Positions 1 to 64,000 of a stretch of 64,000 nt of DNA are shown here, one piece after another. Below the pieces are notes generated by a model that was not told the DNA's origin, did no database searches, and saw nothing but the letters and a program-made list of their open reading frames with translations. The translations under genes were made by a program, and so were the position numbers. Within the stretch, counting starts at the first letter, position 1. Each line of letters opens with the position of its first letter. The DNA comes from Myxococcales bacterium. Its GTDB lineage: Bacteria > Myxococcota_A > Polyangia > Polyangiales > GCA-016699535. The stretch lies in contig JACKDX010000001.1 of NCBI GenBank assembly GCA_020633325.1, positions 1,522,179-1,586,178 on the forward strand, read 5' to 3'.

Positions 1-824
1 TCGGGGCAATGTGCACCCGCATTGCAGGCGTAGGTGCAGACCTTTGGTCCAGCGCCAGGTATGGGCTCGCACAGGCCATCATCGAGGTCTGACACGCCAC
101 AGTCGCTATCTATTGAGCAGGGTTTGGGGACATCCCCGGTCAAATCCAGCACCGCACGACACGTCGTTAGGGGCTCGGCCACCCCGCAGAAGATCTTGCC
201 TGTGACGCCCGAGAGGGTCGTGCGGGCAAGGGCACTGCTGTAGGGTTTAGAACACTCCAGATCTGCATCCTTTAGGCAATGGCCGCCGAGTTGGGTGACG
301 GGGCCGCCTTCGGGGCTAAACTGCATGGGGACGCACAAGAGGGTTTCTGCGCACTCGCTATCGGCTTTACAGGGAGAGCACGTCTGGACAGTGCCCCTGG
401 GGGTGCTGGTGCAGGTGTGGGTCGCGGGGTCACAGGCGTTGAGGCCGCAGGCAGTGGCCTCCGTCTGTATGGTGCAGGCCACGCAGGTGCCATCCTCGCA
501 TATACCCAGTCCCAGGTGCGCGCATTGTCCGTCGTCCGTGCAAGGTTGGCAGGTGTGGTCTGGGTCGCACACAGGGGCTTCGTTATTGGTGCACTCGGTG
601 TTCTTCAGACAGGCGACGCACTGGCCTAGGGGCTCATCACAGTAGGGCGCTTCTCGATCATCCGCGCAGTGCGCACTCTGCAAACACGCCACACATGTCT
701 TGAGGGTAAGGTGGCAATAGGGAAGCTCGCCTTCGCAACGCTTCCCGCACGGCCCGTCTTTATCGACGGTGCATGTCGTGATGAGCAGGAGCAGGATGCA
801 GGCGCTTGTGTAACGGGGTCTCAT
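1..824 (-). CDS. Cysteine-rich repeat lipoprotein, array copy D (3' end truncated by the window edge)
   Basis: ATG at 824-822 overlaps the stop of copy C by 1 nt (TGATG). The reading frame and sequence match copies B and C, with N-terminus MRPRYTSACILLLLITTC. It differs from copy C by a patch at 111-135 (25 vs 28 nt) and two synonymous changes (315, 327). Confidence 0.8.
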   Translation of the reverse strand, partial: MRPRYTSACILLLLITTCTVDKDGPCGKRCEGELPYCHLTLKTCVACLQSAHCADDREAPYCDEPLGQCVACLKNTECTNNEAPVCDPDHTCQPCTDDGQCAHLGLGICEDGTCVACTIQTEATACGLNACDPATHTCTSTPRGTVQTCSPCKADSECAETLLCVPMQFSPEGGPVTQLGGHCLKDADLECSKPYSSALARTTLSGVTGKIFCGVAEPLTTCRAVLDLTGDVPKPCSIDSDCGVSDLDDGLCEPIPGAGPKVCTYACNAGAHCP

Positions 825-1696
825 CAGAGCTTTCCGCAATAGCCGCCTCCGGCGGGGCAGGCAAAACCATCGGGGCAATGTGCACCCGCATTGCAGGCGT
901 AGGTGCAGACCTTTGGTCCAGCGCCAGGTATGGGCTCGCACAGGCCATCATCGAGGTCTGACACGCCACAGTCGCTATCCGTGCTACACGCTTTTGGTCC
1001 GGTGCCGCCGGTCAAATCCAGCACCGCACGACACGTCGTCAGGGGCTCGGCCACCCCGCAGAAGATCTTGCCTGTGACGCCCGAGAGGGTCGTGCGGGCA
1101 AGGGCACTGCTGTAGGGGTTAGAACACTCCAGATCTGCATCCTTTAGGCAATGGCCGCCGAGTTGGGTGACGGGGCCGCCTTCGGGACTAAACTGCATAG
1201 GGACGCACAAGAGGGTTTCTGCGCACTCGCTATCGGCTTTACAGGGAGAGCACGTCTGGACAGTGCCCCTGGGGGTGCTGGTGCAGGTGTGGGTCGCGGG
1301 GTCACAGGCGTTGAGGCCGCAGGCAGTGGCCTCCGTCTGTATGGTGCAGGCCACGCAGGTGCCATCCTCGCATATACCCAGTCCCAGGTGCGCGCATTGT
1401 CCGTCGTCCGTGCAAGGTTGGCAGGTGTGGTCTGGGTCGCACACAGGGGCTTCGTTATTGGTGCACTCGGTGTTCTTCAGACAGGCGACGCACTGGCCTA
1501 GGGGCTCATCACAGTAGGGCGCTTCTCGATCATCCGCGCAGTGCGCACTCTGCAAACACGCCACACATGTCTTGAGGGTAAGGTGGCAATAGGGAAGCTC
1601 GCCTTCGCAACGCTTCCCGCACGGCCCGTCTTTATCGACGGTGCATGTCGTGATGAGCAGGAGCAGGATGCAGGCGCTTGTGTAACGGGGTCTCAT
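824..1696 (-). CDS. Cysteine-rich repeat lipoprotein, array copy C (290 aa)
   Basis: ORF 824..1813 trimmed to the internal ATG at 1696, which overlaps the upstream stop by 1 nt. The signal peptide MRPRYTSACILLLLITTC ends in a lipobox-like Cys. I count 38 Cys, arranged in C-x2-C-x5-C-x7-8-C modules of about 23-24 aa (TCVACLQSAHCADDREAPYC, QCVACLKNTECTNNEAPVC, TCQPCTDDGQCAHLGLGIC). Confidence 0.82.
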   Translation of the reverse strand: MRPRYTSACILLLLITTCTVDKDGPCGKRCEGELPYCHLTLKTCVACLQSAHCADDREAPYCDEPLGQCVACLKNTECTNNEAPVCDPDHTCQPCTDDGQCAHLGLGICEDGTCVACTIQTEATACGLNACDPATHTCTSTPRGTVQTCSPCKADSECAETLLCVPMQFSPEGGPVTQLGGHCLKDADLECSNPYSSALARTTLSGVTGKIFCGVAEPLTTCRAVLDLTGGTGPKACSTDSDCGVSDLDDGLCEPIPGAGPKVCTYACNAGAHCPDGFACPAGGGYCGKL

Positions 1697-2640
1697 CAGA
1701 GCTTTCCGCAATAGCCGCCTCCGGCGGGGCAGGCAAAACCATCGGGGCAATGTGCACCCGCATTGCAGGCGTAGGTGCAGACCTTTGGTCCAGCGCCAGG
1801 TATGGGCTCGCACAGGCCATCATCGAGGTCTGACACGCCACAGTCGCTATCCGTGCTACACGCTTTTGGTCCGGTGCCGCCGGTCAAATCCAGCACCGCA
1901 CGACACGTCGTCAGGGGCTCGGCCACCCCGCAGAAGATCTTGCCTGTGACGCCCGAGAGGGTCGTGCGGGCAAGGGCACTGCTGTAGGGGTTAGAACACT
2001 CCAGATCTGCATCCTTTAGGCAATGGCCGCCGAGTTGGGTGACGGGGCCGCCTTCGGGACTAAACTGCATAGGGACGCACAAGAGGGTTTCTGCGCACTC
2101 GCTATCGGCTTTACAGGGAGAGCACGTCTGGACAGTGCCCCTGGGGGTGCTGGTGCAGGTGTGGGTCGCGGGGTCACAGGCGTTGAGGCCGCAGGTAACA
2201 GCCTCAGTCTCGACCGTGCACTCAAGGCACGTGCCAGTCTCCGCATCGCAAACGGGCAGGCTGGCATCGGTGCATGCACACGGGACGCAGGCGTGAGAGA
2301 CGGCGTTACAGTAAGGGCGCTCGGGGATGTGGTCACAGTCCGCATCATGCTGACATGCGGCGCATACATGCAGCTCTGGGTCGCACACAGGGGCTTCGTT
2401 ATTGGTGCACTCGGTGTTCTTCAGACAGGCGACGCACTGGCCTAGGGGCTCATCACAGTAGGGCGCTTCTCGATCATCCGCGCAGTGCGCACTCTGCAAA
2501 CACGCCACACATGTCTTGAGGGTAAGGTGGCAATAGGGAAGCTCGCCTTCGCAACGCTTCCCGCACGGCCCGTCTTTATCGACGGTGCATGTCGTGATGA
2601 GCAGGAGCAGGATGCAGGCGCTTGTGTAACGGGGTCTCAT
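1696..2640 (-). CDS. Cysteine-rich repeat lipoprotein, array copy B (314 aa, variant central cassette with one extra module)
   Basis: ORF 1696..2694 trimmed to the ATG at 2640 (1-nt overlap with the copy A stop). It is identical to copy C except for cassette 2196-2374 (179 nt vs 107 nt), which encodes ELHVCAACQHDADCDHIPERPYCNAVSHACVPCACTDASLPVCDAETGTCLECTVETEAVT. Confidence 0.82.
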   Translation of the reverse strand: MRPRYTSACILLLLITTCTVDKDGPCGKRCEGELPYCHLTLKTCVACLQSAHCADDREAPYCDEPLGQCVACLKNTECTNNEAPVCDPELHVCAACQHDADCDHIPERPYCNAVSHACVPCACTDASLPVCDAETGTCLECTVETEAVTCGLNACDPATHTCTSTPRGTVQTCSPCKADSECAETLLCVPMQFSPEGGPVTQLGGHCLKDADLECSNPYSSALARTTLSGVTGKIFCGVAEPLTTCRAVLDLTGGTGPKACSTDSDCGVSDLDDGLCEPIPGAGPKVCTYACNAGAHCPDGFACPAGGGYCGKL

Positions 2641-3533
2641 CAGAGCTTTCCGCAATAGCCGCCTCCGGCGGGGCAGGCAAAACCATCGGGGCAATGTGCA
2701 CCCGCATTGCAGGCGTAGGTGCAGCCGCCGACGTTCGGGGTATTGCAGATGCCATCATCGAGGTCTGACACGCCACAGTCGCTATCCGTGCTACACGCTT
2801 TTGGTCCGGTGCCGCCGGTCAAATCCAGCACCGCACGACACGTCGTCAGGGGCTCGGCCACCCCGCAGAAGATCTTGCCTGTGACGCCCGAGAGGGTCGT
2901 GCGGGCAAGGGCACTGCTGTAGGGGTTTTCGCAACCGTCGTCTGTGGGCTTCTCGCTTAGGCAATGGCCGCCGAGTTGGGTGACGGGGCCGCCTTCGGGG
3001 CTAAACTGCATGGGGACGCACAAGAGGGTTTCTGCGCACTCGCTATCGGCTTTACAGGGAGAGCACGTCTGGACAGTGCCCCTGGGGGTGCTGGTGCAGG
3101 TGTGGGTCGCGGGGTCACAGGCGTTGAGGCCGCAGGCAGTGGCCTCCGTCTGTATGGTGCAGGCCACGCAGGTGCCATCCTCGCATATACCCAGTCCCAG
3201 GTGCGCGCATTGTCCGTCGTCCGTGCAAGGTTGGCAGGTGTGGTCTGGGTCGCACACAGGGGCTTCGTTATTGGTGCACTCGGTGTTCTTCAGACAGGCG
3301 ACGCACTGGCCTAGGGGCTCATCACAGTAGGGCGCTTCTCGATCATCCGCGCAGTGCGCACTCTGCAAACACGCCACACATGTCTTGAGGGTAAGGTGGC
3401 AATAGGGAAGCTCGCCTTCGCAACGCTTCCCGCACGGCCCGTCTTTGGGATCGTCCGAGGACGTGAAGCGACACGAACACAGTGCGGCCAACACCATCAC
3501 CAAAACCATGTTGCACTTATGCGAGCTCGGCAT
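2640..3533 (-). CDS. Cysteine-rich repeat lipoprotein, array copy A (297 aa, first gene of the array)
   Basis: ATG at 3533-3531 lies directly after the TAA (3536-3534) of the upstream PEGA gene. It has a distinct signal peptide, MPSSHKCNMVLVMVLAALCSC. The body matches copies C and D except for patches 2725-2750 and 2928-2956. Confidence 0.82.
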   Translation of the reverse strand: MPSSHKCNMVLVMVLAALCSCRFTSSDDPKDGPCGKRCEGELPYCHLTLKTCVACLQSAHCADDREAPYCDEPLGQCVACLKNTECTNNEAPVCDPDHTCQPCTDDGQCAHLGLGICEDGTCVACTIQTEATACGLNACDPATHTCTSTPRGTVQTCSPCKADSECAETLLCVPMQFSPEGGPVTQLGGHCLSEKPTDDGCENPYSSALARTTLSGVTGKIFCGVAEPLTTCRAVLDLTGGTGPKACSTDSDCGVSDLDDGICNTPNVGGCTYACNAGAHCPDGFACPAGGGYCGKL

Positions 3534-4571
3534 TTAAAACTCCCCCGTAATTTTCAATCCATAATGATGCGCCTGTGGCCGGATGTCTGGCTCGATTGGA
3601 AGCGGCTTGGCCAGCAAGAAAAACAATGCGCCTCCCAGGCTCGCGACGCCAGCGCCAAGGGCAAGATAGGCACGGTAATCCATATTTCCGCGAGCGTCGC
3701 ATAGACCGCTGTCATCGACATCCCCGCTGCACTGCCCGTCGTCCACCGCCGTCCGAACGAAGGAGGTGATGCCCCAGGCGGCAGGCAGCAAGAAGCCCCC
3801 CGCAATGACGTAATTCCATGGTGAGGGGGATGAGGCAGAGCGGTCCTGCGAGTCACTGCCCGATGCACCCCAAGGTTTGAGGTGTACGGTCATGCTGTAG
3901 CGATGCGAGTCGGTGGAGGCATCCACCACGCGCCCCTCGGCTCGGTAGCCCTGCATTTCGACACGTACTCGGTGTCGTCCGGGAAGCAGCTTTCCTTCCC
4001 AGGGCACATCCCCCACTGCGCGGCCATCCACAAGCACGGACGCGCCCACCGGTGTGCCATCCACCCTGAGCGATAAATCGGCCTGAACGGCCAAAAGCGC
4101 ATCAAAGGCGTGGTCGAGGGCGGTCGCTGTTGCGCGTGACAAATCGCCTGTGCCAATCTCCGCGGCACCTTCGGCGTATGCGCCGTGCGCATCGTAGAGG
4201 CCCACGGAGAAGTTGTGTGGCCTGGCTTGGCCCGCCTCATCGGCGCGCGTCCATAGTCGGTTTCTGATCAACAACGCGGCTCCAAGCTCGGTAAGAAGCC
4301 GTTTGACACACTCGCCGCGTTCACACGGCTCAGTCTTGTCTTTTCTTGTGCGTGCCGTTTCAGCGGGAATAACACGATAGCCCCGCTTCCTGAGCGTGTC
4401 CTTGATCGATTGCTCAATGGTGGCGAGATCTTTGGGCTCGACGGGATGTTCTGAGCGCAACGGAAACAGCGCTGCTATTTTGTCCTGTGCCCGGGCTAAA
4501 GGAGCGTCGCTTGTCCCCATTCCCCAAAGCGCCATCGTCAACGCGGCAATCCATAATCGGTGTGTGAGCAT
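3534..4571 (-). CDS. PEGA-domain membrane protein (secreted N-terminal part, C-terminal hydrophobic segments)
   Basis: Signal peptide MLTHRLWIAALTMALWGMGTSDAPLARA. PEGA-like segment LRVDGTPVGASVLVDGRAVGDVPWEGKLLPGRHRVRVEMQGY. Hydrophobic C-terminal stretches (VIAGGFLLPAAWGI, LALGAGVASLGGALFFLLA). Its stop abuts the start of array copy A. Confidence 0.75.
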   Translation of the reverse strand: MLTHRLWIAALTMALWGMGTSDAPLARAQDKIAALFPLRSEHPVEPKDLATIEQSIKDTLRKRGYRVIPAETARTRKDKTEPCERGECVKRLLTELGAALLIRNRLWTRADEAGQARPHNFSVGLYDAHGAYAEGAAEIGTGDLSRATATALDHAFDALLAVQADLSLRVDGTPVGASVLVDGRAVGDVPWEGKLLPGRHRVRVEMQGYRAEGRVVDASTDSHRYSMTVHLKPWGASGSDSQDRSASSPSPWNYVIAGGFLLPAAWGITSFVRTAVDDGQCSGDVDDSGLCDARGNMDYRAYLALGAGVASLGGALFFLLAKPLPIEPDIRPQAHHYGLKITGEF

Positions 4572-4580
4572 ATCGTTTTC

Positions 4581-6290
4581 CTAGTTTCGCATAAGAAATC
4601 CAAATGAAAATCCGTGCGCGCTGACTTGTGTGCTGGCCGCGACCTGGGAACTATCGCCCATCACTTCGCGCAAGAGATACGTGACAGGTATTCCCACCAA
4701 TGGTAGCGAGGTCAACAGAACCATATCACCGAGCCCGGAGTTTATCTTTTCGTGAAAGCACTGCCCGCTCTGGGTGCCCCTGACGGTGCACTCTGACGGC
4801 ACGAGCGCCGCAATTGTCCCTAATGCTGCGCCGGTGAGACCGATCCCCCCAGCCAGCCATGCCCACCACGGTACGCCAGGCTGGGCAGGCAGCCAAAAAT
4901 GCCACGACGCGCTGAGCGAGAGTGCGCCCAGGCCGCCAAACAGCCAATGCCAGCCCCGTGTCCCGCCCTCGCCCGAGGCGTCGACATAGTGCTGGCGCAG
5001 GATCCAACCCGTGCCGAGGCCCGCCACTCCCAAACCGGCCAGCCCAGCGCCAAGCCATATAGGGCCTATGTCATCGTTCTTCTCCACTTCGGACGGCATA
5101 TCGAGCGAAGCGGGATGCCAGGGCTTGGCCTCGATGGGCCGGGCCGAGCTCAAATCGACGGACCGCTCACTGATCAGCTCGTTGATGGCCGTGCTTGCGG
5201 CATCCCAGGCGAAGCCATCGCCCTTCGGGGTGAGGCGCAGCCAGACTGAGGCTACGATTTGGTTGCGCGCCGGGACGAAACGGTCGATGCGCACCCGCCG
5301 CTCGCCCAGGGGAGCGACGACAAAGACCTCGCTTGCGTTGGCCGCATCGGCGAGTTTGTGAAGGTCCGCGGTCAAACGCGTGCTCATGATGCCCGGTGTG
5401 GCGTAATGGAGGCCGAGCTCACCATCGTCGGTGGAGAAGGCGCGATCGAAGACGCTGTCGATGACGACGCGCAAAGAATCGGCGCCCAAATGGACGCGGT
5501 GCACTCGACTCGCGCCCGACACGGGACACTCAAGTTGCGTCCAGTAGGAGCCGCCGGGCAACGGGCCACTTTGAAAGGGCGTCTGTCCGTAGCGCCGGCC
5601 GTTGAGAAAGACCGCACAGTTTGACTCGGTGCTGTTGATGGACAACGTGCCGTGCTTTTGCGCGTGCAAGTCGCTGTCCGCCTTCATGATCAACGACACC
5701 ACCTCTGGGGGATGAAGATGCGTGCTAGGTCGAGCATCCGGCACGAGACGTCGGCACTTGAGCGCGTAGCGGTATGCCTCATCGATCTTGCCGTCGTAAT
5801 GAAGGGCCCTTACCTCAAGCAAACAAATGTCAAATATGCGGGCTGCGTCTTCGTCGCGACGGTTGGTGCCATCGAGCAGCGTGTCGAGCGGGTTGAGGCA
5901 GGCTTCGACCGTTTGCTGCGTGCGTTTGGCTTGGCCGTCCACAATGTAGTTCAAGGCGCCGTCCCAACATTGCTGGAGGGTGTGACGCTGTTTGTCGTCC
6001 ATCTGAAACATGGGCCGGGAGAAGTTGTTTTCAAACCAACTTGTGGCCTCGCGCCCGGTGTAGACCGGAAAGCCAATCGCCGTCATCGTGTCTTCAAGCG
6101 AGCGCGTCGCGCCTACGGCATCTTCGCGCGCTTGCGGAGATCCGGTAGCCATCACCAGTAGCCACCTGGGGGAAGAATCGCCGGCCATGGCGGAAAGGCT
6201 CGTGCCCATGACGGTCAAAAACACCGCATACCCCCGCCAATGCCTCAATGGATGCCGCCACACCGAGGGCGAAGGTAGCAAACAATACAC
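4581..6290 (-). CDS. Large membrane-anchored protein with a PEGA-like domain; function unknown
   Basis: 569-aa ORF. Hydrophobic N-terminus (YAVFLTVMGTSLSAMA). PEGA-like LSINSTESNCAVFLNGRRYGQTPFQSGPLPGGSYWTQL. Several C-terminal hydrophobic helices (IWLGAGLAGLGVAGLGTGW, WWAWLAGGIGLTGAALGTIAAL). A 9-nt gap separates it from the next gene. Confidence 0.7.
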   Translation of the reverse strand: MYCLLPSPSVWRHPLRHWRGYAVFLTVMGTSLSAMAGDSSPRWLLVMATGSPQAREDAVGATRSLEDTMTAIGFPVYTGREATSWFENNFSRPMFQMDDKQRHTLQQCWDGALNYIVDGQAKRTQQTVEACLNPLDTLLDGTNRRDEDAARIFDICLLEVRALHYDGKIDEAYRYALKCRRLVPDARPSTHLHPPEVVSLIMKADSDLHAQKHGTLSINSTESNCAVFLNGRRYGQTPFQSGPLPGGSYWTQLECPVSGASRVHRVHLGADSLRVVIDSVFDRAFSTDDGELGLHYATPGIMSTRLTADLHKLADAANASEVFVVAPLGERRVRIDRFVPARNQIVASVWLRLTPKGDGFAWDAASTAINELISERSVDLSSARPIEAKPWHPASLDMPSEVEKNDDIGPIWLGAGLAGLGVAGLGTGWILRQHYVDASGEGGTRGWHWLFGGLGALSLSASWHFWLPAQPGVPWWAWLAGGIGLTGAALGTIAALVPSECTVRGTQSGQCFHEKINSGLGDMVLLTSLPLVGIPVTYLLREVMGDSSQVAASTQVSAHGFSFGFLMRN

Positions 6291-6437
6291 AGGTCTCCAA
6301 GGATTCTATGCGCCTCGTACACCAAGCGGGTGGGGCGAGGATGTGTCTCGAGTGCTTCTTTGCTCTCTCGCCTAGAGGAAGTGTGCGACGTCAGTCACCC
6401 CGCTAAGGCGTTTCACGCGCGCGGTGAGCGGTGAACG

Positions 6438-6932
6438 CTAGGGGCCCCCGCCACCACCGCCCCCAGCACCGCCTCCCGAGCCACCCCCGGAGCCGCCTCC
6501 TGATCCAGCGCCGACTGAGGGGCCGCCACCTGATCCGCTACCCGTCGAGGGGCCGCTTCCGGTCGACGGACCGGCACCCTGCCCGGTGCCCACTGAGGGG
6601 CTACCGATGCCGGACTGGCTGCCCGTTCCAGGCGTATGCACCGAGGTTTCCGGTTGATTGGTCCGGCCGCGGGGCCCTTTGGCGGAGCTACCGGTCGCAG
6701 CACCGTTGCCGCCTGCAGCGCCGGCTGCTCCGGCATTGCTCCTTTTGTCGGGAGTGGGTTCTTCGGCGATTTCGTCGAGGGAACTCAACTCCGCCTCGTC
6801 TTGCGCCTCCGCCACTTGCTCGGTCGTTGCGGGTTTGTAACCCTCGTAGGGATGCGAATGAGCGCACCCCACGAGCGCCACGCCGCCAAATCCTACCCCA
6901 AGCCACACATAGGGATGCCATCGAGACGTCAT
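6438..6932 (-). CDS. Lipoprotein with a long Gly/Ser/Pro-rich low-complexity C-terminal tail
   Basis: MTSRWHPYVWLGVGFGGVALVGC (lipobox LVGC). The tail reads ...GSGPSTGSGSGGGPSVGAGSGGGSGGGSGGGAGGGGGGGP. An alternative upstream ATG lies at 6959. Confidence 0.6.
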   Translation of the reverse strand: MTSRWHPYVWLGVGFGGVALVGCAHSHPYEGYKPATTEQVAEAQDEAELSSLDEIAEEPTPDKRSNAGAAGAAGGNGAATGSSAKGPRGRTNQPETSVHTPGTGSQSGIGSPSVGTGQGAGPSTGSGPSTGSGSGGGPSVGAGSGGGSGGGSGGGAGGGGGGGP

Positions 6933-7203
6933 ACAAACCCTCCACTTCGTTACGGCCATCGATGCACAACACGTGCCAGGCGCAACCCACTGAAGTTATT
7001 ATTAAAAACGCGTGCTATTTCACCCCAGTGTGGCAAACTGCCACAGTTACGCCTGAATCTCGCGCGCGGAAGGGTAGCTTCTGTAGGAGCCTTAAGGCCG
7101 TTGCTGAAAGCCGAATATGAGGTAGCCCCTGCCTTTCAGCGCAACATTCGGCGGCGCTGTAAGAGCAGGCGGCCAACCGTGCCGCGTCTCGAGCCTACCA
7201 CGC

Positions 7204-9201
7204 TCATGCCACGGCCACCCGGTCTCTGCCCGCATGTTTGGCGCGATAGAGCGCATCGTCTGCGGCTTGAATCAACGTCTCGGCACTCATCCCGTGTATC
7301 GGATAAGTCGCAAGACCGATGGATGCGGTGACGCGACCGACGGAGCGGCCGATGTGCTGTAGATCTAGGGTGTGGAGTGCGGCTCTGAGTTGCTCGGCCT
7401 TCTGTTGCGCATGCATAACGCCCGAGCCAGGCAGAAGGATGAGAAACTCTTCGCCTCCCATGCGACTGGCAATGTCGCTGCCGCGGGTCTGTGCGTTCAA
7501 GATACCGCCAAGGCTACGGAGCACATGATCGCCCGCAGCGTGCCCGAACCTGTCGTTGAAGTCTTTGAAGTGATCCACGTCCAACATGAGCACGCTAAGC
7601 TCGGACTGCTCGCGTTCTGCGCGACGTATCTCGCGGTCGAGCGTCTCTTCGGTGTAGCGGCGGTTGAAAAGGCCCGTAAGCGGATCGCGGATGGACTGGT
7701 TTCTGAGCGTTTCGCGTAACCGCAGGTTGGCGAGCGCCATGCTGAATTGCTCGCCCACAACGGTGGCGCGGCGCACGATCTCGGGAGGCATTTGGCCGCG
7801 GGACACGAGGTGAAAAATCCCCAAGAGTTCGCCGTGAGCCACGAGAGGCAAACACAGGCTGCTGTAACCGCTGATCGGCTGGGTGATGTGCTTACACAGC
7901 ACATGCACGCCGCCTGCTTCATACATGTGGGGCTGCCCTCGCCTGAGCGACCAGCATTCCTCAGGCCGAAAGGACAGACTGCTCGAAAGTGTTGGGGCAT
8001 CTCCCCACTGGACTTGGCTCTCGACGATGTTCTTCGATGCATGAATGAGGCACATGGCTCCCGACTGTTCTTGGAAGAAATGCGGGCCGAGCTGCGTCAT
8101 CACCTCGTACGATTCCTCGACCGTGCGGCAGGCCTGAAGCATCTCACCCATTTCAAGCAGAAAGGTGATTTCCCTCACACGGGTCTCTTCAGTGCGCCTA
8201 CGCTCCGTGACATCTCTAGAGATGCCGATGAGACCAATCACTTCTTTGTGAGGGCCGCGATAGGGCGCTTTCATCGACAAGTATACGCGCGTCACACCAT
8301 CGACGCGCACGGTCTCCTCAACTGTCTGGGGCTCTGCGGAATGCATGACTGTGAAGTCTTGTGCCATCACGGCGCGCGCTGTTTCGGCGGACATCAATTC
8401 GCGGTCGTCCTTGCCAATGATGTCCATGGGCGCTTTGCCGAGCGCTTGGGCGCCGGCGGAGTTGATCAAGAGGTACTTTCCTTGAAGATCCTTGATGTAA
8501 ATAGTGTCGCTGGTTCCGCCGATGATGGCCTCAAGCAGATTTTTCTTTTCGTTCAGGTCATGCTGCACCAACGCCCGCCATCGAATCTCGCTGTTGAGAC
8601 GAGCAAAGGCGACAAGCAATAATACGATGCTGGCCAGGGTGCCGAATCCAAGCGTCAGCGTGGTACGCTCGGACTGCTGGGCGGTCCTTAGGCTGTGCGT
8701 TTTCAGCCGGTGCGTTTCGATGTTGCTCATTTCTCGGATCAGCGTGCGGATTTGCGACGTCAGGGTCAGTGCCTGAATCGGGACCGTGATATCTTCGGTG
8801 GGATGTTCATACACACTACGCAAATGAGCTTTGAACGTCGCAAGGCGGGCATCGAGCTTGGCTTCAAGAGCATCCAATGCGGTTTTGTGTACGGAGTCGT
8901 GCCGCAGCAGCACGCGTACCCTTTTGAAGGACTGGGAGATATCCCGAAGGGCGGGTCCGTGGGTGCGCAAGAAGCGGGGATCGTGGCTCAAAGCAAAGCC
9001 GCGAAGAGAGCTTTCCGCTTCGGCGACACCGGTCAGGATGCCCTCAAGCTCGTTGATCACGGATAGCGTGTGCACCACGCGCCGAGCGTCGGTCGTATGT
9101 TTGCGGATGTTCTTATAGGAAAACACACCAATCCCAAGCAAGGCGAGGATGGCAATGCTAAGGCCCACGATTGGAATGACGCGCTCATTAGGAAATCTCA
9201 T
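7204..9201 (-). CDS. Sensor diguanylate cyclase (TM, CHASE3-like, TM, PAS, GAF-like, GGDEF)
   Basis: CHASE3-like VVHTLSVINELEGILTGVAEAESSLRGFALSHDPRFL between two hydrophobic segments. PAS-like DTIYIKDLQGKYLLINSA. GGDEF domain with RDPLTGLFNRRY and the active-site motif GGEEF (RMGGEEFLILLPG). Start is ATG 9201 or GTG 9210. Confidence 0.88.
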   Translation of the reverse strand: MRFPNERVIPIVGLSIAILALLGIGVFSYKNIRKHTTDARRVVHTLSVINELEGILTGVAEAESSLRGFALSHDPRFLRTHGPALRDISQSFKRVRVLLRHDSVHKTALDALEAKLDARLATFKAHLRSVYEHPTEDITVPIQALTLTSQIRTLIREMSNIETHRLKTHSLRTAQQSERTTLTLGFGTLASIVLLLVAFARLNSEIRWRALVQHDLNEKKNLLEAIIGGTSDTIYIKDLQGKYLLINSAGAQALGKAPMDIIGKDDRELMSAETARAVMAQDFTVMHSAEPQTVEETVRVDGVTRVYLSMKAPYRGPHKEVIGLIGISRDVTERRRTEETRVREITFLLEMGEMLQACRTVEESYEVMTQLGPHFFQEQSGAMCLIHASKNIVESQVQWGDAPTLSSSLSFRPEECWSLRRGQPHMYEAGGVHVLCKHITQPISGYSSLCLPLVAHGELLGIFHLVSRGQMPPEIVRRATVVGEQFSMALANLRLRETLRNQSIRDPLTGLFNRRYTEETLDREIRRAEREQSELSVLMLDVDHFKDFNDRFGHAAGDHVLRSLGGILNAQTRGSDIASRMGGEEFLILLPGSGVMHAQQKAEQLRAALHTLDLQHIGRSVGRVTASIGLATYPIHGMSAETLIQAADDALYRAKHAGRDRVAVA

Positions 9202-9350
9202 GGTGCACACCTAGTCTACTACAGATGCGCATGAAGGCCGCATGCGGCCAAACCGATGTGATTATGAGGCTCTTGGTATCGAGCCTCGGGTGGGATACCC
9301 AAGTCATTTCAGGTGTAGTAAGGGTGAAATACACCAAAAAGGAGTATCCT

Positions 9351-10661
9351 ATGATGTTATTTGGATATCGACTGCTCGGGTGCACGCTAAGCGTCCTTTT
9401 GTGTTTCGCAGGTGCGTGCTCGGTGGCCACGGACGAGCCGGTCTCTTCGGAAGATGCTCAGGCGCAGCTTCAGGGCCATCTTGCAGTGGTGGCGCAGGTC
9501 CTTCGGCCTGATGCCCGCACCTTTTTTCCATCGTTTACCGGCCACACATACGAAGGCGTCAAGGGTCCTGGCCTCACCGCGCGGTATTACCTGGCTCAAG
9601 GAGCCGTGTTTGCGGTGACGGCGATTTCGGTCATCGACCCAAATCAATCATCCTCAGTGAGCTGCGATGCGGCCGATGTGAATGCGGGGTGCACCACGAT
9701 TGGGTGGATATACGCGATCCCCATGTTCGATGATCGCGAAGCGGCGTTGAGCTCACCTTACGCCGGCGGCTTTTGGCTGCGTGCCGAAGACGTCGTGCTG
9801 GTTCAAGTGGGCAAGGCGTTGGGGGACGTCTTCGATGGGGACCCGACTGTTGTCACCGTCAAAGAGGCTCACGCGCTCATCAGCGGCATAACCGTATTTT
9901 CAGCCACTCAGGGCGAGCCATTGGGCACCAACGCCGCGCCCCAGGGCGGCGAGATGTATAGCCCGCCCAAGGCTGACGGGAGCATGTCACGGGTGGACCA
10001 CAACGACATGTTTTCTCTCACAGTGGGCGCTTCGATCGATCCCCACGACAGCACTGCAAGTTGGGTGGCCCGCGGCACCGACGGGTACATGCTCAAGACC
10101 CATTCCGAGGTGTGTCTAGGGGCTAGTACACCCCAATGCGCCATGTGGACCGGCACCGACGGTGCGGTTATCGGCGCAGGCATATCGGGACAGGCCAAGG
10201 TGGGCGGTGCCTTAGTCATGGTTGCGCTATTAGTGGTGCTCTACGCCTATATTTCTACGCAGCGGCGGCCCGACACCATCTCGGTCGCCACAGGCGTGCC
10301 TCCGATATTGACGCCTGCTCTTGCAGTCACGCTGGCTCCCGCGGCGCCGATTTCCCCGCCGCTGCCGACGGTAGCTCCCCCGCCACCGCCACCTACGGAT
10401 CTGGGCATCAAGGCCTGCTGGCCCCATGAAGATAAAATGTGTCGCTACACCTTCTATCAAAACATTTGGTACTGCTTATGCTTGCGGCCCGAGCAGTTCT
10501 GGACCGAGGGAAGTCAGCAGTGCGGCAGACTAGATTTTTGGCCAGGCACCTGGGCGGATGGCTGCGCGCTACACGCCCCCGCGGGCACGGCCACCGTGGG
10601 GGACGCTTGCTGGTTCCCCCAGGAATGCCCGGGCGGCAAGAGATTTCACAATAGTCTCTGA
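9351..10661 (+). CDS. Lipoprotein with a C-proximal TM helix, a Pro-rich linker and a Cys/Trp-rich terminal domain; function unknown
   Basis: GGAG at 9341-9344 precedes ATG 9351. MMLFGYRLLGCTLSVLLCFAGAC (lipobox). TM GGALVMVALLVVLYAYI. Linker PPLPTVAPPPPPP. Tail KACWPHEDKMCRYTFYQNIWYCLCL...DACWFPQECPGG. Confidence 0.65.
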   Translation: MMLFGYRLLGCTLSVLLCFAGACSVATDEPVSSEDAQAQLQGHLAVVAQVLRPDARTFFPSFTGHTYEGVKGPGLTARYYLAQGAVFAVTAISVIDPNQSSSVSCDAADVNAGCTTIGWIYAIPMFDDREAALSSPYAGGFWLRAEDVVLVQVGKALGDVFDGDPTVVTVKEAHALISGITVFSATQGEPLGTNAAPQGGEMYSPPKADGSMSRVDHNDMFSLTVGASIDPHDSTASWVARGTDGYMLKTHSEVCLGASTPQCAMWTGTDGAVIGAGISGQAKVGGALVMVALLVVLYAYISTQRRPDTISVATGVPPILTPALAVTLAPAAPISPPLPTVAPPPPPPTDLGIKACWPHEDKMCRYTFYQNIWYCLCLRPEQFWTEGSQQCGRLDFWPGTWADGCALHAPAGTATVGDACWFPQECPGGKRFHNSL

Positions 10662-10791
10662 GCTTTGCTCAATGTGTTATTGAAACAACCTCTACAACGG
10701 CACAAAGTTCGGCCCGCGGCCGAGTGTGCCTTGGGATCACGCAAGGACTATGCTAGCCTTCGCGCGCAAGTGAAACACGAAAGGACACGAC

Positions 10792-11457
10792 ATGGGACTT
10801 CGCATCAACGACACGGCTCCTAACTTCACGACGGACTCCACGGCAGGAAAACTGTCACTGTATGACTGGATGGGCGATAGCTACGCCATCGTGTTCTCGC
10901 ATCCCAAGGATTTTACGCCGGTATGCACGACCGAGTTCGGGTCGGTCGCTCAGCTTGCGCCGGAGTTTGCCAAACGGAATACCAAGGTGCTGGGCGTGTC
11001 GGTGGACAGCGTCGAAGACCATCAGAAGTGGAAGCGGGATATCGCTCAGGTGGGGGGTGCTGCGGCTGATTTCCCCATCATCGATGACACCTCGCTCAAT
11101 GTGGCGAAGCTTTATGACATGCTTCCGGCGGATGCCTATCTTCCGGACGGGCGGACGCCGGCGCACAGTGCCACGGTGAGGACTGTCTTCATCATCGGGC
11201 CTGACAAGAAGATTCGTCTCACCATGTCTTATCCGATGTCAGTAGGGCGAAATTTTGCCGAGATCCTACGCGCCCTCGATGCCGTTCAGGCGACCGACGG
11301 TGTGCCATTGGCGACACCTGCCAACTGGGTTCCTGGGGAAGACGTGATCGTGGGACTTGCCCTCGACGATAAGCAAGCGCAGGAAAAGTATGGCACGTTG
11401 ACCATCAAGCTGCCTTACTTGCGCCTCGTCAAAGATCCGAGAGCGAACCGGGCCTAA
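10792..11457 (+). CDS. 1-Cys peroxiredoxin (Prx6-type)
   Basis: FSHPKDFTPVCTTE peroxidatic-Cys motif. Length of about 220 aa and overall Prx6-like sequence (VLGVSVDSVEDHQKW, ATPANWVPGEDVIV). Confidence 0.9.
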   Translation: MGLRINDTAPNFTTDSTAGKLSLYDWMGDSYAIVFSHPKDFTPVCTTEFGSVAQLAPEFAKRNTKVLGVSVDSVEDHQKWKRDIAQVGGAAADFPIIDDTSLNVAKLYDMLPADAYLPDGRTPAHSATVRTVFIIGPDKKIRLTMSYPMSVGRNFAEILRALDAVQATDGVPLATPANWVPGEDVIVGLALDDKQAQEKYGTLTIKLPYLRLVKDPRANRA

Positions 11458-11494
11458 GCACGCGCACTCTTTACGCCGACCATGCGGGCGCCGC

Positions 11495-13192
11495 TTAGAA
11501 GTCGGTGCGCAGCTGACGGGTCCGGCGCGTTTTCGGTGCGGGCGAAGCGGGAGACGGCACGGGTAGAGGGGGTGATGGAGCCACCTTGGCGGGCGCTCGG
11601 GGGGAAGCCCTGATGCGGCTCGGCACGGGCTTCAGATCGAAAACGAGATTGCGATCGATGTCGAAAATGACAATGCGTCGCTGGCTTAAATATCCAGGCT
11701 GTCGCACATCAATCGCCACGGGCTCGAGACTCCGTACCCGATGGGTATCGAGCGGGTTCGGATACTCTTTTCCGTCAATGGTGATGGTCGCTTGTGCGGG
11801 GCGTGCGGAAATGTGCACACGCACTTCGCGTTTGGACTCGGAGGAAGCGCGTTCTACAGCCGCAGACGGAGCTGCTAATGGCGAGGTTGCTTCTGGCGGA
11901 TGCTCCATGCTCGACTGGGCTAACGCTGGGGCCGACGGAATCGGGATATCATTGCGAGCCGGTCTTGCCGGCATCTGGAGAGCCTGAGTTTCAGCGGCGG
12001 ATGACGTCATCGCTGCGTCGAAACGATTTGTTTGATTGCCAAAGACGATGTACGCGCCACCGGCAATCAGGCCCGCGAGGCCGAGGGCGCCCAGCACCCA
12101 CGCGCGGGGTGTCTCGAGGCGTGCGACAAATGGCGCTGGCGCGCCGCCCGGCGCCGCACGGATGAACGAGATGCTCTCGAAATCCTCGTTTGCTTCGGAG
12201 ATGGGCCGATCCGACGTGCGAGGGACGATGGGACGCAATGTGCTAAATGCAGCGGCGCTGAAGTCGGCTTCAGTCGGTTGATGTTCCAAGTTACGAAATG
12301 GCGCGATGGCACGGGCGAGCTCCTCGGCCGAGTTGAAACGCTCAGCGGGGTCTTTGCGGAATGCCTTCATCACGATATCGTTAAACGCGCGGGGGATGTC
12401 CGCCCTGAGTTCGGTGGGCGGGGTGGGGGCCTGCGTCATAATGTTCATGATGAGATCGGGAAGCGTCTCACCATCGAACGGTACGCGCCCAATCAACGCC
12501 AAATACATGATCACGCCGAGGGCATAGATATCCGCCCGATGATCCGTATTACGCAGGCCCTTGGATTGTTCAGGAGCCATGTAATGGGGCGTTCCAATCA
12601 GTGCGCCGGTGCGGGTCAAGCTACCCAATAGATTGTCGGCGGCTTCCCCGACCTTCGAGACGCCGAAATCGAGGATTTTGACGAAATCCGGGTTTCCCTT
12701 GCGAGCGATCAATAGGATGTTCTGGGGCTTGAGGTCACGATGCACGACGTTTTGGGCGTGAATCGCCGTGAGTGCTTCGCAGACCTGTTCCACGATGCGT
12801 ACCACCCGGCCAATGGCGAGCGGGCCCTCGAACTCGATCACGTCGGCAAGCTCTCGTCCCTCAAGGTATTCCATGAGCATATAAGGACAGCCGTCCGGCA
12901 GGACTCCGACGTCGAATACTTCCACGATGTGGTCGTTGCGCACCTTCGTGGCTGTGTGAGCCTCACGCGTGAAACGTTCGACCGCTTTGGGATCTCTTGA
13001 GAACTGAGGATGAAGGCATTTGATCGCCAGCCGTTTGCCGATTTTCTCATGGTGAACTTCATACACTTCACCCATGCCGCCTTCGCCTAGCTTGCGAACG
13101 ATGCGGTAACGATCTTGCAGCACCATCCCGGTGCGATCGGGCGGCAACATCGGCACCGAATCATGGTGCATTCTGGTGGGTGGTATTTGCAC
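11495..13192 (-). CDS. Hanks-type Ser/Thr protein kinase with TM segment and C-terminal PEGA domain
   Basis: GEGGMGEVYEV, AIK, HRDLKPQNILL, DFG, TPHYMAPE. TM WVLGALGLAGLIAGGAYIVF. PEGA-like VRVHISARPAQATITIDGKEY...VRQPGY. Confidence 0.92.
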   Translation of the reverse strand: MQIPPTRMHHDSVPMLPPDRTGMVLQDRYRIVRKLGEGGMGEVYEVHHEKIGKRLAIKCLHPQFSRDPKAVERFTREAHTATKVRNDHIVEVFDVGVLPDGCPYMLMEYLEGRELADVIEFEGPLAIGRVVRIVEQVCEALTAIHAQNVVHRDLKPQNILLIARKGNPDFVKILDFGVSKVGEAADNLLGSLTRTGALIGTPHYMAPEQSKGLRNTDHRADIYALGVIMYLALIGRVPFDGETLPDLIMNIMTQAPTPPTELRADIPRAFNDIVMKAFRKDPAERFNSAEELARAIAPFRNLEHQPTEADFSAAAFSTLRPIVPRTSDRPISEANEDFESISFIRAAPGGAPAPFVARLETPRAWVLGALGLAGLIAGGAYIVFGNQTNRFDAAMTSSAAETQALQMPARPARNDIPIPSAPALAQSSMEHPPEATSPLAAPSAAVERASSESKREVRVHISARPAQATITIDGKEYPNPLDTHRVRSLEPVAIDVRQPGYLSQRRIVIFDIDRNLVFDLKPVPSRIRASPRAPAKVAPSPPLPVPSPASPAPKTRRTRQLRTDF

Positions 13193-13317
13193 CGCGTAGT
13201 TAGTTTAGCAAAGCAATCTCATGTAGCACATAAAACTTGCGATCTATCTTACGGTAAAGATAGGACAATTGCCTACATGGTGGGTGCGGAGATCACTTGC
13301 AGAAGGGCTATTGCACG

Positions 13318-13351
13318 CAAAACGGGAGCCAGGCTGAACACCTGACTCCCG
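13318..13351 (-). terminator. Rho-independent terminator of the ECF sigma / anti-sigma / Spy-like operon
   Basis: On the minus strand: CGGGAGUCAGG-UGUUCAG-CCUGGCUCCCG. This is an 11-bp stem with one G-U pair and a 7-nt loop, followed by UUUUG. It lies 39 nt downstream of the stop at 13390. Confidence 0.7.
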
Positions 13352-13389
13352 CCGTGCATCGGAATGCTTTCTTCCGCTTGGGTAGTCCG

Positions 13390-14067
13390 TTACTTCGCAG
13401 GGGCGGGGCCAGGGCCTGTGGTGGGCCCAATCTTTCCTGGAGCGACGCGGCGTCCCTGAACCGGCACCGGTTGTTTTGAAGCGCCCGGGCTTCTTCGCGG
13501 AGGAGGCAGCATGATTCCCCCCGGCGTTGCCGGCTTGGGCCGAGCGCAGCGTCCGCACTGTCCGGCTTTGGCCTGGCAACAGCCTTCTTTTGCGCAACAC
13601 TTCTTGCCGAAGTGCTTCATGTTGCCGAGGGACATGAGAAGGAGTGCTTGCTCTTTGGGTGATAGCTCAGCAGCGATGCGATTCCATTCGCGCTCTTTGA
13701 GCGAGTGAAGCTGCTTGAACGCTGCGCGCTGCTTGTTTACCTGGGCACGATAGGCTTTTTCATCGGTGCTCTTGCTGTCCAAGAGCGCGCGCGTCTGATG
13801 GCGGGCGTCATTCATTTGTGTGCGATACTTCAGATGCTCGGCATCGAAGGACGCCAGGCTTTTTTCGAGCTTCGCTGCGCGTGTTTCGTCGAGGCCCACT
13901 TGCTCACGCAGCATTTTGCCTCGCATTTCTTTAATATGTGCGAGCTTTTGCTCAGGAGTCCATTCCGGACGTGCATCAGAAGGCGGCGTCTCGGCCAGAC
14001 CCACCACGGGCGTCAAAGCGAGAGCGCCCAGTGACAGCAGAAAACCGAGCGTTGTTTTTCGTATCAT
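13390..14067 (-). CDS. Periplasmic Spy/CpxP-like helical protein with a Cys-rich, basic C-terminal tail
   Basis: Signal peptide MIRKTTLGFLLSLGALALTPVVGLA. Helical repeats with LSPKEQ / TPEQK motifs typical of the CpxP/Spy/ZraP family. Tail KKCCAKEGCCQAKAGQCGRCARPK. GAGG lies 7 nt upstream of ATG 14067 (alternative ATG at 14073). Confidence 0.5.
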   Translation of the reverse strand: MIRKTTLGFLLSLGALALTPVVGLAETPPSDARPEWTPEQKLAHIKEMRGKMLREQVGLDETRAAKLEKSLASFDAEHLKYRTQMNDARHQTRALLDSKSTDEKAYRAQVNKQRAAFKQLHSLKEREWNRIAAELSPKEQALLLMSLGNMKHFGKKCCAKEGCCQAKAGQCGRCARPKPATPGGIMLPPPRRSPGASKQPVPVQGRRVAPGKIGPTTGPGPAPAK

Positions 14068-14132
14068 ATGCATACCTCATTCCCTTTCTCTAGTGTGAAT
14101 GCCTCCGGGGAGGCAAATGTTAACGTGGAATC

Positions 14133-14552
14133 TTACTCAAGCTCCGAATAACTCGCATAAAGCACCTCTACTTCGTCGGTCTCCAAGGCATGCAAAAGAT
14201 CCAGCCCGAGGGCATCGTCATCGTCGAGCCAGTCTTCGGTGGTGGTTTGCACCAAATCGGCGGCAACGGAGAGAGCGGTCATGTCATGTGCGTGAGGGGG
14301 GGCGGGCTCTAAAACCGTCGCCACTGCCGCCGCATCGGGCGCGGCATTGCTGGCGTAATAACATAGCGTTGCCATCCCCGCCATGGCGCCCAGGCCTGTA
14401 AGGAGATAGCCAGGGAGTGCAAAGCGAGAACGTCGCGGAACCACTGCCGAGAAGCGGGCCATGGCCGAAAGCGCGTCTGTATCGGGGACGAGCGCCGTCT
14501 TGTCGAACTGTTCAGCGAGCCAGCGTTCGGATGGGCTTGGTGATGGGCACAT
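14133..14552 (-). CDS. Putative single-pass membrane anti-sigma factor
   Basis: Strong SD (AGGAGGA) lies 5-6 nt upstream of ATG 14552. The start overlaps the sigma gene 3' end by 41 nt. One TM (LPGYLLTGLGAMAGMATLCYY) and an acidic C-terminus. The call rests on position after an ECF sigma; no zinc-binding anti-sigma motif was seen. Confidence 0.45.
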   Translation of the reverse strand: MCPSPSPSERWLAEQFDKTALVPDTDALSAMARFSAVVPRRSRFALPGYLLTGLGAMAGMATLCYYASNAAPDAAAVATVLEPAPPHAHDMTALSVAADLVQTTTEDWLDDDDALGLDLLHALETDEVEVLYASYSELE

Positions 14553-15105
14553 AACTTTCCTCCTGTTCGGTCGTGGCAAGCATCTGGGCTATACGTTTGG
14601 TGGCCTTGTGGATTAACACGCGCACCGACGCTTCAGAGCTGCTCAATGCGTGGGCGATTTCTGCATGGCTTAGGTTTACATCGAGACGGAGCAATAGCGC
14701 CTGGCGCTGTTTGGCCGGAAGGCTGGCGATAGCCCCGCGCAGTTGGGCGGCCATAAGCTTCGCCTCATAGCAATGCGCCGGATCCGGTTCGGGCTCTGAC
14801 AGCGTTTGTGACATCGCTTCGCGCCCCCGGCGACGAAACGCCGAGCGATGAATGCTATGAGATTTCTTGACCACGATGCCCGCCAAGTAGGCCTTGAACG
14901 ACGCTTGCGGTTGAAAACGGCGGAGTTTTTGATAGGCGATGATGAGGACTTCTTGAACAATGTCGTCCGCAAGTGCGCGATCGGCCGCATGGCGCCCGGC
15001 GATGCGATACAATAACGGCAAATGCGGCTCGATGAGCTGCCGATAGGCGAGGCCATCGCCCGCAATGGCGCGCGCGAGTAAGCTGGCTTCTTGGGGATGA
15101 CTCAT
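14512..15105 (-). CDS. ECF-type RNA polymerase sigma factor (sigma-70 family group 4)
   Basis: Region 2 (ADRALADDIVQEVLIIAYQKLRRF) and region 4 HTH (LPAKQRQALLLRLDVNLSHAEIAHALSSSEASVRVLIHKATKRI). ATG at 15105 (MSHPQEASLL). Confidence 0.88.
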   Translation of the reverse strand: MSHPQEASLLARAIAGDGLAYRQLIEPHLPLLYRIAGRHAADRALADDIVQEVLIIAYQKLRRFQPQASFKAYLAGIVVKKSHSIHRSAFRRRGREAMSQTLSEPEPDPAHCYEAKLMAAQLRGAIASLPAKQRQALLLRLDVNLSHAEIAHALSSSEASVRVLIHKATKRIAQMLATTEQEESYVPITKPIRTLAR

Positions 15106-15191
15106 GGTTATCCGTTGGACTACCCCAAAGAAACAAGTATTCACACTCTCTATATGCCGCCTGCGGATGAAAAATTAACGCTCGAGACAAA

Positions 15192-16358
15192 TTATAGGAG
15201 GGAGACCAACCAACTCGCTCCCACAAATGCCCCAGCGGCGGCCCCAATGGATGAGAATATCACCACAAGTAGTACACGTGTGACGCGGTTTTGATACCAG
15301 TCTTTGAGAGTGCTGACATACTGAATATTTTCGCAGTCTTCGATAGTGGGGCGTCTGAGGGCCGCTTCAATCGGGCCGGTCACCATACCGACGCCGATGG
15401 CGGGATTGAGCGTGGTCAAGGGGGAAGAAAAAAAAGCCGCCACCACAGTCCATGCACGCGCCCCAGCACCGATAGTCATTAACGCTGCTCCTACGCTGGT
15501 CGGCAGGCACCAGGCCAAAAGCATGGCCCCAAGCGTTTGCCCTGCATGCTTCTGGTAGCCCCAGATGAAACTGGCCAGCACGAGGGCAGGAATAAGCCAT
15601 GCGAGCACCGTGGCCCATATGGACGGGGGCGGGATCACCTGCAGCGCCTTGCGGTCGACCGATTCGCCGAGATGGTTCACCATGCCTTCGACGTGTCCTG
15701 CGCCCACAACGGCCACGATGGTTTGGCCGGGAGCTTCCTGAATCGTGCTCATCATGTATTGGTCACGTTCATCGATCAATGGCACCTTAACTTCTGGCAT
15801 CGTCCGGGCAAACTCCGCCATGGCATCGTTGAGCACATCGCGGTCCTTTAGTTTTTCGATTTCTTCTTCGCTCACATCCTTGGCGGAGAAAAAGGCTCCC
15901 GTCATCACTGAGATCAGTTGAGATTTTTTCCAAAGAGAGAGGTTGGCCCAGGTGCGTTTCAGTGTGGCTTGGATATCGCGATCCGCGAGCACCAGTTCAA
16001 GGCCATGTTCGTGGGCTTTCTCAATAGCTGCGATCAGCTCCGCGCCGGGCCGCACGCCCAACAGATCGCCGAGACGCCGCTGATAGGCTGATAGAACGAG
16101 ATTGGCAATCAGAAACAACACCTTCTTCTCGCGAATGATTTGGAAGAGATCAAGACGACGCCATCGGTGGGTGTCGATCAACGTTTGGTAGCGCAAATCG
16201 TCCAGCTCCACGCACACCGTATCGGGCATCACCGTGTCGATCACGTGCTTGACCTCTTCGACGCTGCGCTTGGAGACGTGCGCCGTGCCGACGATATAAA
16301 TGGTCTTATCGCGATACGAGAGCCTTCTGACAGTCTGGGGAAATTCGTGTGATGACAT
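15192..16358 (-). CDS. TraB/PrgY (GumN-like) family protein with C-terminal TM helices
   Basis: KTIYIVGTAHVSKRSVEEVKHVIDTVMPDTVCVELD and IVAVVGAGHVEGM motifs. ORF 15192..16853 trimmed to ATG 16358 (MSSHEFPQ), because its upstream extension overlaps greA on the other strand. Confidence 0.8.
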   Translation of the reverse strand: MSSHEFPQTVRRLSYRDKTIYIVGTAHVSKRSVEEVKHVIDTVMPDTVCVELDDLRYQTLIDTHRWRRLDLFQIIREKKVLFLIANLVLSAYQRRLGDLLGVRPGAELIAAIEKAHEHGLELVLADRDIQATLKRTWANLSLWKKSQLISVMTGAFFSAKDVSEEEIEKLKDRDVLNDAMAEFARTMPEVKVPLIDERDQYMMSTIQEAPGQTIVAVVGAGHVEGMVNHLGESVDRKALQVIPPPSIWATVLAWLIPALVLASFIWGYQKHAGQTLGAMLLAWCLPTSVGAALMTIGAGARAWTVVAAFFSSPLTTLNPAIGVGMVTGPIEAALRRPTIEDCENIQYVSTLKDWYQNRVTRVLLVVIFSSIGAAAGAFVGASWLVSLL

Positions 16359-16413
16359 GGTTGCGGCTGCGACTATTGCATGCAGGGAGCCAGCAGTGTA
16401 GAGGTAAGAGTTC

Positions 16414-16890
16414 ATGATGGACAAGATACCCATGACACCCGAGGGCCACAGCGCGCTTAAGGACGAGCTGCGGCAACTTGTCGAAGTCGAACGGCCCAAG
16501 GTTTCAAAAGAAATTGGAGTGGCTCGCGAGCACGGTGATTTGCGCGAAAACGCCGAATACCATGCCGCGAAAGACAAACAGGGACTCATCGAGGCTCGGG
16601 TCGCCGAAATCGAGGACAAACTGTCGCGAGCCGAGGTCATTGACACGTCCTTACTTAGCGGTGAGGTGGTCCGTTTTGGTGCCATCGTGGCCCTCGAAGA
16701 GTCCGACTCTGGCAAGGCCGTGGAGTACCGAATCGTGGGCCCGGATGAATCGGATATCCGTGGTGGCTCGATTTCCGTGAGTTCTCCCTTGGCACGGGCA
16801 ATCATCGGCAAACGTGCCGGCGAAGAAGTTGAGGTGCAGGCTCCCGGGGGCAAGCGCTTTTATGAGATCACGGCCGTTCGCTGGCGCTAA
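16414..16890 (+). CDS. greA: Transcription elongation factor GreA
   Basis: MTPEGHSALKDELRQL...REHGDLRENAEYHAAKDKQGLIEARVAEIEDKL, and C-terminal VSSPLARAIIGKRAGEEVEV. 158 aa. Confidence 0.95.
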   Translation: MMDKIPMTPEGHSALKDELRQLVEVERPKVSKEIGVAREHGDLRENAEYHAAKDKQGLIEARVAEIEDKLSRAEVIDTSLLSGEVVRFGAIVALEESDSGKAVEYRIVGPDESDIRGGSISVSSPLARAIIGKRAGEEVEVQAPGGKRFYEITAVRWR

Positions 16891-19036
16891 GCCAAGGATT
16901 GGCTCGTCAGAGGCCTTGCTCGACCACGGCGTTGAATGCCTTCAGGGAATAGGCCGTCTGAGCGGGGCCGCATTGCGGGAACGGGGGCTGAACACCGTCG
17001 GAGACATGCTGCTCTTGTTGCCGAGGTGCTACGTGGATGAGCGCCGCACGACACCGCTCACGAACCTAGCGCCGGGCATCCACCAAGTGACCGTCGGGGT
17101 TGTCGAGCAAGCACGGCGCCTTTTTGTCAGGCATCGGTCCATGGCCGAGGTGGTGTTAGGCGCACTGCCTTCGGATCCTTCTGGGCCGCGCGCCCGACTG
17201 ATGTTGCGATGGTACCACGCCTATCCCAACCAATTAAACGGGTTTACGCCGGGCAGCCACGTGCGGGCAAGTGGAAGGGTCAGCACGGGCCCGGGGCAAT
17301 TGATCATGGTGCATCCGAGCACCGAAATGCTAAATCTCGATACGCCCGAATCTGCGAGAATTGTCACGCGATATCCCGATATCGCCAGCATGGGACAGAA
17401 AACATTGAAGAAGGCCGTGACGGATGCTGTGAGACGTGCGGCACACCAAGTCATTTCGGCGGTGCCAGCTTCGGTTTCGGAGCGCGAGGCCATCATGCCG
17501 CTCGCTGATGCAATCTGCGCCCTACATTTCCCGCCGGAACAACTGAGTGACCAGGAAGTGGAGCAACTCAATCACTTTTGCAGTGTGTATCATCAGCGTT
17601 TGGCATACGAAGAATTTTTCCTGCTCGAACTCGCGCTGCATGCTCAACGCAAATCGCGTTCTCCACAGGAAGCAATGTCGCTAAAGGCAGAAAAGGGGGT
17701 GCTACACGCTGCCCGATCTGCGATGCCTTTCAAGCTCAGTAGGGCTCAGGAGCGGGTGATAGGTGACGTTTCGGCCGATATGGAGCGGCAGGTTCCCATG
17801 CGGCGTCTGTTGCAGGGCGATGTGGGCAGTGGCAAGACGGCAGTGGCCATGGTGGCAGCTGCGCAGGCGGTTCGCGCCGGTGCGCAGGTCGCGTTTATGG
17901 CGCCGACCGAAGTGCTCGCAGAGCAGCACTTTTCGGTGCTCGAGCGCTTCTCGGCTGCGCTCGGGTTGCGGGTGCGGTTGGTGGTGGGCGGGGTGGACGC
18001 ATCTCGTCGCAATCAGTTGGCACAGGAGTTGCGCGACGGTGTCATCGACATCGCGATTGGGACACATGCGCTCATTCAGGGGAACTATGCCTTTAGCAAG
18101 TTGGGACTGGTGATTGTCGATGAGCAACACCGTTTCGGGGTCAACCAGCGGCTCGCACTCGTACAAAAAGGCGATTGCAGCGAGAGTAGTCCTCATCTGT
18201 TGGTCATTACGGCGACACCGATACCGCGCTCGCTGGCGTTGACGTTGTATGGGGACTTGGACGTGAGCGTTTTGGATGAAATGCCGCCGGGCCGCGTACG
18301 GCCCATCACGAAACTGTTCGGGGTAGATGCGCGTGATCGTGCATTGGGTATATTGGGCAAAGGGCTAAGGAGCGGTGGACAGGCTTTTGTGGTCTGCCCT
18401 TCGATCGAAGACTCCGAATCTCTGAACGTGCGCTCCGCCGAGCGGGCGTTCGAGGAGCTTCGGGGTCGCTTGGCTCCCTATGAAGTGGGCCTGCTGCACG
18501 GGCGCCTGACATATGAGCAGCGTCAGAACGTCATGGCCAAGTTTGTTGAGGGGCAGGTTCAGGTCTTGGTATCCACGACGATTATCGAGGTGGGCGTTGA
18601 TGTGCCCCGGGCTAACGTCATGCTCGTGGAGCATGCGGAGCGTTTTGGGCTGGCCCAGCTCCATCAGCTACGAGGCCGAATCGGTCGCGGAGGGCAGGTG
18701 AGCGCGTGCTTGTTGGTGCATCAGGCCACTTCGTCAGAAGCGTTGGCGAGGCTCGAGGTTCTGGCGCGAACCTCAGATGGATTCGAGATTGCAGAGGAGG
18801 ATTTGCAGCAGCGGGGACCGGGCGAACTCCTTGGACGACGCCAATCGGGCATGCCCGGCTTTCGCTTTGGCAATCTAAAACGGGATATGGACCTGTGGGA
18901 GCGTGCGCGCAAGGAGGCACAGACCGTGTTGGCTGCAGATCCAGGCCTGCAGGCGCCGGCCCATCGCGGGGCCGCCCTGGCGCTTTTGCGCTTGAAAAAA
19001 GCCTCCCTGACGGTGGTGCGCGAAGAGGCGGGCTAA
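16862..19036 (+). CDS. recG: ATP-dependent DNA helicase RecG
   Basis: N-terminal LQGIG...LLLLPRCYVDER wedge region. Helicase motifs LQGDVGSGKT, DEQHRFG, TATPIPR, QLHQLRGRIGRG. The start is uncertain: ATG 16862 overlaps greA by 29 nt, and TTG 16916 is the alternative. Confidence 0.9.
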   Translation: MRSRPFAGAKPRIGSSEALLDHGVECLQGIGRLSGAALRERGLNTVGDMLLLLPRCYVDERRTTPLTNLAPGIHQVTVGVVEQARRLFVRHRSMAEVVLGALPSDPSGPRARLMLRWYHAYPNQLNGFTPGSHVRASGRVSTGPGQLIMVHPSTEMLNLDTPESARIVTRYPDIASMGQKTLKKAVTDAVRRAAHQVISAVPASVSEREAIMPLADAICALHFPPEQLSDQEVEQLNHFCSVYHQRLAYEEFFLLELALHAQRKSRSPQEAMSLKAEKGVLHAARSAMPFKLSRAQERVIGDVSADMERQVPMRRLLQGDVGSGKTAVAMVAAAQAVRAGAQVAFMAPTEVLAEQHFSVLERFSAALGLRVRLVVGGVDASRRNQLAQELRDGVIDIAIGTHALIQGNYAFSKLGLVIVDEQHRFGVNQRLALVQKGDCSESSPHLLVITATPIPRSLALTLYGDLDVSVLDEMPPGRVRPITKLFGVDARDRALGILGKGLRSGGQAFVVCPSIEDSESLNVRSAERAFEELRGRLAPYEVGLLHGRLTYEQRQNVMAKFVEGQVQVLVSTTIIEVGVDVPRANVMLVEHAERFGLAQLHQLRGRIGRGGQVSACLLVHQATSSEALARLEVLARTSDGFEIAEEDLQQRGPGELLGRRQSGMPGFRFGNLKRDMDLWERARKEAQTVLAADPGLQAPAHRGAALALLRLKKASLTVVREEAG

Positions 19037-19040
19037 ACGA

Positions 19041-21461
19041 GTGGATTCTGCCCGCCCACGGTTGCATGCGATAAGAAACGCGGCGCGGTCGCATGTGTTC
19101 ATCGGAGCCTTGGCGTTTGGCGCCGTTGAAATCCTGATCACTTTTGCCAAAGGCTATCGGTATTTTCTTGGGTGGCACGACGTTTTCGTTTACGTGGTGA
19201 CTGCGTTGCTTGTCGCGGGCGCGTGCGTACGCGGGGCGCAGCTGGTGGTGTCTATGCTGCTAGGCCGCAGGATGGCGAAATGCTCCTTAAACCGCAAGCG
19301 GCGGGGCGCCATCGCCTTGGCAGTATTTGCCGCGTGTGCGCTCGTGCTGGACGGCACCCTGTATGTGCGTTTGTATGCTAAGTGGCACGCGCTCCTCACT
19401 CTAGGTGCGGTCTTCGGAATCGCGGCGGCGATCCCCCTTTGGCAGAGACCCGATCAGGCGCAGCCTTTCGGCGCAAGAGGGGGACACGGTCGCGGGATGA
19501 CAAGGCATGTGGCAGGCTTCGGGCTGAGCTTTGCACTTGGAGCTATCGCGCTTTTTTGGTTAAATGTCGGCGCGCCAAACGCGAGTTGGGTTGCGCGTGA
19601 TTATGCGGTGCTTACGGGAAAGCTTATCGCGTGGCTGCCATCTGCCACTGGGCCCGAGGTGCTCCATCCTTCGTTGGCACGGGGCCCGGATAAACGTGTC
19701 CGCCACCGCGTTTCAACGGGCGGGATCGACCTGAGCGGAAGTGACGTGCTCTTGGTCACAGTCGATGCATTGCGCGCGGATTGTCTTTCGGAAAAGGGTG
19801 GTGGCAGGAACGCTCCCTACCTTGATGCGCTTGCCAAACAGAGCATGGTCTTTCGCCGCGCCTACACACCGTCGCCCAATACCTCCTATGCCTTGAGTAG
19901 CTTGTTGACGGGCAAATACGCGCGCTCGCTCGATAGGCTGGGCGGGAATATCAATGCGTCTGTCACGCTCGCCGACATCCTCAATCGCGCGGGTTACCAA
20001 ACGGCGGCATTCTACCCACCAGCCATGTTTGCTGTGGATGGTCATAAGCTTGCTGAACTGCGTGCCAGGGGTTTCGGTTTTCGTTACACAAAGGAAACGT
20101 CAAGCAATGCCGAGACGCGGGTTCAGGAGCTCGCTGCGTTTATGAGCCACGCAGATGCGCGTCCGGTATTTGCGTGGGTGCATTTCCTTGAGCCTCATGA
20201 ACCCTACGAGCCAACCGCGAGATTTTATCGCGGGGATAGCCAAAAAGAGCGCTATGCGGCCGAGGTTGCAAGGGCGGATAAAGCGATACATATGCTTGTG
20301 GATCGCTTCGGCCAGCGCGAGAAGGGCATGCTTTTGATATTGAGTGCCGATCATGGTGAGGAGTTTAACGAACATGGAGGCCAATACCACGGGAGTACAC
20401 TCTATGATGAACAGGCGCGGGTGCCTTTGCTGTGGTTTGCGCCAGGTCACATCAAACCCCAAGCGAGTGATGTGCCGGTGGAGCTTGTGGACGTTGCGAC
20501 CACGCTCCTTTCACTGTTGGGTTTGCCGTCCGATCCACGTATGGCGGGAGATGATTGGAGCGGAGTGATCGGAGGGGGCCCGCCACCTGCGACTCACCTC
20601 GCCTTTGCCGAAATCAAGAATCTGCGCATGGCGTTTGACGGCCGCTATAAAGCGATATGTCTTTCGGATCTCAACCGATGCCAACTGTTTGACATAATGC
20701 GGGATCCCACGGAGATGCACAATCTCGCTCTTGACATGCCGGAACGCTCCAAAGAGATGGCGCAAGAGCTTGCCGCATTTTACGCGGCGCTTCCTGCACA
20801 AGAACAGCTGCGGTTTGAGGACGAGACCGCGTGGCCCGAAGCCATGGCGCGTGCGCGGCTGGGCGATGCGTCCGCGGCGCCCGCGCTAATGCCGCTGCTC
20901 GGTGACGATAGTCCCGGGATGCGGGCTGCGGCCGTTCGGGAGCTGGGCATGCTGGGTTATGATGCTGCCCGCTCGCCGCTCAAGACGCTCGTGCGTTCCG
21001 ATCGGTCTTTGCGCGTGCGGGCCGAATCGGCCCTTGCCCTTGTGCGGCTAAAGGACCACACGCAGATTCCTTCGCTGCGGGCATACCTGAGCCAACCGCA
21101 GGTTTTAAATGAAGCCTGGTCCGGCCAATATGTGCGGGAGGCGGCGTTGACATTGGGAGAAACCGGCGACAGAGCTGCAGGTTCGATTCTCATCGAGTTG
21201 GCTCGTGATGAGAACGAAGATCTCGAGCGCCGCGAGGTGGCCATAGTCATCTTGGGTCGCCTGAAGCTCCCTCAAGCCTTGGATGCCTTGATTCCCCTTT
21301 TAGCCGACGGGCATCTCGGTGTGAGGGCAGCTGGTGCGCTCGGTATGATAGGCGGCAAGCGTGCTGAACAGGCGCTACGGAAACAGCTTGAGCGCGAACC
21401 TTACCCCCAGGCCCGAGCGGCCCAGCAAAAGGCGCTCTTGAGGATACAGGCAAAGCAGTAA
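19041..21461 (+). CDS. Membrane-anchored sulfatase-fold (alkaline-phosphatase superfamily) protein with C-terminal HEAT-like repeats
   Basis: About five N-terminal hydrophobic helices. Sulfatase-fold motifs VLLVTVDALRADCL, TPSPNTSYALSSLLTG, LSADHGEEFNEHG. The C-terminus has repeated xxVRxxAxxALGxxG units (MRAAAVRELGMLG, LRVRAESALALV, LGVRAAGALGMIG). GTG start. Confidence 0.75.
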   Translation: MDSARPRLHAIRNAARSHVFIGALAFGAVEILITFAKGYRYFLGWHDVFVYVVTALLVAGACVRGAQLVVSMLLGRRMAKCSLNRKRRGAIALAVFAACALVLDGTLYVRLYAKWHALLTLGAVFGIAAAIPLWQRPDQAQPFGARGGHGRGMTRHVAGFGLSFALGAIALFWLNVGAPNASWVARDYAVLTGKLIAWLPSATGPEVLHPSLARGPDKRVRHRVSTGGIDLSGSDVLLVTVDALRADCLSEKGGGRNAPYLDALAKQSMVFRRAYTPSPNTSYALSSLLTGKYARSLDRLGGNINASVTLADILNRAGYQTAAFYPPAMFAVDGHKLAELRARGFGFRYTKETSSNAETRVQELAAFMSHADARPVFAWVHFLEPHEPYEPTARFYRGDSQKERYAAEVARADKAIHMLVDRFGQREKGMLLILSADHGEEFNEHGGQYHGSTLYDEQARVPLLWFAPGHIKPQASDVPVELVDVATTLLSLLGLPSDPRMAGDDWSGVIGGGPPPATHLAFAEIKNLRMAFDGRYKAICLSDLNRCQLFDIMRDPTEMHNLALDMPERSKEMAQELAAFYAALPAQEQLRFEDETAWPEAMARARLGDASAAPALMPLLGDDSPGMRAAAVRELGMLGYDAARSPLKTLVRSDRSLRVRAESALALVRLKDHTQIPSLRAYLSQPQVLNEAWSGQYVREAALTLGETGDRAAGSILIELARDENEDLERREVAIVILGRLKLPQALDALIPLLADGHLGVRAAGALGMIGGKRAEQALRKQLEREPYPQARAAQQKALLRIQAKQ

Positions 21462-21477
21462 GCCCTCAGCCACTTTG

Positions 21478-22482
21478 CTAAGACGGCGTTCGATCGAGCC
21501 ACACGCCATGCTCAGCCTCGATGGCATCGACGATGGCGCGCGAAAACTCATGCGGGAATCGTTCGCTGCGGTCCCACCCCCCCGGGCTAAAGGTGTTGAT
21601 TTCGACGACTTTCGCGCCTGACAGATCCACGCCCGCCCAAAAAAGCCCCTGCTTAATGAGAAACTGACCCACGGACCGCGCGACCTCGTCATAGCTTGAG
21701 GGAAGTGTTATGGCGGAATCCCTGGCGCCTGCATGAACATTGTTACGGAAATCACCGTGGGCAGCCTTTCGAAGCACCGCGAGTGTCCGCTTTTTCCGAG
21801 AAAGGGGCACCCCCCGGACGTAAAACACCCGATACTCTTCGTGTCGGGCTTCGGGAATGAAACGTTGCACAATCGCGTAGTCCTCTGCGCTAACGATTTC
21901 AAGCACCGAGCGGAGGTTTTGATGCCCGGCACTCTCGAAGAAAAAAATGCCCTCGCCGCGGGAGCCATTCAACGGCTTGACGATGAATGGCGCATCGAGG
22001 GTCTCCGCAAATGCCAGCATATGTGAAATGTCCCGGCTTACCAAGCTCTCGGGGACCCACGCTTCTGGGAGGCCCATCAGATAGGTTTTGCTCGAAAACC
22101 GCAGCAGCACATCGGGATCATTAAGCACAAAGGTGCCGCCGCGTTTTGCCAAAGACAAAAGATGCAACGCTGCCTCGTGTTGCTGCGCATGTTCGCGGTC
22201 GCGGCCCGGATTGCTACGAATCCACACCATTTCGGATGCACCAAGCGCATAGCGACAAAGCCCCGGATCGACCAAAATGCGTGGTTCGACAACGGACGGT
22301 GCACGCAACACTTGAGCGTTCACCCACACACCGCCTGCCTGTGTAGCTTCCAAGTCGGAAACGCCACACGCATGGACTTGGTAGCCTCTCGATAGAGCTT
22401 CGTTTGCCAGCAGCCACGTTTTCAGCCGCTCCTGCGTTTCTCGGCGATCGTTGACGACGATCGTGACGCGCTTGACGGTCAT
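21478..22482 (-). CDS. ATP-grasp ligase, glutathione-synthetase (GshB)/RimK-like
   Basis: PFIVKPLNGSRGEGIFF, YAIVQRFIPEA, FRNNVHAGA, and WAGVDLSGAKVVEINTFSPGG (E-x-N Mg site). ATG 22482 forms an ATGA overlap with the upstream stop. Confidence 0.75.
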   Translation of the reverse strand: MTVKRVTIVVNDRRETQERLKTWLLANEALSRGYQVHACGVSDLEATQAGGVWVNAQVLRAPSVVEPRILVDPGLCRYALGASEMVWIRSNPGRDREHAQQHEAALHLLSLAKRGGTFVLNDPDVLLRFSSKTYLMGLPEAWVPESLVSRDISHMLAFAETLDAPFIVKPLNGSRGEGIFFFESAGHQNLRSVLEIVSAEDYAIVQRFIPEARHEEYRVFYVRGVPLSRKKRTLAVLRKAAHGDFRNNVHAGARDSAITLPSSYDEVARSVGQFLIKQGLFWAGVDLSGAKVVEINTFSPGGWDRSERFPHEFSRAIVDAIEAEHGVWLDRTPS

Positions 22483-23495
22483 GCCTGAGCCGCATGGCGC
22501 CGATGGAACATCGCAGTTTTGCCCTTCCAAATGATACCAAGGTGCAATATTCGCGAACCCGTTTGGGCAACTGGGTTGACGGACTTGCCAATGACGATTC
22601 CCGCAGTTGGACAGCGATACTCCGCGGTGCGATCCCCGTAAATATCCGTTATTCGCGCCACGATTTCGCCCTTTTTAACGTGATCCATCACACTGGGCAG
22701 GACATCAAGCAATCCACCATGTTGCGTGTATAACCAATTCGAGTGCTCGCAGAGGACGGGTTCTGGGCCAAGGGAGACGGGGCGCTTAGGGAGCATGTGC
22801 ACCTCAGAGAGCAAGCTCCTCAATCCGACCAGCGAGCGGCGAATGTATTCCACCTGAAACCGCTGTGGATCGCGAATTTCCACGGTAATGGACGGAATAC
22901 CGAGTTGCATCGCAGCGCCGCGAAGCGTGTAGTCCGAGGCGGGATTGTGAAGGATAATTTGTGGACGCTGCAAGTAGGCCATTTTGGCGCTGATCTCATG
23001 CGTCATATCCGCCCGCACATAAAGAGAGTTCGCGCGTCCGAAACTTGCGGTATGTAGGTCAACCAAGTAATCGAAACAATGGATGATGCGTTCCTGCAAA
23101 CGAAAGGCGTAGACTTCCGCGACGCTGCCGTCCGGTTTGCCAGGCATGATGTGGTTGAGATCGCTGCCGTCCACGAAGTAACGCTCGTGATTGAGAAATC
23201 CAGGAACATTGACGACGACGACGCATACGATGGTGCCTCGCAGCTGAGCGAGGTCTATCGAGCGCAGAAGGCGATGAATAACCGGGATGCCGTTGAGCTC
23301 GTTGCCGTGAATGGCCGCGGTGATACCAAAAACGGGTCCGGAACGCGTCCCGCGAGCCACGACTACGGGCACAGCGATAGGCTGGCCGGTGCCATCATGG
23401 ATTAGCTCGACGCGCAGGCGGGTTTGCCGGCCCTTGCGTAACTTGCTCGGGTCTAGGCGCGAGCAGATTTGTGTGGGTGGGCTTACCTGAGGCAC
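22479..23495 (-). CDS. Succinylglutamate desuccinylase/aspartoacylase (AstE/AspA) family zinc hydrolase
   Basis: GPVFGITAAIHGNELNGIPVIHRLL (H-x-x-E zinc motif), and DLHTAS further on. About 338 aa, typical for the family. Confidence 0.75.
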   Translation of the reverse strand: MPQVSPPTQICSRLDPSKLRKGRQTRLRVELIHDGTGQPIAVPVVVARGTRSGPVFGITAAIHGNELNGIPVIHRLLRSIDLAQLRGTIVCVVVVNVPGFLNHERYFVDGSDLNHIMPGKPDGSVAEVYAFRLQERIIHCFDYLVDLHTASFGRANSLYVRADMTHEISAKMAYLQRPQIILHNPASDYTLRGAAMQLGIPSITVEIRDPQRFQVEYIRRSLVGLRSLLSEVHMLPKRPVSLGPEPVLCEHSNWLYTQHGGLLDVLPSVMDHVKKGEIVARITDIYGDRTAEYRCPTAGIVIGKSVNPVAQTGSRILHLGIIWKGKTAMFHRRHAAQA

Positions 23496-24958
23496 AGCTC
23501 CTCCATCAGCGCGGGATCGGGATTGATCGAATGGAACAACTTGGTGCGAAACTTCCCTTTGCTGGTGACCAGGCTGCTCGCCATGCGATCAATGGCATTG
23601 ACCGAGAGGACGGTCTGCACGTACGCCTCGATAAGATCATCGAGGCCCAATCCGAGTTGGTTGAAGTCGCGGCTGTCCATCAGCAACAAGCGCTCAGTGT
23701 CTGTCGACCAGGTTTCGTTCGACTGTTTGAGCGAGAGATTCGTCCCTAGCATATCCCAGGAACGCTTGGCGCTGTCGAGCGTCTCAGTGAGCGGCGCGCG
23801 TGCGCGCCGGGCATAGACAGCAACCGGGAAAAACCCATCCGGACCCGCGCCCACCATTAAACGAATATCCACGACATAAATTTGTCCGCGTCGGTCAGGC
23901 ATGGTTCCCACATGATAAAGTTGACCATAAGGTGAGCGCGAACTCCACTTTGTGTTTCCAATCAACGCCTGAACGATGAATCGGTCGTAGTGGTGCTCTT
24001 GGTCCATGAACGCTTCGAGCTCCTCAGCACTTGTGATGGTGAACACCCCCTGCCCCGCGTTGGAGTAGGGAACTTTGACGACCGCAATGCCCCCCATCCG
24101 TGACACAAGCTGGGGTACCTGCGCTTTCGGGACATCGACAAGGGTTTCTGGGAAACGAATCCTGAGACCCGTAGGCTGAAGTTCACCGTTTTGTACGTCA
24201 TAGGCTTTGGCTGCGAGGAGCTTGTTGCGGCCGCCTGCAAGGCATACCAAGACAGGATTAAAGACCACCGTTCGCGACAGGGGTGGAATGCGATTCCAGG
24301 GTCGCTGGGTCACGTAGCGCAAGGCGCCGCGGATGGGGCGCCACGCCTGGTCGGGACCGCGGGCTTCGAGAATGCCGTCGTCAGTCGTGCGAACGGAAGC
24401 GTTAAGAGCGTGATCCTGTAGATGAAGCAGCAATACCGTCTCGTTGCTCAAGTCTGCCAGTGCGGCAGCATATCCAGAGGCCTCCATCAGGTTCTTGTCG
24501 TAAAACACTGCCAGATCCCCCCGCGGGACATGGCGGCGTTTTAGAAGCGGTAAAAATGCTTTTGAAAGCAGGTCCGTGTATCCGCCATATTCAGATGCCT
24601 CTTGGATATGGGGCATGGATTTCTGCCCCGACGGGCTTGAGTTGGTTTCGATCACTACCAGCTGTCGCCGTCCCTCCGCGGTGGCCACATGAAAAAGATC
24701 GCACCCTGCCCACCGAAAGTGCTTCGGCTCGATGGTCAAAAGTGCGCGCACGGAGTCTTCATCAACCTCGGGGTGCAAGTGGCGGTAGCGCCGAACGATG
24801 CGTTCATTGCCAAGCGAAAAAAAATAGCTCAAGAGCGGATGCACATGCGCGTTGAGGACGCGTTCGTAGAAGTGGGACACACGGTGAAAGTTCCCGGGCT
24901 CGACAAACCGACTCGAATAGAGGTGCGGCTCTGACAACGTGGTGATCGGCTCCCTCAT
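23483..24958 (-). CDS. ATP-grasp/TTL-like amide ligase candidate, possibly circularly permuted
   Basis: ATG 24958 (MREPITT) forms an ATGA overlap with the upstream lipoprotein stop. VVIETNSSPSG (E-x-N-like) sits at residues about 101-111. IAVVKVPYSNAGQGVF sits at about 291-306, followed by RFIVQALIG and YVVDIRLMVGAG..FFPVAVYARRA (TTL-like strand pattern). Confidence 0.45.
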   Translation of the reverse strand: MREPITTLSEPHLYSSRFVEPGNFHRVSHFYERVLNAHVHPLLSYFFSLGNERIVRRYRHLHPEVDEDSVRALLTIEPKHFRWAGCDLFHVATAEGRRQLVVIETNSSPSGQKSMPHIQEASEYGGYTDLLSKAFLPLLKRRHVPRGDLAVFYDKNLMEASGYAAALADLSNETVLLLHLQDHALNASVRTTDDGILEARGPDQAWRPIRGALRYVTQRPWNRIPPLSRTVVFNPVLVCLAGGRNKLLAAKAYDVQNGELQPTGLRIRFPETLVDVPKAQVPQLVSRMGGIAVVKVPYSNAGQGVFTITSAEELEAFMDQEHHYDRFIVQALIGNTKWSSRSPYGQLYHVGTMPDRRGQIYVVDIRLMVGAGPDGFFPVAVYARRARAPLTETLDSAKRSWDMLGTNLSLKQSNETWSTDTERLLLMDSRDFNQLGLGLDDLIEAYVQTVLSVNAIDRMASSLVTSKGKFRTKLFHSINPDPALMEELCLR

Positions 24959-25290
24959 CGATGCTTCGCCTCGGGCCGAGTGCGCTTCAATCTGCGGCAT
25001 CGTTCAAGTGTGTGGCACGCACGTCGCGCGCGTTCGCAGCGAATCTGCGCATCGGCCTCATCGAGGTCGTCAGCCAGATCACAGATGTGCTGAGAGGCGT
25101 GGCAACCCCGTTTCTCGACAGCGCGGCTAAAGGGAGCCGTGGGGTTCGAGCGCCCACAGGCCAGGAGGGCCTCGGACACTTGGGCTTCGCGGATTTGGAT
25201 ATCGCGATAGAGCTGATGGGTGTCGGCTCCGGCACAGCCCAACATCCCAAGGACGACACATACCAGCCACGCGTGGCGCCGAAGGCCCAT
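24955..25290 (-). CDS. Small Cys-containing lipoprotein (111 aa)
   Basis: MGLRRHAWLVCVVLGMLGCAG (lipobox MLGC). Five further Cys in the mature part. Confidence 0.55.
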   Translation of the reverse strand: MGLRRHAWLVCVVLGMLGCAGADTHQLYRDIQIREAQVSEALLACGRSNPTAPFSRAVEKRGCHASQHICDLADDLDEADAQIRCERARRACHTLERCRRLKRTRPEAKHR

Positions 25291-25323
25291 CGGAGCAGTC
25301 TACAAGAAACCCAGGGTGATGCA

Positions 25324-27492
25324 CTAAGGGAGTGCGCCATTCAGTTTCAGGTATGCCGCCGGAGAATCCTGTCCCGCAAAAGCGCGAATGTCGCGCCGGG
25401 ATGTCCCTTCGCCGGCTTGGGGGTGCCGTGCGGACAGGCGGTATCGCCCGGGAGCCACCTCTAGGCGGAAACTCCCTTTTTCGCCTGTCGTGGCGCTTTC
25501 CTCCCATAGAGGTGGGTCTCCAAAAGCCACTTGGGCTCCGGGTACTGGATCGCCATGCCGATCGACGACTTCGCCGGAGATACTGCCGGCGGGCTCAAGC
25601 TCGATGCTGTGTACATCGACCTGCGACAAGCCTGATGAATGGGGAGTGAGAACGGCAGTTTTTTCCGCGGGAATATACCCGGGCGCGCTAAAAGTTAAGG
25701 AATAATTTCCGGCGATTAGTCGCGAAATCTCGAATTTACCCGAAGTGTTGGCATGGGCCGTGCGGGCTTCTCGGGAATCTTCGAGCAGGCGGGCCGTTAT
25801 TGTGGCATTACCAATGCCAATGCCTCGATGTTTATCAAAGATCTGGCCGGTTATCGCGCCCCCGGGATGGAGCTCAATCGTGAGATCGTCTCGCTCAGCG
25901 ACCTGAGATTGTTGATAGAGCGCAAAATCCGCGTGCTCAACACTCAGCGAATACGGTGGCTCCGGCAGTCCTGAAAGCGCGAACCGACCGTCGCTGCCGG
26001 TCACCGTGGAACGCCGAACGCTGCTAGTGCGCACCGTGACTTGCGCGCCGGCGACCCCAAAACGCCCGCGCTCCCGCACTTGTCCTGCCAGGGTAAAGGC
26101 CGCATGGGCGAGCCTTAGCGTGACCGCGTGTCTCATCCCCGGCTGCACCTCGAGAGTGGTGCGCGCGAGCGACTCACGTCCCCCATAAGCATCAATCTCC
26201 ACCACCCCAAAGAGGGAGTCGACTTGGAATCTCCCGTCGTTTCCACTGAGCGTTTGTCTGGGCCAGGGTTCGCGCGCCACTTTGACCTGGACGCGCACGT
26301 GGGGGACAGGCAGGCCCACAGCATCCATCACTTGGCCATCGATGCTGCCGCCTTTGCTGAGCATTATCGTGATGTTCTTTAGGGTGGCGCCCGCCTTTAC
26401 TATTAGCGGATTGCTGAACGACCAGGCGTACGACGGGTGACGCGCAATAATTTGCAGCTTTCCTGAAGGGACTCCCATGAGGGAAAAGTGGCCGGTGCCG
26501 TCTGACACAAACCGGCTGTCAACCGGGGCTGGGTTTGCGCTTTCGGGTAAGGCCAACGGTGTGTGGGGTATGCGCGGCACCTTCCCATAAGTCACGCCGA
26601 GTTCTCCTTGAGGATATACGGGCGTCGGTCCGTTCATCTGTGCGTCAAAAAGCGCATCACGAAACACCTCTGTGTTGGCCGAAAGCAGGATAGGCATATC
26701 ATCGGTTTCGCTACCCATGAGTTCCAAAGAAGCCCCGGCTATGGCTGATCCACTTTCGTCCACGAGACGACCACTAAGCACCGCGCCCCGTTCGAGTGTG
26801 AACGTGATAGGTGGTCCACCTGGCGCATGTTGCGCTCCGATGAGCGGCACATAGCCTGCCGCGCGCACAGAAATGCGGTGAATCATCGCGCGGAGCCCCG
26901 CCATATGAAAGCGCCCCTCGTTATCCGTACGGGTGGCTTTCGGAATGAACCCGAGCGCGTCCTCGCTGATGATGACCTGTGCGTTGGCAATGGGTTTGTG
27001 CGTGCCCACATCCCGCACCACGGCGCTCAAGGTTTGTCCTGGTTTGAGGACCAGCTCGACCTCCCGAGATTCCCCATCCTTAAGCAAAAGGCCTTCAAGC
27101 GGATCGGCAACCAGCTTCGCGTGCGTGGCGCGTATTTCGTATATCCCCTCGGGCACGCCGGTGATATGAAAACGTCCTTTGCTGTCAGTGACTGCTTTTC
27201 GTGCGGGCCATACTCCGCTCCCGGCAAAGATGACTTCTACCTGGGGCATGGGGAGCGCGTGCTCGTCGTGCACGTAACCATGAAAGGCACCCGTGGCATT
27301 GGCTTGAATGTGGGTGCTTGAGCTGAGCTTGGAATCCTCACCCAGCGACGCCAGGGGCTCCCTACCTTTTAAGCTGGAAGGAGAGGGGCGGGCGGGGTTT
27401 GGAACGTCGGGCCGAAGGGCTAGCATCGCGAGCGCGACAGCCAAGAGCGGGAGATTGGGACGTCGCATTTTGCGTAGTATGCTTTGGCCCAT
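25324..27492 (-). CDS. Secreted protein made of about seven carboxypeptidase-regulatory-like (CarboxypepD_reg, beta-sandwich) domains
   Basis: Recurrent units of about 80-90 aa of the type G-x-V-x-D...G-x-P-(V/I)-x-x-A-x-V...(T/S)-D-x-x-G-R-F-x-(I/L)-x-G-(L/V)-P-x-G-x-Y (e.g. TDSKGRFHITGVPEGIYEI, TGSDGRFALSGLPEPPYSL, TGEKGSFRLEVAPGRYRL). Signal peptide MRRPNLPLLAVALAMLAL. Start is uncertain (ATG 27492 or 27468; the ORF extends to 27585). Confidence 0.75.
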   Translation of the reverse strand: MGQSILRKMRRPNLPLLAVALAMLALRPDVPNPARPSPSSLKGREPLASLGEDSKLSSSTHIQANATGAFHGYVHDEHALPMPQVEVIFAGSGVWPARKAVTDSKGRFHITGVPEGIYEIRATHAKLVADPLEGLLLKDGESREVELVLKPGQTLSAVVRDVGTHKPIANAQVIISEDALGFIPKATRTDNEGRFHMAGLRAMIHRISVRAAGYVPLIGAQHAPGGPPITFTLERGAVLSGRLVDESGSAIAGASLELMGSETDDMPILLSANTEVFRDALFDAQMNGPTPVYPQGELGVTYGKVPRIPHTPLALPESANPAPVDSRFVSDGTGHFSLMGVPSGKLQIIARHPSYAWSFSNPLIVKAGATLKNITIMLSKGGSIDGQVMDAVGLPVPHVRVQVKVAREPWPRQTLSGNDGRFQVDSLFGVVEIDAYGGRESLARTTLEVQPGMRHAVTLRLAHAAFTLAGQVRERGRFGVAGAQVTVRTSSVRRSTVTGSDGRFALSGLPEPPYSLSVEHADFALYQQSQVAERDDLTIELHPGGAITGQIFDKHRGIGIGNATITARLLEDSREARTAHANTSGKFEISRLIAGNYSLTFSAPGYIPAEKTAVLTPHSSGLSQVDVHSIELEPAGSISGEVVDRHGDPVPGAQVAFGDPPLWEESATTGEKGSFRLEVAPGRYRLSARHPQAGEGTSRRDIRAFAGQDSPAAYLKLNGALP

Positions 27493-27568
27493 GGCGTCTA
27501 AACGGGAATACCCTGGCCCATAGGGAGGCGGCATTGTCACTCCTTCATGGTACAGAGCTTTTGACCCA

Positions 27569-28552
27569 ATGACACCCAGCGGCATTCACCAAGAGGGCTC
27601 CGAGCAGCCGATTGTGTTGCGATTTTTTGTGGAGCACGAATTCGCGGGCGTGCGTCTCGACCGATTCGTGCAGTTGCGCATACCCCGGCTTTCGAGGACC
27701 CGCGCCCAGGCCATCATCAAAGCGTGCGCGTTTCGGGAAGACGGCTCACGTCGCCGTCCCAGCGATAAGGTCAGGGCGGGAGAAACGGTCCTGCTCGTGC
27801 GGTCCCGTTTTGAGGAGCCTGATGCACCGAGGGAGTTCGGCATTATTTATGAGGACCAGGAGCTGTTGATCGTGGACAAGCCCGCGGGCCTGCCCGTTCA
27901 TCCGAGCGCCACGTATCACCGCAACACATTGACCTGGTTGCTGAAGGAACAGTTTCCGGAGAATCCTCCCCGGATCGTGCATCGCTTGGACAAGGAAACC
28001 AGTGGCGTGTTGGTGTGCGCGCGCAGTCTCGCGTCCGAGCGGGCGCTTAAGCAGTGTTTCGAACGCCGCACGATGCAAAAGGAGTATCTGGCGATTGTGC
28101 ACGGGACCGTGAAACCCGACGAGGGCCGTATCGAGTTACCAATGATTGCGGCGCCTGAACAATTCCATATGTTGATGCGCGTTTGTGATAAAGGTACGGG
28201 GCTTATGGCGTTAACGGACTTCAAGGTGCAAGCACGGGGATCTCGGTATTCGATGTTACGGCTTTTCCCGCAAACCGGACGTCAGCATCAGCTGCGGGTG
28301 CATCTTGCGGCGCTTGGCCATCCGATCGTGGGGGATAAGCTTTATGGGCGGGATGGAATGGCGCCGTTCTGGGAGTTTGTACGCCACGGGATGAGCGTGG
28401 AGCTTGCGAAATCGTTGGGGCATTGGCGACATGCGCTTCATGCGTGTACGCTGCGTATGCCGCGTTTGGGGACGCAGGCCATGATGACGTGGGAGGCTCC
28501 ATTTCCAGAAGACTTAAATCGCGTATGGGAGGAGCAGTGGTGTCAGCCGTAG
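27569..28552 (+). CDS. RluA-family (RluD-like) pseudouridine synthase with an N-terminal S4-like domain
   Basis: VHRLDKETSGVLVCAR catalytic-Asp motif. LIVDKPAGLPVHPS. HQLRVHLAALGHPIVGDKLYG. Confidence 0.9.
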   Translation: MTPSGIHQEGSEQPIVLRFFVEHEFAGVRLDRFVQLRIPRLSRTRAQAIIKACAFREDGSRRRPSDKVRAGETVLLVRSRFEEPDAPREFGIIYEDQELLIVDKPAGLPVHPSATYHRNTLTWLLKEQFPENPPRIVHRLDKETSGVLVCARSLASERALKQCFERRTMQKEYLAIVHGTVKPDEGRIELPMIAAPEQFHMLMRVCDKGTGLMALTDFKVQARGSRYSMLRLFPQTGRQHQLRVHLAALGHPIVGDKLYGRDGMAPFWEFVRHGMSVELAKSLGHWRHALHACTLRMPRLGTQAMMTWEAPFPEDLNRVWEEQWCQP

Positions 28553-29079
28553 CGCTACGGCATGGGTGCGCGATGGTGTTTTTGCTTATTGCCGGTTGCG
28601 GGGGACGCGCTCATACGTCGATTCCGCTCACGTCCAGCCAGATGGCGCTGTTTGATCACGGTATTGACTGGATTGCGACACCCTCGGCGCTTGAGGGGCA
28701 GTGGAAAGTCGAGTGGTACAACGAACTCGAGCAACGAATCAGGTATGCAGACGTAGTGGCGGTGTGCGTGGTTCGGACACTTAGAACGGACGCGGATCAC
28801 GAACAGGACACCGCCTACAGGATGACAGTGGAGTTAGGGAATGTGTTAAAAGGTGATGCCGGATCCGGCGAAGTGGAACTCACGGTAAGCAAGCAAGACG
28901 CCGGATTCGCGGTCGTAGAGTCGAACAGAAACCGTATTTTAGGCGGGGCGTTTGTGGTGTTTTTACGCAAGACAAGCGCTAGCACGAAGGACCACCGTGC
29001 GAGTTTTCACCTGCTCACTGCGAGTCCGGAAGTGATTGACATCGTCCAATCACGGATCGCTGCCAACGATAACACGTAA
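28540..29079 (+). CDS. Hypothetical lipoprotein
   Basis: (GTG)SAVALRHGCAMVFLLIAGCGG, with lipobox IAGC. Start is uncertain (GTG 28540 or ATG 28573); the ORF-track start 28423 lies inside the rluD-like gene. Confidence 0.5.
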   Translation: MSAVALRHGCAMVFLLIAGCGGRAHTSIPLTSSQMALFDHGIDWIATPSALEGQWKVEWYNELEQRIRYADVVAVCVVRTLRTDADHEQDTAYRMTVELGNVLKGDAGSGEVELTVSKQDAGFAVVESNRNRILGGAFVVFLRKTSASTKDHRASFHLLTASPEVIDIVQSRIAANDNT

Positions 29080-29086
29080 CCGTTGC

Positions 29087-30373
29087 CTATGTTTTTTTGT
29101 GTATCGATCTGCTGTCTTCCGATACCTGCGTGGGCTCGGCGGAGAGCTCGTGTTCCAAGGTGGTCTCCAGGGTGTCATCCTGAGAGCCCACATGGTCTGC
29201 TGACGTGATGTCCCTTTCTAGAGATAGAGGCTCCTGCACATTGACCATTAGCGTGCGCATTTCGTGTAGCGCCCGGCCGCTGGGGCGCTTTTCGCTATCA
29301 TCATGACTGCGAGTGGGGCTGGGATTAAAGCTCGAATACGGGGCATCCGGACCAAGTACTTCAGCGATGAGATTAATCCCGAAATCACTGCTTAGCGCAT
29401 CCCCGATGGCATATTCCTCCATGGCTCGGAGCTCACTTTCTATTTCCGGAGCCCAGATTTTTCGCTGGGATTCAGCCAGTTTGGTGCGGGTATAGTGCGG
29501 ATTAATGGTCCGGATGAACTCTAGCAACGCATCGCGAAACTCAATGGAGGTTTGGTAACGGCCGGAACGAGAGCGCGCCATGGCACGCTCAATAATGCGG
29601 GCAAGCTGATCGGGAACGCGCGGATTTACGTCTTGACATGCAGGTGGCGCGGCCTCTCTCACCGCGAAGATAAGATCCATCTCGTTGTCCGCGTGAAACG
29701 CAGGCTGGCCGGTAGCAAGTTCGTAGACGACGCTACCGGCGCTGAAGATATCGCTGCGCAAGTCTAAGGTACGGCCGTAGGTCTGCTCGGGCGACATGTA
29801 ACGAATTTTCCCCTTGATGATGCCCGTTTTTGTACGAATGCGGCTGTGTCTTGCCTTGGCGATACCGAAGTCGCATATTTTTATGCGCCCGTCGTAAGAC
29901 ACCAATACATTGGAAGGGCTAAAGTCTCTGTGGACAATCGCGAGAACCTCGCCTCTGCGATCGCGTGCGCAATGCGCGTGATGCAAACCATCAAGTGCAC
30001 GCGCGATGATGTAAGCAGCATTGTCGAGTTCCATTAGCATTCCGCGCGATTGAAGACGGTCGATGATGGACCGAAGATCCTTTCCGTCGACATATTCCAT
30101 GGCGATCAACAGAGACCTCTCCACTTCGGCCAGCTCATAGACCTCGGCGATATTGGGATGGCGCAAATGGCTGACGAGCTTGAATTCGTCAGTCAGCATG
30201 TCCAAAAACTGCGGCTCCTCTAAGTAATAGGGGAGAACCTTCTTGATGGCGATATCCTTCCTAAACCCCTCTTCATAGGTGAATCCCCTAAAGATTTCCG
30301 CCATCCCGCCGAATGCGATACGAGTCATGATCTGGTAGCGACCGAGTTGTTTGGTGCGACGCATGACTTTCAA
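29087..30373 (-). CDS. Hanks-type Ser/Thr protein kinase (cytoplasmic, no TM seen)
   Basis: FGGMAEIFRG, AIKKV, HRDFSPSNVLV, DFGIAK, YMSPEQ. Confidence 0.9.
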   Translation of the reverse strand: MKVMRRTKQLGRYQIMTRIAFGGMAEIFRGFTYEEGFRKDIAIKKVLPYYLEEPQFLDMLTDEFKLVSHLRHPNIAEVYELAEVERSLLIAMEYVDGKDLRSIIDRLQSRGMLMELDNAAYIIARALDGLHHAHCARDRRGEVLAIVHRDFSPSNVLVSYDGRIKICDFGIAKARHSRIRTKTGIIKGKIRYMSPEQTYGRTLDLRSDIFSAGSVVYELATGQPAFHADNEMDLIFAVREAAPPACQDVNPRVPDQLARIIERAMARSRSGRYQTSIEFRDALLEFIRTINPHYTRTKLAESQRKIWAPEIESELRAMEEYAIGDALSSDFGINLIAEVLGPDAPYSSFNPSPTRSHDDSEKRPSGRALHEMRTLMVNVQEPLSLERDITSADHVGSQDDTLETTLEHELSAEPTQVSEDSRSIHKKT

Positions 30374-30415
30374 TTATAATAACGGCAAACGGGGACAGGG
30401 TATAGCGTAAGGGAA

Positions 30416-30898
30416 ATGCAAGCGTCTACATTCAAACGAATCTTATTGCTGGGATTTTATTTCGGTGTGGGTCTGTGTGCGACGTGCGAGCGCTCTAATT
30501 CGGGCGAGGGTGCATCGGCGCCTTTGGTGGCTTCGGCCAAACCCAATGCTGAAAAGGCGTTTGAGCTGCACGCTAAAACCGAAGAGCGATATGCGCCCAA
30601 CACCTGGCAAGTCTTCAATGTCACCGTGGACGTTAAAGGATCTTGGCATCTGAACCGTGACTTTCCCACAGAGCTAAACTTCGTTGACTTACCGACCGCA
30701 GTAAAGTTGCGCAAGCCAACGCTGAGCGGCAAGGATGCCGTGACGTTCACCGAGCCGCAGTTGCGCTTTGAGGTGCCCTTCATGGCTTCCCCCGGGAAGC
30801 ACGCCGTCAAAGCCGAGTTGGCTTTTGCGGTGTGCACTGCGCAATCCTGCGTTCCTGAGCACCGCACTGTCGAGTTGTCCCTCAATGTGACAGACTAA
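30416..30898 (+). CDS. Secreted or lipoprotein with a DsbD-N-terminal/DsbC-like (thiol-disulfide) domain
   Basis: Signal peptide with Cys (GVGLCATC). KGSWHLNRDFPTEL and C-terminal LAFAVCTAQSCVPEHRTVELSL resemble the GWH...C-x3-C ending of DsbD alpha-type domains. Confidence 0.45.
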   Translation: MQASTFKRILLLGFYFGVGLCATCERSNSGEGASAPLVASAKPNAEKAFELHAKTEERYAPNTWQVFNVTVDVKGSWHLNRDFPTELNFVDLPTAVKLRKPTLSGKDAVTFTEPQLRFEVPFMASPGKHAVKAELAFAVCTAQSCVPEHRTVELSLNVTD

Positions 30899-30902
30899 TC
30901 TG

Positions 30903-33116
30903 ATGCGTGAGCGCATCGAACAGATCGCGAGCTCGATCAAGCGCCAGTTTGATGCGGAGCGCCCCGTGCTTTCTTTCGAGGAGTATCTAGAGCTCTTTAA
31001 GGAAAATCCGTGGCGGCACACTCGCGATGCTGCGCGCTACCTTCGCGATTGCTTTGATCATGCAGGCAGCTACGCAGTCAAGAGGCCGTGGGGCGAGAGT
31101 CGAAGATTTCGGCTGTTTGATCGGACCGACGGACTCGAGCATGATGCGATTCATCACGACCTGTGTCTAATCGGGCATGAGCAGGTGCAGGATGCGTTCT
31201 ATCGGGCGTTGTCTAACTTCGTTCGCGAGGGCCGTCCCAATCGCCTTATCTTGCTGCATGGCCCAAACGGAAGCGCCAAAAGTACTTTTGCGAGCTGCGT
31301 ATTGCGCGCGCTTGAGCGCTACTCCCATTCGGACGAGGGGCCTCTCTACACGTTTTCATGGGTGTTTCCAGGTGGCCAAGATGGTAAAACTATTGGGTTT
31401 TCTGCAAAAAAGCTCGCCCATGGCGGCGATAGCTTCGCCCATCTCGATGAAGACCAAATCGAGGTGAAAATGCGCAGTGAATTGCGTGAATCCCCCCTGC
31501 TGTTGTTGCCCAAAGCTGAACGACAGCGATTGCTGATAGAGTTTTACGACAAAGAGGGCATTGGGGAGGCGCCGCCCGAGGGTTTGTTTGACGGCGAACT
31601 AAGCCACAAGAACCGCCAAATTTTTCAGGCTCTTCTGACCGCATATCATGGCGACCTCAAGCGGGTGCTGGCTCATGCGCGCATCGAGCGCTTTCATATT
31701 TCACGCCGATATCGCGTCGGAGCGGTAACGGTCGGTCCGCAAATGTCAGTGGATGCACATGAGCGGCAAATCTCCCAGGACATGTCGCTTAATTCGCTGC
31801 CGGCATCATTGAGCGCCTTGACGCTCTATGAGGCGTTTGGGGATCTCGTCGACGCATCGGGCGGCATACTCGAATACAGCGACTTGCTCAAGCGACCCCT
31901 TGAAGCTTGGAAGTATTTACTCTTGGCCATTGAAGACGGCCAAGTTCCGCTCGCCATGTCGAATTTGTCTCTCAACAGCGTTTTTATTGCCAGCTCGAAC
32001 GAGCTTCATCTGGCAGCGTTTAGAGAGCACCACGAATACAACTCATTTCGTGCGCGCATCAATCCGATTCGCATGCCCTATCTGCTGGATTACGTCCAGG
32101 AGCAGGAGATCTATGACACGCAAATCGTGCCCCACCTCAGCTGTCCTCCTGCACCTCATGCGACCATGGTGGCGGCGCTATGGGCGGTTTTGACGCGCTT
32201 GCGTCATGCGCAACGAGACAGCTTTGAAAATCCGGCACTGGGGCAGCTGGCGGCAGAACTCACGCCGCTAGAAAAAGCCGATTTGTACGCCGAGGGGCGG
32301 GTGCCGGAACGGCTATCGCGGGAAGATGCAGCGCTTTTGCGTGCGGGTATCGGGACATTGTGGAAGGAGGCGGATGCTCACGCGCACTACGAAGGACTCA
32401 CGGGCGCCTCTCCTCGCGAACTACGGACGCTGCTCTTGGATGCCGCGCAACGTCCCGGCTCGGACCATTTGTCTCCTGTCGCGGTGCTCGAACAAATCGA
32501 AGCTCTCTGTATTCGGAGTGATTATCCGTTTTTGAAAGAGACGGCGGAAGCGGCTTATCACGACCATCGCGGGTTTATCGCAACGGTGCGCCAACGGTGG
32601 CTCGAGAAGGTGGACGATGAGCTTCGCATGTGCACGGGGTTGGTGAGACAGCAGCAGCATGTGGAGGTGTTCGATCGCTATGTGACCCACGTGTCGAATT
32701 GGTTGAAGAATGAGAAAGTTTACAGTCGTGCCACGGGCAGATACGACCTTCCCGATGAGGAATTCATGAAAGGAATAGAGGCAACTCTTGGAATCGACAC
32801 CGATTCCCGAGGTTTTCGCCGTAGCCTGATCAGTAAAATCGGGGCACATGCGCTTGATAATCCCGGCAAACCTGTCGATTACGAGGCCGTGTTCCCGCAA
32901 CCCATTCAGCGGCTACGACAAGCCTATTATCAGGAGCGGCAGGGGCAAATACGCCAAATTGCAGAGGATATGTTGGCGCTGGTCTCTTTCGAGGGAGCCA
33001 CGCTCGAAGGGACGCGCGAACCGCAGGCGCGGAAGACACTTGCCGCGATGAAAACCGCATGCGGCTATTCTGATGCATCTCTGCGCGTAGCCTTGAGCGA
33101 GTTGGTCAAGCTCTAA
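30903..33116 (+). CDS. prkA: PrkA-family serine protein kinase (AAA-type N-domain)
   Basis: ILLHGPNGSAKST Walker A. Size of about 740 aa and overall YeaG/PrkA-like sequence (YSDLLKRPLEAWKYLL, FIASSNE). Confidence 0.85.
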   Translation: MRERIEQIASSIKRQFDAERPVLSFEEYLELFKENPWRHTRDAARYLRDCFDHAGSYAVKRPWGESRRFRLFDRTDGLEHDAIHHDLCLIGHEQVQDAFYRALSNFVREGRPNRLILLHGPNGSAKSTFASCVLRALERYSHSDEGPLYTFSWVFPGGQDGKTIGFSAKKLAHGGDSFAHLDEDQIEVKMRSELRESPLLLLPKAERQRLLIEFYDKEGIGEAPPEGLFDGELSHKNRQIFQALLTAYHGDLKRVLAHARIERFHISRRYRVGAVTVGPQMSVDAHERQISQDMSLNSLPASLSALTLYEAFGDLVDASGGILEYSDLLKRPLEAWKYLLLAIEDGQVPLAMSNLSLNSVFIASSNELHLAAFREHHEYNSFRARINPIRMPYLLDYVQEQEIYDTQIVPHLSCPPAPHATMVAALWAVLTRLRHAQRDSFENPALGQLAAELTPLEKADLYAEGRVPERLSREDAALLRAGIGTLWKEADAHAHYEGLTGASPRELRTLLLDAAQRPGSDHLSPVAVLEQIEALCIRSDYPFLKETAEAAYHDHRGFIATVRQRWLEKVDDELRMCTGLVRQQQHVEVFDRYVTHVSNWLKNEKVYSRATGRYDLPDEEFMKGIEATLGIDTDSRGFRRSLISKIGAHALDNPGKPVDYEAVFPQPIQRLRQAYYQERQGQIRQIAEDMLALVSFEGATLEGTREPQARKTLAAMKTACGYSDASLRVALSELVKL

Positions 33117-33136
33117 ATATGTAGTACTATGTCCCA

Positions 33137-33898
33137 ATGTCCGTCCGACTGCAGGTCAACGTGGATCACGTTGCGACGTTGCGTCAGGCACGAGGGGCAT
33201 CATATCCGGATCCCATTCGCGTCGCTGAGTTGAGCGAACTCGCGGGCGTGGATGGCATCACGGTCCATCTGCGAGAGGACCGTCGGCACATTCAGGACGA
33301 AGACGTCCTTCGTCTGCGCAAAGTCGTCAGAAAGTTGAACCTTGAGATGGCTGCGACGCCGGCGATGCTGACATTCGCGCAACGTGCTCGCCCCAACACT
33401 GTGACCTTGGTGCCCGAGCGTCGTGAAGAAAAAACCACCGAAGGGGGACTCGATGTGGCTGGACATCGCGTGGTCATTGCTGAAATCTGCGCGGAGTTGA
33501 GCAAAACCGCTATTGCCCCCTATGTTTTTATTGATCCCGACGCGATCCAAGTGCAAGGCGCTCTAGACATCGGCTGCGCCGGGGTTGAATTTCACACCGG
33601 CGATTTTGCCAATGCCTCAGGAGAATCACAGGTGCGCGAGCAGCTCGCCCGACTACAGAGCGCAGCCCGCAAGCTCACGGACCAGTCTCCAGCGCTTGTC
33701 GTGGCTGCGGGGCACGGTCTTACGCTGGGGAATGTAGAATTGTTGGTGCGAGAGGTGCCTCAGCTTGGAGAGCTCAATATTGGTCACGCAATGATCGGGG
33801 ATGCGATTATTCTGGGCATTCAACAAGCCGTGTGCGCTTTTCGTCGCGCTATTCAAAATGGCCAACGTGGGCGACGCATGCCAGAGGACCGTTCCTAG
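33137..33898 (+). CDS. pdxJ: Pyridoxine 5'-phosphate synthase
   Basis: VNVDHVATLRQARGASYPDP, GITVHLREDRRHIQDEDV, NLEMA, TTEGGLDV. Collinear with E. coli PdxJ. Confidence 0.96.
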   Translation: MSVRLQVNVDHVATLRQARGASYPDPIRVAELSELAGVDGITVHLREDRRHIQDEDVLRLRKVVRKLNLEMAATPAMLTFAQRARPNTVTLVPERREEKTTEGGLDVAGHRVVIAEICAELSKTAIAPYVFIDPDAIQVQGALDIGCAGVEFHTGDFANASGESQVREQLARLQSAARKLTDQSPALVVAAGHGLTLGNVELLVREVPQLGELNIGHAMIGDAIILGIQQAVCAFRRAIQNGQRGRRMPEDRS

Positions 33899-33919
33899 CG
33901 CGCCTGGGGCGGGGTACCT

Positions 33920-35431
33920 ATGATTCCACTCCTCAGCAGGGAACAGGCGCGAGGTTTGGACGAGCATGCCGTTCAGGAACTCGGCATTTCAACGCTGGTG
34001 CTGATGGAGAATGCGGGTTCGCAAGCAACTCGACTGATCGTGCAGAATTTTTCTCCGCAGTTGTCGCGCGTGTTGGTGACGTGCGGCACCGGTCAAAACG
34101 GTGCTGACGGTTGGGTGTGCGCCCGGCATCTTCGCGCCTTGGGTCATCATCCCATGCTTTGGTGTCTCGGCGACCCGGAGACTCTGACTGGGGATGCACG
34201 TGTCAATTGTCAGGCCGCGCTCAAGCTCGGTCTAAAGGTTACGCAAGGTCTCTCGGAGCTTGAGCGACTGCTCGGAGAAGCGACCTTGGTGGTGGATGCG
34301 CTCTTTGGTACCGGATTATCGCGCCCCATAACGGGCGATGCACAGCGTGCGATACGTGCCATCAATGAACACGCTCTAAGTACTGTGGCGCTCGATGTGC
34401 CGAGCGGCATTCACGCCGATACCGGCCAGATATGCGGCGAAGCAATCTGTGCGACGATGACCGTGACATTTGGCGGGCACAAGCGGGGCCTCTGTCAGCA
34501 TCCGGGCAGGGCACAAGCGGGCAAGGTGCACTCTGTTTCGTTGGGTGTACCTGTGACAGAGGGCAGCGCCATGCTCATGGAGGAACGAGACTTGGGCCGG
34601 TGGCTCATCGAACGCGCATCAGACACCCATAAGGGGCGAGAGGGCCACGTGTGGGTGGTGGGCGGAAGCGCGGGCAAATCCGGAGCTGCGTTGCTTGCTG
34701 GGGCCGGAGCGATGCGCTCGGGCGCGGGAAGCGTAACCATCGCCAGCGGGTCCGAAGCGGGAGCAGCGATCGATGCGGGGGTGTTAGAATGCATGACGTT
34801 TCGTATGTCCGATGATGCCCACGTCGCCGTCCGGCAGATCATGAGGGCTAGGGGCGGCATGCACGCGGCGGTGTTGGGTCCAGGCTTTGGCCTTGAGCGC
34901 GAACCGCAGGCTATCTTGCACGCCCTTGCCCTCAAGCTTCCGGTACCGGCAGTGCTCGATGCAGACGCACTCTGGGCTTGGGGTGAGGAAGGGTTAGATA
35001 CGCTGCGCGAGGCAGTGGCCCCACGGGTGCTCACGCCCCATCCCGGCGAAGCTGCCCGATTGCTCGTTTGCACCGTCGAGGAAGTGCAGGCGGACCGTTA
35101 CGGCGCCGCGCTTGAGCTCGCCAAACAATCGCGTCAAGTGGTGATCCTCAAAGGCGCAGGGAGTATTGTTGCCGCTCCCGATGGGCGTATGCGTATCTGT
35201 TCCCGCGGATCGCCGGCAATGGCCACCGCCGGCAGCGGCGACGTGTTGGCGGGCATGGTCGCTGCGCAAGTCCGCGCGCTCAAAGACGTGTTCGATGCCG
35301 CTAGTGCAGGGACATTGTTGCATGCTCTCAGTGCCGAAAGTGCCGCCTATGGGGATAGGGGACTGCTCGCGCATGAAATCGCGAAACAGGCACCTCATGT
35401 GATTGCGCAAGCGATGGAAAGAAGGCCCTGA
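33920..35431 (+). CDS. nnr: Bifunctional NAD(P)H-hydrate epimerase / ADP-dependent dehydratase (YjeF/Nnr)
   Basis: N-terminal YjeF_N (MENAG, GTGQNGADG, DALFGTGLSR). C-terminal carbohydrate-kinase part (HKGREGHVWVVGGS, LTPHPGEAARL, GSGDVLAG). Confidence 0.92.
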   Translation: MIPLLSREQARGLDEHAVQELGISTLVLMENAGSQATRLIVQNFSPQLSRVLVTCGTGQNGADGWVCARHLRALGHHPMLWCLGDPETLTGDARVNCQAALKLGLKVTQGLSELERLLGEATLVVDALFGTGLSRPITGDAQRAIRAINEHALSTVALDVPSGIHADTGQICGEAICATMTVTFGGHKRGLCQHPGRAQAGKVHSVSLGVPVTEGSAMLMEERDLGRWLIERASDTHKGREGHVWVVGGSAGKSGAALLAGAGAMRSGAGSVTIASGSEAGAAIDAGVLECMTFRMSDDAHVAVRQIMRARGGMHAAVLGPGFGLEREPQAILHALALKLPVPAVLDADALWAWGEEGLDTLREAVAPRVLTPHPGEAARLLVCTVEEVQADRYGAALELAKQSRQVVILKGAGSIVAAPDGRMRICSRGSPAMATAGSGDVLAGMVAAQVRALKDVFDAASAGTLLHALSAESAAYGDRGLLAHEIAKQAPHVIAQAMERRP

Positions 35432-35479
35432 CCGCCGTTTTGTCGCCTGACCCATGTCTCTCAGTTACCATGCCTAAGA

Positions 35480-35932
35480 ATGGGAGACGTGAGACATAAG
35501 GCATTGAAGTCGTGCATGATTCTGAGCTTCGTGGCCATAGGAGGATGCCTGCGCCCATACCATACCAACACCAGTTTAGAGCCCGGCAAAGAGGAAGTGG
35601 TCTCCGTAAGCGGTGGCGAGACGTACGAAGGCAAAGCGAGCTATTATCACGACTCACTCGCCGGCAACCATACCGCAAACGGGGAGGTCTATGACCCAGA
35701 CAAACTCACCGCAGCGAGTCGCACGCTGCCCTTTGGCAGTGAGGTCAAAGTGGTGCGAATCGACACAGGGAAGGAAGTCATAGTGCGCATCAACGATCGT
35801 GGTCCCTTTGCGGATCCCGATCGCATCATCGATTTGTCCCGCGCTGCGGCCGAGGCGCTTGATATGATGGTTGTGGGAGTGATTGACGTGCGTCTGGAAG
35901 TGGTGGAGCCGCCGCCGGGTCAGCGTCAATAG
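35480..35932 (+). CDS. rlpA: RlpA-family septal lytic transglycosylase-like lipoprotein (DPBB domain)
   Basis: Lipobox AIGGC. GKASYYHDSLAGNHTANGEVYDPDKLTAASRTLPFGSEVKVVRIDTGKEVIVRINDRGPF. Confidence 0.88.
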   Translation: MGDVRHKALKSCMILSFVAIGGCLRPYHTNTSLEPGKEEVVSVSGGETYEGKASYYHDSLAGNHTANGEVYDPDKLTAASRTLPFGSEVKVVRIDTGKEVIVRINDRGPFADPDRIIDLSRAAAEALDMMVVGVIDVRLEVVEPPPGQRQ

Positions 35933-36052
35933 CAGGGGACGCTTTGCGCGCGCCGCGCAGTTCAAGCGGTAGCGGGGAAGAATGCGTCGCGCCTTAGACA
36001 ACGCCACAAACGTCAGCTCGACGGACTGTGTACCCAGGCTCCCGGGCGACAC

Positions 36053-37315
36053 TCAAGGGATGAGGATTTGCCCGTGTTGTGTGCGCACTGAGTCAATCCA
36101 ATCGGAAGCGTCAGTAAACTCGTCTGCGTCGGGTGCCCCGACCGCATACGCGGCGCGCATCAGTGGTCCGCCCAAATCGCCATTAAGCTCGAGCCACGCG
36201 GCCTTTTGTACGCCCGGTTTAAGGCGATAGAGGCCTGAGCCAATGAAATCCAGCGTACCTCCGTTGAAAGCTGGCCCAATCGAGATTGCCGGCGCCAACA
36301 CCCCGAAGGCGACATCGCTGGCCGGGCTGAGATTAAATACCAACAAGTCCAGCTCCTCGGGTGGACCGTCTTTATTGCCGGGGAGATATATTTCTAAGGG
36401 ACGCATTTTGTAGTCGAGTGTTCCGTCAGCGCTTTTCTCTGCGCAGAGGAAAACCGCGGCGGAAAACTTTTCTTCCGGGTAGGGCTCATCGTCGCTCATG
36501 GTGTGCGGCAATGCGTATGCCTCCTTGGGCAACTCTCGCAGGATGTCTTCGCAGGACTCCTGAGCGAGACGCATATGCTCGCGGAACGAGGCCAACAGGT
36601 TCGATTGGACTTGCATCTCTCGGGCAAGCTCAGCTGCAAACGGAGAGGCAGCGCTGCCGAGCATAGCAAGCGAGATATCTTCGTTTGGCGACAGAAACCA
36701 CGGGGACGGATGGCCGAGACAAGTCCAAGGAACCCAAAACTCGGGAATGAGTTCACCCCACTCGTTTTCGCGGGCAATGTTCGCGTACCATGCCTGATCC
36801 CTTAGCCCCAGGTTCTCGTAGGAAAACGGATGGTCGGCCGCGGCGAACAGGAAAACCCGGTCCCTGCTGTTCAGCCAACCCGTGGGCACCAATCGCTGGG
36901 CCGCAGAAGCGAGTGAATAGAGCGGGCAATCGCTGCGCGCCTCAGCCATATAGAGGGGTGCGATGGGCTGTGTGGAGCCGAGTTTTCTGACCTCTCTGAC
37001 GAACACAAATTGAGGCTCCGGCTCCAAGGCAATTTGCAAGCGGTAAAGCGAGGGACCGAGTTTTTCGTGGCGATAGATGACCATGGGTTCATCTTTCTCA
37101 ACCCTGAAACGCGCGTGCGAGGGAACGAGGGCGCCCCTTCGGTGCTCGAGTGTGAAGATTTCGAGATCGTAACCGGGGTGCTCCGATATCACCTGGGGGA
37201 GCAAGGCTGGGGCGGATTGAGTGGCTGCTTCCCGGCCCACGGCAGGCCGATCTCTGCACCCGAAGCTTGCGCAAAACAAGCCACACACAACAAGACCTAG
37301 AAATGCGCGCCGCAC
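36053..37315 (-). CDS. Hypothetical lipoprotein (420 aa)
   Basis: MRRAFLGLVVCGLFCASFGC signal/lipobox. No recognisable catalytic motif. Confidence 0.55.
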   Translation of the reverse strand: MRRAFLGLVVCGLFCASFGCRDRPAVGREAATQSAPALLPQVISEHPGYDLEIFTLEHRRGALVPSHARFRVEKDEPMVIYRHEKLGPSLYRLQIALEPEPQFVFVREVRKLGSTQPIAPLYMAEARSDCPLYSLASAAQRLVPTGWLNSRDRVFLFAAADHPFSYENLGLRDQAWYANIARENEWGELIPEFWVPWTCLGHPSPWFLSPNEDISLAMLGSAASPFAAELAREMQVQSNLLASFREHMRLAQESCEDILRELPKEAYALPHTMSDDEPYPEEKFSAAVFLCAEKSADGTLDYKMRPLEIYLPGNKDGPPEELDLLVFNLSPASDVAFGVLAPAISIGPAFNGGTLDFIGSGLYRLKPGVQKAAWLELNGDLGGPLMRAAYAVGAPDADEFTDASDWIDSVRTQHGQILIP

Positions 37316-37497
37316 CCGAGGTTATGGCACAAAGTAACACCCACGCAAGGGGCCGGTCGCCTGCGCAAGAAGTGCATGCTTCTATACAGTTATATGACAA
37401 TTTTGTCGTACCACTGTACAAGTTGGGCCGTAATTCTGTTCAAAGTATTGGATAATTCCTTCTGCGGTGATGGAGTGGTTATTGCATCAAAAAAGCC

Positions 37498-38085
37498 GTG
37501 ATGCGGCACGTATCCGATTCTGTCCCCTTGCCCGAGCCGTTGGCTCCGAATGACAATGCTGGGTTTTGCGAGGTCTTTGAGAGCTGCCGAAAGGAACTCT
37601 TTTATAGAGCACAGCGCTTGACCCGCACCCGCTTCGATGCAGAGGACTTGGTGCAACAGACAGCGGAAAAGGCGTGGCTGAGTTGGATTACCGCACACGA
37701 GAAAAAGATCTCTCGCGCCTGGCTGCATCGCATCATGTACCATGCTTTCATCGATGGGACTCGTCGCAAGACCTGCGAGAGAGCTGCCAACGGCCGCTGG
37801 CGAAGCTTCCGCATGCAGCAAGCCGAGCTCAGCGACCATGCGCGCGGTTCCAACCACGATACGTGGAGCGACCAGGTGGACACTGCCCTCAGTCGTCTAC
37901 AACGTCCCGCCCGGGATGTGCTCCTGCGCGTCGCTTTGCAAGGAGAAACCTATGACTACGTCGCGAAAGAACTCAACTGTCCCATGGGGACGGTGATGTC
38001 CCGCCTGCACCGCGCGAGGCGCCAGCTTGCGCAGGACCTCAGGTCCTACGCCCTCAAATCCGGCTACATTAAAGACGCCGCCTAA
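37498..38085 (+). CDS. ECF-type RNA polymerase sigma factor
   Basis: Region 2 (FDAEDLVQQTAEKAWLS, WLHRIMYHAFID) and region 4 HTH (ETYDYVAKELNCPMGTVMSRLHRARRQL). GTG 37498 or ATG 37501. No anti-sigma gene follows. Confidence 0.85.
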   Translation: MMRHVSDSVPLPEPLAPNDNAGFCEVFESCRKELFYRAQRLTRTRFDAEDLVQQTAEKAWLSWITAHEKKISRAWLHRIMYHAFIDGTRRKTCERAANGRWRSFRMQQAELSDHARGSNHDTWSDQVDTALSRLQRPARDVLLRVALQGETYDYVAKELNCPMGTVMSRLHRARRQLAQDLRSYALKSGYIKDAA

Positions 38086-38183
38086 CTCTCTGTTTCAGCC
38101 ACAGCTTGACTTAGGTGCGCGCGGTTTCCATAGTGCGTTCCCCGATGTGCACGGAGTGCATCGAATGGCTATCATAGGGACGT

Positions 38184-39365
38184 ATGCCCAAGACATATGC
38201 AGATTTAATGAAGGATATCAAGGCATCGGTGCCAACGGTGACTCTCGAAGAGCTCAAGAAGCGCCTTGAAGCCAAGGGAAGCCATACCATAGTGGATGTG
38301 CGCGAGAGCGACGAGACCCGCGGGGGCTATATCCCGGGAGCCGTGCTTTTGCCGCGCGGCTTTTTGGAAATGCAGGCCGAGCAAAAGCTTCCGAAAAAAG
38401 ACGCCCACATCATTACATACTGCGCCGGCGGCGTTCGCTCTTTGTTTGCCGCCAAGGCGTTAAAAGACCTTGGCTACACGAACGTCGAGTCCGCAAACCC
38501 CGGGTTTACGCGCTGGAAGGACTTGGGCTTTCCCGTCGAGGCGCCTCCGCGTTTGACCTCGGCGCAACTTGAACGTTACTCGCGCCATTTGCTTCTTCCC
38601 GAGGTCGGTGCCAAGGGTCAACAGCGGCTGTTGGATGCGCGGGTGCTGCTGCTTGGCGCAGGCGGGCTGGGATCTCCTGCGGGCCTCTACCTGGCCGCAG
38701 CCGGAGTGGGCACGCTGGGCATTGTGGATGCCGATGTAGTGGACTCCTCGAACCTTCAGCGTCAGATCATGCACGGCACCGATCGCCTGGGACAGTCAAA
38801 GGTCGAAAGCGGCCAAAAAACCCTTCAAAACATCAACCCTGATGTCAAGATTATCCCCTTCGATGAGAGGCTGACCAGCGAGAACGTCGATCGCATCTTT
38901 GATCAAAAGTGGGATGTCATTGTGGACGGCCTTGATAACTTCCCCACCCGCTATCTTGTGAACGATGCATCGGTTTGGAAGCATATCCCCGTGGTGCACG
39001 GCTCGATATTTCGGTTTGATGGGCAGGTTACCGTGTTTTGGCCACCGAAAGGACCGTGTTACCGGTGTCTGTATCCAGAGCCGCCCCCGCCCGAACTCGC
39101 GCCATCGTGCGCCGAAGCTGGCGTGCTCGGGGTGCTCCCCGGGATCATCGGCACCCTGCAGGCGACCGAAGCCATCAAGATCATTTTAGGTCAGGGGACC
39201 CCGCTCGTGGGCAGGTTGCTCACCTATGATTCGCTGCGGATGACCTTTGGCAATTTGAACTTGCGCAAAGATCCCAGTTGCCCCGTCTGTGGCGACAAAC
39301 CCTCAGTCACGAGCTACATCGATTACGAAGGGTTTTGTTTGGCCCCATCAAGCGCGGCCTTATGA
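38184..39365 (+). CDS. ThiF/MoeB-family adenylyltransferase with an N-terminal rhodanese domain
   Basis: Rhodanese: IVDVRESDE...ITYCAGGVRS (active-site Cys loop). ThiF/MoeB: RYSRHLLLPEVGAKGQQRL, LLLGAGGLGSPAGLYLAAAGVG, SNLQRQ, CYRC...CPVC zinc pairs, SCAEAGVLG. Confidence 0.85.
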   Translation: MPKTYADLMKDIKASVPTVTLEELKKRLEAKGSHTIVDVRESDETRGGYIPGAVLLPRGFLEMQAEQKLPKKDAHIITYCAGGVRSLFAAKALKDLGYTNVESANPGFTRWKDLGFPVEAPPRLTSAQLERYSRHLLLPEVGAKGQQRLLDARVLLLGAGGLGSPAGLYLAAAGVGTLGIVDADVVDSSNLQRQIMHGTDRLGQSKVESGQKTLQNINPDVKIIPFDERLTSENVDRIFDQKWDVIVDGLDNFPTRYLVNDASVWKHIPVVHGSIFRFDGQVTVFWPPKGPCYRCLYPEPPPPELAPSCAEAGVLGVLPGIIGTLQATEAIKIILGQGTPLVGRLLTYDSLRMTFGNLNLRKDPSCPVCGDKPSVTSYIDYEGFCLAPSSAAL

Positions 39366-39430
39366 AACCTCTAGTACGATACTCTTGTGCGTCTTCATGG
39401 GTGGGCGCCGCTATAGATTAAGGCAAGACA

Positions 39431-40087
39431 GTGTCTCAACACATCCTACGTGGCATGGTTATTGGACTGCCTGCTTTGATTTTGTCCCTGTCCGTGCATG
39501 AGTTCGCCCATGCCTGGATGGCTACCCGCTTGGGGGACGAGACGCCCGTACGCCAAGGCCGCTTGACGCTCTCGCCCTTACCGCACATGGATCTTTTTGG
39601 GTCGCTCATTTTTCCTGCGTTGCTCATGATGTCCGGCACGGGGTGGTTTTTTGGCTATGCCAAGCCAGTGCAGTTTCAGCCTCGCAATTTTTCAAAGCGC
39701 ATCTCCATGTGGCAGGGCACCGCTCTGACTGCCGTATGCGGACCGTTATCCAATTTGTTACTGGCGCTCCTAAGCGCGGTCCTGCTTCGGGTGGGGTTGA
39801 GCATGGAGCTTCCGCGCGCACATGTTCTTTTGGAATTTGCCAGCGTGATGTTCACCCTCAACATCTTGCTCGCGGTCTTTAACCTGGTGCCGCTACCGCC
39901 GCTTGATGGCGGATACTTGCTGCCAAGAAGCATGGATCACATCAAGGTCTATCTCACGCGGTACTCCATGTTGCTTTTCATCTTGGTGTTCTTTGTGCCC
40001 CCCCACAATCCTATCGGTTTCCGGGTGATCAATCCTATTAGGCTGTGGCTGGAGCACATCTTGCTTTCAGTGGTAGGAATTGGATGA
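39431..40087 (+). CDS. Site-2 protease family (peptidase M50) membrane metalloprotease
   Basis: HEFAHAW (HExxH) in the first TM region. LAVFNLVPLPPLDGG second motif. Multiple TM helices. GTG start. Confidence 0.88.
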   Translation: MSQHILRGMVIGLPALILSLSVHEFAHAWMATRLGDETPVRQGRLTLSPLPHMDLFGSLIFPALLMMSGTGWFFGYAKPVQFQPRNFSKRISMWQGTALTAVCGPLSNLLLALLSAVLLRVGLSMELPRAHVLLEFASVMFTLNILLAVFNLVPLPPLDGGYLLPRSMDHIKVYLTRYSMLLFILVFFVPPHNPIGFRVINPIRLWLEHILLSVVGIG

Positions 40088-40878
40088 TGGGTGCCTCAGA
40101 AGAGCAGGGAAGGGCCGAAAACGAGCCGCTTCTTGCGCCGTTTCGGGTGCGACTACCTCAATTCGAGGGGCCGCTCGATCTGTTGCTGCACTTGATTCGA
40201 ACCCACGAGCTCGACATTTTGGACCTCCCCGTGGCCTTTGTGACGGAGCGCTATCTCGAATATCTCGGGCTCATGACGCAGGTCAATTTGGACATCGCAA
40301 GCGACTACCTCGTGATGGCGGCCACATTGGTGCATATCAAGTCCAAATTGCTCGTGCCTTCACACGGTGAAGAAGTTCTCGAAGATGTCGAAGACGAAGG
40401 CGACCCGCGCGCCGAGTTGATTGCGCGGCTTCTCGAGTACCAGAAGTACAAAGAGATATCGGAGCGGCTGGGGCAGAGTTCCATTGCCGGCCGGGATGTA
40501 TTCACGAGAGGGAGTGCACCGCCTGAGCCTGAGGGGGACGCGGCACTGCTCGAAGTGGGGCTTTTTAAGCTGCTTGATGCATTCGAGGGGGTGCTCCTTA
40601 GGGGCAAGGCCGATCTCAGCCGTGAGATCATGCCGGAGCGCATCAGCCTTCATGCGCGCATTGCCGAGATCACAGAACTGCTGGGGCGTCAGCCTCATTG
40701 TCGCTTCGAGGATCTTTTCCCGATCGGCGCCGACGTTTACGATCTCGTGGTGACCTTCTTGGCGATTCTAGAGATGGCCAAAAAACGCTTATTGCGTCTT
40801 TCGCAAGCGGAACCGGTGGCGCCCATTCAACTTGCGCTTGCCTTCGAGCAAACCCCTCTGGCAGAACCGGGCGCATGA
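40084..40878 (+). CDS. scpA: Segregation and condensation protein A
   Basis: FEGPLDLLLHLI, YLVMAATLVHIKSKLL, ILEMAK. ATG 40084 forms an ATGA overlap with the M50 stop. Confidence 0.92.
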   Translation: MMGASEEQGRAENEPLLAPFRVRLPQFEGPLDLLLHLIRTHELDILDLPVAFVTERYLEYLGLMTQVNLDIASDYLVMAATLVHIKSKLLVPSHGEEVLEDVEDEGDPRAELIARLLEYQKYKEISERLGQSSIAGRDVFTRGSAPPEPEGDAALLEVGLFKLLDAFEGVLLRGKADLSREIMPERISLHARIAEITELLGRQPHCRFEDLFPIGADVYDLVVTFLAILEMAKKRLLRLSQAEPVAPIQLALAFEQTPLAEPGA

Positions 40879-41540
40879 GCACTCAAGGAATTATGGCGGA
40901 TACAAATCTAAAACACGTGATCGAAAGCCTGATCTTCGTGGCCGATAAGCCGGTAACCACAACGCAGCTTTCCAAAGTGGCGAAAGCCTCCGCCAAGGAA
41001 ATCAACGAGGCCCTCGGGGAACTCGTTGGCGACTATAAGGGCCGAGGGCTCGAACTGGTCGAGGTTTCGGGCGGCTATCAGTTCAGATCATCGGCTCACA
41101 CCTCTGAATATGTCAAACAGTTCGTGGCGCAGCGCCCTGTCCGGCTCACGCGCGCCCAGCTTGAGGTGTTGGCCATCATTGCCTATCGACAGCCGCTGAC
41201 GCGACCTGAGATTGAGGAGATCCGGGGAGTCGATTCTGGCTCCGCACTGCGCGTGGTGCTTGAGAGAGCTCTGATCAAGATTCTCGGGCGGAAAGAGGAA
41301 CCGGGTCGGCCTCTGATGTATGGGACCACGGGATTCTTTTTGGAGTTTTTCGGGCTACCCGCGCTCAAGGATCTCCCTACGCTACGAGAGTTTAGCGAAC
41401 TCAGCGAAGAGAGCCGCGCGCTTTTTGAGCGCAAGAGTGGCGAATCGTTCGACGATGTGCGTGATGCGCTCGAGCGCCAAGCCGAAAGCGCTCAGCTTGA
41501 CACTTCCGGCGAGGAACCTCCCTTGAGCGACGCGGATTAA
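40875..41540 (+). CDS. scpB: Segregation and condensation protein B
   Basis: IESLIFVADKPV, GGYQFR, LEVLAIIAYRQPLTRPEIEEIRGV, GRPLMYGTT. ATG 40875 forms an ATGA overlap with the scpA stop. Confidence 0.92.
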   Translation: MSTQGIMADTNLKHVIESLIFVADKPVTTTQLSKVAKASAKEINEALGELVGDYKGRGLELVEVSGGYQFRSSAHTSEYVKQFVAQRPVRLTRAQLEVLAIIAYRQPLTRPEIEEIRGVDSGSALRVVLERALIKILGRKEEPGRPLMYGTTGFFLEFFGLPALKDLPTLREFSELSEESRALFERKSGESFDDVRDALERQAESAQLDTSGEEPPLSDAD

Positions 41541-42470
41541 ATGTATTTTCAAGACCTCATTGTGACACTGCAAAACTACTGGGCAGGGCAGGGCTGCTTG
41601 CTCATGCAGCCCTACAACTCGGAGGTCGGCGCGGGCACCTTTAACCCACAAACGTTTTTGCGCGCCATAGGCCCAGAGCCGTGGAAGGTGGCGTATGTGG
41701 AGCCGTCTCGCCGCCCGACCGATGGTCGATATGGGGATAATCCGAACCGCTTGCAGCAGTATTACCAGTTCCAGGTCATTTTGAAGCCCTCACCGCTCAA
41801 TATCCAGGAGCTCTACCTGGATTCCCTGCGCGCCATTGGCACCGATCCCATAAAACACGATATCCGCTTCGTGGAAGATGATTGGGAATCGCCCACGTTG
41901 GGCGCCTGGGGTCTCGGATGGGAAGTATGGCTCGACGGCCTGGAAATCACCCAGTTCACGTATTTTCAACAGGTGGGTGGTCTGGAATGTAAACCCATCT
42001 CGGGCGAGCTCACGTATGGCCTCGAACGGATTGCCATGTACCTGCAAGGCATAAACAATGTGTATGACCTGCAATGGAACGATTCCGTGAAATACGGCGA
42101 TATCAAAAAGCGCGCTGAGTGGGAGTGGAGCAGTTATAATTTCGAGCGCGCTGATGTGCAGATGCACTTTGATTTGTTTGAAAAGTATGAGGCGCAGGGA
42201 AAGATCCTTTTAGGATTGGAGGACGGCAAAGCCAAAGACGGCGGCTTGCGCTATAAGAGTGAGGATCCATTAGAGCGGTTGGTGTTGCCAGCCTATGATT
42301 GCGCGATCAAGTGCAGCCATTACTTTAACATTTTAGATGCGCGAAGCGCCATAAGCGTAACCGAGCGGCAGCGTTACATCGGAAAAGTCCGCCACCTTGC
42401 ACGCGCATGCGCTGAGTCCTATTACGCTCAACGGCAAGTGGTCGGCTTTCCATTGTGTGAGCCGGCATGA
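41541..42470 (+). CDS. glyQ: Glycine--tRNA ligase alpha subunit
   Basis: [48 protein letters not shown]. Collinear with E. coli GlyQ. The ATG lies directly after the scpB TAA. Confidence 0.97.
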
Positions 42471-43303
42471 CACGAACGGCATGTTTATCGCGGTTTCCTG
42501 CCATTTTCGGCATGTTTGTCGCCATTTCGTGTCAAAGTTGGTCCGCCCCAGCCCGTGCTGACGACTTTCATCCATTGGTCGCCAAGGGCCATGCTTTCTA
42601 CGAAGAAGCGTTGTTCTCGCAGGCGCTAGAGGCTTTCGACGAAGCGGCCGCCACCGATGCGCTCACGCGCCGTGATCTTGTAGCGCTGCTTCTCGGACGG
42701 GCCCTGGTGCATTATGCGATGGGCAAAAAGCGCTCGATGGATGCGAGTCTTACTCAGCTCGCGTCCGTAGATCCGGATCACTCCTTTGGACAGACGGTCC
42801 CTCCGGAAGTCGTCGTGGCCTTTAACAACGCCCTAAGACACACCCGCGGGCGCGTCGGGGTGCGCATCAAGCGAGAGACGATTTTTGGTGGTGAGCTCCT
42901 GCAGGCTGAAGTTCGCAACGATGTGGGTGCACTGGTGCGAGGCGTGAGGATCTTCGCGCGCGCGCAGGGTGGCGCATGGGAGCATGGGCTCAGTATGCTA
43001 AGGGTGCACGCACCAAGAAATAGCAAAGTTGCGTACTATGCAGTGGCCGTGGGCCCGGGCGGCGCACCGGTGGCGATGCTAGGGACGTCCAAGGCCCCTT
43101 TGCATTTTTCGGTCGGAGTGGCCGATGCGATTTTTCCGCCCCATCCGGCTAACACGTCCGATTCTAGTGTGCATCCCGTGGTCTGGATGGGGATCGGCGC
43201 TGTCGCTGGCGCGCTAATCACGGTTTCCGTGGTGCTGATCGTTCATGCACTCAATAAGGATGAGAGCGTGCCCAGCGTTGCGGCGTTAGGATCATGGCCG
43301 TGA
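42467..43303 (+). CDS. Hypothetical exported protein with a C-terminal TM anchor (inserted between glyQ and glyS)
   Basis: ATGA overlap with the glyQ stop. Signal-like [13 protein letters not shown]. Helical TPR-like N-part. [24 protein letters not shown]. Confidence 0.55.
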
Positions 43304-44910
43304 TTGAATCGGGTGAGTACTCCTTCGATCTTGAGCAGGATGCGCATGTGCCTGAGGTGGTGTCGGGCACGGACCGTAACTTTGGTGATTACCAGCTTCG
43401 CTATCAAATCGCTTCCGGCGGCATGGGGACGGTGTATCTTGCACGCGACTTCGGGCCGGCAGGGTTCGTGCGAGCGGTGGCGGTAAAGCGCATCCATCCG
43501 CATCTTGCCGGCAAGCGAAAATTCGTAGACATGTTTCTCGATGAGGCACGCATTGTCTCGCGCATCAGCCACCCCAACGTGTGCCGCATTTACGATTTCG
43601 GCCAGGTGGGAGGCACTTATTACATGGCCATGGAGTATCTCGTGGGAGAGTCACTTGCCGGAGTGATGAACGCCATGGTCAAAGATCCCGCGCGCTTTGA
43701 TGAACCGCGATGGCACGCCCTCGCGTGCCGAATAGTCGCCGACGCCGCAGAGGGCTTGCATGCCGCCCATGAGCTGCTCGACGAGAACGGCACGCCTCTC
43801 AATGTGGTCCACCGTGATGTCTCGCCCCACAATCTATTTGTCAATTATGATGGCTCGATCCGGGTGCTGGATTTTGGCGTGGCATTCGCGGCAGAACGGC
43901 TGCATCACTCAACCACCGGAACGGTGAAGGGAAAATACGCCTATATGGCGCCAGAGCAAATCAAGTCCAAGGACTTCGATCGGCGCGCCGATATTTGGGC
44001 GCTCGGCGTGTGTCTGTGGGAAATGCTTACGGCGCAACGGCTGTTTCGGCGGGACTCGGAGGTGGACACCATTTTGGCCGTAGGCAGCGTCGACATTGAG
44101 GCGCCATCTCAACACCGACCCCATTTGCCTCCGAGCTTGGACAGAGTGGTAAAGAAAGCCCTCGAGCGCAATCCGGAAGATCGATATCCCACAGCTCGGG
44201 CACTCGGCAGGGAACTGTTGAACGTCGTCAGCGATTTAGGGATCTCCGCCGGGCCTGCGGAGCTTTCGGACTGGCTGAAGCTGTTGCTGTACGAGGAGCG
44301 CGAGGAGAAGCTACACATGGTCGAAACGGTGCTTGAGTCGCCGGCGTCCGCGGCCATGAAAGGCATTGCGGCCGCGGATGCTCAAGAAGCGGATGCCTCT
44401 CTTGCGACACCGATTGTGCGCCTCAATGGCCCCTGGTTTGCATCAACCAAAGCGCGCTGGGTAGCGGGGCTTGTGATCGGCAGCATTGCACTCGGATTAA
44501 TAGTTTTGGGGCTTGCGCTAGGTAATAATTTGGCGACGTCTCTACCGCAACCGGCGCCGCTCAGGGTCATAACCCCAGCGACGCCTGTCGTGATGGATCC
44601 CGTTTCGTCATTTGGGGTTGAGCCACTTGCGGCGAGTAAGGGTGCTGACCATGTTCTGCCCAAGGCAGCTTCGCGAGACAGCAGCGAAACTCTCGGCATC
44701 GGGTATGTCAATATCGTCACCCAGAACGGATGGGCGGACGTGTACGAAGGGCCGCGTTATTTGGGACGAACGCCGCGACAGATTCGGCTTTCCGATGGCC
44801 ATCATGTCCTTGATGTCCGTCCGTTTGGGAGGGAGCCATCCCTGAGAAGGCCGGTGACCGTCCGTGCGGAGCGGGTGACGCGGGTTGTCATTGATCTTCA
44901 GAGCCAATAG
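43294..44910 (+). CDS. Hanks-type Ser/Thr protein kinase with TM segment and C-terminal PEGA domain
   Basis: SGGMGTVYLA, AVKRI, HRDVSPHNLFV, DFGVA, YMAPEQ. TM WVAGLVIGSIALGLIVLGLAL. PEGA-like GYVNIVTQNGWADVYEGPRYLGRTPRQIRLSDGHHVLDV. 10-nt overlap with the upstream gene. Confidence 0.92.
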   Translation: MAVIESGEYSFDLEQDAHVPEVVSGTDRNFGDYQLRYQIASGGMGTVYLARDFGPAGFVRAVAVKRIHPHLAGKRKFVDMFLDEARIVSRISHPNVCRIYDFGQVGGTYYMAMEYLVGESLAGVMNAMVKDPARFDEPRWHALACRIVADAAEGLHAAHELLDENGTPLNVVHRDVSPHNLFVNYDGSIRVLDFGVAFAAERLHHSTTGTVKGKYAYMAPEQIKSKDFDRRADIWALGVCLWEMLTAQRLFRRDSEVDTILAVGSVDIEAPSQHRPHLPPSLDRVVKKALERNPEDRYPTARALGRELLNVVSDLGISAGPAELSDWLKLLLYEEREEKLHMVETVLESPASAAMKGIAAADAQEADASLATPIVRLNGPWFASTKARWVAGLVIGSIALGLIVLGLALGNNLATSLPQPAPLRVITPATPVVMDPVSSFGVEPLAASKGADHVLPKAASRDSSETLGIGYVNIVTQNGWADVYEGPRYLGRTPRQIRLSDGHHVLDVRPFGREPSLRRPVTVRAERVTRVVIDLQSQ

Positions 44911-44929
44911 GGATTATAGGTGAGGTTTT

Positions 44930-47005
44930 ATGACGGCGCGCGACTTGGTGTTTGAAATCGGTACTGAAGAGTTGCCCGTCTCTTTCGTGAAGGGCGCGAT
45001 ACGTGCCTGGCCTAGCCTCTCTGAAACGGCCTTCCGTGCCTCACGCTTAAGTCATCAGGGCGTTCACGTCATGGGGACCCCGCGGCGTCTGGTGCTTTGC
45101 GTGCGTGGCTTGGTGGCTCGCCAAGCTGATCTCAAAGAACAGGTTCAGGGGCCACCCCGTCAGATTGCCTATGACAAGGACGGATCCCTGAGTCGTGCGG
45201 GGAAGAAATTCATTGAAAAGCTCGGGGTTTCAGAAGCAGATCTGGAAACCGTCACGACACCCAAAGGTAAGTATATCGCAGCTCGGCGGCATGAGCCGGG
45301 CCGCGAGACAGGCGAAGTGCTGCGTGAGCTCTTGCCCAAACTGGCGGCGCAGATTCCGTTTCCAAAGATGATGCGATGGGGGGACGGCCAGGTCGCATTT
45401 GGACGGCCTGTGCAATGGCTCTTGGCACTGTTGGGCGATGAAGTCGTTGATATACAGTTTGCCGAGATTGTTTCAGACCGCTACACGCGCGGCCATCGTT
45501 TTTTGGCCAATGAACAGGCCGAAGTGCGCGATGCAACCCAATACGCACAGGTGCTGGCCGAGAAGCACGTGCTCTTGGATGGCAAAGCGCGCGAGACAGT
45601 CATCGGCGAGCAGCTTCTTCGAGCAGCAAGTGTCCTCGATGCGGAGTTGATACCGGATCCAGAGTTGATCGAGGAGTGCGCATACCTCGTCGAAGAGCCC
45701 CACGTCGTGTCGGGTACCTTTGATGCGCAATACTTGGAGCTTCCGGAGGAGGTCATCGTGGCATTGATGCGAGGGCATCAGCGCTACTTCGCCGTGCGCG
45801 ATCCGGAAGGCGGTGGCCTAATGCCTCACTATTTGACGGTAGCCAATACCGCAGTCTATCCGGAAATGGTTAGCCAAGGGAACAATCGAGTGCTGGGGGC
45901 GCGATTGCAAGACGCGCGCTTTTTCGTACACGAGGATCAAAAACGGACGCTGGCGGAGCGAGTCGATCGACTTGAGAGCATTGTGTTTCAAGCCCAGCTT
46001 GGATCTGTGGGCGCCAAAGTGCATCGCTTGAGCGGGTTGGTCAGTGACCTGGTTTCACGTTCAGGCGCCACAGAGGAGACGCGTTCGGTTGCTCAGCAAG
46101 CCGCTGGGTTGTCGAAGGCAGACTTGTTGACACTGATGGTGGGCGAGTTTCCCGAATTGCAGGGCGTGATGGGCCGCTTTTATGCCCTCAAAGAAGGTCT
46201 GCCCCCGCTCGTAGCCGAAGCTTTGTATGAGCAGTATTTGCCAAAGGGCGCCGGCGCGCTGCTTCCCACGACCCACGCTGGCGCGATACTTGCGCTGGCA
46301 GATCGGCTAGATAGCCTCGTCGGATGCTTTGGCGTCGGCGTGATGCCAGACGGATCGGTCGATCCCTTTGCATTGCGCCGGGCCACGTTGGGCATCATCC
46401 GTATCGCGCTCCATGGGCCCATGGACGTTGATTGGGGATATGCGCTTGGCGCTGCCTACGATCGCTACGACGCTGGCACATTACGGGATCGCGCAGGCAC
46501 GTTGAAAGCGCTCGATGCGTTTGGGCGTGCACGGCTGAGAGCGCTCTACACTGCCGATACTAGGGCTGATATCGTGGATGCGTGTCTATCGGCCTGGCAA
46601 TCCGATAGTTTCCGCGACCTCGATGAGCGTATGCGCGCGCTCGTGGCGTTCTGCGCCTCCCCGAACTACGGGCCTCTTTTAACCGCATTCAAACGCGTGT
46701 TTAATATTACAAAGGGCGTATCCCCGATGGCGGTGGACCGGGCTTTGCTGACAGTACCGGCGGAGATTGCCTTAGCGGAGGCGTTTTTCGAGCGTAGAGC
46801 CACACTTGACCGCGCGCTCCAAAAAGGGGCTTATGCAAATGCCCTCGAGGAAGCAATGACACTCCTCGTGCCGATAGACCGCTTTTTCGAGGAGGTGTTT
46901 GTCATGGATGAAAATCCAGACGTTAAGGCTAACCGCCTACACTTATTAGCGAATATTGCACATACCTTAACCCACATCGCTGATTTTCGGGCTTTGGAAG
47001 TATAA
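44930..47005 (+). CDS. glyS: Glycine--tRNA ligase beta subunit
   Basis: LVFEIGTEELP, MRWGD, FGRPVQWL, RGHRF, DPFALRR. 691 aa. Confidence 0.95.
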   Translation: MTARDLVFEIGTEELPVSFVKGAIRAWPSLSETAFRASRLSHQGVHVMGTPRRLVLCVRGLVARQADLKEQVQGPPRQIAYDKDGSLSRAGKKFIEKLGVSEADLETVTTPKGKYIAARRHEPGRETGEVLRELLPKLAAQIPFPKMMRWGDGQVAFGRPVQWLLALLGDEVVDIQFAEIVSDRYTRGHRFLANEQAEVRDATQYAQVLAEKHVLLDGKARETVIGEQLLRAASVLDAELIPDPELIEECAYLVEEPHVVSGTFDAQYLELPEEVIVALMRGHQRYFAVRDPEGGGLMPHYLTVANTAVYPEMVSQGNNRVLGARLQDARFFVHEDQKRTLAERVDRLESIVFQAQLGSVGAKVHRLSGLVSDLVSRSGATEETRSVAQQAAGLSKADLLTLMVGEFPELQGVMGRFYALKEGLPPLVAEALYEQYLPKGAGALLPTTHAGAILALADRLDSLVGCFGVGVMPDGSVDPFALRRATLGIIRIALHGPMDVDWGYALGAAYDRYDAGTLRDRAGTLKALDAFGRARLRALYTADTRADIVDACLSAWQSDSFRDLDERMRALVAFCASPNYGPLLTAFKRVFNITKGVSPMAVDRALLTVPAEIALAEAFFERRATLDRALQKGAYANALEEAMTLLVPIDRFFEEVFVMDENPDVKANRLHLLANIAHTLTHIADFRALEV

Positions 47006-47012
47006 GGAGAGG

Positions 47013-48620
47013 ATGAATCGCACGGGTAAGAATGGCCGGCAGGCGCGCCCCGATCTCGATTCAGCGCCCATGGACACCTGGCCCGACAACTCTGCTCGGG
47101 TGCCAAATGCGCAGACGCAGGATACTTGGCCGGATACGCGCCAGTCAGGACAGCTCTCATCGCGAATGTTGCGCGACAACCAGGAGTCAGTTGCCACGCT
47201 TCCTCCGGATCCACTCGTGGGTAAGATCTTAGACGGTAGGTACGAAGTTCAGCATGTCATCGGCGCAGGCGGTATGGGCGTCGTCTATCAGGCGAGACAT
47301 ACGACGCTCGGCAAGCTCTTGGCCGTTAAGGTGCTTAGAGGCGATCATCTCGATACCAGCTCCATGCGCCGCTTCAAACAGGAAGCGCAATCCGCCAGTG
47401 CGATTGGGCACGAGCATATCGTGGATGTCATGGACTTCGGCGCGTTGCCCGACGGCTCGACCTATTTCGTGATGGAATATCTCGCGGGCATCTCGCTCAA
47501 AGCTGCTCTCAACGCCAGCCGGACCCCCTTTTCGGTGACGCGCGCAATACACGTGGCGCGCCAGATCGGCGCCGCGCTTGCCGAGGCTCACGTGCGCGGC
47601 GTGGTGCATCGGGACCTCAAACCAGACAATGTCTTTTTGGTGAAGCGTGGAGATGACTCGGACTTCGTCAAAGTGCTCGATTTTGGTATTGCGAAGGTCA
47701 ACAGCGGGACAAGCACGCTGACACGCGCTGGACAGGTTTTTGGGACGCCACATTACATGGCCCCGGAGCAGTGCGCCGGGACCCATGTTGATGCGCGCAC
47801 CGACATTTACGCGCTGGGGGTCATTCTTTACGAGATGGTGTCGGGCAGTGTTCCTTTCGAAGCGGATAACTGGATGGCTATTTTGTCGTTACACCTCTAC
47901 GAACCGCCGCAGATGCTGGCTGAGCAGCCCTTGGCAAAAAACCTCCCCCCGGCGCTTGAAGCAATCATCATGAAATGTTTGGCGAAAGATCCGGAACATC
48001 GTTATGCGAGTATGCCAGACCTTATTGTGGACCTCGAGCGTGTCTATGATGGCGCAAGCAACCCGAGAGAACTCGGCCTGAATCTCAAACTGGTTCAACG
48101 TCTTTCTCGCCCAAGTGAGCTTCCCCTGAGGAGAAAGCCAGGAGCAGCTAGGTGGCGGTCTTTAGCCGGTGCGTTGCTTGCGCTCTTGTTGGTGGCAGCG
48201 GGTGTTGCGGTGGGAATTATCATGACCCGCCGCAACGAGAGGGCTGCTAGCACAGCCACGGCGATGCCGAAGCCCATGGCGGTCGGGACCGCTGCTTCCA
48301 TACCCGCCACCACCGTTTCTGAAACGGTACGCGTGACGACGGAGCCTGAAAAGGCGCAAGTGCTTGAGGCGGGAATGCTGCTCGGGACCACGCCGCTCGA
48401 GGTGCCCCGTCCCCTTGGCGAAGCCGAACGCGATCTGGAGCTAAGAAAGCCGGGGTACGCTGCGCGGCGTCTGCGCATATTTTCAAACACCCCTTCGGCG
48501 GTGCAAGTGGCGCTGTCCCGAAAGGCGCCCTTCACCAAGCCTTCGCGAAATAGCACCAAGAAGCCGGGCGCCAAGCCCCAGGAGAATGATGGAGAACTTC
48601 GCAATCCCTGGACGGAGTGA
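47013..48620 (+). CDS. Hanks-type Ser/Thr protein kinase with TM segment and C-terminal PEGA-like domain
   Basis: SD GGAGAGG lies just upstream of ATG 47013. GAGGMGVVYQA, AVKVL, HRDLKPDNVFL, DFGIAK, YMAPEQ. TM LAGALLALLLVAAGVAVGIIM. VRVTTEPEKAQVLEAGMLLGTTPLEV. Confidence 0.92.
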   Translation: MNRTGKNGRQARPDLDSAPMDTWPDNSARVPNAQTQDTWPDTRQSGQLSSRMLRDNQESVATLPPDPLVGKILDGRYEVQHVIGAGGMGVVYQARHTTLGKLLAVKVLRGDHLDTSSMRRFKQEAQSASAIGHEHIVDVMDFGALPDGSTYFVMEYLAGISLKAALNASRTPFSVTRAIHVARQIGAALAEAHVRGVVHRDLKPDNVFLVKRGDDSDFVKVLDFGIAKVNSGTSTLTRAGQVFGTPHYMAPEQCAGTHVDARTDIYALGVILYEMVSGSVPFEADNWMAILSLHLYEPPQMLAEQPLAKNLPPALEAIIMKCLAKDPEHRYASMPDLIVDLERVYDGASNPRELGLNLKLVQRLSRPSELPLRRKPGAARWRSLAGALLALLLVAAGVAVGIIMTRRNERAASTATAMPKPMAVGTAASIPATTVSETVRVTTEPEKAQVLEAGMLLGTTPLEVPRPLGEAERDLELRKPGYAARRLRIFSNTPSAVQVALSRKAPFTKPSRNSTKKPGAKPQENDGELRNPWTE

Positions 48621-48699
48621 CGAGAGACTTTAACGAGGGTTCAAGGGAATTCCCCCGCTACTGGTTGCGAGCACCGCGAAACCCGCATACAAACCGGGC

Positions 48700-50019
48700 A
48701 TGTATCGCCCCCGATGGCTACAACCCGTGTTGTGGGGATTGGTCAGCTTCGCTGTCGCCTGCGATTTAACCAACCCGGGCGTCGCGACGCCGGATGCCGC
48801 CATCTACTTCCCCGTAGCCTTGGCCTTATCGCCCCAAATGTGCGGCTCTGGCCCGTGCACACTCTATGTCGCAAACTCCAACTTTGATCTTAGATATCGT
48901 ACCGGCAGCATGCAAGCGCTCGATTTGGAACGGGTCGGGGCGGCGGTACGCGACTGTGGCGAGCCCCCGTGTGAGTTTCCGGACTATGGCAGCTTCATTC
49001 GCCCCCACGGCGAGGTGTTGATTGGTTCGTACGCCGGGGGCATCGCTGTCTCTCCTGAAGGCGATAGAGTGTATGTGCCCATCCGCAGCGATGCGAATCT
49101 CACCTATATCGATGTCTCGGCGGATGGCGGCTTGGATTGTGGAGGACGAGGGGAGAAACATGAATGTGCCTCCGCACATGAGCGCGGGCGGCAAGGCTCG
49201 AGCAATGCCCGTGGCCTCAGTATGCCCCGCGACCCCATTACCGTGCTGGCCGGACCTGTTGGCCCCGCGCCCGGAGGTGGGCAGTCAGGCAATTTCATCG
49301 TGACCGGCCATGGTGACGGAAGCGTGACCTTATTCCTAGAGCAGGACGAGGGGGGAGGCATCAAAGCACCGGTGCTGATCGATGTCGACGATGGATATCC
49401 AGAGGGCCTCAGCGCGCTCGACTACGATTCGCTTACGGCGACGTTATACGGAACAACGCGCGCCGAAGCATTGTTTGTAAGCGGCGGGATCGCCGTAAAC
49501 CCCACCTTGGTGGAGCGCTCGTTTGTCTATCAATCGGCCAGCTGGCGCTACGCGGGACTTGATGACGGAAGCGACACTCGGGATGTGGCGGTTGATGCAC
49601 AGGCAAGACGTGCGTATGTCATTTCTCGACGGCCCCGTGCGCTGCTCATCGTGGATCTAGATGCGCAAGCGAGTTCGGGACAGGTTTCGGTCTCAGGCAT
49701 GGTTCCTTTGGGTGACGGGCCTTCCAAGGTAAAGGTCGGTTATTTTAATGAGGCAAACAAACGTTTGATCTTCGTAAGTTGCTTTGATGCACCGGCCATT
49801 CACGTGATAGATGCAGACTTGAGGAGACTGAGCGCGGTCATCACAGGATTTGGTGGACCGTTTGACATCGCGGTCGATCAAGCGCGCGGTTTCATTTACG
49901 TCGCAGATTTTAGCAGCTCGGTGATTCGCGTGGTGGATATCTCCCAGTTGACAGAAGGGTTGGGAGCAACAGTCGTCGCGACGTTGGGAGAGCCGCGCTC
50001 GGTGAAGGTGGTCCAATGA
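48700..50019 (+). CDS. Beta-propeller repeat lipoprotein (YVTN/LVIVD-like repeats)
   Basis: Lipobox SFAVAC. Recurrent strand motifs LYVANSNFD, VYVPIRSDANLTYIDV, AYVISRRPRALLIVDLD, LIFVSCFDAPAIHVIDADL, IYVADFSSSVIRVVDIS. Confidence 0.7.
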   Translation: MYRPRWLQPVLWGLVSFAVACDLTNPGVATPDAAIYFPVALALSPQMCGSGPCTLYVANSNFDLRYRTGSMQALDLERVGAAVRDCGEPPCEFPDYGSFIRPHGEVLIGSYAGGIAVSPEGDRVYVPIRSDANLTYIDVSADGGLDCGGRGEKHECASAHERGRQGSSNARGLSMPRDPITVLAGPVGPAPGGGQSGNFIVTGHGDGSVTLFLEQDEGGGIKAPVLIDVDDGYPEGLSALDYDSLTATLYGTTRAEALFVSGGIAVNPTLVERSFVYQSASWRYAGLDDGSDTRDVAVDAQARRAYVISRRPRALLIVDLDAQASSGQVSVSGMVPLGDGPSKVKVGYFNEANKRLIFVSCFDAPAIHVIDADLRRLSAVITGFGGPFDIAVDQARGFIYVADFSSSVIRVVDISQLTEGLGATVVATLGEPRSVKVVQ

Positions 50020-52451
50020 CAGGCCGCATCCGCACTGGCACAGTCCTAGCCACACTGGTTTCTGGGTATTTGGCCGCGTGCGGCTCGGACCCCCGCGTGC
50101 TCGATCCCCCGAGCTTTGATCGCTCCGAGCGCCTCGAGTGGGCATGTTTCGGCAAAGCGCAGGGTGTGGCGGTGCCGCTTGAAAAATGCCGTGTTATCGA
50201 GGGACAGACGCTCCCTGAGCATCTGCGTCTTCACGTACTTGTGACACAAACAGCGCGCGGGGAGATTGGGGCCATCGACATTGACTATGCCGATGCGAGC
50301 AAGAGCCGCAGGGTCGATAACGATATCCGCGTGCCAGGTTTCACATTTCCAGCCGTCGGAGAAATCCCTGCTGCGCTCGTGGTCCCCACCCAGCGCCCCG
50401 ATATTACCTACACGGCTAATTTTGGTTCGAACGACATCACACTTCTCGCGACGGCAATATTCCGCGCCAGCACGCTTCCGCCTTGGCCGGAGCAAGCGGC
50501 GTCAGTGCCGTTGCCGGGAGCGCCGACTGACATGGTGCTCTCCCCCGATGAAGATGCGCTTTTCGTCGCGCTGCCCGAGCTCGGCGCAGTCGGGGTGCTA
50601 AAAATCGCCAGTAACGGCGCGCTTTTTCCTCCGACGTTGTTGCCTTTGACCACGCCTGCGGGGATGGACGTCACGTTGTCACAGGAAGCAGACCCTTACG
50701 TGAAAGTATGTCCGGCAGATGCCCGCCTCAGCCCGACTGATGCCAGCGTAGTCCCACCTGCGCGCTGCATGCAAGGCGAGTGCGCGCAGGCGTCTCCCAG
50801 GCCCTGGGCGCTTGAAGTGGATGCCATCTCCCGTCGGCTTCTCGTCGCCGATGCGTCGTTGCCTGTGGTGCACGTGATTGACGTGGATCTATTAAAGGAT
50901 GGGGATGCGGGCGCGGAGCTTACGCCCGTCAACGTCGGCTCGCCAACTGTGGATCTAACGCTGAGCCCACCTGTGCCGAGGGCGCTTGTTGGCACGTGTG
51001 ATCCCGTCAATCCCAGTGCTGCATGTGAGCGGTATCTGTATGCGCTCGATGCCATCGACGGCTCGGTAATTCCCATTAACTATTCCGACGGCTCTGTCAT
51101 TGCTGTCGCGTCGGGTTCGCAGGGACGGCCTGATCGCATTCATCTGGCTGCGCCGGGCACCTCGCTTGCGCTCATCGCGTCGGATACTGACACGCCCGTG
51201 GTGTGCACCCCGGGCAGCGATATCGACGAACGCGCGGGCCCTAATCAGCTGCGAGGGGTGTTCGTGGCCGTACCGTTACGAAATGGGCTCGTGCAATTTA
51301 TTGATGTGTGGGATCTCGATGCGCCATGTCGCGGCGGTCCGAAGTGCGACGACCTGGCCAGTGAAACCGGAGGCAGTGTGTACATCGGGCGCCATCGCGC
51401 TAGGCTGGTGTCTGTCAGCAATGGGGATGTGGGGCTTTTGGCGAGCCCGACCGTGACGACGCTCTCGAGTGCGGCCACGTTTCCGCCAACCGGTGTTACC
51501 GAATCCGATCTCTTACCCGATCTTGCAGCCGTCGGCGATTGCCCTCCCGATCAACAGCGTGGCTTTCCCGACGCGGCGTTTGAAACGGACATCCTTGTTT
51601 GTGCGACCTCCGATCCCTGGGAGAGGACCGTCGAGACCTGGGCGGCGACCTGGCAAGGAGAGCTTCCCGGGGCCAGCGGGGGCGGGGGGCGCCTCGTGGC
51701 CGAAGGGCATAATATTACAGCTACAACGAATTTTTGCGGTGTTGGTGTAATTGGGGCCGCTGATATTGCGGATTCTGGCCTTAGCGATAGCGATCCCGAG
51801 TTCGGTTACGACGGCGACAGGGTAGTGATCATGTCGAACCTGCCCGTAACTGCGCCTCAGGATTGCCAGTCCCTCGTCCAGACGGGATTATCGGGAAGAA
51901 CCCTACCGTTGGCGTTTGCCGTGGAAATGGCGAAGCCAGATGAGTTGGTGCTGTCATCTCAAACAATCGGCTCGGTGTCGGCGAGCTTTGAGCGCGTCGC
52001 TGAGTGTTTTGGGGAACTCGTTCAGTTCGCTGTCACCGCGAGGGACGCCTACTTGGTGAAGGGCGACAGGTCGGGGGTGCGTCATCGGGTGATTGAAGAG
52101 AACGGTCGCTGTCTCGTCGATAGGGCGCTCGATGTGCGCCATCAAATGCGAGCATTTTCGGGAGTCGTTTACACGAATGGGGCGTTGAGTTTCAAGCTGG
52201 CCCAGCCCAAGGCCGCTGTTCCAGAAGGGGAAGAGGTTAACGTGTACTTCCCCCTGAGGGAGCTCTTACGCCCGATCACTATTGATGCCGGCGCATCGAA
52301 CATCCGGAATACCGCGGCGGGAGACGGCACCCTTCCGAGCTTTATCAGGTTTAGCACGAGCAATCAGCGACTTTATACCGTAGACTCCGCCCTTAGCGGG
52401 GTGGTCCAGTTTGATGTGACGCCCCTGGCCGCTGAGAGCTTTTTTGAGTGA
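50016..52451 (+). CDS. Large lipoprotein with beta-propeller-like repeats
   Basis: ATGA overlap with the upstream gene. Lipobox YLAAC. Motifs LFVALPELGAVGVLKI, LLVADASLPVVHVIDVD, LYALDAIDGSVIPINY, VFVAVPLRNGLVQFIDVWD, LYTVDSALSGVVQFDV. Confidence 0.65.
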   Translation: MTGRIRTGTVLATLVSGYLAACGSDPRVLDPPSFDRSERLEWACFGKAQGVAVPLEKCRVIEGQTLPEHLRLHVLVTQTARGEIGAIDIDYADASKSRRVDNDIRVPGFTFPAVGEIPAALVVPTQRPDITYTANFGSNDITLLATAIFRASTLPPWPEQAASVPLPGAPTDMVLSPDEDALFVALPELGAVGVLKIASNGALFPPTLLPLTTPAGMDVTLSQEADPYVKVCPADARLSPTDASVVPPARCMQGECAQASPRPWALEVDAISRRLLVADASLPVVHVIDVDLLKDGDAGAELTPVNVGSPTVDLTLSPPVPRALVGTCDPVNPSAACERYLYALDAIDGSVIPINYSDGSVIAVASGSQGRPDRIHLAAPGTSLALIASDTDTPVVCTPGSDIDERAGPNQLRGVFVAVPLRNGLVQFIDVWDLDAPCRGGPKCDDLASETGGSVYIGRHRARLVSVSNGDVGLLASPTVTTLSSAATFPPTGVTESDLLPDLAAVGDCPPDQQRGFPDAAFETDILVCATSDPWERTVETWAATWQGELPGASGGGGRLVAEGHNITATTNFCGVGVIGAADIADSGLSDSDPEFGYDGDRVVIMSNLPVTAPQDCQSLVQTGLSGRTLPLAFAVEMAKPDELVLSSQTIGSVSASFERVAECFGELVQFAVTARDAYLVKGDRSGVRHRVIEENGRCLVDRALDVRHQMRAFSGVVYTNGALSFKLAQPKAAVPEGEEVNVYFPLRELLRPITIDAGASNIRNTAAGDGTLPSFIRFSTSNQRLYTVDSALSGVVQFDVTPLAAESFFE

Positions 52452-55099
52452 TGCCCGTTCGGCCGCCATCGGTTGATCCTTCCACCTCTATCGATCGACA
52501 CACCCCAGTGATGCAGCAGTACCTGCGGTGTAAGGCCCAGTACCCAGAGGCGATCGTGTTTTTTCGTTTGGGCGATTTCTACGAAATGTTTTTCGAGGAC
52601 GCAGAGCGGGCCTCGCGCATGCTCAGTCTGACGTTAACCTCGCGTGGTAAGGATCGGCAAGGCGACAACATACCCATGGCGGGCGTGCCCCATCATGCCG
52701 CCGCAAGCTACATTACAAAACTTCTTCATTTGGGTCAGCAAGTGGCGCTGTGTGAGCAAATGGCGGACCCGAGCTCGGTTAAGGGGGTGGTGCCGCGTGA
52801 AGTGGTGCGGGTCATCACACCGGGCCTGGTGCTTGAAGAAAGTTCCCTTGATGCCCGGGCGCATAACTATTTTGTTGCTATTTCCAAGAGCGCGCAGGGC
52901 TTTGGTCTAGCCGTGCTGGAGATGTCCACGGCCGAACTCTATGTCGGGGAGCTCCGCTCAGGCGCTGAAGTGCTGGGCGAGCTTGGGCGTTTGCAGCCGC
53001 AGGAGATTTTGCTCCAGGCGGATTCCTTGGCCGATGAAGTCGCCGAAGCGCTCCGGACCATGCTTCCAACCTGTGTGCTTCAACGTGCTCAAGGGGACTC
53101 TGGTGATGCGCATGCCCAAAACATGATTGCTGAATGGCTCAACAGAGAATCCTCGACGATGACGCAGGATGACCTTGGCGAAGCTGGACAAAGAGCGATG
53201 CGGCTCGCCCTCCGGTACGTCGCCGATCATCACATATCAACCCTGCATGCCAAGTTTCGGCTGCAGCGTTACGATGTGAGCGCGCATTTGGGATTGGATA
53301 TGGCCGCCGTCCGGAACCTTGAGCTCACGGCGACCTTAGGAGGCGAGCGCGTGGGCTCGCTGCTTGCGCTCTTGGATAAGACATGTTCCAGCATGGGTGC
53401 CCGCCTGTTGCGTCGCGATGTATTGGCCCCCATGACCGATGCGGCTTTGATTCGCCGACGGCATGACGCGATTGAAGCCCTGATGATCGACGGCACGCTC
53501 CGGAAGGGCGTACGCGACGCCATGGTGAGGCTGCCCGATCTCGAGCGTTTGCTCACCCGCATAGAGTCAGGAATGGCCAATCCACGTGACCTTGCGTCCC
53601 TGCGGGAAGGCTTGCGCACAACGAGAAAAATAGACGGCCTCTTACAGGGCGAAGACCACGCACCAGCACGTGACGTCTTGCCCGCAATTGCACTTGAACG
53701 TGATGAGCTATGGGTGCTCGAGCGCCTCGAACGCATGTTGGTAGAGGACCCGCCTCTAGCCGTTGGCTCTGGCGACATTATTGCCCAGGGTGCTCACGGT
53801 CGCGTCGATGAGCTCAGGTCGCTCTCCTCATCGAGCAAAGACGTTCTATTGGCCCTCGAACAAGCCGAACGGACAGGCACGGGCATCCATTCGCTCAGGG
53901 TGAAATATACCCGAGCCTTCGGTTACTACATCGAGATCAGCCGCGCGAAACTCACCCACGTGCCGGCCCACTATCGCCGTAAGCAGACGTTGGTGGGCTC
54001 TGAGCGATTCACCACGGAGGAGTTGGACGCGCTCCAAGCCGAAATACTCACTGCGGACGAGCAGCTTCACGCCATCGAGGAAGAGTTGTTTGCCCGGTTA
54101 CGGATGGAGATTGCCCTAAGGGCCATGGGTATTCGGAAACTGGCGGCAGCGCTCGCGGCCTTGGACGTCAGCGCCTGTTGGGCCGAGCTGTCGCTACAAA
54201 ACGATTACGTCCGGCCCACCATGGACGATACCAACGAGCTAGAACTCAAGGGAAGTAGACATCCGGTCATCGAGGCGCTAGGCGCTGCAGGGAGTTTTGT
54301 TCCCAACGACATTGACCTCGGCGCCAAAAGCCAAGGCATGGCCATGATCACAGGCCCCAACATGGCCGGGAAGTCGACGATCATGCGTCAAGTGGCATTG
54401 AGTGTGATCATGGCTCAATCCGGCGGGTATGTCGCCGCCACGAGCGCTCGAATCGGGATTGTGGATCGCATTTTCACGCGCATTGGCGCGAGCGACAATG
54501 TCTCGCGCGGCGAAAGTACCTTTATGGTGGAGATGAGAGAAACCGCCGCCTTGCTGCGCGGGGCGACCTCGAAGTCTCTGGTATTGCTGGATGAAATTGG
54601 TAGGGGGACGAGCACCTATGACGGACTTGCGATCGCGTGGGCCGTGGCCGACCATCTTGCTGAACACACCCGCTGCCGCGTCTTATTTGCCACGCACTAC
54701 CATGAACTTTGCAAGCTCGCTGAGCACCGCCCCTCCCGCGTTAAAAATTACAATGTGATCGTTCGCGAGCACCAAGGGAAGATGGTTTTTCTCCATCAAC
54801 TGGCCGAAGGTGCCGCGAGCCAAAGTTACGGCATCGCGGTGGCGGAGCTTGCCGGCATCCCAGCGAGCGTGCTTGCACAGGCGAAGCACCGACTGTCCGA
54901 GTTAGAGCGCCCTTCGGCATTGCCTCGAAGGTCGTCCAAGTCGAGCGGCGAGCCCGAGGTTAATGGCCTAAAGCGCGCGCACGATTCTGAGCTTGAGGAA
55001 CTGCGAGATGCATTGCTCAAGCGCGATCTAGATCGAACCTCTCCCATGGAAGCGTTGATATGGTTACAGGAGATACGCAATCGCATCGAGAGAGGGTAG
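52448..55099 (+). CDS. mutS: DNA mismatch repair protein MutS
   Basis: TPVMQQYL, FFRLGDFYEMFFEDA, ITGPNMAGKST (Walker A), LLDEIGRGTSTYDG, FATHYHEL. GTG 52448 or ATG 52451; either overlaps the upstream stop (52449-52451). Confidence 0.96.
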   Translation: MMPVRPPSVDPSTSIDRHTPVMQQYLRCKAQYPEAIVFFRLGDFYEMFFEDAERASRMLSLTLTSRGKDRQGDNIPMAGVPHHAAASYITKLLHLGQQVALCEQMADPSSVKGVVPREVVRVITPGLVLEESSLDARAHNYFVAISKSAQGFGLAVLEMSTAELYVGELRSGAEVLGELGRLQPQEILLQADSLADEVAEALRTMLPTCVLQRAQGDSGDAHAQNMIAEWLNRESSTMTQDDLGEAGQRAMRLALRYVADHHISTLHAKFRLQRYDVSAHLGLDMAAVRNLELTATLGGERVGSLLALLDKTCSSMGARLLRRDVLAPMTDAALIRRRHDAIEALMIDGTLRKGVRDAMVRLPDLERLLTRIESGMANPRDLASLREGLRTTRKIDGLLQGEDHAPARDVLPAIALERDELWVLERLERMLVEDPPLAVGSGDIIAQGAHGRVDELRSLSSSSKDVLLALEQAERTGTGIHSLRVKYTRAFGYYIEISRAKLTHVPAHYRRKQTLVGSERFTTEELDALQAEILTADEQLHAIEEELFARLRMEIALRAMGIRKLAAALAALDVSACWAELSLQNDYVRPTMDDTNELELKGSRHPVIEALGAAGSFVPNDIDLGAKSQGMAMITGPNMAGKSTIMRQVALSVIMAQSGGYVAATSARIGIVDRIFTRIGASDNVSRGESTFMVEMRETAALLRGATSKSLVLLDEIGRGTSTYDGLAIAWAVADHLAEHTRCRVLFATHYHELCKLAEHRPSRVKNYNVIVREHQGKMVFLHQLAEGAASQSYGIAVAELAGIPASVLAQAKHRLSELERPSALPRRSSKSSGEPEVNGLKRAHDSELEELRDALLKRDLDRTSPMEALIWLQEIRNRIERG

Positions 55100-55163
55100 G
55101 CGCTCGCTTTTAGGCTATAGACGTAGTATCCATCGAGCGTTGATGGCTCACACGTTTCCGCAT

Positions 55164-56126
55164 ATGTCTCTCGTACGGGGGCGCGCAGGGATGGGCCTGC
55201 TTGTGCTTGCGATGCTTCAGATGGGTTGCGGCGGCGCAAAGTCCCGTAGCGAGCCTCCGCGACTGCTACTGCCCGCGCGCTTGAGCGGCCTGCTTCCAGC
55301 CCGCACCAACTTGGCGTTGCGCGCTGATTTGGCGCGTATGCGTCATACTGAAAGCTATCCCTCCATCCGCAGGATGATCGAAGGAGGGTTTGAGCGCTCA
55401 GGCTCTCGGTCGCACGTGGACATAGGCAAAATATTGGACGATAGCGGTGAATTTGTGGCGGGCGTAAGCTACGACGCTTCTGCATCGGTTCCCTCGACTG
55501 TGATCTTATTGCGAGGCGCCTATGCGCCGGGGTCCCTGGATCAGCTGGGTGCGAGCTACTCGCCTCCCTTGCGCACGGAGTTCTTGGCACGAGATGTATG
55601 GGTGATCGCGCAAGCTGCGGCCATAAAGAACATTCGAAAGAAACTTATGAGTCGTGGATCCGCTGAACCTGTGCTGCGCGTGCTACGCGAGAAATATGGA
55701 TTTGATGAGGCGCTCTTGTGCTTGGTCGCTGAGGGCACCCCCGACGTTCACCGGCGCATCACCCAAGATCCCTTGTTTGCAAGCGTGCCCTTGTTTCGAG
55801 AGGGCCCGCTCTCTCAGGTGTTTTCCACATTTCAGAGCATGGGGCTTCGCATTGACATCGATCGCGCAGTACGGGTGCAACTCGGATTTCATGTGGCATC
55901 GAGCGCGTTGGCCCAAGCTGCGGCCAACCAAGCCGGCGATCTTGTTTCGCGGTATCGACGAAACTTTTTTGTCATCGCGTTGGGACTTCGTCCAGTGTTC
56001 GACAACGCATTTGTGTATGCGGATAATGGGCGGCTTTCTGTTAAGGTGGAAGTCCCTGAACGGGATGCCGCCGCCATCGCGACCCGCGTTGCGGACCTTT
56101 CGAAACTATCCAGCCGGACACGATGA
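55164..56126 (+). CDS. Hypothetical lipoprotein
   Basis: MSLVRGRAGMGLLVLAMLQMGCGG (lipobox). The ORF extends upstream to 55140 (TTG/ATG alternatives). Confidence 0.55.
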   Translation: MSLVRGRAGMGLLVLAMLQMGCGGAKSRSEPPRLLLPARLSGLLPARTNLALRADLARMRHTESYPSIRRMIEGGFERSGSRSHVDIGKILDDSGEFVAGVSYDASASVPSTVILLRGAYAPGSLDQLGASYSPPLRTEFLARDVWVIAQAAAIKNIRKKLMSRGSAEPVLRVLREKYGFDEALLCLVAEGTPDVHRRITQDPLFASVPLFREGPLSQVFSTFQSMGLRIDIDRAVRVQLGFHVASSALAQAAANQAGDLVSRYRRNFFVIALGLRPVFDNAFVYADNGRLSVKVEVPERDAAAIATRVADLSKLSSRTR

Positions 56127-57466
56127 GCACGCTCTATATTCGAGGGGGCTGCCCAATACGCGGTCGTGTTCGAGTGCCCGGGGATAAGTCCATCGGCCAT
56201 CGCGCGTTGCTCTTTTCAGCCTTGGCCGAAGGGCGCTCGCGCATTCACGGCTTGTCTCACGGCGAGGACAACGTCTCGACGGCGCGCGCACTCGAGGCGA
56301 TGGGTGTGAAGCTTCGGTTGTTCGACGGCGGTCTGGCTGAAGTACACGGCGTGGGGCTGCGGGGTCTCAGGCCGTCGGAAAAGGATATCGATTGCGGGAA
56401 CTCCGGCACGAGCATGCGGCTTTTTACAGGGCTGCTCGCGGCCCAACACTTTCGCAGCGTGCTCACGGGCGACGCCTCCCTCCGCTCGAGGCCCATGCGG
56501 CGAGTGGTCCACCCGCTCGTGGCACAAGGGGCGCGCATTGCGGGTGCAAAGGGCAAAAACGCCGAGGATATTTACCCGCCACTGGTGATCGAGGGTATGA
56601 AACCGGGCGAGCAGCTTAAAGGCATTAATTATGACATGCCTGTCGCGAGCGCGCAGGTGAAAACGGCGCTTTTGCTGGGTGGGCTATATGCCAGCGGCCC
56701 AACGGTGCTGAAAGAACCGCTATTATCCCGGGATCATACCGAGCGCATGTTTCTGGCGCTGGGCGTGCCCATCGAAACCGCCGGCTCGGCGATCATGTTG
56801 GATCCTCGGGGATGGCGCAGGGGGTGGGATGCCGTAGACTGGTCAATCCCTTCCGATCTTTCGAGTGCCGCCTTTGTGTTGGCGCTCGCGCGCCTCGTTC
56901 CAGACAGCCACGTCGAGCTAGAAAATGTCGGCGTTAATCCCACTCGGACAGGGTTTTTAGATGCGATGCGTCTCATGGGCGCCAACATTGTTCATATGCC
57001 AAAGGGAGACGCGGGCGTGGGTGAGCCAGTAGCAACATTGCAGATGTCTTATGGGGCGCTGAGGGGTATCCTATTGGGCGGAGAGCTGCTCACGCGAATG
57101 ATTGACGAAGTGCCCATTGCGTGCGCGTTGGGCGCTCATGCGGATGGCACGACCGAGATTCGCGATGCGGCGGAGCTTCGAGTCAAGGAGAGCGACCGCA
57201 TCAGCAGCATGGCCGAGACGTTGGCTGCGTTTGGGATCATGAGCACACAGTATCCAGACGGCCTTCGGATCGAAGGCGGGCAGCCAAGGGCTGCGGCACG
57301 GGTCAATAGTCATGGTGATCACCGCATTGCCATGACCGCTGCTGTTTTAGCCATGGCTACCGAGGGAGAGAGCGTGATCGAAGATGTCGGCTGTATAGAA
57401 ACGAGCTTTCCGGGCTTTACCGAACTCATGCGTACGCTTGGAGCAGACATTGAGCAAAGAGCATAA
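56123..57466 (+). CDS. aroA: 3-phosphoshikimate 1-carboxyvinyltransferase (EPSP synthase)
   Basis: VPGDKSIGHRALLF, NSGTSMRL, LRSRPMRR, KESDR, DHRIAM. ATGA overlap with the upstream stop. Confidence 0.95.
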   Translation: MSTLYIRGGCPIRGRVRVPGDKSIGHRALLFSALAEGRSRIHGLSHGEDNVSTARALEAMGVKLRLFDGGLAEVHGVGLRGLRPSEKDIDCGNSGTSMRLFTGLLAAQHFRSVLTGDASLRSRPMRRVVHPLVAQGARIAGAKGKNAEDIYPPLVIEGMKPGEQLKGINYDMPVASAQVKTALLLGGLYASGPTVLKEPLLSRDHTERMFLALGVPIETAGSAIMLDPRGWRRGWDAVDWSIPSDLSSAAFVLALARLVPDSHVELENVGVNPTRTGFLDAMRLMGANIVHMPKGDAGVGEPVATLQMSYGALRGILLGGELLTRMIDEVPIACALGAHADGTTEIRDAAELRVKESDRISSMAETLAAFGIMSTQYPDGLRIEGGQPRAAARVNSHGDHRIAMTAAVLAMATEGESVIEDVGCIETSFPGFTELMRTLGADIEQRA

Positions 57467-58136
57467 AGCGGTCGTCGCAATCGATGGACCTGCCGGTGCT
57501 GGGAAAAGCTCGGCGGCAAAACTACTGGCGCAAAAGCTCGGCTTTGTGTTGGTGGATACGGGAGCCTTGTATCGCGGCGTGGCGTGGGCGGCAGGAAGAA
57601 AGCACCTGGACCTTGACGACTCTCTAGCGCTCGGCGCGCTAGCGCGGGAGTTAGAGTTTGCCTTTCACACCAAGCACGATGGGTCTAGCGCATTGTGGGT
57701 GGATGGTCGCGACTGCTCAAACGAAATACGCACGCAGGCAATGGCGCAAGCAGCGAGTGATGTTTCCACCTACCCCGAGGTGCGAGACGCCTTGCTGTCG
57801 GTTCAAAGACGGCTTGGACAAGGCGGCGGCGTGGTGCTCGAGGGTCGCGATATTGGCACCGTCGTATTTCCCGATGCCGATGTGAAGGTGTTTCTCACGG
57901 CCAGCCTCGAGGCGCGAGCACAAAGACGCCACAAGGAGCTCATCGCCCGGGGGGCCGACAGCGCGTACGAGGCGGTACTCGAGGAAATTCGCCAGCGAGA
58001 TGCCCAGGATATGGGCCGAGAGGTTGCCCCCTTGGTTCCCGCCAAGGACGCGACGGTGATGGACAGCACGGCGCTGGAGCTCGAAGAGGTCGTGGAACGA
58101 CTTTATAGGCTGGTGAAAGAGCGCTCGGGATCTTGA
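57438..58136 (+). CDS. cmk: Cytidylate kinase
   Basis: VVAIDGPAGAGKSS P-loop. DTGALYR, GRDIGTVVFPDA, RRHKEL. TTG start at 57438 or 57450; it overlaps the aroA 3' end. Confidence 0.9.
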   Translation: MEQTLSKEHKAVVAIDGPAGAGKSSAAKLLAQKLGFVLVDTGALYRGVAWAAGRKHLDLDDSLALGALARELEFAFHTKHDGSSALWVDGRDCSNEIRTQAMAQAASDVSTYPEVRDALLSVQRRLGQGGGVVLEGRDIGTVVFPDADVKVFLTASLEARAQRRHKELIARGADSAYEAVLEEIRQRDAQDMGREVAPLVPAKDATVMDSTALELEEVVERLYRLVKERSGS

Positions 58137-58330
58137 TGTACTTCACCCCTCCGTTTCGCCAAGCCACCTCAACAGGGCTCGAATTGCGCGAAAAGTCATG
58201 CTACGATGTGAGGATTCTGGCTTTCCTGCGGTTTTCAGCGGCAGAGACCGTGGATGCGATTGACACATTCAATGACCGCTGCTAGCGTTCGCGCTCAATT
58301 TTGAGCACTAGAAAGGACCGACCAAGACGT

Positions 58331-60082
58331 ATGACCCCGACCTCAGATCACGCTCACCCCGCGCCTCCTGGCGGAGAAAGCTTCGCGAGCTTATTCGAGA
58401 GGACGGCAGCGGCGGCAGATGCGCTGCGCGAAGGTGAAATCGTCAAAGGAACGGTCGTTCAGGTCAACAAAGACGCCGTGGTGGTCGATATCGGCTTTAA
58501 ATCGGAGGGCGTCATTCCGCTTGTGGAGTTCGAGGGGCCCTCGGGTGAGGTTCGGGTTCAGGCGGGTGATCAGGTCGATGTGCTTGTCGAAGCAACCGAA
58601 AACGATGACGGGCTTGTGCTCTTGTCGAAGGAAAAAGCGGACAAGCTCAGGGTGTGGGATGAGATCAGTGAGGCCTGCGAACGTGATGAGCTTATTGAGG
58701 GCACCATCACCGCACGCGTCAAGGGCGGCTTGTCGGTCACCATCCGGGGAGGCGTGAAGGCGTTTTTGCCAGGCTCACAGGTTGATCTGCGGCCCATCCG
58801 CAACCTCGACAAATTGCTGGGCGAGACACATCAGTTCAAAGTCATCAAGTTTAACAAGAAACGCGGCAACATTGTGCTCTCGCGCCGTGCTTTGCTCGAG
58901 AGCGAGCGTAACGCGCTTAAGGAACAGACGCTTCAGCAGCTCGAAGAAGGCATGGTGGTGACGGGCCTCATCAAGAACATCACCGAATATGGCGCATTCG
59001 TAGACCTGGGGGGCATCGACGGTCTGCTCCATATCACCGACATGAGTTGGGGGCGCATCAATCATCCCTCCGAGGTGTTCAATGTCGGAGATCAGGTAGA
59101 AGTAAAGGTGCTTAAGTACAACCCGGAGACCGAGCGCGTATCGCTGGGGCTCAAACAGACAACCGAAGATCCGTGGCTGCACGCCATTGAGTCCTATCCT
59201 CCGGGGAAGCGCATTACCGGAAAAGTAGTGTCAGTGACCGATTATGGCGCATTTGTGCAAATCGAAGAAGGCATCGAAGGGTTGATTCATGTAAGTGAAA
59301 TGAGTTGGGGCAAAGCCAAGCACCCCTCGAAGTTGCTCGAAGCCGGATCGGAACTCGAATGTCAGGTCTTGGAGGTCGATGCGGATAACAAGCGCATCAG
59401 CCTCGGCCTAAAGCAGCTCGCGCCCGATCCGTGGAACGAATTTGTCAAGCGCTATAGTCCGGGGGACATTATGCATGGCAATGTGGTTTCCGTCACCGAG
59501 TATGGTGTGTTTGTTGGGATCGAAGATGGCGTCGATGGCATGGTTCACAAATCAGATCTGAGTTGGACCCAACGCATCGAGAACCCTGCGGAGCTTTATC
59601 ACAAAGGCGATGAGGTCCAGGCGATCATTCTGTCGGTCAATCACGACGAGAGAAAAGTGTCTCTTGGCATCAAGCAACTCTATGAAGATCCTTGGGCACA
59701 GGTTCAGAGCGATTACCCACAGGGGACCTCACTTGAGGTGCGTGTGCTATCCATTTCGGACAGCGGTGTGTACGTGGAGCTGCAACGAGGCATTGAGGGT
59801 TTTATCCCGTTGGCCGAGATGAGTACGGAGTCCGTCACGGATGCAAGCACCGTGGTCAAGGAGGGCGACATTGTCAAAGCGCGCATTTACGAAGTCGATT
59901 CCGAACAGCGACGCATTCTCTTGAGCCTTATCGACATTGACGAGTCCCACCTGGTGAAGTTTTTGGAAAATGCAGCACCCAAGCTTGTGCCACAGTCTCC
60001 AAAGAGCCGTCCAGGCGCGACCTTGGGTGATGTGCTGAAAGACCAGCTTGGCGGCAAGGTCGAGGAACTGAGTAAGCCCTAG
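58331..60082 (+). CDS. rpsA: 30S ribosomal protein S1
   Basis: Six S1 domains ([92 protein letters not shown]). ATG 58331 is preferred over TTG 58301. Confidence 0.93.
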
Positions 60083-60083
60083 C

Positions 60084-60839
60084 TCACTCAAGCTCGACGA
60101 CGATGGCAGTGATATTATCTTTGCCGCCCCGCTGATTTGCGATTTCCACGAATTGTCGCGCGGCACGCTGCGGGCCGAGCTGCATCACGGTCGGTATCTC
60201 CGCATCGCTGAGATAGCCATGCAGGCCATCGGAGCACAGGAGAAAACCGTCGCCAGCCTGCACCAAAAATGCGCGTGTATCGACCTGGACATAGTCACGA
60301 CTGCCGACGGCGCGCGTGATGACATTTTTGTGGGGTGATCGCGCCGCTTCCTGCTCGGTGATGACACCTTGCTTTAGCTGCCAGGCGATGAGTGTATGAT
60401 CTTCGGTGAGTTGGTAGGCCTTGCGATCACGACTCATGTAGATGCGACTATCCCCAACTTGGGCCGTGATGCCGTAGTTGCCCTTCAGGAGAAGCGCCGA
60501 GACGGTGGTGCCCATACCCTGTTGTTCGGGGTCAATTTGTGCGATTCCAAACACCATATAGGTCGCCGCTTGCACGGCACTCTCCAAGAGCCGGAGCGCG
60601 CGTCGCACGGTCTCTGTAGGCACATCCGTTGCTTCGAGGCCCTGTAGGGTGCCACATTCCCGTCTCACCATGTCCGACAGTGTCTCGACAGCTTCTTGGC
60701 TAGCCACTTCGCCGGCATTATGTCCCCCCATGCCGTCGGCAACCACGTATAGTCCCAACTCGTCATCACACAAAAAGGAATCCTCATTGGTGACGCGTTT
60801 TTTCCCGAGATCCGAGAGGCCTTGTCCGTAGCGACGCAT
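60084..60839 (-). CDS. PP2C-family Ser/Thr protein phosphatase
   Basis: RVTNEDSF, VADGMGGHNAGEVAS, LLCSDGL, GGKDNITAIVVE. Confidence 0.92.
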   Translation of the reverse strand: MRRYGQGLSDLGKKRVTNEDSFLCDDELGLYVVADGMGGHNAGEVASQEAVETLSDMVRRECGTLQGLEATDVPTETVRRALRLLESAVQAATYMVFGIAQIDPEQQGMGTTVSALLLKGNYGITAQVGDSRIYMSRDRKAYQLTEDHTLIAWQLKQGVITEQEAARSPHKNVITRAVGSRDYVQVDTRAFLVQAGDGFLLCSDGLHGYLSDAEIPTVMQLGPQRAARQFVEIANQRGGKDNITAIVVELE

Positions 60840-60952
60840 AGGTTAAGAACCGATCCTGGAAGTTTTATGCTGCTTATGACTCCACGGCAAGCGTTGTTTA
60901 TCCCGAGCAAAACCATGCAACCCAGCCTGCACGCCGTCGAGGGATTGGCGTA

Positions 60953-62743
60953 GTGGTCCGCCCCACCCAAAACATCTCCCCCAAAAGGACAACTCTTGGG
61001 GGATTTGGCATTTTGCGCCGCGAGCTTGCGCCCTATTGGCCGACGCTGCGATGGGGCATCTTGGCACTTATCGCGACCAACATGTTCGAAAAATCCGTGC
61101 CGTGGCTGTTGCGCCTGGCCGTGGATGCCCTGGCCCAAGACCAGTTACCACAGGTGCGTAAATACGCCTTGTTGGTCATCGTATGTGCCATAGGCATGGC
61201 CACCGTCCGTACATGCTCCCGTATCACCGTTTTTAATGTGGGCAGAAACCTCGAATGGGAACTCAGAAACCGGTTGCTGGCCAGGTTACACGGCTTGGGT
61301 GCGCGCTTCTTTCGCCGTATGTCCACCGGCGAGATCATGTCCAGAGCAACCAACGATGTGGGTCAGGTGCGCTTTATGGCTGGGTTTGGGGTGCTTCATG
61401 TTGTCAACGCCGCGCTAGCGTACGGCGGGGCATTTGCGTTGATGTGGACGCTGTCTCCTCGCTTAATGTTGTACTCGCTGGCCCCGTTTCCAGTGCTCGC
61501 TTTGCTGGCGAGAACGTTTTCGCGCGCAATTTACCACCGCAGCCTGAGGACTCAGGCGTGTTTGGGCGCTCTTTCGGAACACGCCCAAGAATCGTTTGCC
61601 TCCATGCGACTGATTCGTAGTTTTGCTATGGAGTCAAAGGACGCGCGCAGCTTTGAGCGCATCAATCAAGAGGCGCTTCAGGCCAATATGGCGTTGGTGA
61701 TGCTACGAGGCCTCATGTGGCCGGCGCTGATGGCAGTGGGCTCGTTGGGAACGTTGATCGCGCTATGGTTTGGTGGCCGTATGGTGCTCTCGGGCGCCCT
61801 CTCGGTGGGATCGTTCGTGGCGTTTCATGCGTATCTGGGCCAGCTGATTTGGCCCACGTTGGCCTTGGGCTACGTGCTAAGTGTCTTACAGCGCGGCCAA
61901 GCTTCGTATCGCCGTATTGGAGACATTCTCGAACAAGCGGAGGAGCTGCCAGAAGCGGATACCCATGGTCTTCCCATGGGGCAGGTACGAGGCGACATAC
62001 AAGTTCGCGGTCTGACATTTCGCTATGAGGAGTATCCCGCACTTGAAGACGTATATATGTCGATTGAGCCGGGAACAATGGTTGCCGTGGTTGGAAGGAC
62101 TGGGAGTGGCAAGAGCACCCTCGCTGCTCTTTTGGCGCGGCTTTTACCAGTGCCTCCCAATACGGTTTACCTGGATGGTCAAGACGTCACCACGCGCCGT
62201 GTGCGCGATGTACGACGGAGTATTGGGTATACGCCTCAGGAGCCGTTCCTGTTTTCAACGTCGGTGGCCAGAAATATTGGCTTTGCCATCGACAACATCC
62301 ACGCGCCTCAGGAAGTCTCTCGCATTGAAGAGGCGGTGCATCAGGTCGCTTTGGAAGAGGACATCAAGGGACTCCCGGAGGGCTTGGCCACACCCGTCGG
62401 AGAACGCGGCGTGCAACTCTCGGGCGGGCAGAAACAGCGCATCGCCTTGGCCAGGGCGCTCTTGCAACGGGCACCAGTCATGATTTTAGACGACCCCTTG
62501 AGTGCGGTCGACGCCCTCACAGAGGCACGTATACTCCATACGCTCAAGCACATTGCCGCCACACAAACCTTGGTTCTTATCACCAATCGCATATCTGCGG
62601 CCTCGTCGGCGGATCATATCTACGTCATGGATGCGGGGCGTGTGGTGCAGTCAGGGCACCACGATGACCTTCTGAGAGAACCCGGTCTCTATGCGGAGCT
62701 TGCGACCTTGCAGCGCGTAGAACAGGATCTACACGCCCTATGA
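60953..62743 (+). CDS. ABC transporter, fused permease/ATPase (MdlA/MsbA-type exporter half)
   Basis: Six-helix TMD, then GRTGSGKSTL (Walker A), LSGGQKQRIALARAL (signature) and ILDDPLSAVD (Walker B). Start is uncertain (GTG 60953 or TTG 60995). Confidence 0.88.
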   Translation: MVRPTQNISPKRTTLGGFGILRRELAPYWPTLRWGILALIATNMFEKSVPWLLRLAVDALAQDQLPQVRKYALLVIVCAIGMATVRTCSRITVFNVGRNLEWELRNRLLARLHGLGARFFRRMSTGEIMSRATNDVGQVRFMAGFGVLHVVNAALAYGGAFALMWTLSPRLMLYSLAPFPVLALLARTFSRAIYHRSLRTQACLGALSEHAQESFASMRLIRSFAMESKDARSFERINQEALQANMALVMLRGLMWPALMAVGSLGTLIALWFGGRMVLSGALSVGSFVAFHAYLGQLIWPTLALGYVLSVLQRGQASYRRIGDILEQAEELPEADTHGLPMGQVRGDIQVRGLTFRYEEYPALEDVYMSIEPGTMVAVVGRTGSGKSTLAALLARLLPVPPNTVYLDGQDVTTRRVRDVRRSIGYTPQEPFLFSTSVARNIGFAIDNIHAPQEVSRIEEAVHQVALEEDIKGLPEGLATPVGERGVQLSGGQKQRIALARALLQRAPVMILDDPLSAVDALTEARILHTLKHIAATQTLVLITNRISAASSADHIYVMDAGRVVQSGHHDDLLREPGLYAELATLQRVEQDLHAL

Positions 62744-64000
62744 GCGCGAACCAGGACTGGCGACTGCTCGGCCGACTTGCGCATGTGGTCAAACCGCATT
62801 GGCGTGCGGTTGCCGGCGCGTTGGCCCTTATGCCCCTGGGTGCCGTGCTCATGCTGTATCAGCCACTTCTTATCAAACGGGCCATCGACGCCGTGGTCGT
62901 CCATAAGGATCTCAACATCCTTGTGCAAGTCGCGGGCCTCTACCTCGCCGTGATCGTGGGCGATGCGGTGGGAAAGTTCGCGCAGATTTACCTCGTTCAG
63001 CTTGCGGGTCAGCGCTCGATGGCCGAGCTGCGGGCGAAAGTCTACTCACACATTCAGCGCCTTCATATGGGCATTTACGATCGCACACCGGTCGGACGCT
63101 TGGTGACCAGGGTCACCAATGACATCGATGCGCTAGGAGAGTTCTTTGGATCCGGAGCGGTCACGGCCTTTGCGGACGTATTCGCGCTGATTGGGATTGT
63201 TGTCTTCATGCTGTACCTGGACTGGCGACTCAGTTTGTTTGCTTTTGCGGTTTTACCCCCCATGGCAGTGATGATCGAATGGTGTCGGCGACAGTTGCGC
63301 TCGGCATTTCGCATCGTAAGGGCCAAAATCGCGGAGCTAAATGCCTATCTCGCAGAACAAGTCCAAGGCATATTTACTGTGCAAGCATACGGGCGTCAGC
63401 TGGCATGTCAGGCCGAGTTTGAGACCATCAATAATGAATACCGGCAGGCGAGTTACACGACGATCCGTTACGATGCATTGATGTACTCCGTCGTGGAGGC
63501 GGCCTCGACGGTGTGTGTGGCCGTCGTCCTTTGGTATGCGGCAGTGCGCGTGGGCTGGCTTGATGACCAAGGCGCTGGCGCAAGCTACATTGGGACCGTA
63601 GCGGCCTTCTACGAATACTTGCAACGGTTTTTCGTGCCGGTGCGCGATTTATCCACAAAGTATACCGTGATTCAGCAATCAATGGCGGCCGCCGAGCGGG
63701 TGTTTGGCGTACTCGATGTGGCAGAGCTCGACGTCCCTTCCGCCGGGTCTAGGGACATCCATATCGAGGGTGATAGCGATTCCGTGGTGGTCGAGTTCGA
63801 GGATGTGAGCTTCGCATACCGAACAGATCAGCCAGTACTTCACGAGGTAAGTTTTCAGGTGCGACGAGGAGAGACGGTGGCTTTGGTCGGCGCAACCGCA
63901 TCCGGAAAGACCACGGTGCTTTCTTTACTGCTTCGGCTCTATGATAATGCCGCCGGACTCATCACGGTGACTGGTCGGGACATTCGGAAACTTGATCCTC
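62740..64000 (+). CDS. ABC transporter, fused permease/ATPase, second half-transporter (3' end beyond the window)
   Basis: My translation from ATG 62740 (ATGA overlap with the upstream stop): MSANQDWRLLGRLAHVVKPHW..., TMD with YDRTPVGRLVTRVTNDIDAL, then Walker A GETVALVGATASGKTT near 63870-63915. Not in the ORF track because no stop lies in the window. Confidence 0.85.
   Translation, partial: MSANQDWRLLGRLAHVVKPHWRAVAGALALMPLGAVLMLYQPLLIKRAIDAVVVHKDLNILVQVAGLYLAVIVGDAVGKFAQIYLVQLAGQRSMAELRAKVYSHIQRLHMGIYDRTPVGRLVTRVTNDIDALGEFFGSGAVTAFADVFALIGIVVFMLYLDWRLSLFAFAVLPPMAVMIEWCRRQLRSAFRIVRAKIAELNAYLAEQVQGIFTVQAYGRQLACQAEFETINNEYRQASYTTIRYDALMYSVVEAASTVCVAVVLWYAAVRVGWLDDQGAGASYIGTVAAFYEYLQRFFVPVRDLSTKYTVIQQSMAAAERVFGVLDVAELDVPSAGSRDIHIEGDSDSVVVEFEDVSFAYRTDQPVLHEVSFQVRRGETVALVGATASGKTTVLSLLLRLYDNAAGLITVTGRDIRKLDP

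Follow-up and report, generated by a model that had tools for sequence, protein, structure and literature searches.

A translationally coupled array of Cys-rich lipoprotein paralogs next to PEGA-domain membrane proteins: a candidate envelope recognition repertoire in a Myxococcales bacterium

Why would a bacterium carry a tandem series of nearly identical genes for extremely Cys-rich lipoproteins, and are the copies made together or one at a time? This question was raised by the left end of the window (the whole stretch of 64,000 nt analysed here, from a MAG of a Myxococcales bacterium). The source organism is a predatory-type bacterium of soil or sludge. An earlier note had described four consecutive minus-strand genes, and the ORF list and minus-strand sequence reproduced them at the same positions: the lead gene, copy A (2640-3533, 297 aa), copy B (1696-2640, 314 aa), copy C (824-1696, 290 aa) and copy D (1-824), which the window edge cuts after 274 codons and whose full protein has 289 aa (P0001, H6714_06975). 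The copy number, which the note had treated as a minimum, rose to five, because copy E (P0014, H6714_06970, 313 aa, with a long stalk) lies after D, immediately beyond the window edge, which makes the whole array about 4.5 kb long; H6714_06970 to H6714_06990 were all members of the same two 90%-identity clusters. The repeat units were spaced 869/872/941/944 nt apart with 99-100% identity according to a direct-repeat finder.

The copies are fused to one another. TGATG stop/start overlaps were present on the minus strand at 2640-2644 (A/B), 1696-1700 (B/C) and 824-828 (C/D), all three junctions reading CTCTGATGAGACC with one A common to the TGA stop and the ATG start, which bore out the 1-nt overlap and translational coupling proposed before. 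All five units are complete ORFs with their own start codon, signal peptide and stop; the signal peptide of copy A (MPSSHKCNMVLVMVLAALCSC) is a type of its own and that of copy B (MRPRYTSACILLLLITTC) is the internal type, as previously quoted. No promoter-like site, invertible element or spacer was found between the copies. Since no copy lacks a start codon or a signal peptide, and nothing promoter-like or spacer-like separates one copy from the next, the cell most likely makes all five isoforms together.

The array also appears to belong to a larger operon. The start of copy A abuts the stop of the upstream gene (TAAATG), which encodes a 345-aa PEGA-domain protein (3534-4571, minus; Pfam PEGA, E=5e-9) with a signal peptide, a C-terminal hydrophobic segment, Cys loop and second hydrophobic segment, and the ending ...GEF. 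The first gene of the apparent operon (4581-6290, minus) encodes a PEGA-domain membrane protein (E=3e-5); its ORF has 569 aa, against a gene call of 535 aa in the sister assembly L060. Homologs of the 345-aa protein were located directly upstream of a Cys-rich gene in seven other loci (L040, L045, L048, L056, L058, L059 and L062), and those of the 569-aa protein, which is related to proteins of about 500 aa flanking arrays in L001 and Persicimonas caeni, occurred in L056, L059 and L062, so that the full PEGA–PEGA–Cys-rich lipoprotein module recurs in a Sandaracinus MAG (L062), L056 and L059. This neighborhood is recurrent, not universal; it was absent in Microvenator. The other end of the array is a remnant, after which comes a photolyase-like gene in convergent orientation.

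The proteins consist of a putative lipid anchor, a repetitive stalk and a C-terminal head. SPase II substrates were judged by inspection (positively charged n-region, hydrophobic h-region and lipobox [LVI][ASTVI][GAS]C), and the lipobox-like Cys reported previously was canonical in copy A (L-C-S-C) but atypical in copies B-E (I-T-T-C), where Thr at -1 is outside the consensus; most homologs were canonical, with lipoboxes such as L-G-S-C, L-S-A-C, V-I-A-C, L-S-S-C, L-V-G-C and V-T-A-C. The 38 Cys formerly ascribed to the mature protein are those of the 290-aa precursor of copy C, with 36 remaining after the putative lipidated Cys18; copies A and B have 36 and 40 after the anchor, and this even number is consistent with full disulfide pairing. 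The stalk begins 8 residues past the anchor Cys (a low-complexity linker follows the anchor in many homologs), and the basic pattern of the module first described as C-x2-C-x5-C-x7-8-C with 23-24 aa was retained, with the spacing corrected to C-x2-C-x5-C-x6-8-C-x4-6 and the period to 22-25 aa. Across the family, 2 to >13 repeats of about 23 aa precede a head that is always C-terminal, has about 170 aa and contains about 20 invariant or near-invariant Cys, including the motif C-G-x-N-[SA]-C-[DN]-P-A-T. The predicted head model was compact and beta-rich (pLDDT 95.8), and a structure search with it against PDB and BFVD found no matching fold. The window proteins end in ...CPAGGGYCGKL, without a hydrophobic or basic tail. 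We infer that the array proteins are lipidated, disulfide-bonded and surface-exposed.

The four in-window copies matched the family profile (A1 / A3) with E values of 1e-110 to 1e-125 (copy A over positions 1-308, E=2.5e-125). Among 1.84 billion representatives searched, the family comprised 3587 matches at E<=1e-3 and 635 at E<=1e-30, counted as 50%-identity clusters, and ranged over Myxococcota and Bradymonadales; members from named sources (Persicimonas caeni, Microvenator marinus, Sandaracinus and Myxococcota MAGs) were all annotated as 'hypothetical'. The head has no Pfam or NCBIfam name, and the window proteins had no Pfam match at E<=1. Their only database match was made by the stalk, to positions 314-437 of the TraA model (NF033759), its Cys-repeat region; E was 3e-5 for copy C and reached 1.5e-11 among family members, and the scores were 19.8 and 22.9 bits against a curated cut-off of 750 bits. 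The window proteins did not match TIGR04201 (Myxo_Cys_RPT) at E<=1, and the family members P0222 and P0139 scored 24.0 and 22.2 bits, just below its 25-bit cut-off. Through these two proteins and the TraA repeat-region match, the module that the earlier note could not assign appears to have a weak relationship to TIGR04201, the myxobacterial repeat present in the stalk of TraA (PMC3325183). Precomputed tables listed PF27011.1 for P0172, P0093, P0218 and several beta-helix proteins sharing only the stalk region, which suggests that this accession models the Cys repeat and not the head; our local Pfam copy returned nothing for the listed proteins, and a literature search found the accession in no paper. 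This is a large family of putative envelope lipoproteins whose head has neither a named family nor a detectable fold relative.

Differences between the copies were strongly clustered (permutation test, 2000 permutations). The statement that B and C differ in a single cassette held for that pair, in which only one 179-column stalk cassette varies (C has the short form), but the whole array has five: copies A-D were 100% identical in nucleotide sequence except in the signal peptide, one stalk module and three short loops. The identical runs, 500 nt for B/C and 203 nt for all four copies, were each reached by 0/2000 permutations. In approximate, alignment-derived coordinates on the minus strand, the long stalk cassette of copy B lies at 2239-2405 (alignment columns 291-469) and the short form at ~3144-3238 in A, ~1332-1426 in C and ~460-554 in D. 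The long form adds one Cys module (+72 nt) and shares 57% identity with the corresponding part of P0089, a distant homolog. Copy A combines the short cassette with loop1 SEKPTDDGCEN, loop2 GGTGPKACSTD and loop3 ICNTPNVGGC; copy B has the loops KDADLECSN, GGTGPKACSTD and LCEPIPGAGPKVC, and copy D has KDADLECSK as loop1 and GDVPKPCSID as loop2. The loop version ICDTPNVGGC is also found in P0003, P0006 and P0007. These variable loops coincide with indel hot spots of the whole family and fall between the secondary-structure elements of the high-confidence head model.

Rather than a well-characterised family with a fixed copy number and no cassette variation, the outcome that the earlier note had set against its own proposal, relatives carried an unannotated family with 1 to 5 copies and varying cassettes. 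Two or more copies were present at 16 of the 21 resolvable loci; at the other five, where at least 1.2 kb was available on either side, the gene was demonstrably single. Three copies with TGATG junctions and a distinct lead signal peptide were found on an unrelated 7.5-Mb MAG chromosome (L001), a three-copy array in the finished genome of cultured P. caeni (L003), and like-designed arrays on 12 metagenome contigs; the TGATG overlap also recurred in L009, and L028 had an ATGA overlap. Within arrays the stalk was constant and the head variable, with identities of 100/79/55% in L014, 96/61/42% in L009 and 90/82/55% in the complete P. caeni genome. For the same gene pairs, dS was 0-0.10 in the stalk and 0.9 to saturated in the last 100 codons, and this low stalk dS beside a divergent head indicates 5'-biased gene conversion. 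The near-identity of the copies, which had been attributed to recent duplication or gene conversion, does reflect concerted evolution, as the clustered differences and the dS gradient show.

Considering all these results, we propose that the locus is one operon of two PEGA membrane proteins and five coupled lipoprotein paralogs, which would provide a co-made recognition or adhesion repertoire with a gene-conversion mosaic; we give this reading a probability of roughly 0.6. The array probably originated by unequal crossing-over, of which a 63-nt remnant of a sixth unit kept in L060 could be a trace, and gene conversion, strongest in the stalk-coding 5' part, would homogenise it. Short islands, namely three loops of the head and a single stalk module, would escape homogenisation; they occur in discrete alternative versions that are also present in other species and are combined differently from copy to copy. 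The constant stalk would then hold envelope-anchored recognition or adhesion heads, possibly working with the PEGA proteins, and the repertoire could broaden or diversify the binding of the cell to prey, kin, matrix or phage-related targets. A binding function, as a co-expressed repertoire of envelope recognition proteins, is something that we only infer.

The copies might instead serve dosage alone, supplying more of one structural envelope protein, with the cassettes as neutral leftovers that gene conversion has yet to erase. Near-identical coupled copies would multiply output, single-copy members exist (L018, L027, L030, L031, L034, L061 and L062), and dN/dS was 0.1-0.6, below 1 in all regions, so that diversifying selection on the head is not demonstrated. 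However, the heads have diverged to 27-55% identity in many independent arrays while the stalks were homogenised, which would not be expected if an identical product were the goal, and the variable islands sit on family-wide hypervariable loops in discrete versions common to other species. Dosage alone is therefore an unlikely explanation.

Comparison with the sister assembly L060, the only close one, bears on two further possibilities. The two assemblies were 100% identical in a 6.8 kb flank and differed only inside the array, where L060 has the same five copies with three loop-cassette swaps and a 2-nt frameshift common to two copies. Zero differences in the flank against three swaps in the array could mean a hypervariable recognition locus, in which short loop cassettes of a novel, disulfide-knotted head are exchanged between co-expressed paralogs fast enough to differ within one clonal population; we regard this idea as distinctly unlikely. 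A polishing error induced by the repeats would explain the pattern as well as a real exchange of cassettes would, so the assignment of cassettes to copies is provisional. Could the array or its mosaic itself be an artefact, with repeats collapsed or expanded, or strains mixed, during metagenome assembly? The sequence does come from a MAG, and differences confined to the array, with frameshifts, are what would be expected where polishing reads lack unique placement. Against this, the two assemblies agree on five copies and on the sequence in which the long and short stalk cassettes and the loop2 types follow one another, every junction is exact and in frame, and arrays of the same design exist in L001, the finished P. 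caeni genome and the metagenome contigs, which makes an artefact quite improbable.

The high Cys content (about 13% of residues) and the CxxC motifs might also suggest that these proteins bind copper or zinc, or buffer thiols, instead of forming structural disulfides, and the PF11617 'putative metal-binding (MopE)' motif occurs in proteins encoded near the arrays of P. caeni and L056. No MopE-motif gene was seen next to the window array, however, and the lipoprotein export signal, the even number of Cys and their invariance across the family, and the compact, confidently folded head model argue otherwise. The repeats moreover resemble the extracellular TraA stalk, whose cysteines were judged by its authors to be likely oxidised to disulfides (PMC3325183). 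Metal or redox buffering is thus very improbable.

Cassette-like islands on an identical background, and their apparent swapping between two assemblies of the same population, recall antigenic or phase variation of the Borrelia vls, Neisseria pilE/pilS, Mycoplasma vsp or Giardia VSP kind, with one expressed copy and the others as donor cassettes. Every copy here is nevertheless a complete gene, 1-nt overlaps join the copies to one another downstream of two other genes, no switchable element was detected between copies, and the organisms live free, as predators or in soil, and face no host with adaptive immunity, so we consider such switching highly improbable. SitA-like polymorphic effectors in predation or kin discrimination, suggested by the lipobox, the variable C-terminal region and the use of lipoprotein toxins in this lineage (PMC5562445, PMC8546572), are the least probable alternative, since no immunity gene would fit between copies that overlap by 1 nt, none follows the array, the C-terminal domain is a single conserved family and not a toxin-domain assortment, and toxin and defence models, including PADLOC, gave no matches.

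If the reading as a co-made recognition or adhesion repertoire is right, predatory and social deltaproteobacterial lineages possess a large envelope-lipoprotein family (hundreds of 50%-identity clusters) with a recurrent genomic habit of tandem arrays, homogenised stalks and diverged heads, often translationally coupled and next to PEGA-domain membrane proteins. For these organisms, in which most of what is known about cell contact (recognition of prey and of kin) comes from TraA, it would be a candidate system for recognition or adhesion, and the locus would show region-specific concerted evolution in bacteria in a clean, natural form. Persicimonas caeni, a culturable organism with a three-copy array, makes the system testable. 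Should the hypervariable reading prove true, it would amount to a combinatorial surface-receptor repertoire for predatory Myxococcota and Bradymonadales, with a dedicated PEGA-protein partner system.

Among known systems, the Mycoplasma vsp/vlp and the Borrelia vsp/vlp and vls families consist of clustered lipoprotein paralogs with conserved 5'/signal regions, variable 3' regions and inter-copy recombination. They serve to evade host immunity, and their expression is switched by inverting a promoter, by slipped-strand changes, or by pairing one expression site with silent cassettes. The present array shares the clustering, the constant 5' and variable 3' parts and the recombination between copies, but its copies are complete, Cys-rich and coupled in one operon in an environmental host, whereas vls- or pilS-type variation needs promoterless, incomplete silent cassettes. 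The apparent operon structure likewise argues against one-at-a-time expression of the Giardia VSP kind. The analogy to VSPs drawn in the earlier note is compositional, a high Cys content with CxxC motifs in a multigene family; no sequence or profile similarity to them was found, and the window proteins are bacterial lipoproteins ending in ...GGGYCGKL, with no C-terminal transmembrane helix or CRGKA tail, for which simultaneous expression is favoured by a start and signal peptide in each copy of one coupled operon. SitA of myxobacteria, from the same broad lineage, is also multicopy with a lipoprotein signal and a variable C-terminal part, but membership in SitA/SitI was rejected, as the array has no C-terminal toxin domain, cognate immunity gene or PADLOC match and a single conserved head family.

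TraA, the outer-membrane-exchange receptor of Myxococcus xanthus, displays a polymorphic recognition domain on a Cys-rich, presumably disulfide-bonded stalk at the surface of a social or predatory deltaproteobacterium (PMC3325183). The array proteins are not members of this family: their score is far below the cut-off, the match is limited to the repeat region, the PA14-like N-terminal variable domain is absent (no Pfam match at E<=1), and so is the MYXO-CTERM tag. The likeness lies in the stalk repeats, and the head is unrelated. TraA is a single polymorphic locus, in contrast to the tandem arrays here, whose products also have the opposite topology: their lipid anchor is N-terminal and their variable domain C-terminal. 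The array proteins may nonetheless follow the same logic, carrying a polymorphic recognition domain on a Cys-rich stalk.

The Cys-rich lipoprotein genes are complete and translationally coupled and form an operon-like array; each encodes a protein built as anchor, stalk and head. As the earlier note had claimed, the ORF list and the minus-strand sequence gave four consecutive minus-strand genes, copy A (2640-3533, 297 aa), copy B (1696-2640, 314 aa), copy C (824-1696, 290 aa) and copy D (1-824, cut by the window edge), and copy E (P0014, 313 aa), the fifth, follows just past window position 1. The 1-nt stop/start overlap was likewise borne out: every A-D junction reads CTC-TGA-TG-AGA, with one base common to the TGA and the following ATG. 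The NCBI entries for the array proteins carry locus tags H6714_06970 to H6714_06990, on a 1.86-Mb contig of the 'Myxococcales bacterium' MAG. The region scan found neither spacers nor promoter-like sites between the copies, so the five isoforms would be made together. A terminator-like hairpin, GGGTGCACATTGCCC followed by a T-rich tail, occurs once per unit (873-887, 1745-1759 and 2689-2703, minus strand) within the conserved coding sequence for ...AGAHCPDGF.... Scanning the region for promoters and terminators was uninformative, and because hairpin sites were no more numerous than in shuffled controls, this hairpin is probably due to chance.

The repeat finder placed the units 869-944 nt apart in the window at 99-100% identity, and alignment of A-D showed long tracts of perfect identity with divergent blocks between them, one 203-nt tract being common to all four units. 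Copies B and C differ only within one 179-column block and are identical over 500 nt elsewhere, in agreement with the identity noticed earlier, and A and C differ in three blocks besides the signal peptide. Identity runs of the observed length were reached in none of 2000 permutations of the difference positions. The variable cassette described before does exist, but the alignment has five variable blocks and not one: signal peptide, stalk module and three loops. The long form of the stalk cassette, found in B and E, is 57% identical to its equivalent in the homolog P0089; A, C and D have the short form. Each loop occurs in discrete versions, SEKPTDDGCEN, KDADLECSN or KDADLECSK for loop1, GGTGPKACSTD or GDVPKPCSID for loop2, and ICNTPNVGGC or LCEPIPGAGPKVC for loop3, and the combination of cassette versions differs from copy to copy. 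All three loops are placed between secondary-structure elements of the confident head model, at the indel and entropy hot spots of the family. The sequence ICDTPNVGGC was found in three homologs (P0003, P0006 and P0007), and loop3 is longer in two others, P0004 and P0005 (LCRQISGLGTGTFC and LCQQISGSGINTVC, respectively), with a length near that of LCEPIPGAGPKVC. The alternative cassette versions are thus old.

Whether the array might be an assembly artefact was weighed against a sister assembly (L060; GCA_020633255.1, H6715), which matches window 3534-10315 at 100% identity over the 6,782 bp preceding its array and has the same five units as the window, at 6783-11319. All 26 mismatches and all 18 gap openings between the two assemblies fall within the array. 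Sister copy a has the B-type loop3 where window copy A has ICNTPNVGGC, and sister copies c and d have the A-type loop1 where window copies C and D have KDADLECS, copy c with two linked A-type synonymous markers too. An identical 2-nt deletion (GACGAC to GAC-) breaks the frame in the loop1 cassette of copies a and c (7300-7330 and 9145-9175); copy d has the same cassette intact. This shared deletion is either a frameshift spread by gene conversion or a systematic consensus error. More generally, very recent cassette exchange within one population would look like these differences, and long-read consensus polishing with ambiguously placed short reads would equally produce them. Since the two assemblies agree on copy number, order of long and short stalks and loop2 types, the array itself is robust, and the assignment of loops to particular copies is provisional. 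Past the last full copy, at L060:11317-11390, a 63-nt remnant of a sixth unit precedes a convergent photolyase-like gene; it encodes only an internal-type signal peptide (MRPRYTSACLLLLLITTCTV), diverges to a stop and marks the boundary of the duplicated unit. Tandem duplication by unequal exchange typically leaves such a partial unit at the end of an array.

In each protein, a signal peptide with a lipobox is followed by the stalk and a C-terminal domain of ~170 aa, the head, in which ~20 Cys are invariant or nearly so. The lipobox-like Cys reported for the copies is present, but the I-T-T-C box of the internal copies (B-E) is atypical; copy A has L-C-S-C, and the boxes of homologs are mostly canonical. 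Stalk modules span 22-25 aa with the spacing C-x2-C-x5-C-x6-8-C. The count of 38 Cys for copy C was right, but for the precursor; the mature protein contains an even 36 after the anchor Cys. Scans of the lipoproteins with Pfam, NCBIfam and PADLOC gave a single weak match, to the Cys-repeat region of TraA in NCBIfam (20-23 bits against a cut-off of 750, model positions 314-437). Other family members matched this repeat region better, with E down to 1.5e-11, and scored 22-24 bits with the TIGR04201 repeat, just below its cut-off of 25. TIGR04201 was derived from the TraA stalk, whose cysteines are likely disulfide-oxidised in the view of the TraA authors (PMC3325183). The module, which the earlier note had not assigned to a named family, gave no match in Pfam and has this weak link to the TraA/TIGR04201 repeats in NCBIfam. 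None of the defence-system models matched the array proteins or the neighbourhood proteins.

When 1.84 billion representative proteins were searched with the family profile, 3587 matched at E<=1e-3, 635 of them at E<=1e-30; most are of 290-450 aa and reach the C-terminal end of the profile. The named sources are Persicimonas caeni and Microvenator marinus (Bradymonadales), Sandaracinus and Myxococcota MAGs, and all are annotated as 'hypothetical'; literature searches on the family, its accessions and Cys-rich proteins of Bradymonadales found nothing relevant. Longer members invariably keep the head at the C-terminus, after 2 to >13 stalk repeats, and a Gly/Ser/Asp-rich linker often follows the anchor, which gives a design of anchor, linker, stalk and head. 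AlphaFold2 with a 14-sequence alignment gave a pLDDT of 78.6 for the whole protein and >90 in the stalk, and the head alone, with a 90-sequence alignment, was modelled confidently as a beta-rich domain (pLDDT 95.8, pTM 0.89). The structure prediction and Foldseek search proposed in the earlier note thus yielded a head with no significant relative in PDB or BFVD: the best PDB match of the full-length model, the Draxin Cys-rich domain, was not significant (E=0.05 over 57 columns), and the best matches of the head model in PDB (E 2.9) and in BFVD (pithovirus 'transmembrane proteins', E 0.15) were treated as noise. A search of PDB with the sequence profile gave no match at E<=1.

Tandem arrays are a habit of this lipoprotein family. 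Among 60 loci of relatives scanned with the family profile, 16 had at least two adjacent copies and only five were demonstrably single (one copy flanked by 1.2 kb or more on either side), so that, on the comparison of relatives called for earlier, arrays are common and copy number is not fixed. Many short contigs stop exactly at the family gene, as expected because assemblies break in repeats. The 7.5-Mb MAG chromosome of L001 has three copies with TGATG junctions, encoding proteins 37% identical to those of the window, and its lead copy has its own signal peptide, a design equal to that of the window array. The TGATG junction also occurs in L009, L028 has an ATGA overlap, and other arrays are spaced by 15-540 nt. 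The finished genome of the cultured P. caeni (L003) has three copies, one missing from the called genes; this full-length copy (L003:5469-6548, CP042468) lies immediately upstream of the annotated tandem pair and has a distinct signal peptide of its own. In the metagenomic 'protein' P0020 (717 aa), read-through after a frameshift has joined two tandem family copies; each begins MPRPILHMFMMPLLLALLCGC, and the pair represents another array with near-identical stalk and diverged head.

Copies of one array resemble each other most in the stalk and least in the last ~90 residues. Identities for stalk, first part and last part of the head are 100%, 79% and 55% in L014, 96%, 61% and 42% in L009, 90%, 82% and 55% in P. 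caeni, and 97%, 99% and 82% in L001. Synonymous divergence rises likewise, from a dS of 0 in the stalk to 0.62 further 3' and then saturation in L014, from 0.09 to 1.5 in L009, from 0.10 to 1.5 between P. caeni copies 2 and 3, and from 0.08 to 0.94 and then saturation in L028. Stronger purifying selection on the stalk was rejected as the whole cause, as the same gene pairs have the same gradient at synonymous sites. Because dS follows the identity gradient, gene conversion homogenises the 5' part of the genes and weakens toward the 3' end. The ongoing conversion between near-identical copies that had been suggested is supported by this region-specific gradient together with the clustered differences. 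In the window array homogenisation is almost complete, with four islands remaining besides the signal peptide. Region-wide dN/dS was 0.1-0.6 everywhere and gave no sign of positive selection.

Two PEGA-domain proteins (Pfam) are encoded upstream of the array in the same orientation; the 569-aa gene stops 9 nt before the 345-aa gene, which abuts copy A (TAAATG). These partners are recurrent: the order PEGA, PEGA, Cys-rich is found in a Sandaracinus MAG (L062; 529, 326 and 386 aa), L056 and L059, and in L040, L045, L048 and L058 the gene immediately upstream of the Cys-rich one encodes a homolog of the 345-aa protein. The arrays of P. caeni and L001 have a ~250-aa TPR-like protein on one flank and a ~500-aa protein on the other, the latter related to the 569-aa window protein (E=5e-10); the lone family copy of Microvenator adjoins none of these partners. 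All the membrane proteins accompanying the arrays (window 3534-4571 and 4581-6290; L001:8972-9760 and 13755-15284; L003:4638-5387 and 9329-10804) have a common C-terminal module, in which two hydrophobic segments are joined by a ~25-aa two-Cys loop and followed by a short tail. This module links otherwise different proteins at E 1e-9 to 1e-15. In five of the six, the tail is an alternating beta-strand-like motif with terminal Phe (...KITGEF, ...LSWHF, ...ATLRF, ...LELRF, ...VRWRF), reminiscent of the beta-signal of outer-membrane proteins; the exception is the 569-aa window protein (...FGFLMRN). Lipoprotein-like proteins with the MopE motif (PF11617, 'Cu-binding MopE') lie beside or within PEGA/Cys-rich clusters at L003:1934-4608 and L056:4653-6479 (E=1.6e-20 in L056), two unrelated loci, and none was seen beside the window array. 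A small lipoprotein-like ORF of 173 aa (window 6438-6959, minus strand), with the box L-V-G-C and an extended Gly/Ser-rich tail that terminates in poly-Gly, separates the operon from a CHASE3-PAS-GGDEF diguanylate cyclase (7204-9210); the ORF is conserved in the sister assembly, which has it called as 164 aa.

Considering all the above results, we propose, with a probability of about 0.6 for description and function together, that the array provides a co-expressed repertoire for recognition or adhesion and is not a switching system. The structural and evolutionary description is very probably correct, and recognition is a tentative assignment. Judging from the TraA stalk as an analogue and from their invariant Cys, which are even in number, the lipoproteins would be lipidated, exported and fully disulfide-bonded, and slightly different heads may be presented on a constant stalk at the envelope. 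None of the rival explanations accounts as well as this repertoire for both the complete coupled genes and the family-wide pattern of constant stalk and diverged head. Pure dosage amplification would fit the near-identical units of the window and fares less well with the diverged heads of the relatives, and an artefact could explain the differences between the two assemblies but hardly the array on which both agree. Switching of the vls/VSP type, with which exchangeable cassettes and the loose Giardia VSP analogy of the earlier note would agree, was rejected, the copies being complete and coupled genes. Metal or redox buffering of the metallothionein type, to which the abundant Cys might point, and SitA-like lipoprotein toxins were also considered and rejected.

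These results are relevant to microbial cell-surface biology and to studies of gene conversion, within the limits set by the MAG origin of the array and a function that is inferred only. Precedents exist for tandem surface lipoprotein families that recombine. Compared with them, the array described here has a new head domain and a TraA-like Cys stalk in inverted topology, its copies would necessarily be co-expressed through the stop/start overlap, and it belongs to a lineage of environmental predators, in which it is accompanied by PEGA partners.

Follow-up and report, generated by a model that had tools for sequence, protein, structure and literature searches.

The window, a stretch of 64,000 nucleotides from the genome of a Myxococcales bacterium, contains five closely packed genes on the minus strand, designated here A to E in reading order. 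Gene A (25324-27492) encodes a secreted beta-sandwich protein with multiple CarboxypepD_reg repeats; its open reading frame extends up to 27585, and the start is at either 27492 or 27585. Gene B (24955-25290) encodes a 111-residue, cysteine-containing putative lipoprotein. Gene C (23483-24958), the anchor of a conserved cassette, encodes a 491-residue protein with a predicted ATP-grasp fold. It is followed by its tightest partner D (22479-23495), which encodes a zinc amidohydrolase of the AstE/AspA family ("predicted deacylase"), and by E (21478-22482), which encodes a GshB-like ATP-grasp ligase and often joins the cassette as its third gene.

Genes A and B are separated by a 33-nucleotide gap (A stop at 25324, B start at 25290), and B and C overlap in an ATGA at 24955-24958. 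C and D overlap by 13 nucleotides (C stop at 23483, GTG start of D at 23495), and a second ATGA overlap, at 22479-22482, joins D to E. These five reading frames and four junctions, checked on the sequence, agree with the first-pass annotation of this DNA. In the NCBI annotation (MCB9708525.1, 312 residues) D starts 26 codons downstream of the start used here, which would remove the 13-nucleotide overlap. The alignments of homologues extend to residues 1-14 of the long form, thus favouring it. None of the five proteins matched the anti-phage defence models of PADLOC.

Structure of the C protein

The sequence of C has no match in Pfam, NCBIfam or the PDB. Curated ATP-grasp models gave only sub-threshold scores (Pfam RimK, E 0.099; ATP-grasp, E 0.091) in 2-4 of 40 family members, with none in NCBIfam, and the eukaryotic glutathione synthetase (GSS) profiles PF03917 and PF03199 found nothing even at E <= 10. 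The ATP-grasp half of the original label, "ATP-grasp/TTL-like", is upheld not by the sequence but by the AlphaFold2 model, which is confident (pLDDT 89, pTM 0.91) and matches about 30 ATP-grasp ligase structures in Foldseek at E <= 1e-3 and probability 1.0. The best matches are 1m0w, 5oes and 2hgs (E 5e-9 to 3e-8, probability 1.0), at low TM scores of about 0.4, and 3n6x and 9cjn are also among them. The predicted structure places C in the ATP-grasp superfamily, nearest to the eukaryotic-type (circularly permuted) glutathione synthetases, although at the level of fold only, as the structural alignments to GSS have just 13-14% identity. No TTL was matched, and that half of the label is not borne out.

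The residues E104-x-N106 and K295 and the PYSNAGQG loop, which putatively bind ATP and Mg, are invariant in an alignment of 40 sequences. The N-terminal E-x-N motif is consistent with the permuted topology. There are more than 3500 homologues of C at about 60% identity (924 representatives at 50% clustering), including sequences from one apparently archaeal contig and from a few eukaryotes, namely fungi, nematodes, a red alga and Fonticula.

Structure of the D hydrolase

The assignment of D to the AstE/AspA hydrolases, originally given together with an HxxE zinc motif, was confirmed by its match to the Pfam catalytic-domain profile AstE_AspA_cat (PF24827; E 5.8e-33; 114.5 bits, cut-off 25), and the motif is present as HGNE. 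The AlphaFold2 model (pLDDT 91.5) superimposes best on DoeB/EutE (6twm; E 9e-28, TM 0.80, rmsd 2.6 Å), then on CphZ (8ein; TM 0.75), and AstE, ASPA and aminoacylase 3 come next. The protein carboxypeptidases CCP5, CPA and MpaA reach a TM of only 0.42-0.49. By this model, every solved structure close to D is an amidohydrolase that acts on small molecules.

Residues H63, E66, H148 and E206 are invariant in the homologues of D and align with the H-E-H zinc ligands and the catalytic Glu of DoeB. Where DoeB has an Asn-Arg pair ("LNR"), the D family has Asn-His (LNH), and D therefore recognizes its substrate unlike any characterised relative. All NCBIfam equivalog scores of D lie below their cut-offs (DoeB TIGR02994, 73 against 403 bits; ASPA, 21 against 180; AstE, 20 against 306).

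Structure of the E ligase

E had been described as a GshB/RimK-like ATP-grasp ligase, in agreement with its Pfam matches to GSH-S_ATP (PF02955; 1.9e-32), RimK (3e-14) and GSH-S_N (PF02951; 3.3e-8). It aligns with E. coli GshB (1gsa) over the full length at E 3.7e-22. The alignment covers the KPL, xxxR and R-x7-R-x-N loop and the D/E/N magnesium motifs, and the closed-loop GshB architecture is retained. The scores of E are nevertheless under every GshB equivalog cut-off (TIGR01380, 129 against 299 bits; NF003573, 150 against 272; NF009110 (PRK12458), 195 against 408), and also below those for RimK (NF007764, 31 against 331; TIGR00768, 65 against 143) and for the cyanophycin synthetase CphA (TIGR02068, 20 against 850).

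Conservation of the C-D-E cassette

In 54 loci, C has 2.5 kb or more of sequence on both sides; among these, D adjoins C in 43 and E is near C in 30, and about 45% of the loci have no E nearby. In 80 genomes the arrangement is C>D>E> in 36, C>D> in 19 and permuted in eight. The estimated gap between the C stop and the D start is often 5 nucleotides or less. The record titles place the cassette in at least six phyla: Myxococcota, Cyanobacteria, Bacteroidota, Rhodothermota, Planctomycetota and Chloroflexota. Its cultured carriers include Plesiocystis pacifica SIR-1, Enhygromyxa salina and Leptolyngbya sp. BC1307. On the apparently archaeal contig, the neighbours of a divergent C homologue are, once more, an AstE-like gene and a circularly permuted ATP-grasp gene, the latter of a different kind.

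The median identity is 58.5% for C, 57.6% for D and 33% for E, C and D evolving at an equal rate. The genes flanking the cassette differ in every lineage. No conserved substrate-peptide or target gene was found adjoining it, and no transporter, regulator or riboswitch that might give a chemical clue was found near it.

C, D and E thus form a tightly linked set, as had been supposed, and a widely conserved one of cytoplasmic enzymes, in which a zinc amidohydrolase accompanies two ATP-dependent amide ligases. The first-pass annotation could name no pathway for them, and proposed gene-neighbourhood analysis as a test. Its statement holds for C-D-E: the linkage is kept across phyla, and profile searches put all three proteins below the curated thresholds of known pathway enzymes. 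The two results that it had named as counting against it, assignment to a known pathway and loss of the linkage in related genomes, were therefore not obtained.

Comparison with known systems

None of the known glutathione, cyanophycin, RimK or graspetide pathways fits C-D-E. The cassette resembles the glutathione synthetases in the two-domain (GSH-S_N and GSH-S_ATP) architecture that E shares with GshB, and in the predicted fold of C, which is nearest to the yeast, potato and human GSS. It differs from them in its profile scores, described above, and in having an AstE-type hydrolase as the linked gene instead of gshA.

The pairing of a ligase with a hydrolase is a known theme, of which C-D(-E) would, by analogy, be a variant. 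In one precedent, the ATP-dependent synthetase CphA1 makes an iso-dipeptide for which there is a dedicated zinc hydrolase of the AstE/AspA fold, CphZ (PMC9974463). D is similar to CphZ but nearer to DoeB, E scores far below the CphA cut-off, and no cyanophycinase is linked. In another, the S6-glutamate ligase RimK, an ATP-grasp enzyme, is encoded with RimB, which reverses its product (PMC12239564). That system is also cytoplasmic; however, its reversing enzyme is a retropepsin, whereas the cassette has a zinc AstE-type hydrolase and two ligases, and E is not a RimK equivalog.

DoeB/EutE, the N-acetyl-L-2,4-diaminobutyrate deacetylase of ectoine catabolism, is the best match of D in both structure and sequence, and has the same zinc ligands and catalytic Glu. 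The identity is only 22%, though, and D is linked to ATP-grasp partners instead of DoeA/EutD. Cp1B, the ATP-grasp enzyme of fungal E-64 biosynthesis, couples a dicarboxylic acid to an amino acid before a second amide-forming enzyme acts (PMC12568646). With about 486 residues, it is found beside the eukaryotic GSS among the structural matches of C (9cjn; Foldseek E 1.5e-6), but has 13% identity to C, belongs to a fungal secondary-metabolite cluster and lacks a hydrolase partner.

Proposed function

With a probability of about one half, C, D and E work as a self-contained cassette in the cytoplasm, and together build and trim an amide-linked metabolite that is small and acidic. C would convert a carboxylate into an acyl-phosphate and then join it to an amine. 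E would extend the C product by another amino acid at its free C-terminal carboxylate, as GshB extends gamma-Glu-Cys. D would cut one of these amide bonds, either limiting and recycling the product or stripping a protecting acyl group. C and D would be the obligatory core and E an accessory step, replaceable by another ligase. The product might be an N-acyl-amino acid or an iso- or gamma-linked di- or tripeptide. The order of the steps, the role of D and the small and acidic nature of the substrate are what we infer here, and the folds, retained catalytic residues and gene linkage are as described above.

The first-pass annotation had offered a small gamma-linked peptide or a tag on a protein C terminus. 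The evidence leans to the small metabolite, because the nearest structures to D are small-molecule amidohydrolases, E has the GshB architecture and no substrate gene is conserved. Several features count against this reading: the lack of a chemical clue from any transporter, regulator or riboswitch, the altered substrate-recognition pair of D (LNH), the gaps in the occurrence of E (about 45% of loci) and the low TM of C (about 0.4). A gene pair of ligase and hydrolase acting on one type of bond would serve a reversible protein modification just as well, and C may owe its roughly 60% identity across phyla to a macromolecular partner; both would count against a metabolite.

Alternative explanations

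Reversible C-terminal tagging of a protein or peptide is unlikely, although it deserves consideration. C, E or both would add amino acids to a housekeeping protein, as RimK does to S6 and TTL/TTLL to tubulin, and D would trim them as a carboxypeptidase, like RimB or the M14 CCPs. A ligase with an opposing peptidase is the RimK/RimB architecture (PMC12239564), the fold of D is related to M14 with CCP5 among its distant structural matches, and the high conservation of C would suit a conserved macromolecular substrate. The cassette also travels between phyla as a unit, so that any protein target would need to be universal. Against tagging, no target gene is conserved beside the cassette, the near neighbours of D are all small-molecule enzymes, and E (31 bits against the RimK cut-off of 331) is far closer to GshB.

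A glutathione-like thiol or tripeptide pathway, in which C would be a non-homologous gamma-glutamyl-amino-acid ligase (a GshA analogue), E a tripeptide synthetase and D the enzyme that degrades or recycles the product, seems improbable. Both ligases do resemble glutathione synthetases, C the eukaryotic and E the bacterial type, and E retains the residues aligned with the catalytic loops of GshB. However, E fails all the GshB equivalog cut-offs, and canonical glutathione synthesis has no role for a dedicated AstE-type hydrolase. No ATP-grasp enzyme is known to form the gamma-Glu-Cys bond, and the Cyanobacteria bearing the cassette are expected to possess canonical gshA and gshB, which also argue against this pathway.

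The enzymes might instead modify or supply the secreted protein A and the lipoprotein B, as parts of one five-gene system. Six stretches of A match CarboxypepD_reg in a Pfam profile search (E 1.5e-75), confirming the type of repeat but not the count of "about seven" given earlier. B has a plausible lipobox, LGMLGC, read by eye only, and no family match in Pfam or NCBIfam. The tight packing, with the 33-nucleotide A/B gap and the B/C ATGA overlap, suggests co-transcription here, and B is probably co-transcribed with the cassette in this genome. The closest relative (locus L001) also has the five genes in this order, with homologues of A (59% identity) and B (38%). There, however, the stretch matching B stops about 33 nucleotides before the match to C and no B/C overlap is evident. 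The other 79 of the 80 loci have no homologue of A or B, the neighbours of the cassette change from lineage to lineage, and no signal peptide was seen in C, D or E by inspection. The five-gene unit and the coupling of its enzymes to exported proteins, both proposed at first, therefore do not hold. By their distribution, A and B are lineage-specific local neighbours outside the conserved cassette, and a five-gene system is very improbable.

A graspetide cluster, in which the two ligases would cyclise a ribosomal precursor peptide, can practically be dismissed: two dissimilar ATP-grasp ligases per cluster are the microviridin pattern (PMC12848669, PMC8939145), but these ligases are GshB-like and eukaryotic-GS-like rather than graspetide-type, the 1.5 kb around the cassette in 80 loci hold no conserved open reading frame of 25-130 residues other than shadow frames of adjoining genes, there is no conserved transporter or GNAT partner, and RiPP tailoring enzymes do not typically keep about 60% identity between phyla.

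Implications

The C family is highly conserved and yet has no profile model, solved structure or name. It is locked to a zinc deacylase across at least six bacterial phyla, with a divergent form in an apparent archaeon. A broader proposal, which we put forward tentatively and at somewhat less than even odds, is that C-D(-E) makes and turns over an undescribed small amide-linked metabolite, similar to glutathione, NAAG or an N-succinyl-amino acid, in numerous bacterial phyla, in certain archaea and here and there among eukaryotes, and that C founds an ATP-grasp family that is new, as is its ligation specificity. Being small and self-contained, and occurring in cultured strains, the cassette can be tested directly and is a good experimental target. 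Once the product is identified, central biochemistry would gain a metabolite or a modification, and thousands of genes now listed as "hypothetical protein" could be annotated.

Organization of the locus

The five genes lie on the minus strand of the window, which comes from the chromosome of a Myxococcales MAG. They encode a CarboxypepD_reg protein (A, 25324-27492, in an ORF extending to 27585), a putative lipoprotein (B, 24955-25290), an ATP-grasp protein (C, 23483-24958), an AstE/AspA hydrolase (D, 22479-23495) and a GshB-like ligase (E, 21478-22482). Direct reading of the sequence confirmed the ORFs and junctions of the first-pass annotation: a 33-nt gap between A and B, ATGA overlaps between B and C and between D and E, and a 13-nt overlap, GTGCCTCAGGTAA, between C and D. 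NCBI places the start of D 26 codons after the GTG taken here, which gives 312 instead of 338 amino acids (window 23417-23495); the ENA/Logan gene calls have the 338-residue form. The C/D overlap is plausible, since alignments of D homologues begin at residues 1-14 of the longer form, but with the later NCBI start it is not certain. The C sequence is that of MCB9708526.1 (locus tag H6714_07075; 100% identity), and NCBI names both C and E "hypothetical protein".

The flanks are occupied by housekeeping genes, and the base composition is even throughout the region. On one flank are RecG and, next to E, a sulfatase-HEAT protein; the opposite flank has a divergent RluA-family gene. Farther away are Ser/Thr kinases (four in the window, plus PrkA), GlyS, MutS and AroA. 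The sulfatase-HEAT protein (19041-21461, plus strand, 806 amino acids) has an N-terminal hydrophobic region, a sulfatase domain and C-terminal HEAT/PBS-lyase repeats; its gene is convergent with E and ends 16 nt from the E stop. Two consecutive plus-strand ORFs of 439 and 811 amino acids upstream of mutS (48700-52451) have no Pfam match at E <= 1e-5. Rfam gave no matches in the window or in 11 loci carrying C homologues. PADLOC gave none for the five proteins, and a defence-system reading was rejected.

Conservation across genomes

A search for C homologues returned 181, from which 80 loci were kept and compared with the window proteins by tblastn. The genes are arranged as C>D>E> in 36 loci and as C>D> in 19, while C stands alone in 17, many of them on truncated contigs. 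The remaining eight have permuted orders (C-E-D, D-E-C, E-C-D, or C followed by convergent E-D). Where at least 2.5 kb is available on both sides (54 loci), 43 loci have D and 30 have E. The estimated spacing between the C stop and the D start is often <= 5 nt. Identity to the window proteins has a median of 58.5% (C), 57.6% (D) and 33.3% (E). The carriers include members of Myxococcota, Saprospiraceae, Rhodothermales, Planctomycetota, Chloroflexota, Schekmanbacteria and filamentous cyanobacteria (Leptolyngbya, Phormidesmis, Leptothoe). The first-pass annotation had allowed that the linkage might prove unconserved, or that profiles might place the enzymes in a known pathway; for C-D-E the linkage is conserved across lineages and no profile makes such an assignment.

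Among the 80 loci no gene family beyond C, D and E is common to the lineages, the other clusters being lineage-specific or antisense shadow ORFs. The surroundings of the cassette yielded neither a conserved small ORF nor a carrier peptide, and no gene for a substrate protein or peptide travels with it. Homologues of A and B occur only in L001, the closest relative.

Contexts of the divergent C homologues are mostly short contigs, and only one locus was informative (L082, 5322-10577; also L083). Cbf5/Pus10, TrmB and AsnC neighbours suggest that this contig is archaeal. It carries an AsnC/Lrp regulator, a C homologue of 35% identity and an AstE_AspA gene tail-to-tail with the latter. The place of E is taken by a different 434-residue ATP-grasp protein with weak CP_ATPgrasp_2/GSH_synth_ATP matches, followed by a DUF3335 C39-like peptidase and a MazE/ParE pair. 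These arrangements together with the archaeal-type locus indicate that the conserved unit is C and D plus a second ligase, which is usually E and seems to be replaceable.

In three Saprospiraceae loci (L066, 3233-5583; L073; L075) a GNAT/carbon-nitrogen-hydrolase fusion is encoded upstream of C, and a shorter homologue of about 297 amino acids lies further upstream in Rhodothermales L005 and L016. The same Saprospiraceae loci have a conserved ORF of about 214 amino acids just upstream of C, which by eye looks like a 2OG-Fe(II) oxygenase. These lineage-specific neighbours could represent an accessory step or plain synteny.

In front of the cyanobacterial copies NtcA sites are essentially absent, with a single strict match among 12 loci. 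Seven of the 12 cyanobacterial loci (L006, ~860-885; L011, ~5925-5950; L018; L019; L023; L025; L036) share a conserved element upstream of C, 25-70 nt from its start. The TTTAAT core of this element is invariant and is flanked by an imperfect inverted repeat, as in TGCC-ATTTAAT-AAAAGGGCA; conservation does not extend to the intergenic DNA around it. The element, which has no Rfam match, might act as a -10 box plus operator or form a small 5' hairpin over the ribosome-binding site.

Members of the C family were also found in eukaryotes (P0241, P0267, P0259, P0294 and P0396; loci L086-L088), namely Podila verticillata, Trichuris suis, Trichinella pseudospiralis, Fonticula alba and Cyanidium caldarium. 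The Podila gene is present in three assemblies, contains introns and is situated on a 1.27-Mb contig; the contexts inspected in Podila and Cyanidium are typical nuclear neighbourhoods. No D or E gene is nearby and none is fused to C. The two trichinellid nematode proteins are 57% identical to each other. The eukaryotic proteins are closer to bacterial ones (41-55%) than to those of other eukaryotic lineages (34-45%), which hints at separate transfers.

The three enzymes

Homologues of C number more than 3500, at about 60% identity. Sequence searches of Pfam, NCBIfam and the PDB gave no match with C alone, with a profile of 40 members or with each member in turn at E <= 10. AF2 predicts the structure with confidence (pLDDT 89, pTM 0.91), and the model matches ATP-grasp ligases, the best being the eukaryotic-type glutathione synthetases 1m0w, 5oes and 2hgs (E 5e-9 to 3e-8, 13-14% identity, TM about 0.4). 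Other matches are 3n6x, a CP_ATPgrasp_2 protein, and the E-64 biosynthetic enzyme Cp1B (9cjn). The invariant E104-x-N106 is located near the N-terminus, and K295 and the PYSNAGQG loop come later, a layout suggesting a circularly permuted arrangement. Long C homologues gave no informative Rosetta-stone fusion and no Pfam domains: the Trichinella gene model is merged with CTF18, and searches of the Trichuris and Fonticula proteins showed no D-like part.

D matches the AstE/AspA catalytic domain (5.8e-33), and its AlphaFold2 model has a pLDDT of 91.5. The best superposition is with the N-acetyl-diaminobutyrate deacetylase DoeB/EutE (6twm; E 9e-28, TM 0.80, rmsd 2.6 Å). Structural-genomics relatives and the cyanophycin dipeptide hydrolase CphZ (TM 0.75) rank below it, followed by AstE, aspartoacylase and aminoacylase 3; protein carboxypeptidases superimpose on the D model with TM values of 0.42-0.49 only. 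The invariant residues H63, E66, H148 and E206 align with the DoeB motifs HGDE, DFHS and TTE. The "LNR" of DoeB is "LNH" in the D family: residues 112-115 read D-x-N-H where DoeB has an N-R pair, and the histidine is at least 90% conserved. This difference suggests that D recognises its substrate in a way not seen in any characterised relative. D scores far under the DoeB, AstE and ASPA equivalog cut-offs.

E consists of GSH-S_N and GSH-S_ATP domains. Its alignment with E. coli GshB (1gsa) runs from residue 24 to residue 324 and includes the Lys, Arg-loop and Mg-binding motifs. It misses all of the GshB, RimK and CphA cut-offs.

Possible function

A cytoplasmic small-molecule function of C-D-E is the favoured reading, with a probability of about 0.5. 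The ligases would catalyse two successive acyl-phosphate-type amide ligations, and the zinc amidohydrolase D would recycle the product or deprotect an intermediate. Glutathionylspermidine synthetase/amidase is a precedent for pairing a ligase with a hydrolase. Others are CphA/CphZ (PMC9974463) and RimK/RimB (PMC12239564). The small-molecule function is suggested by the characterised close relatives of D, all of which have N-acyl amino acids or iso-dipeptides as substrates (PMC9974463), and by the GshB architecture retained in E, which suits a small acidic acceptor. It is also consistent with the likeness of C to Cp1B, a dicarboxylate-amino acid ligase (PMC12568646), and with the lack of a travelling substrate gene.

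The main rival, reversible tagging of protein C-termini, is a less probable alternative. A glutathione analogue, a RiPP product and a five-gene system are less likely still. Canonical glutathione synthesis was rejected because E falls under every GshB cut-off, cyanophycin because it falls under that of CphA, and a RiPP because the vicinity of the cassette holds no conserved small ORF. The five-gene exported system of the first-pass annotation found no support, given the restriction of A and B to L001; A itself has six CarboxypepD_reg stretches (E 1.5e-75), and B, without any family match, has by eye a lipobox-like LGMLGC.

ATP-grasp ligases paired with M14/AstE-like hydrolases are already known as a theme, reportedly noted in the comparative genomics of Iyer et al. 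in 2009. The literature search found no paper joining "succinylglutamate desuccinylase" with "ATP-grasp", nothing useful on COG3608 and no description of the C-D-E triad. What appears to be new is this triad, with a C family lacking a curated model, and it offers a tractable target for finding a new metabolite or modification.
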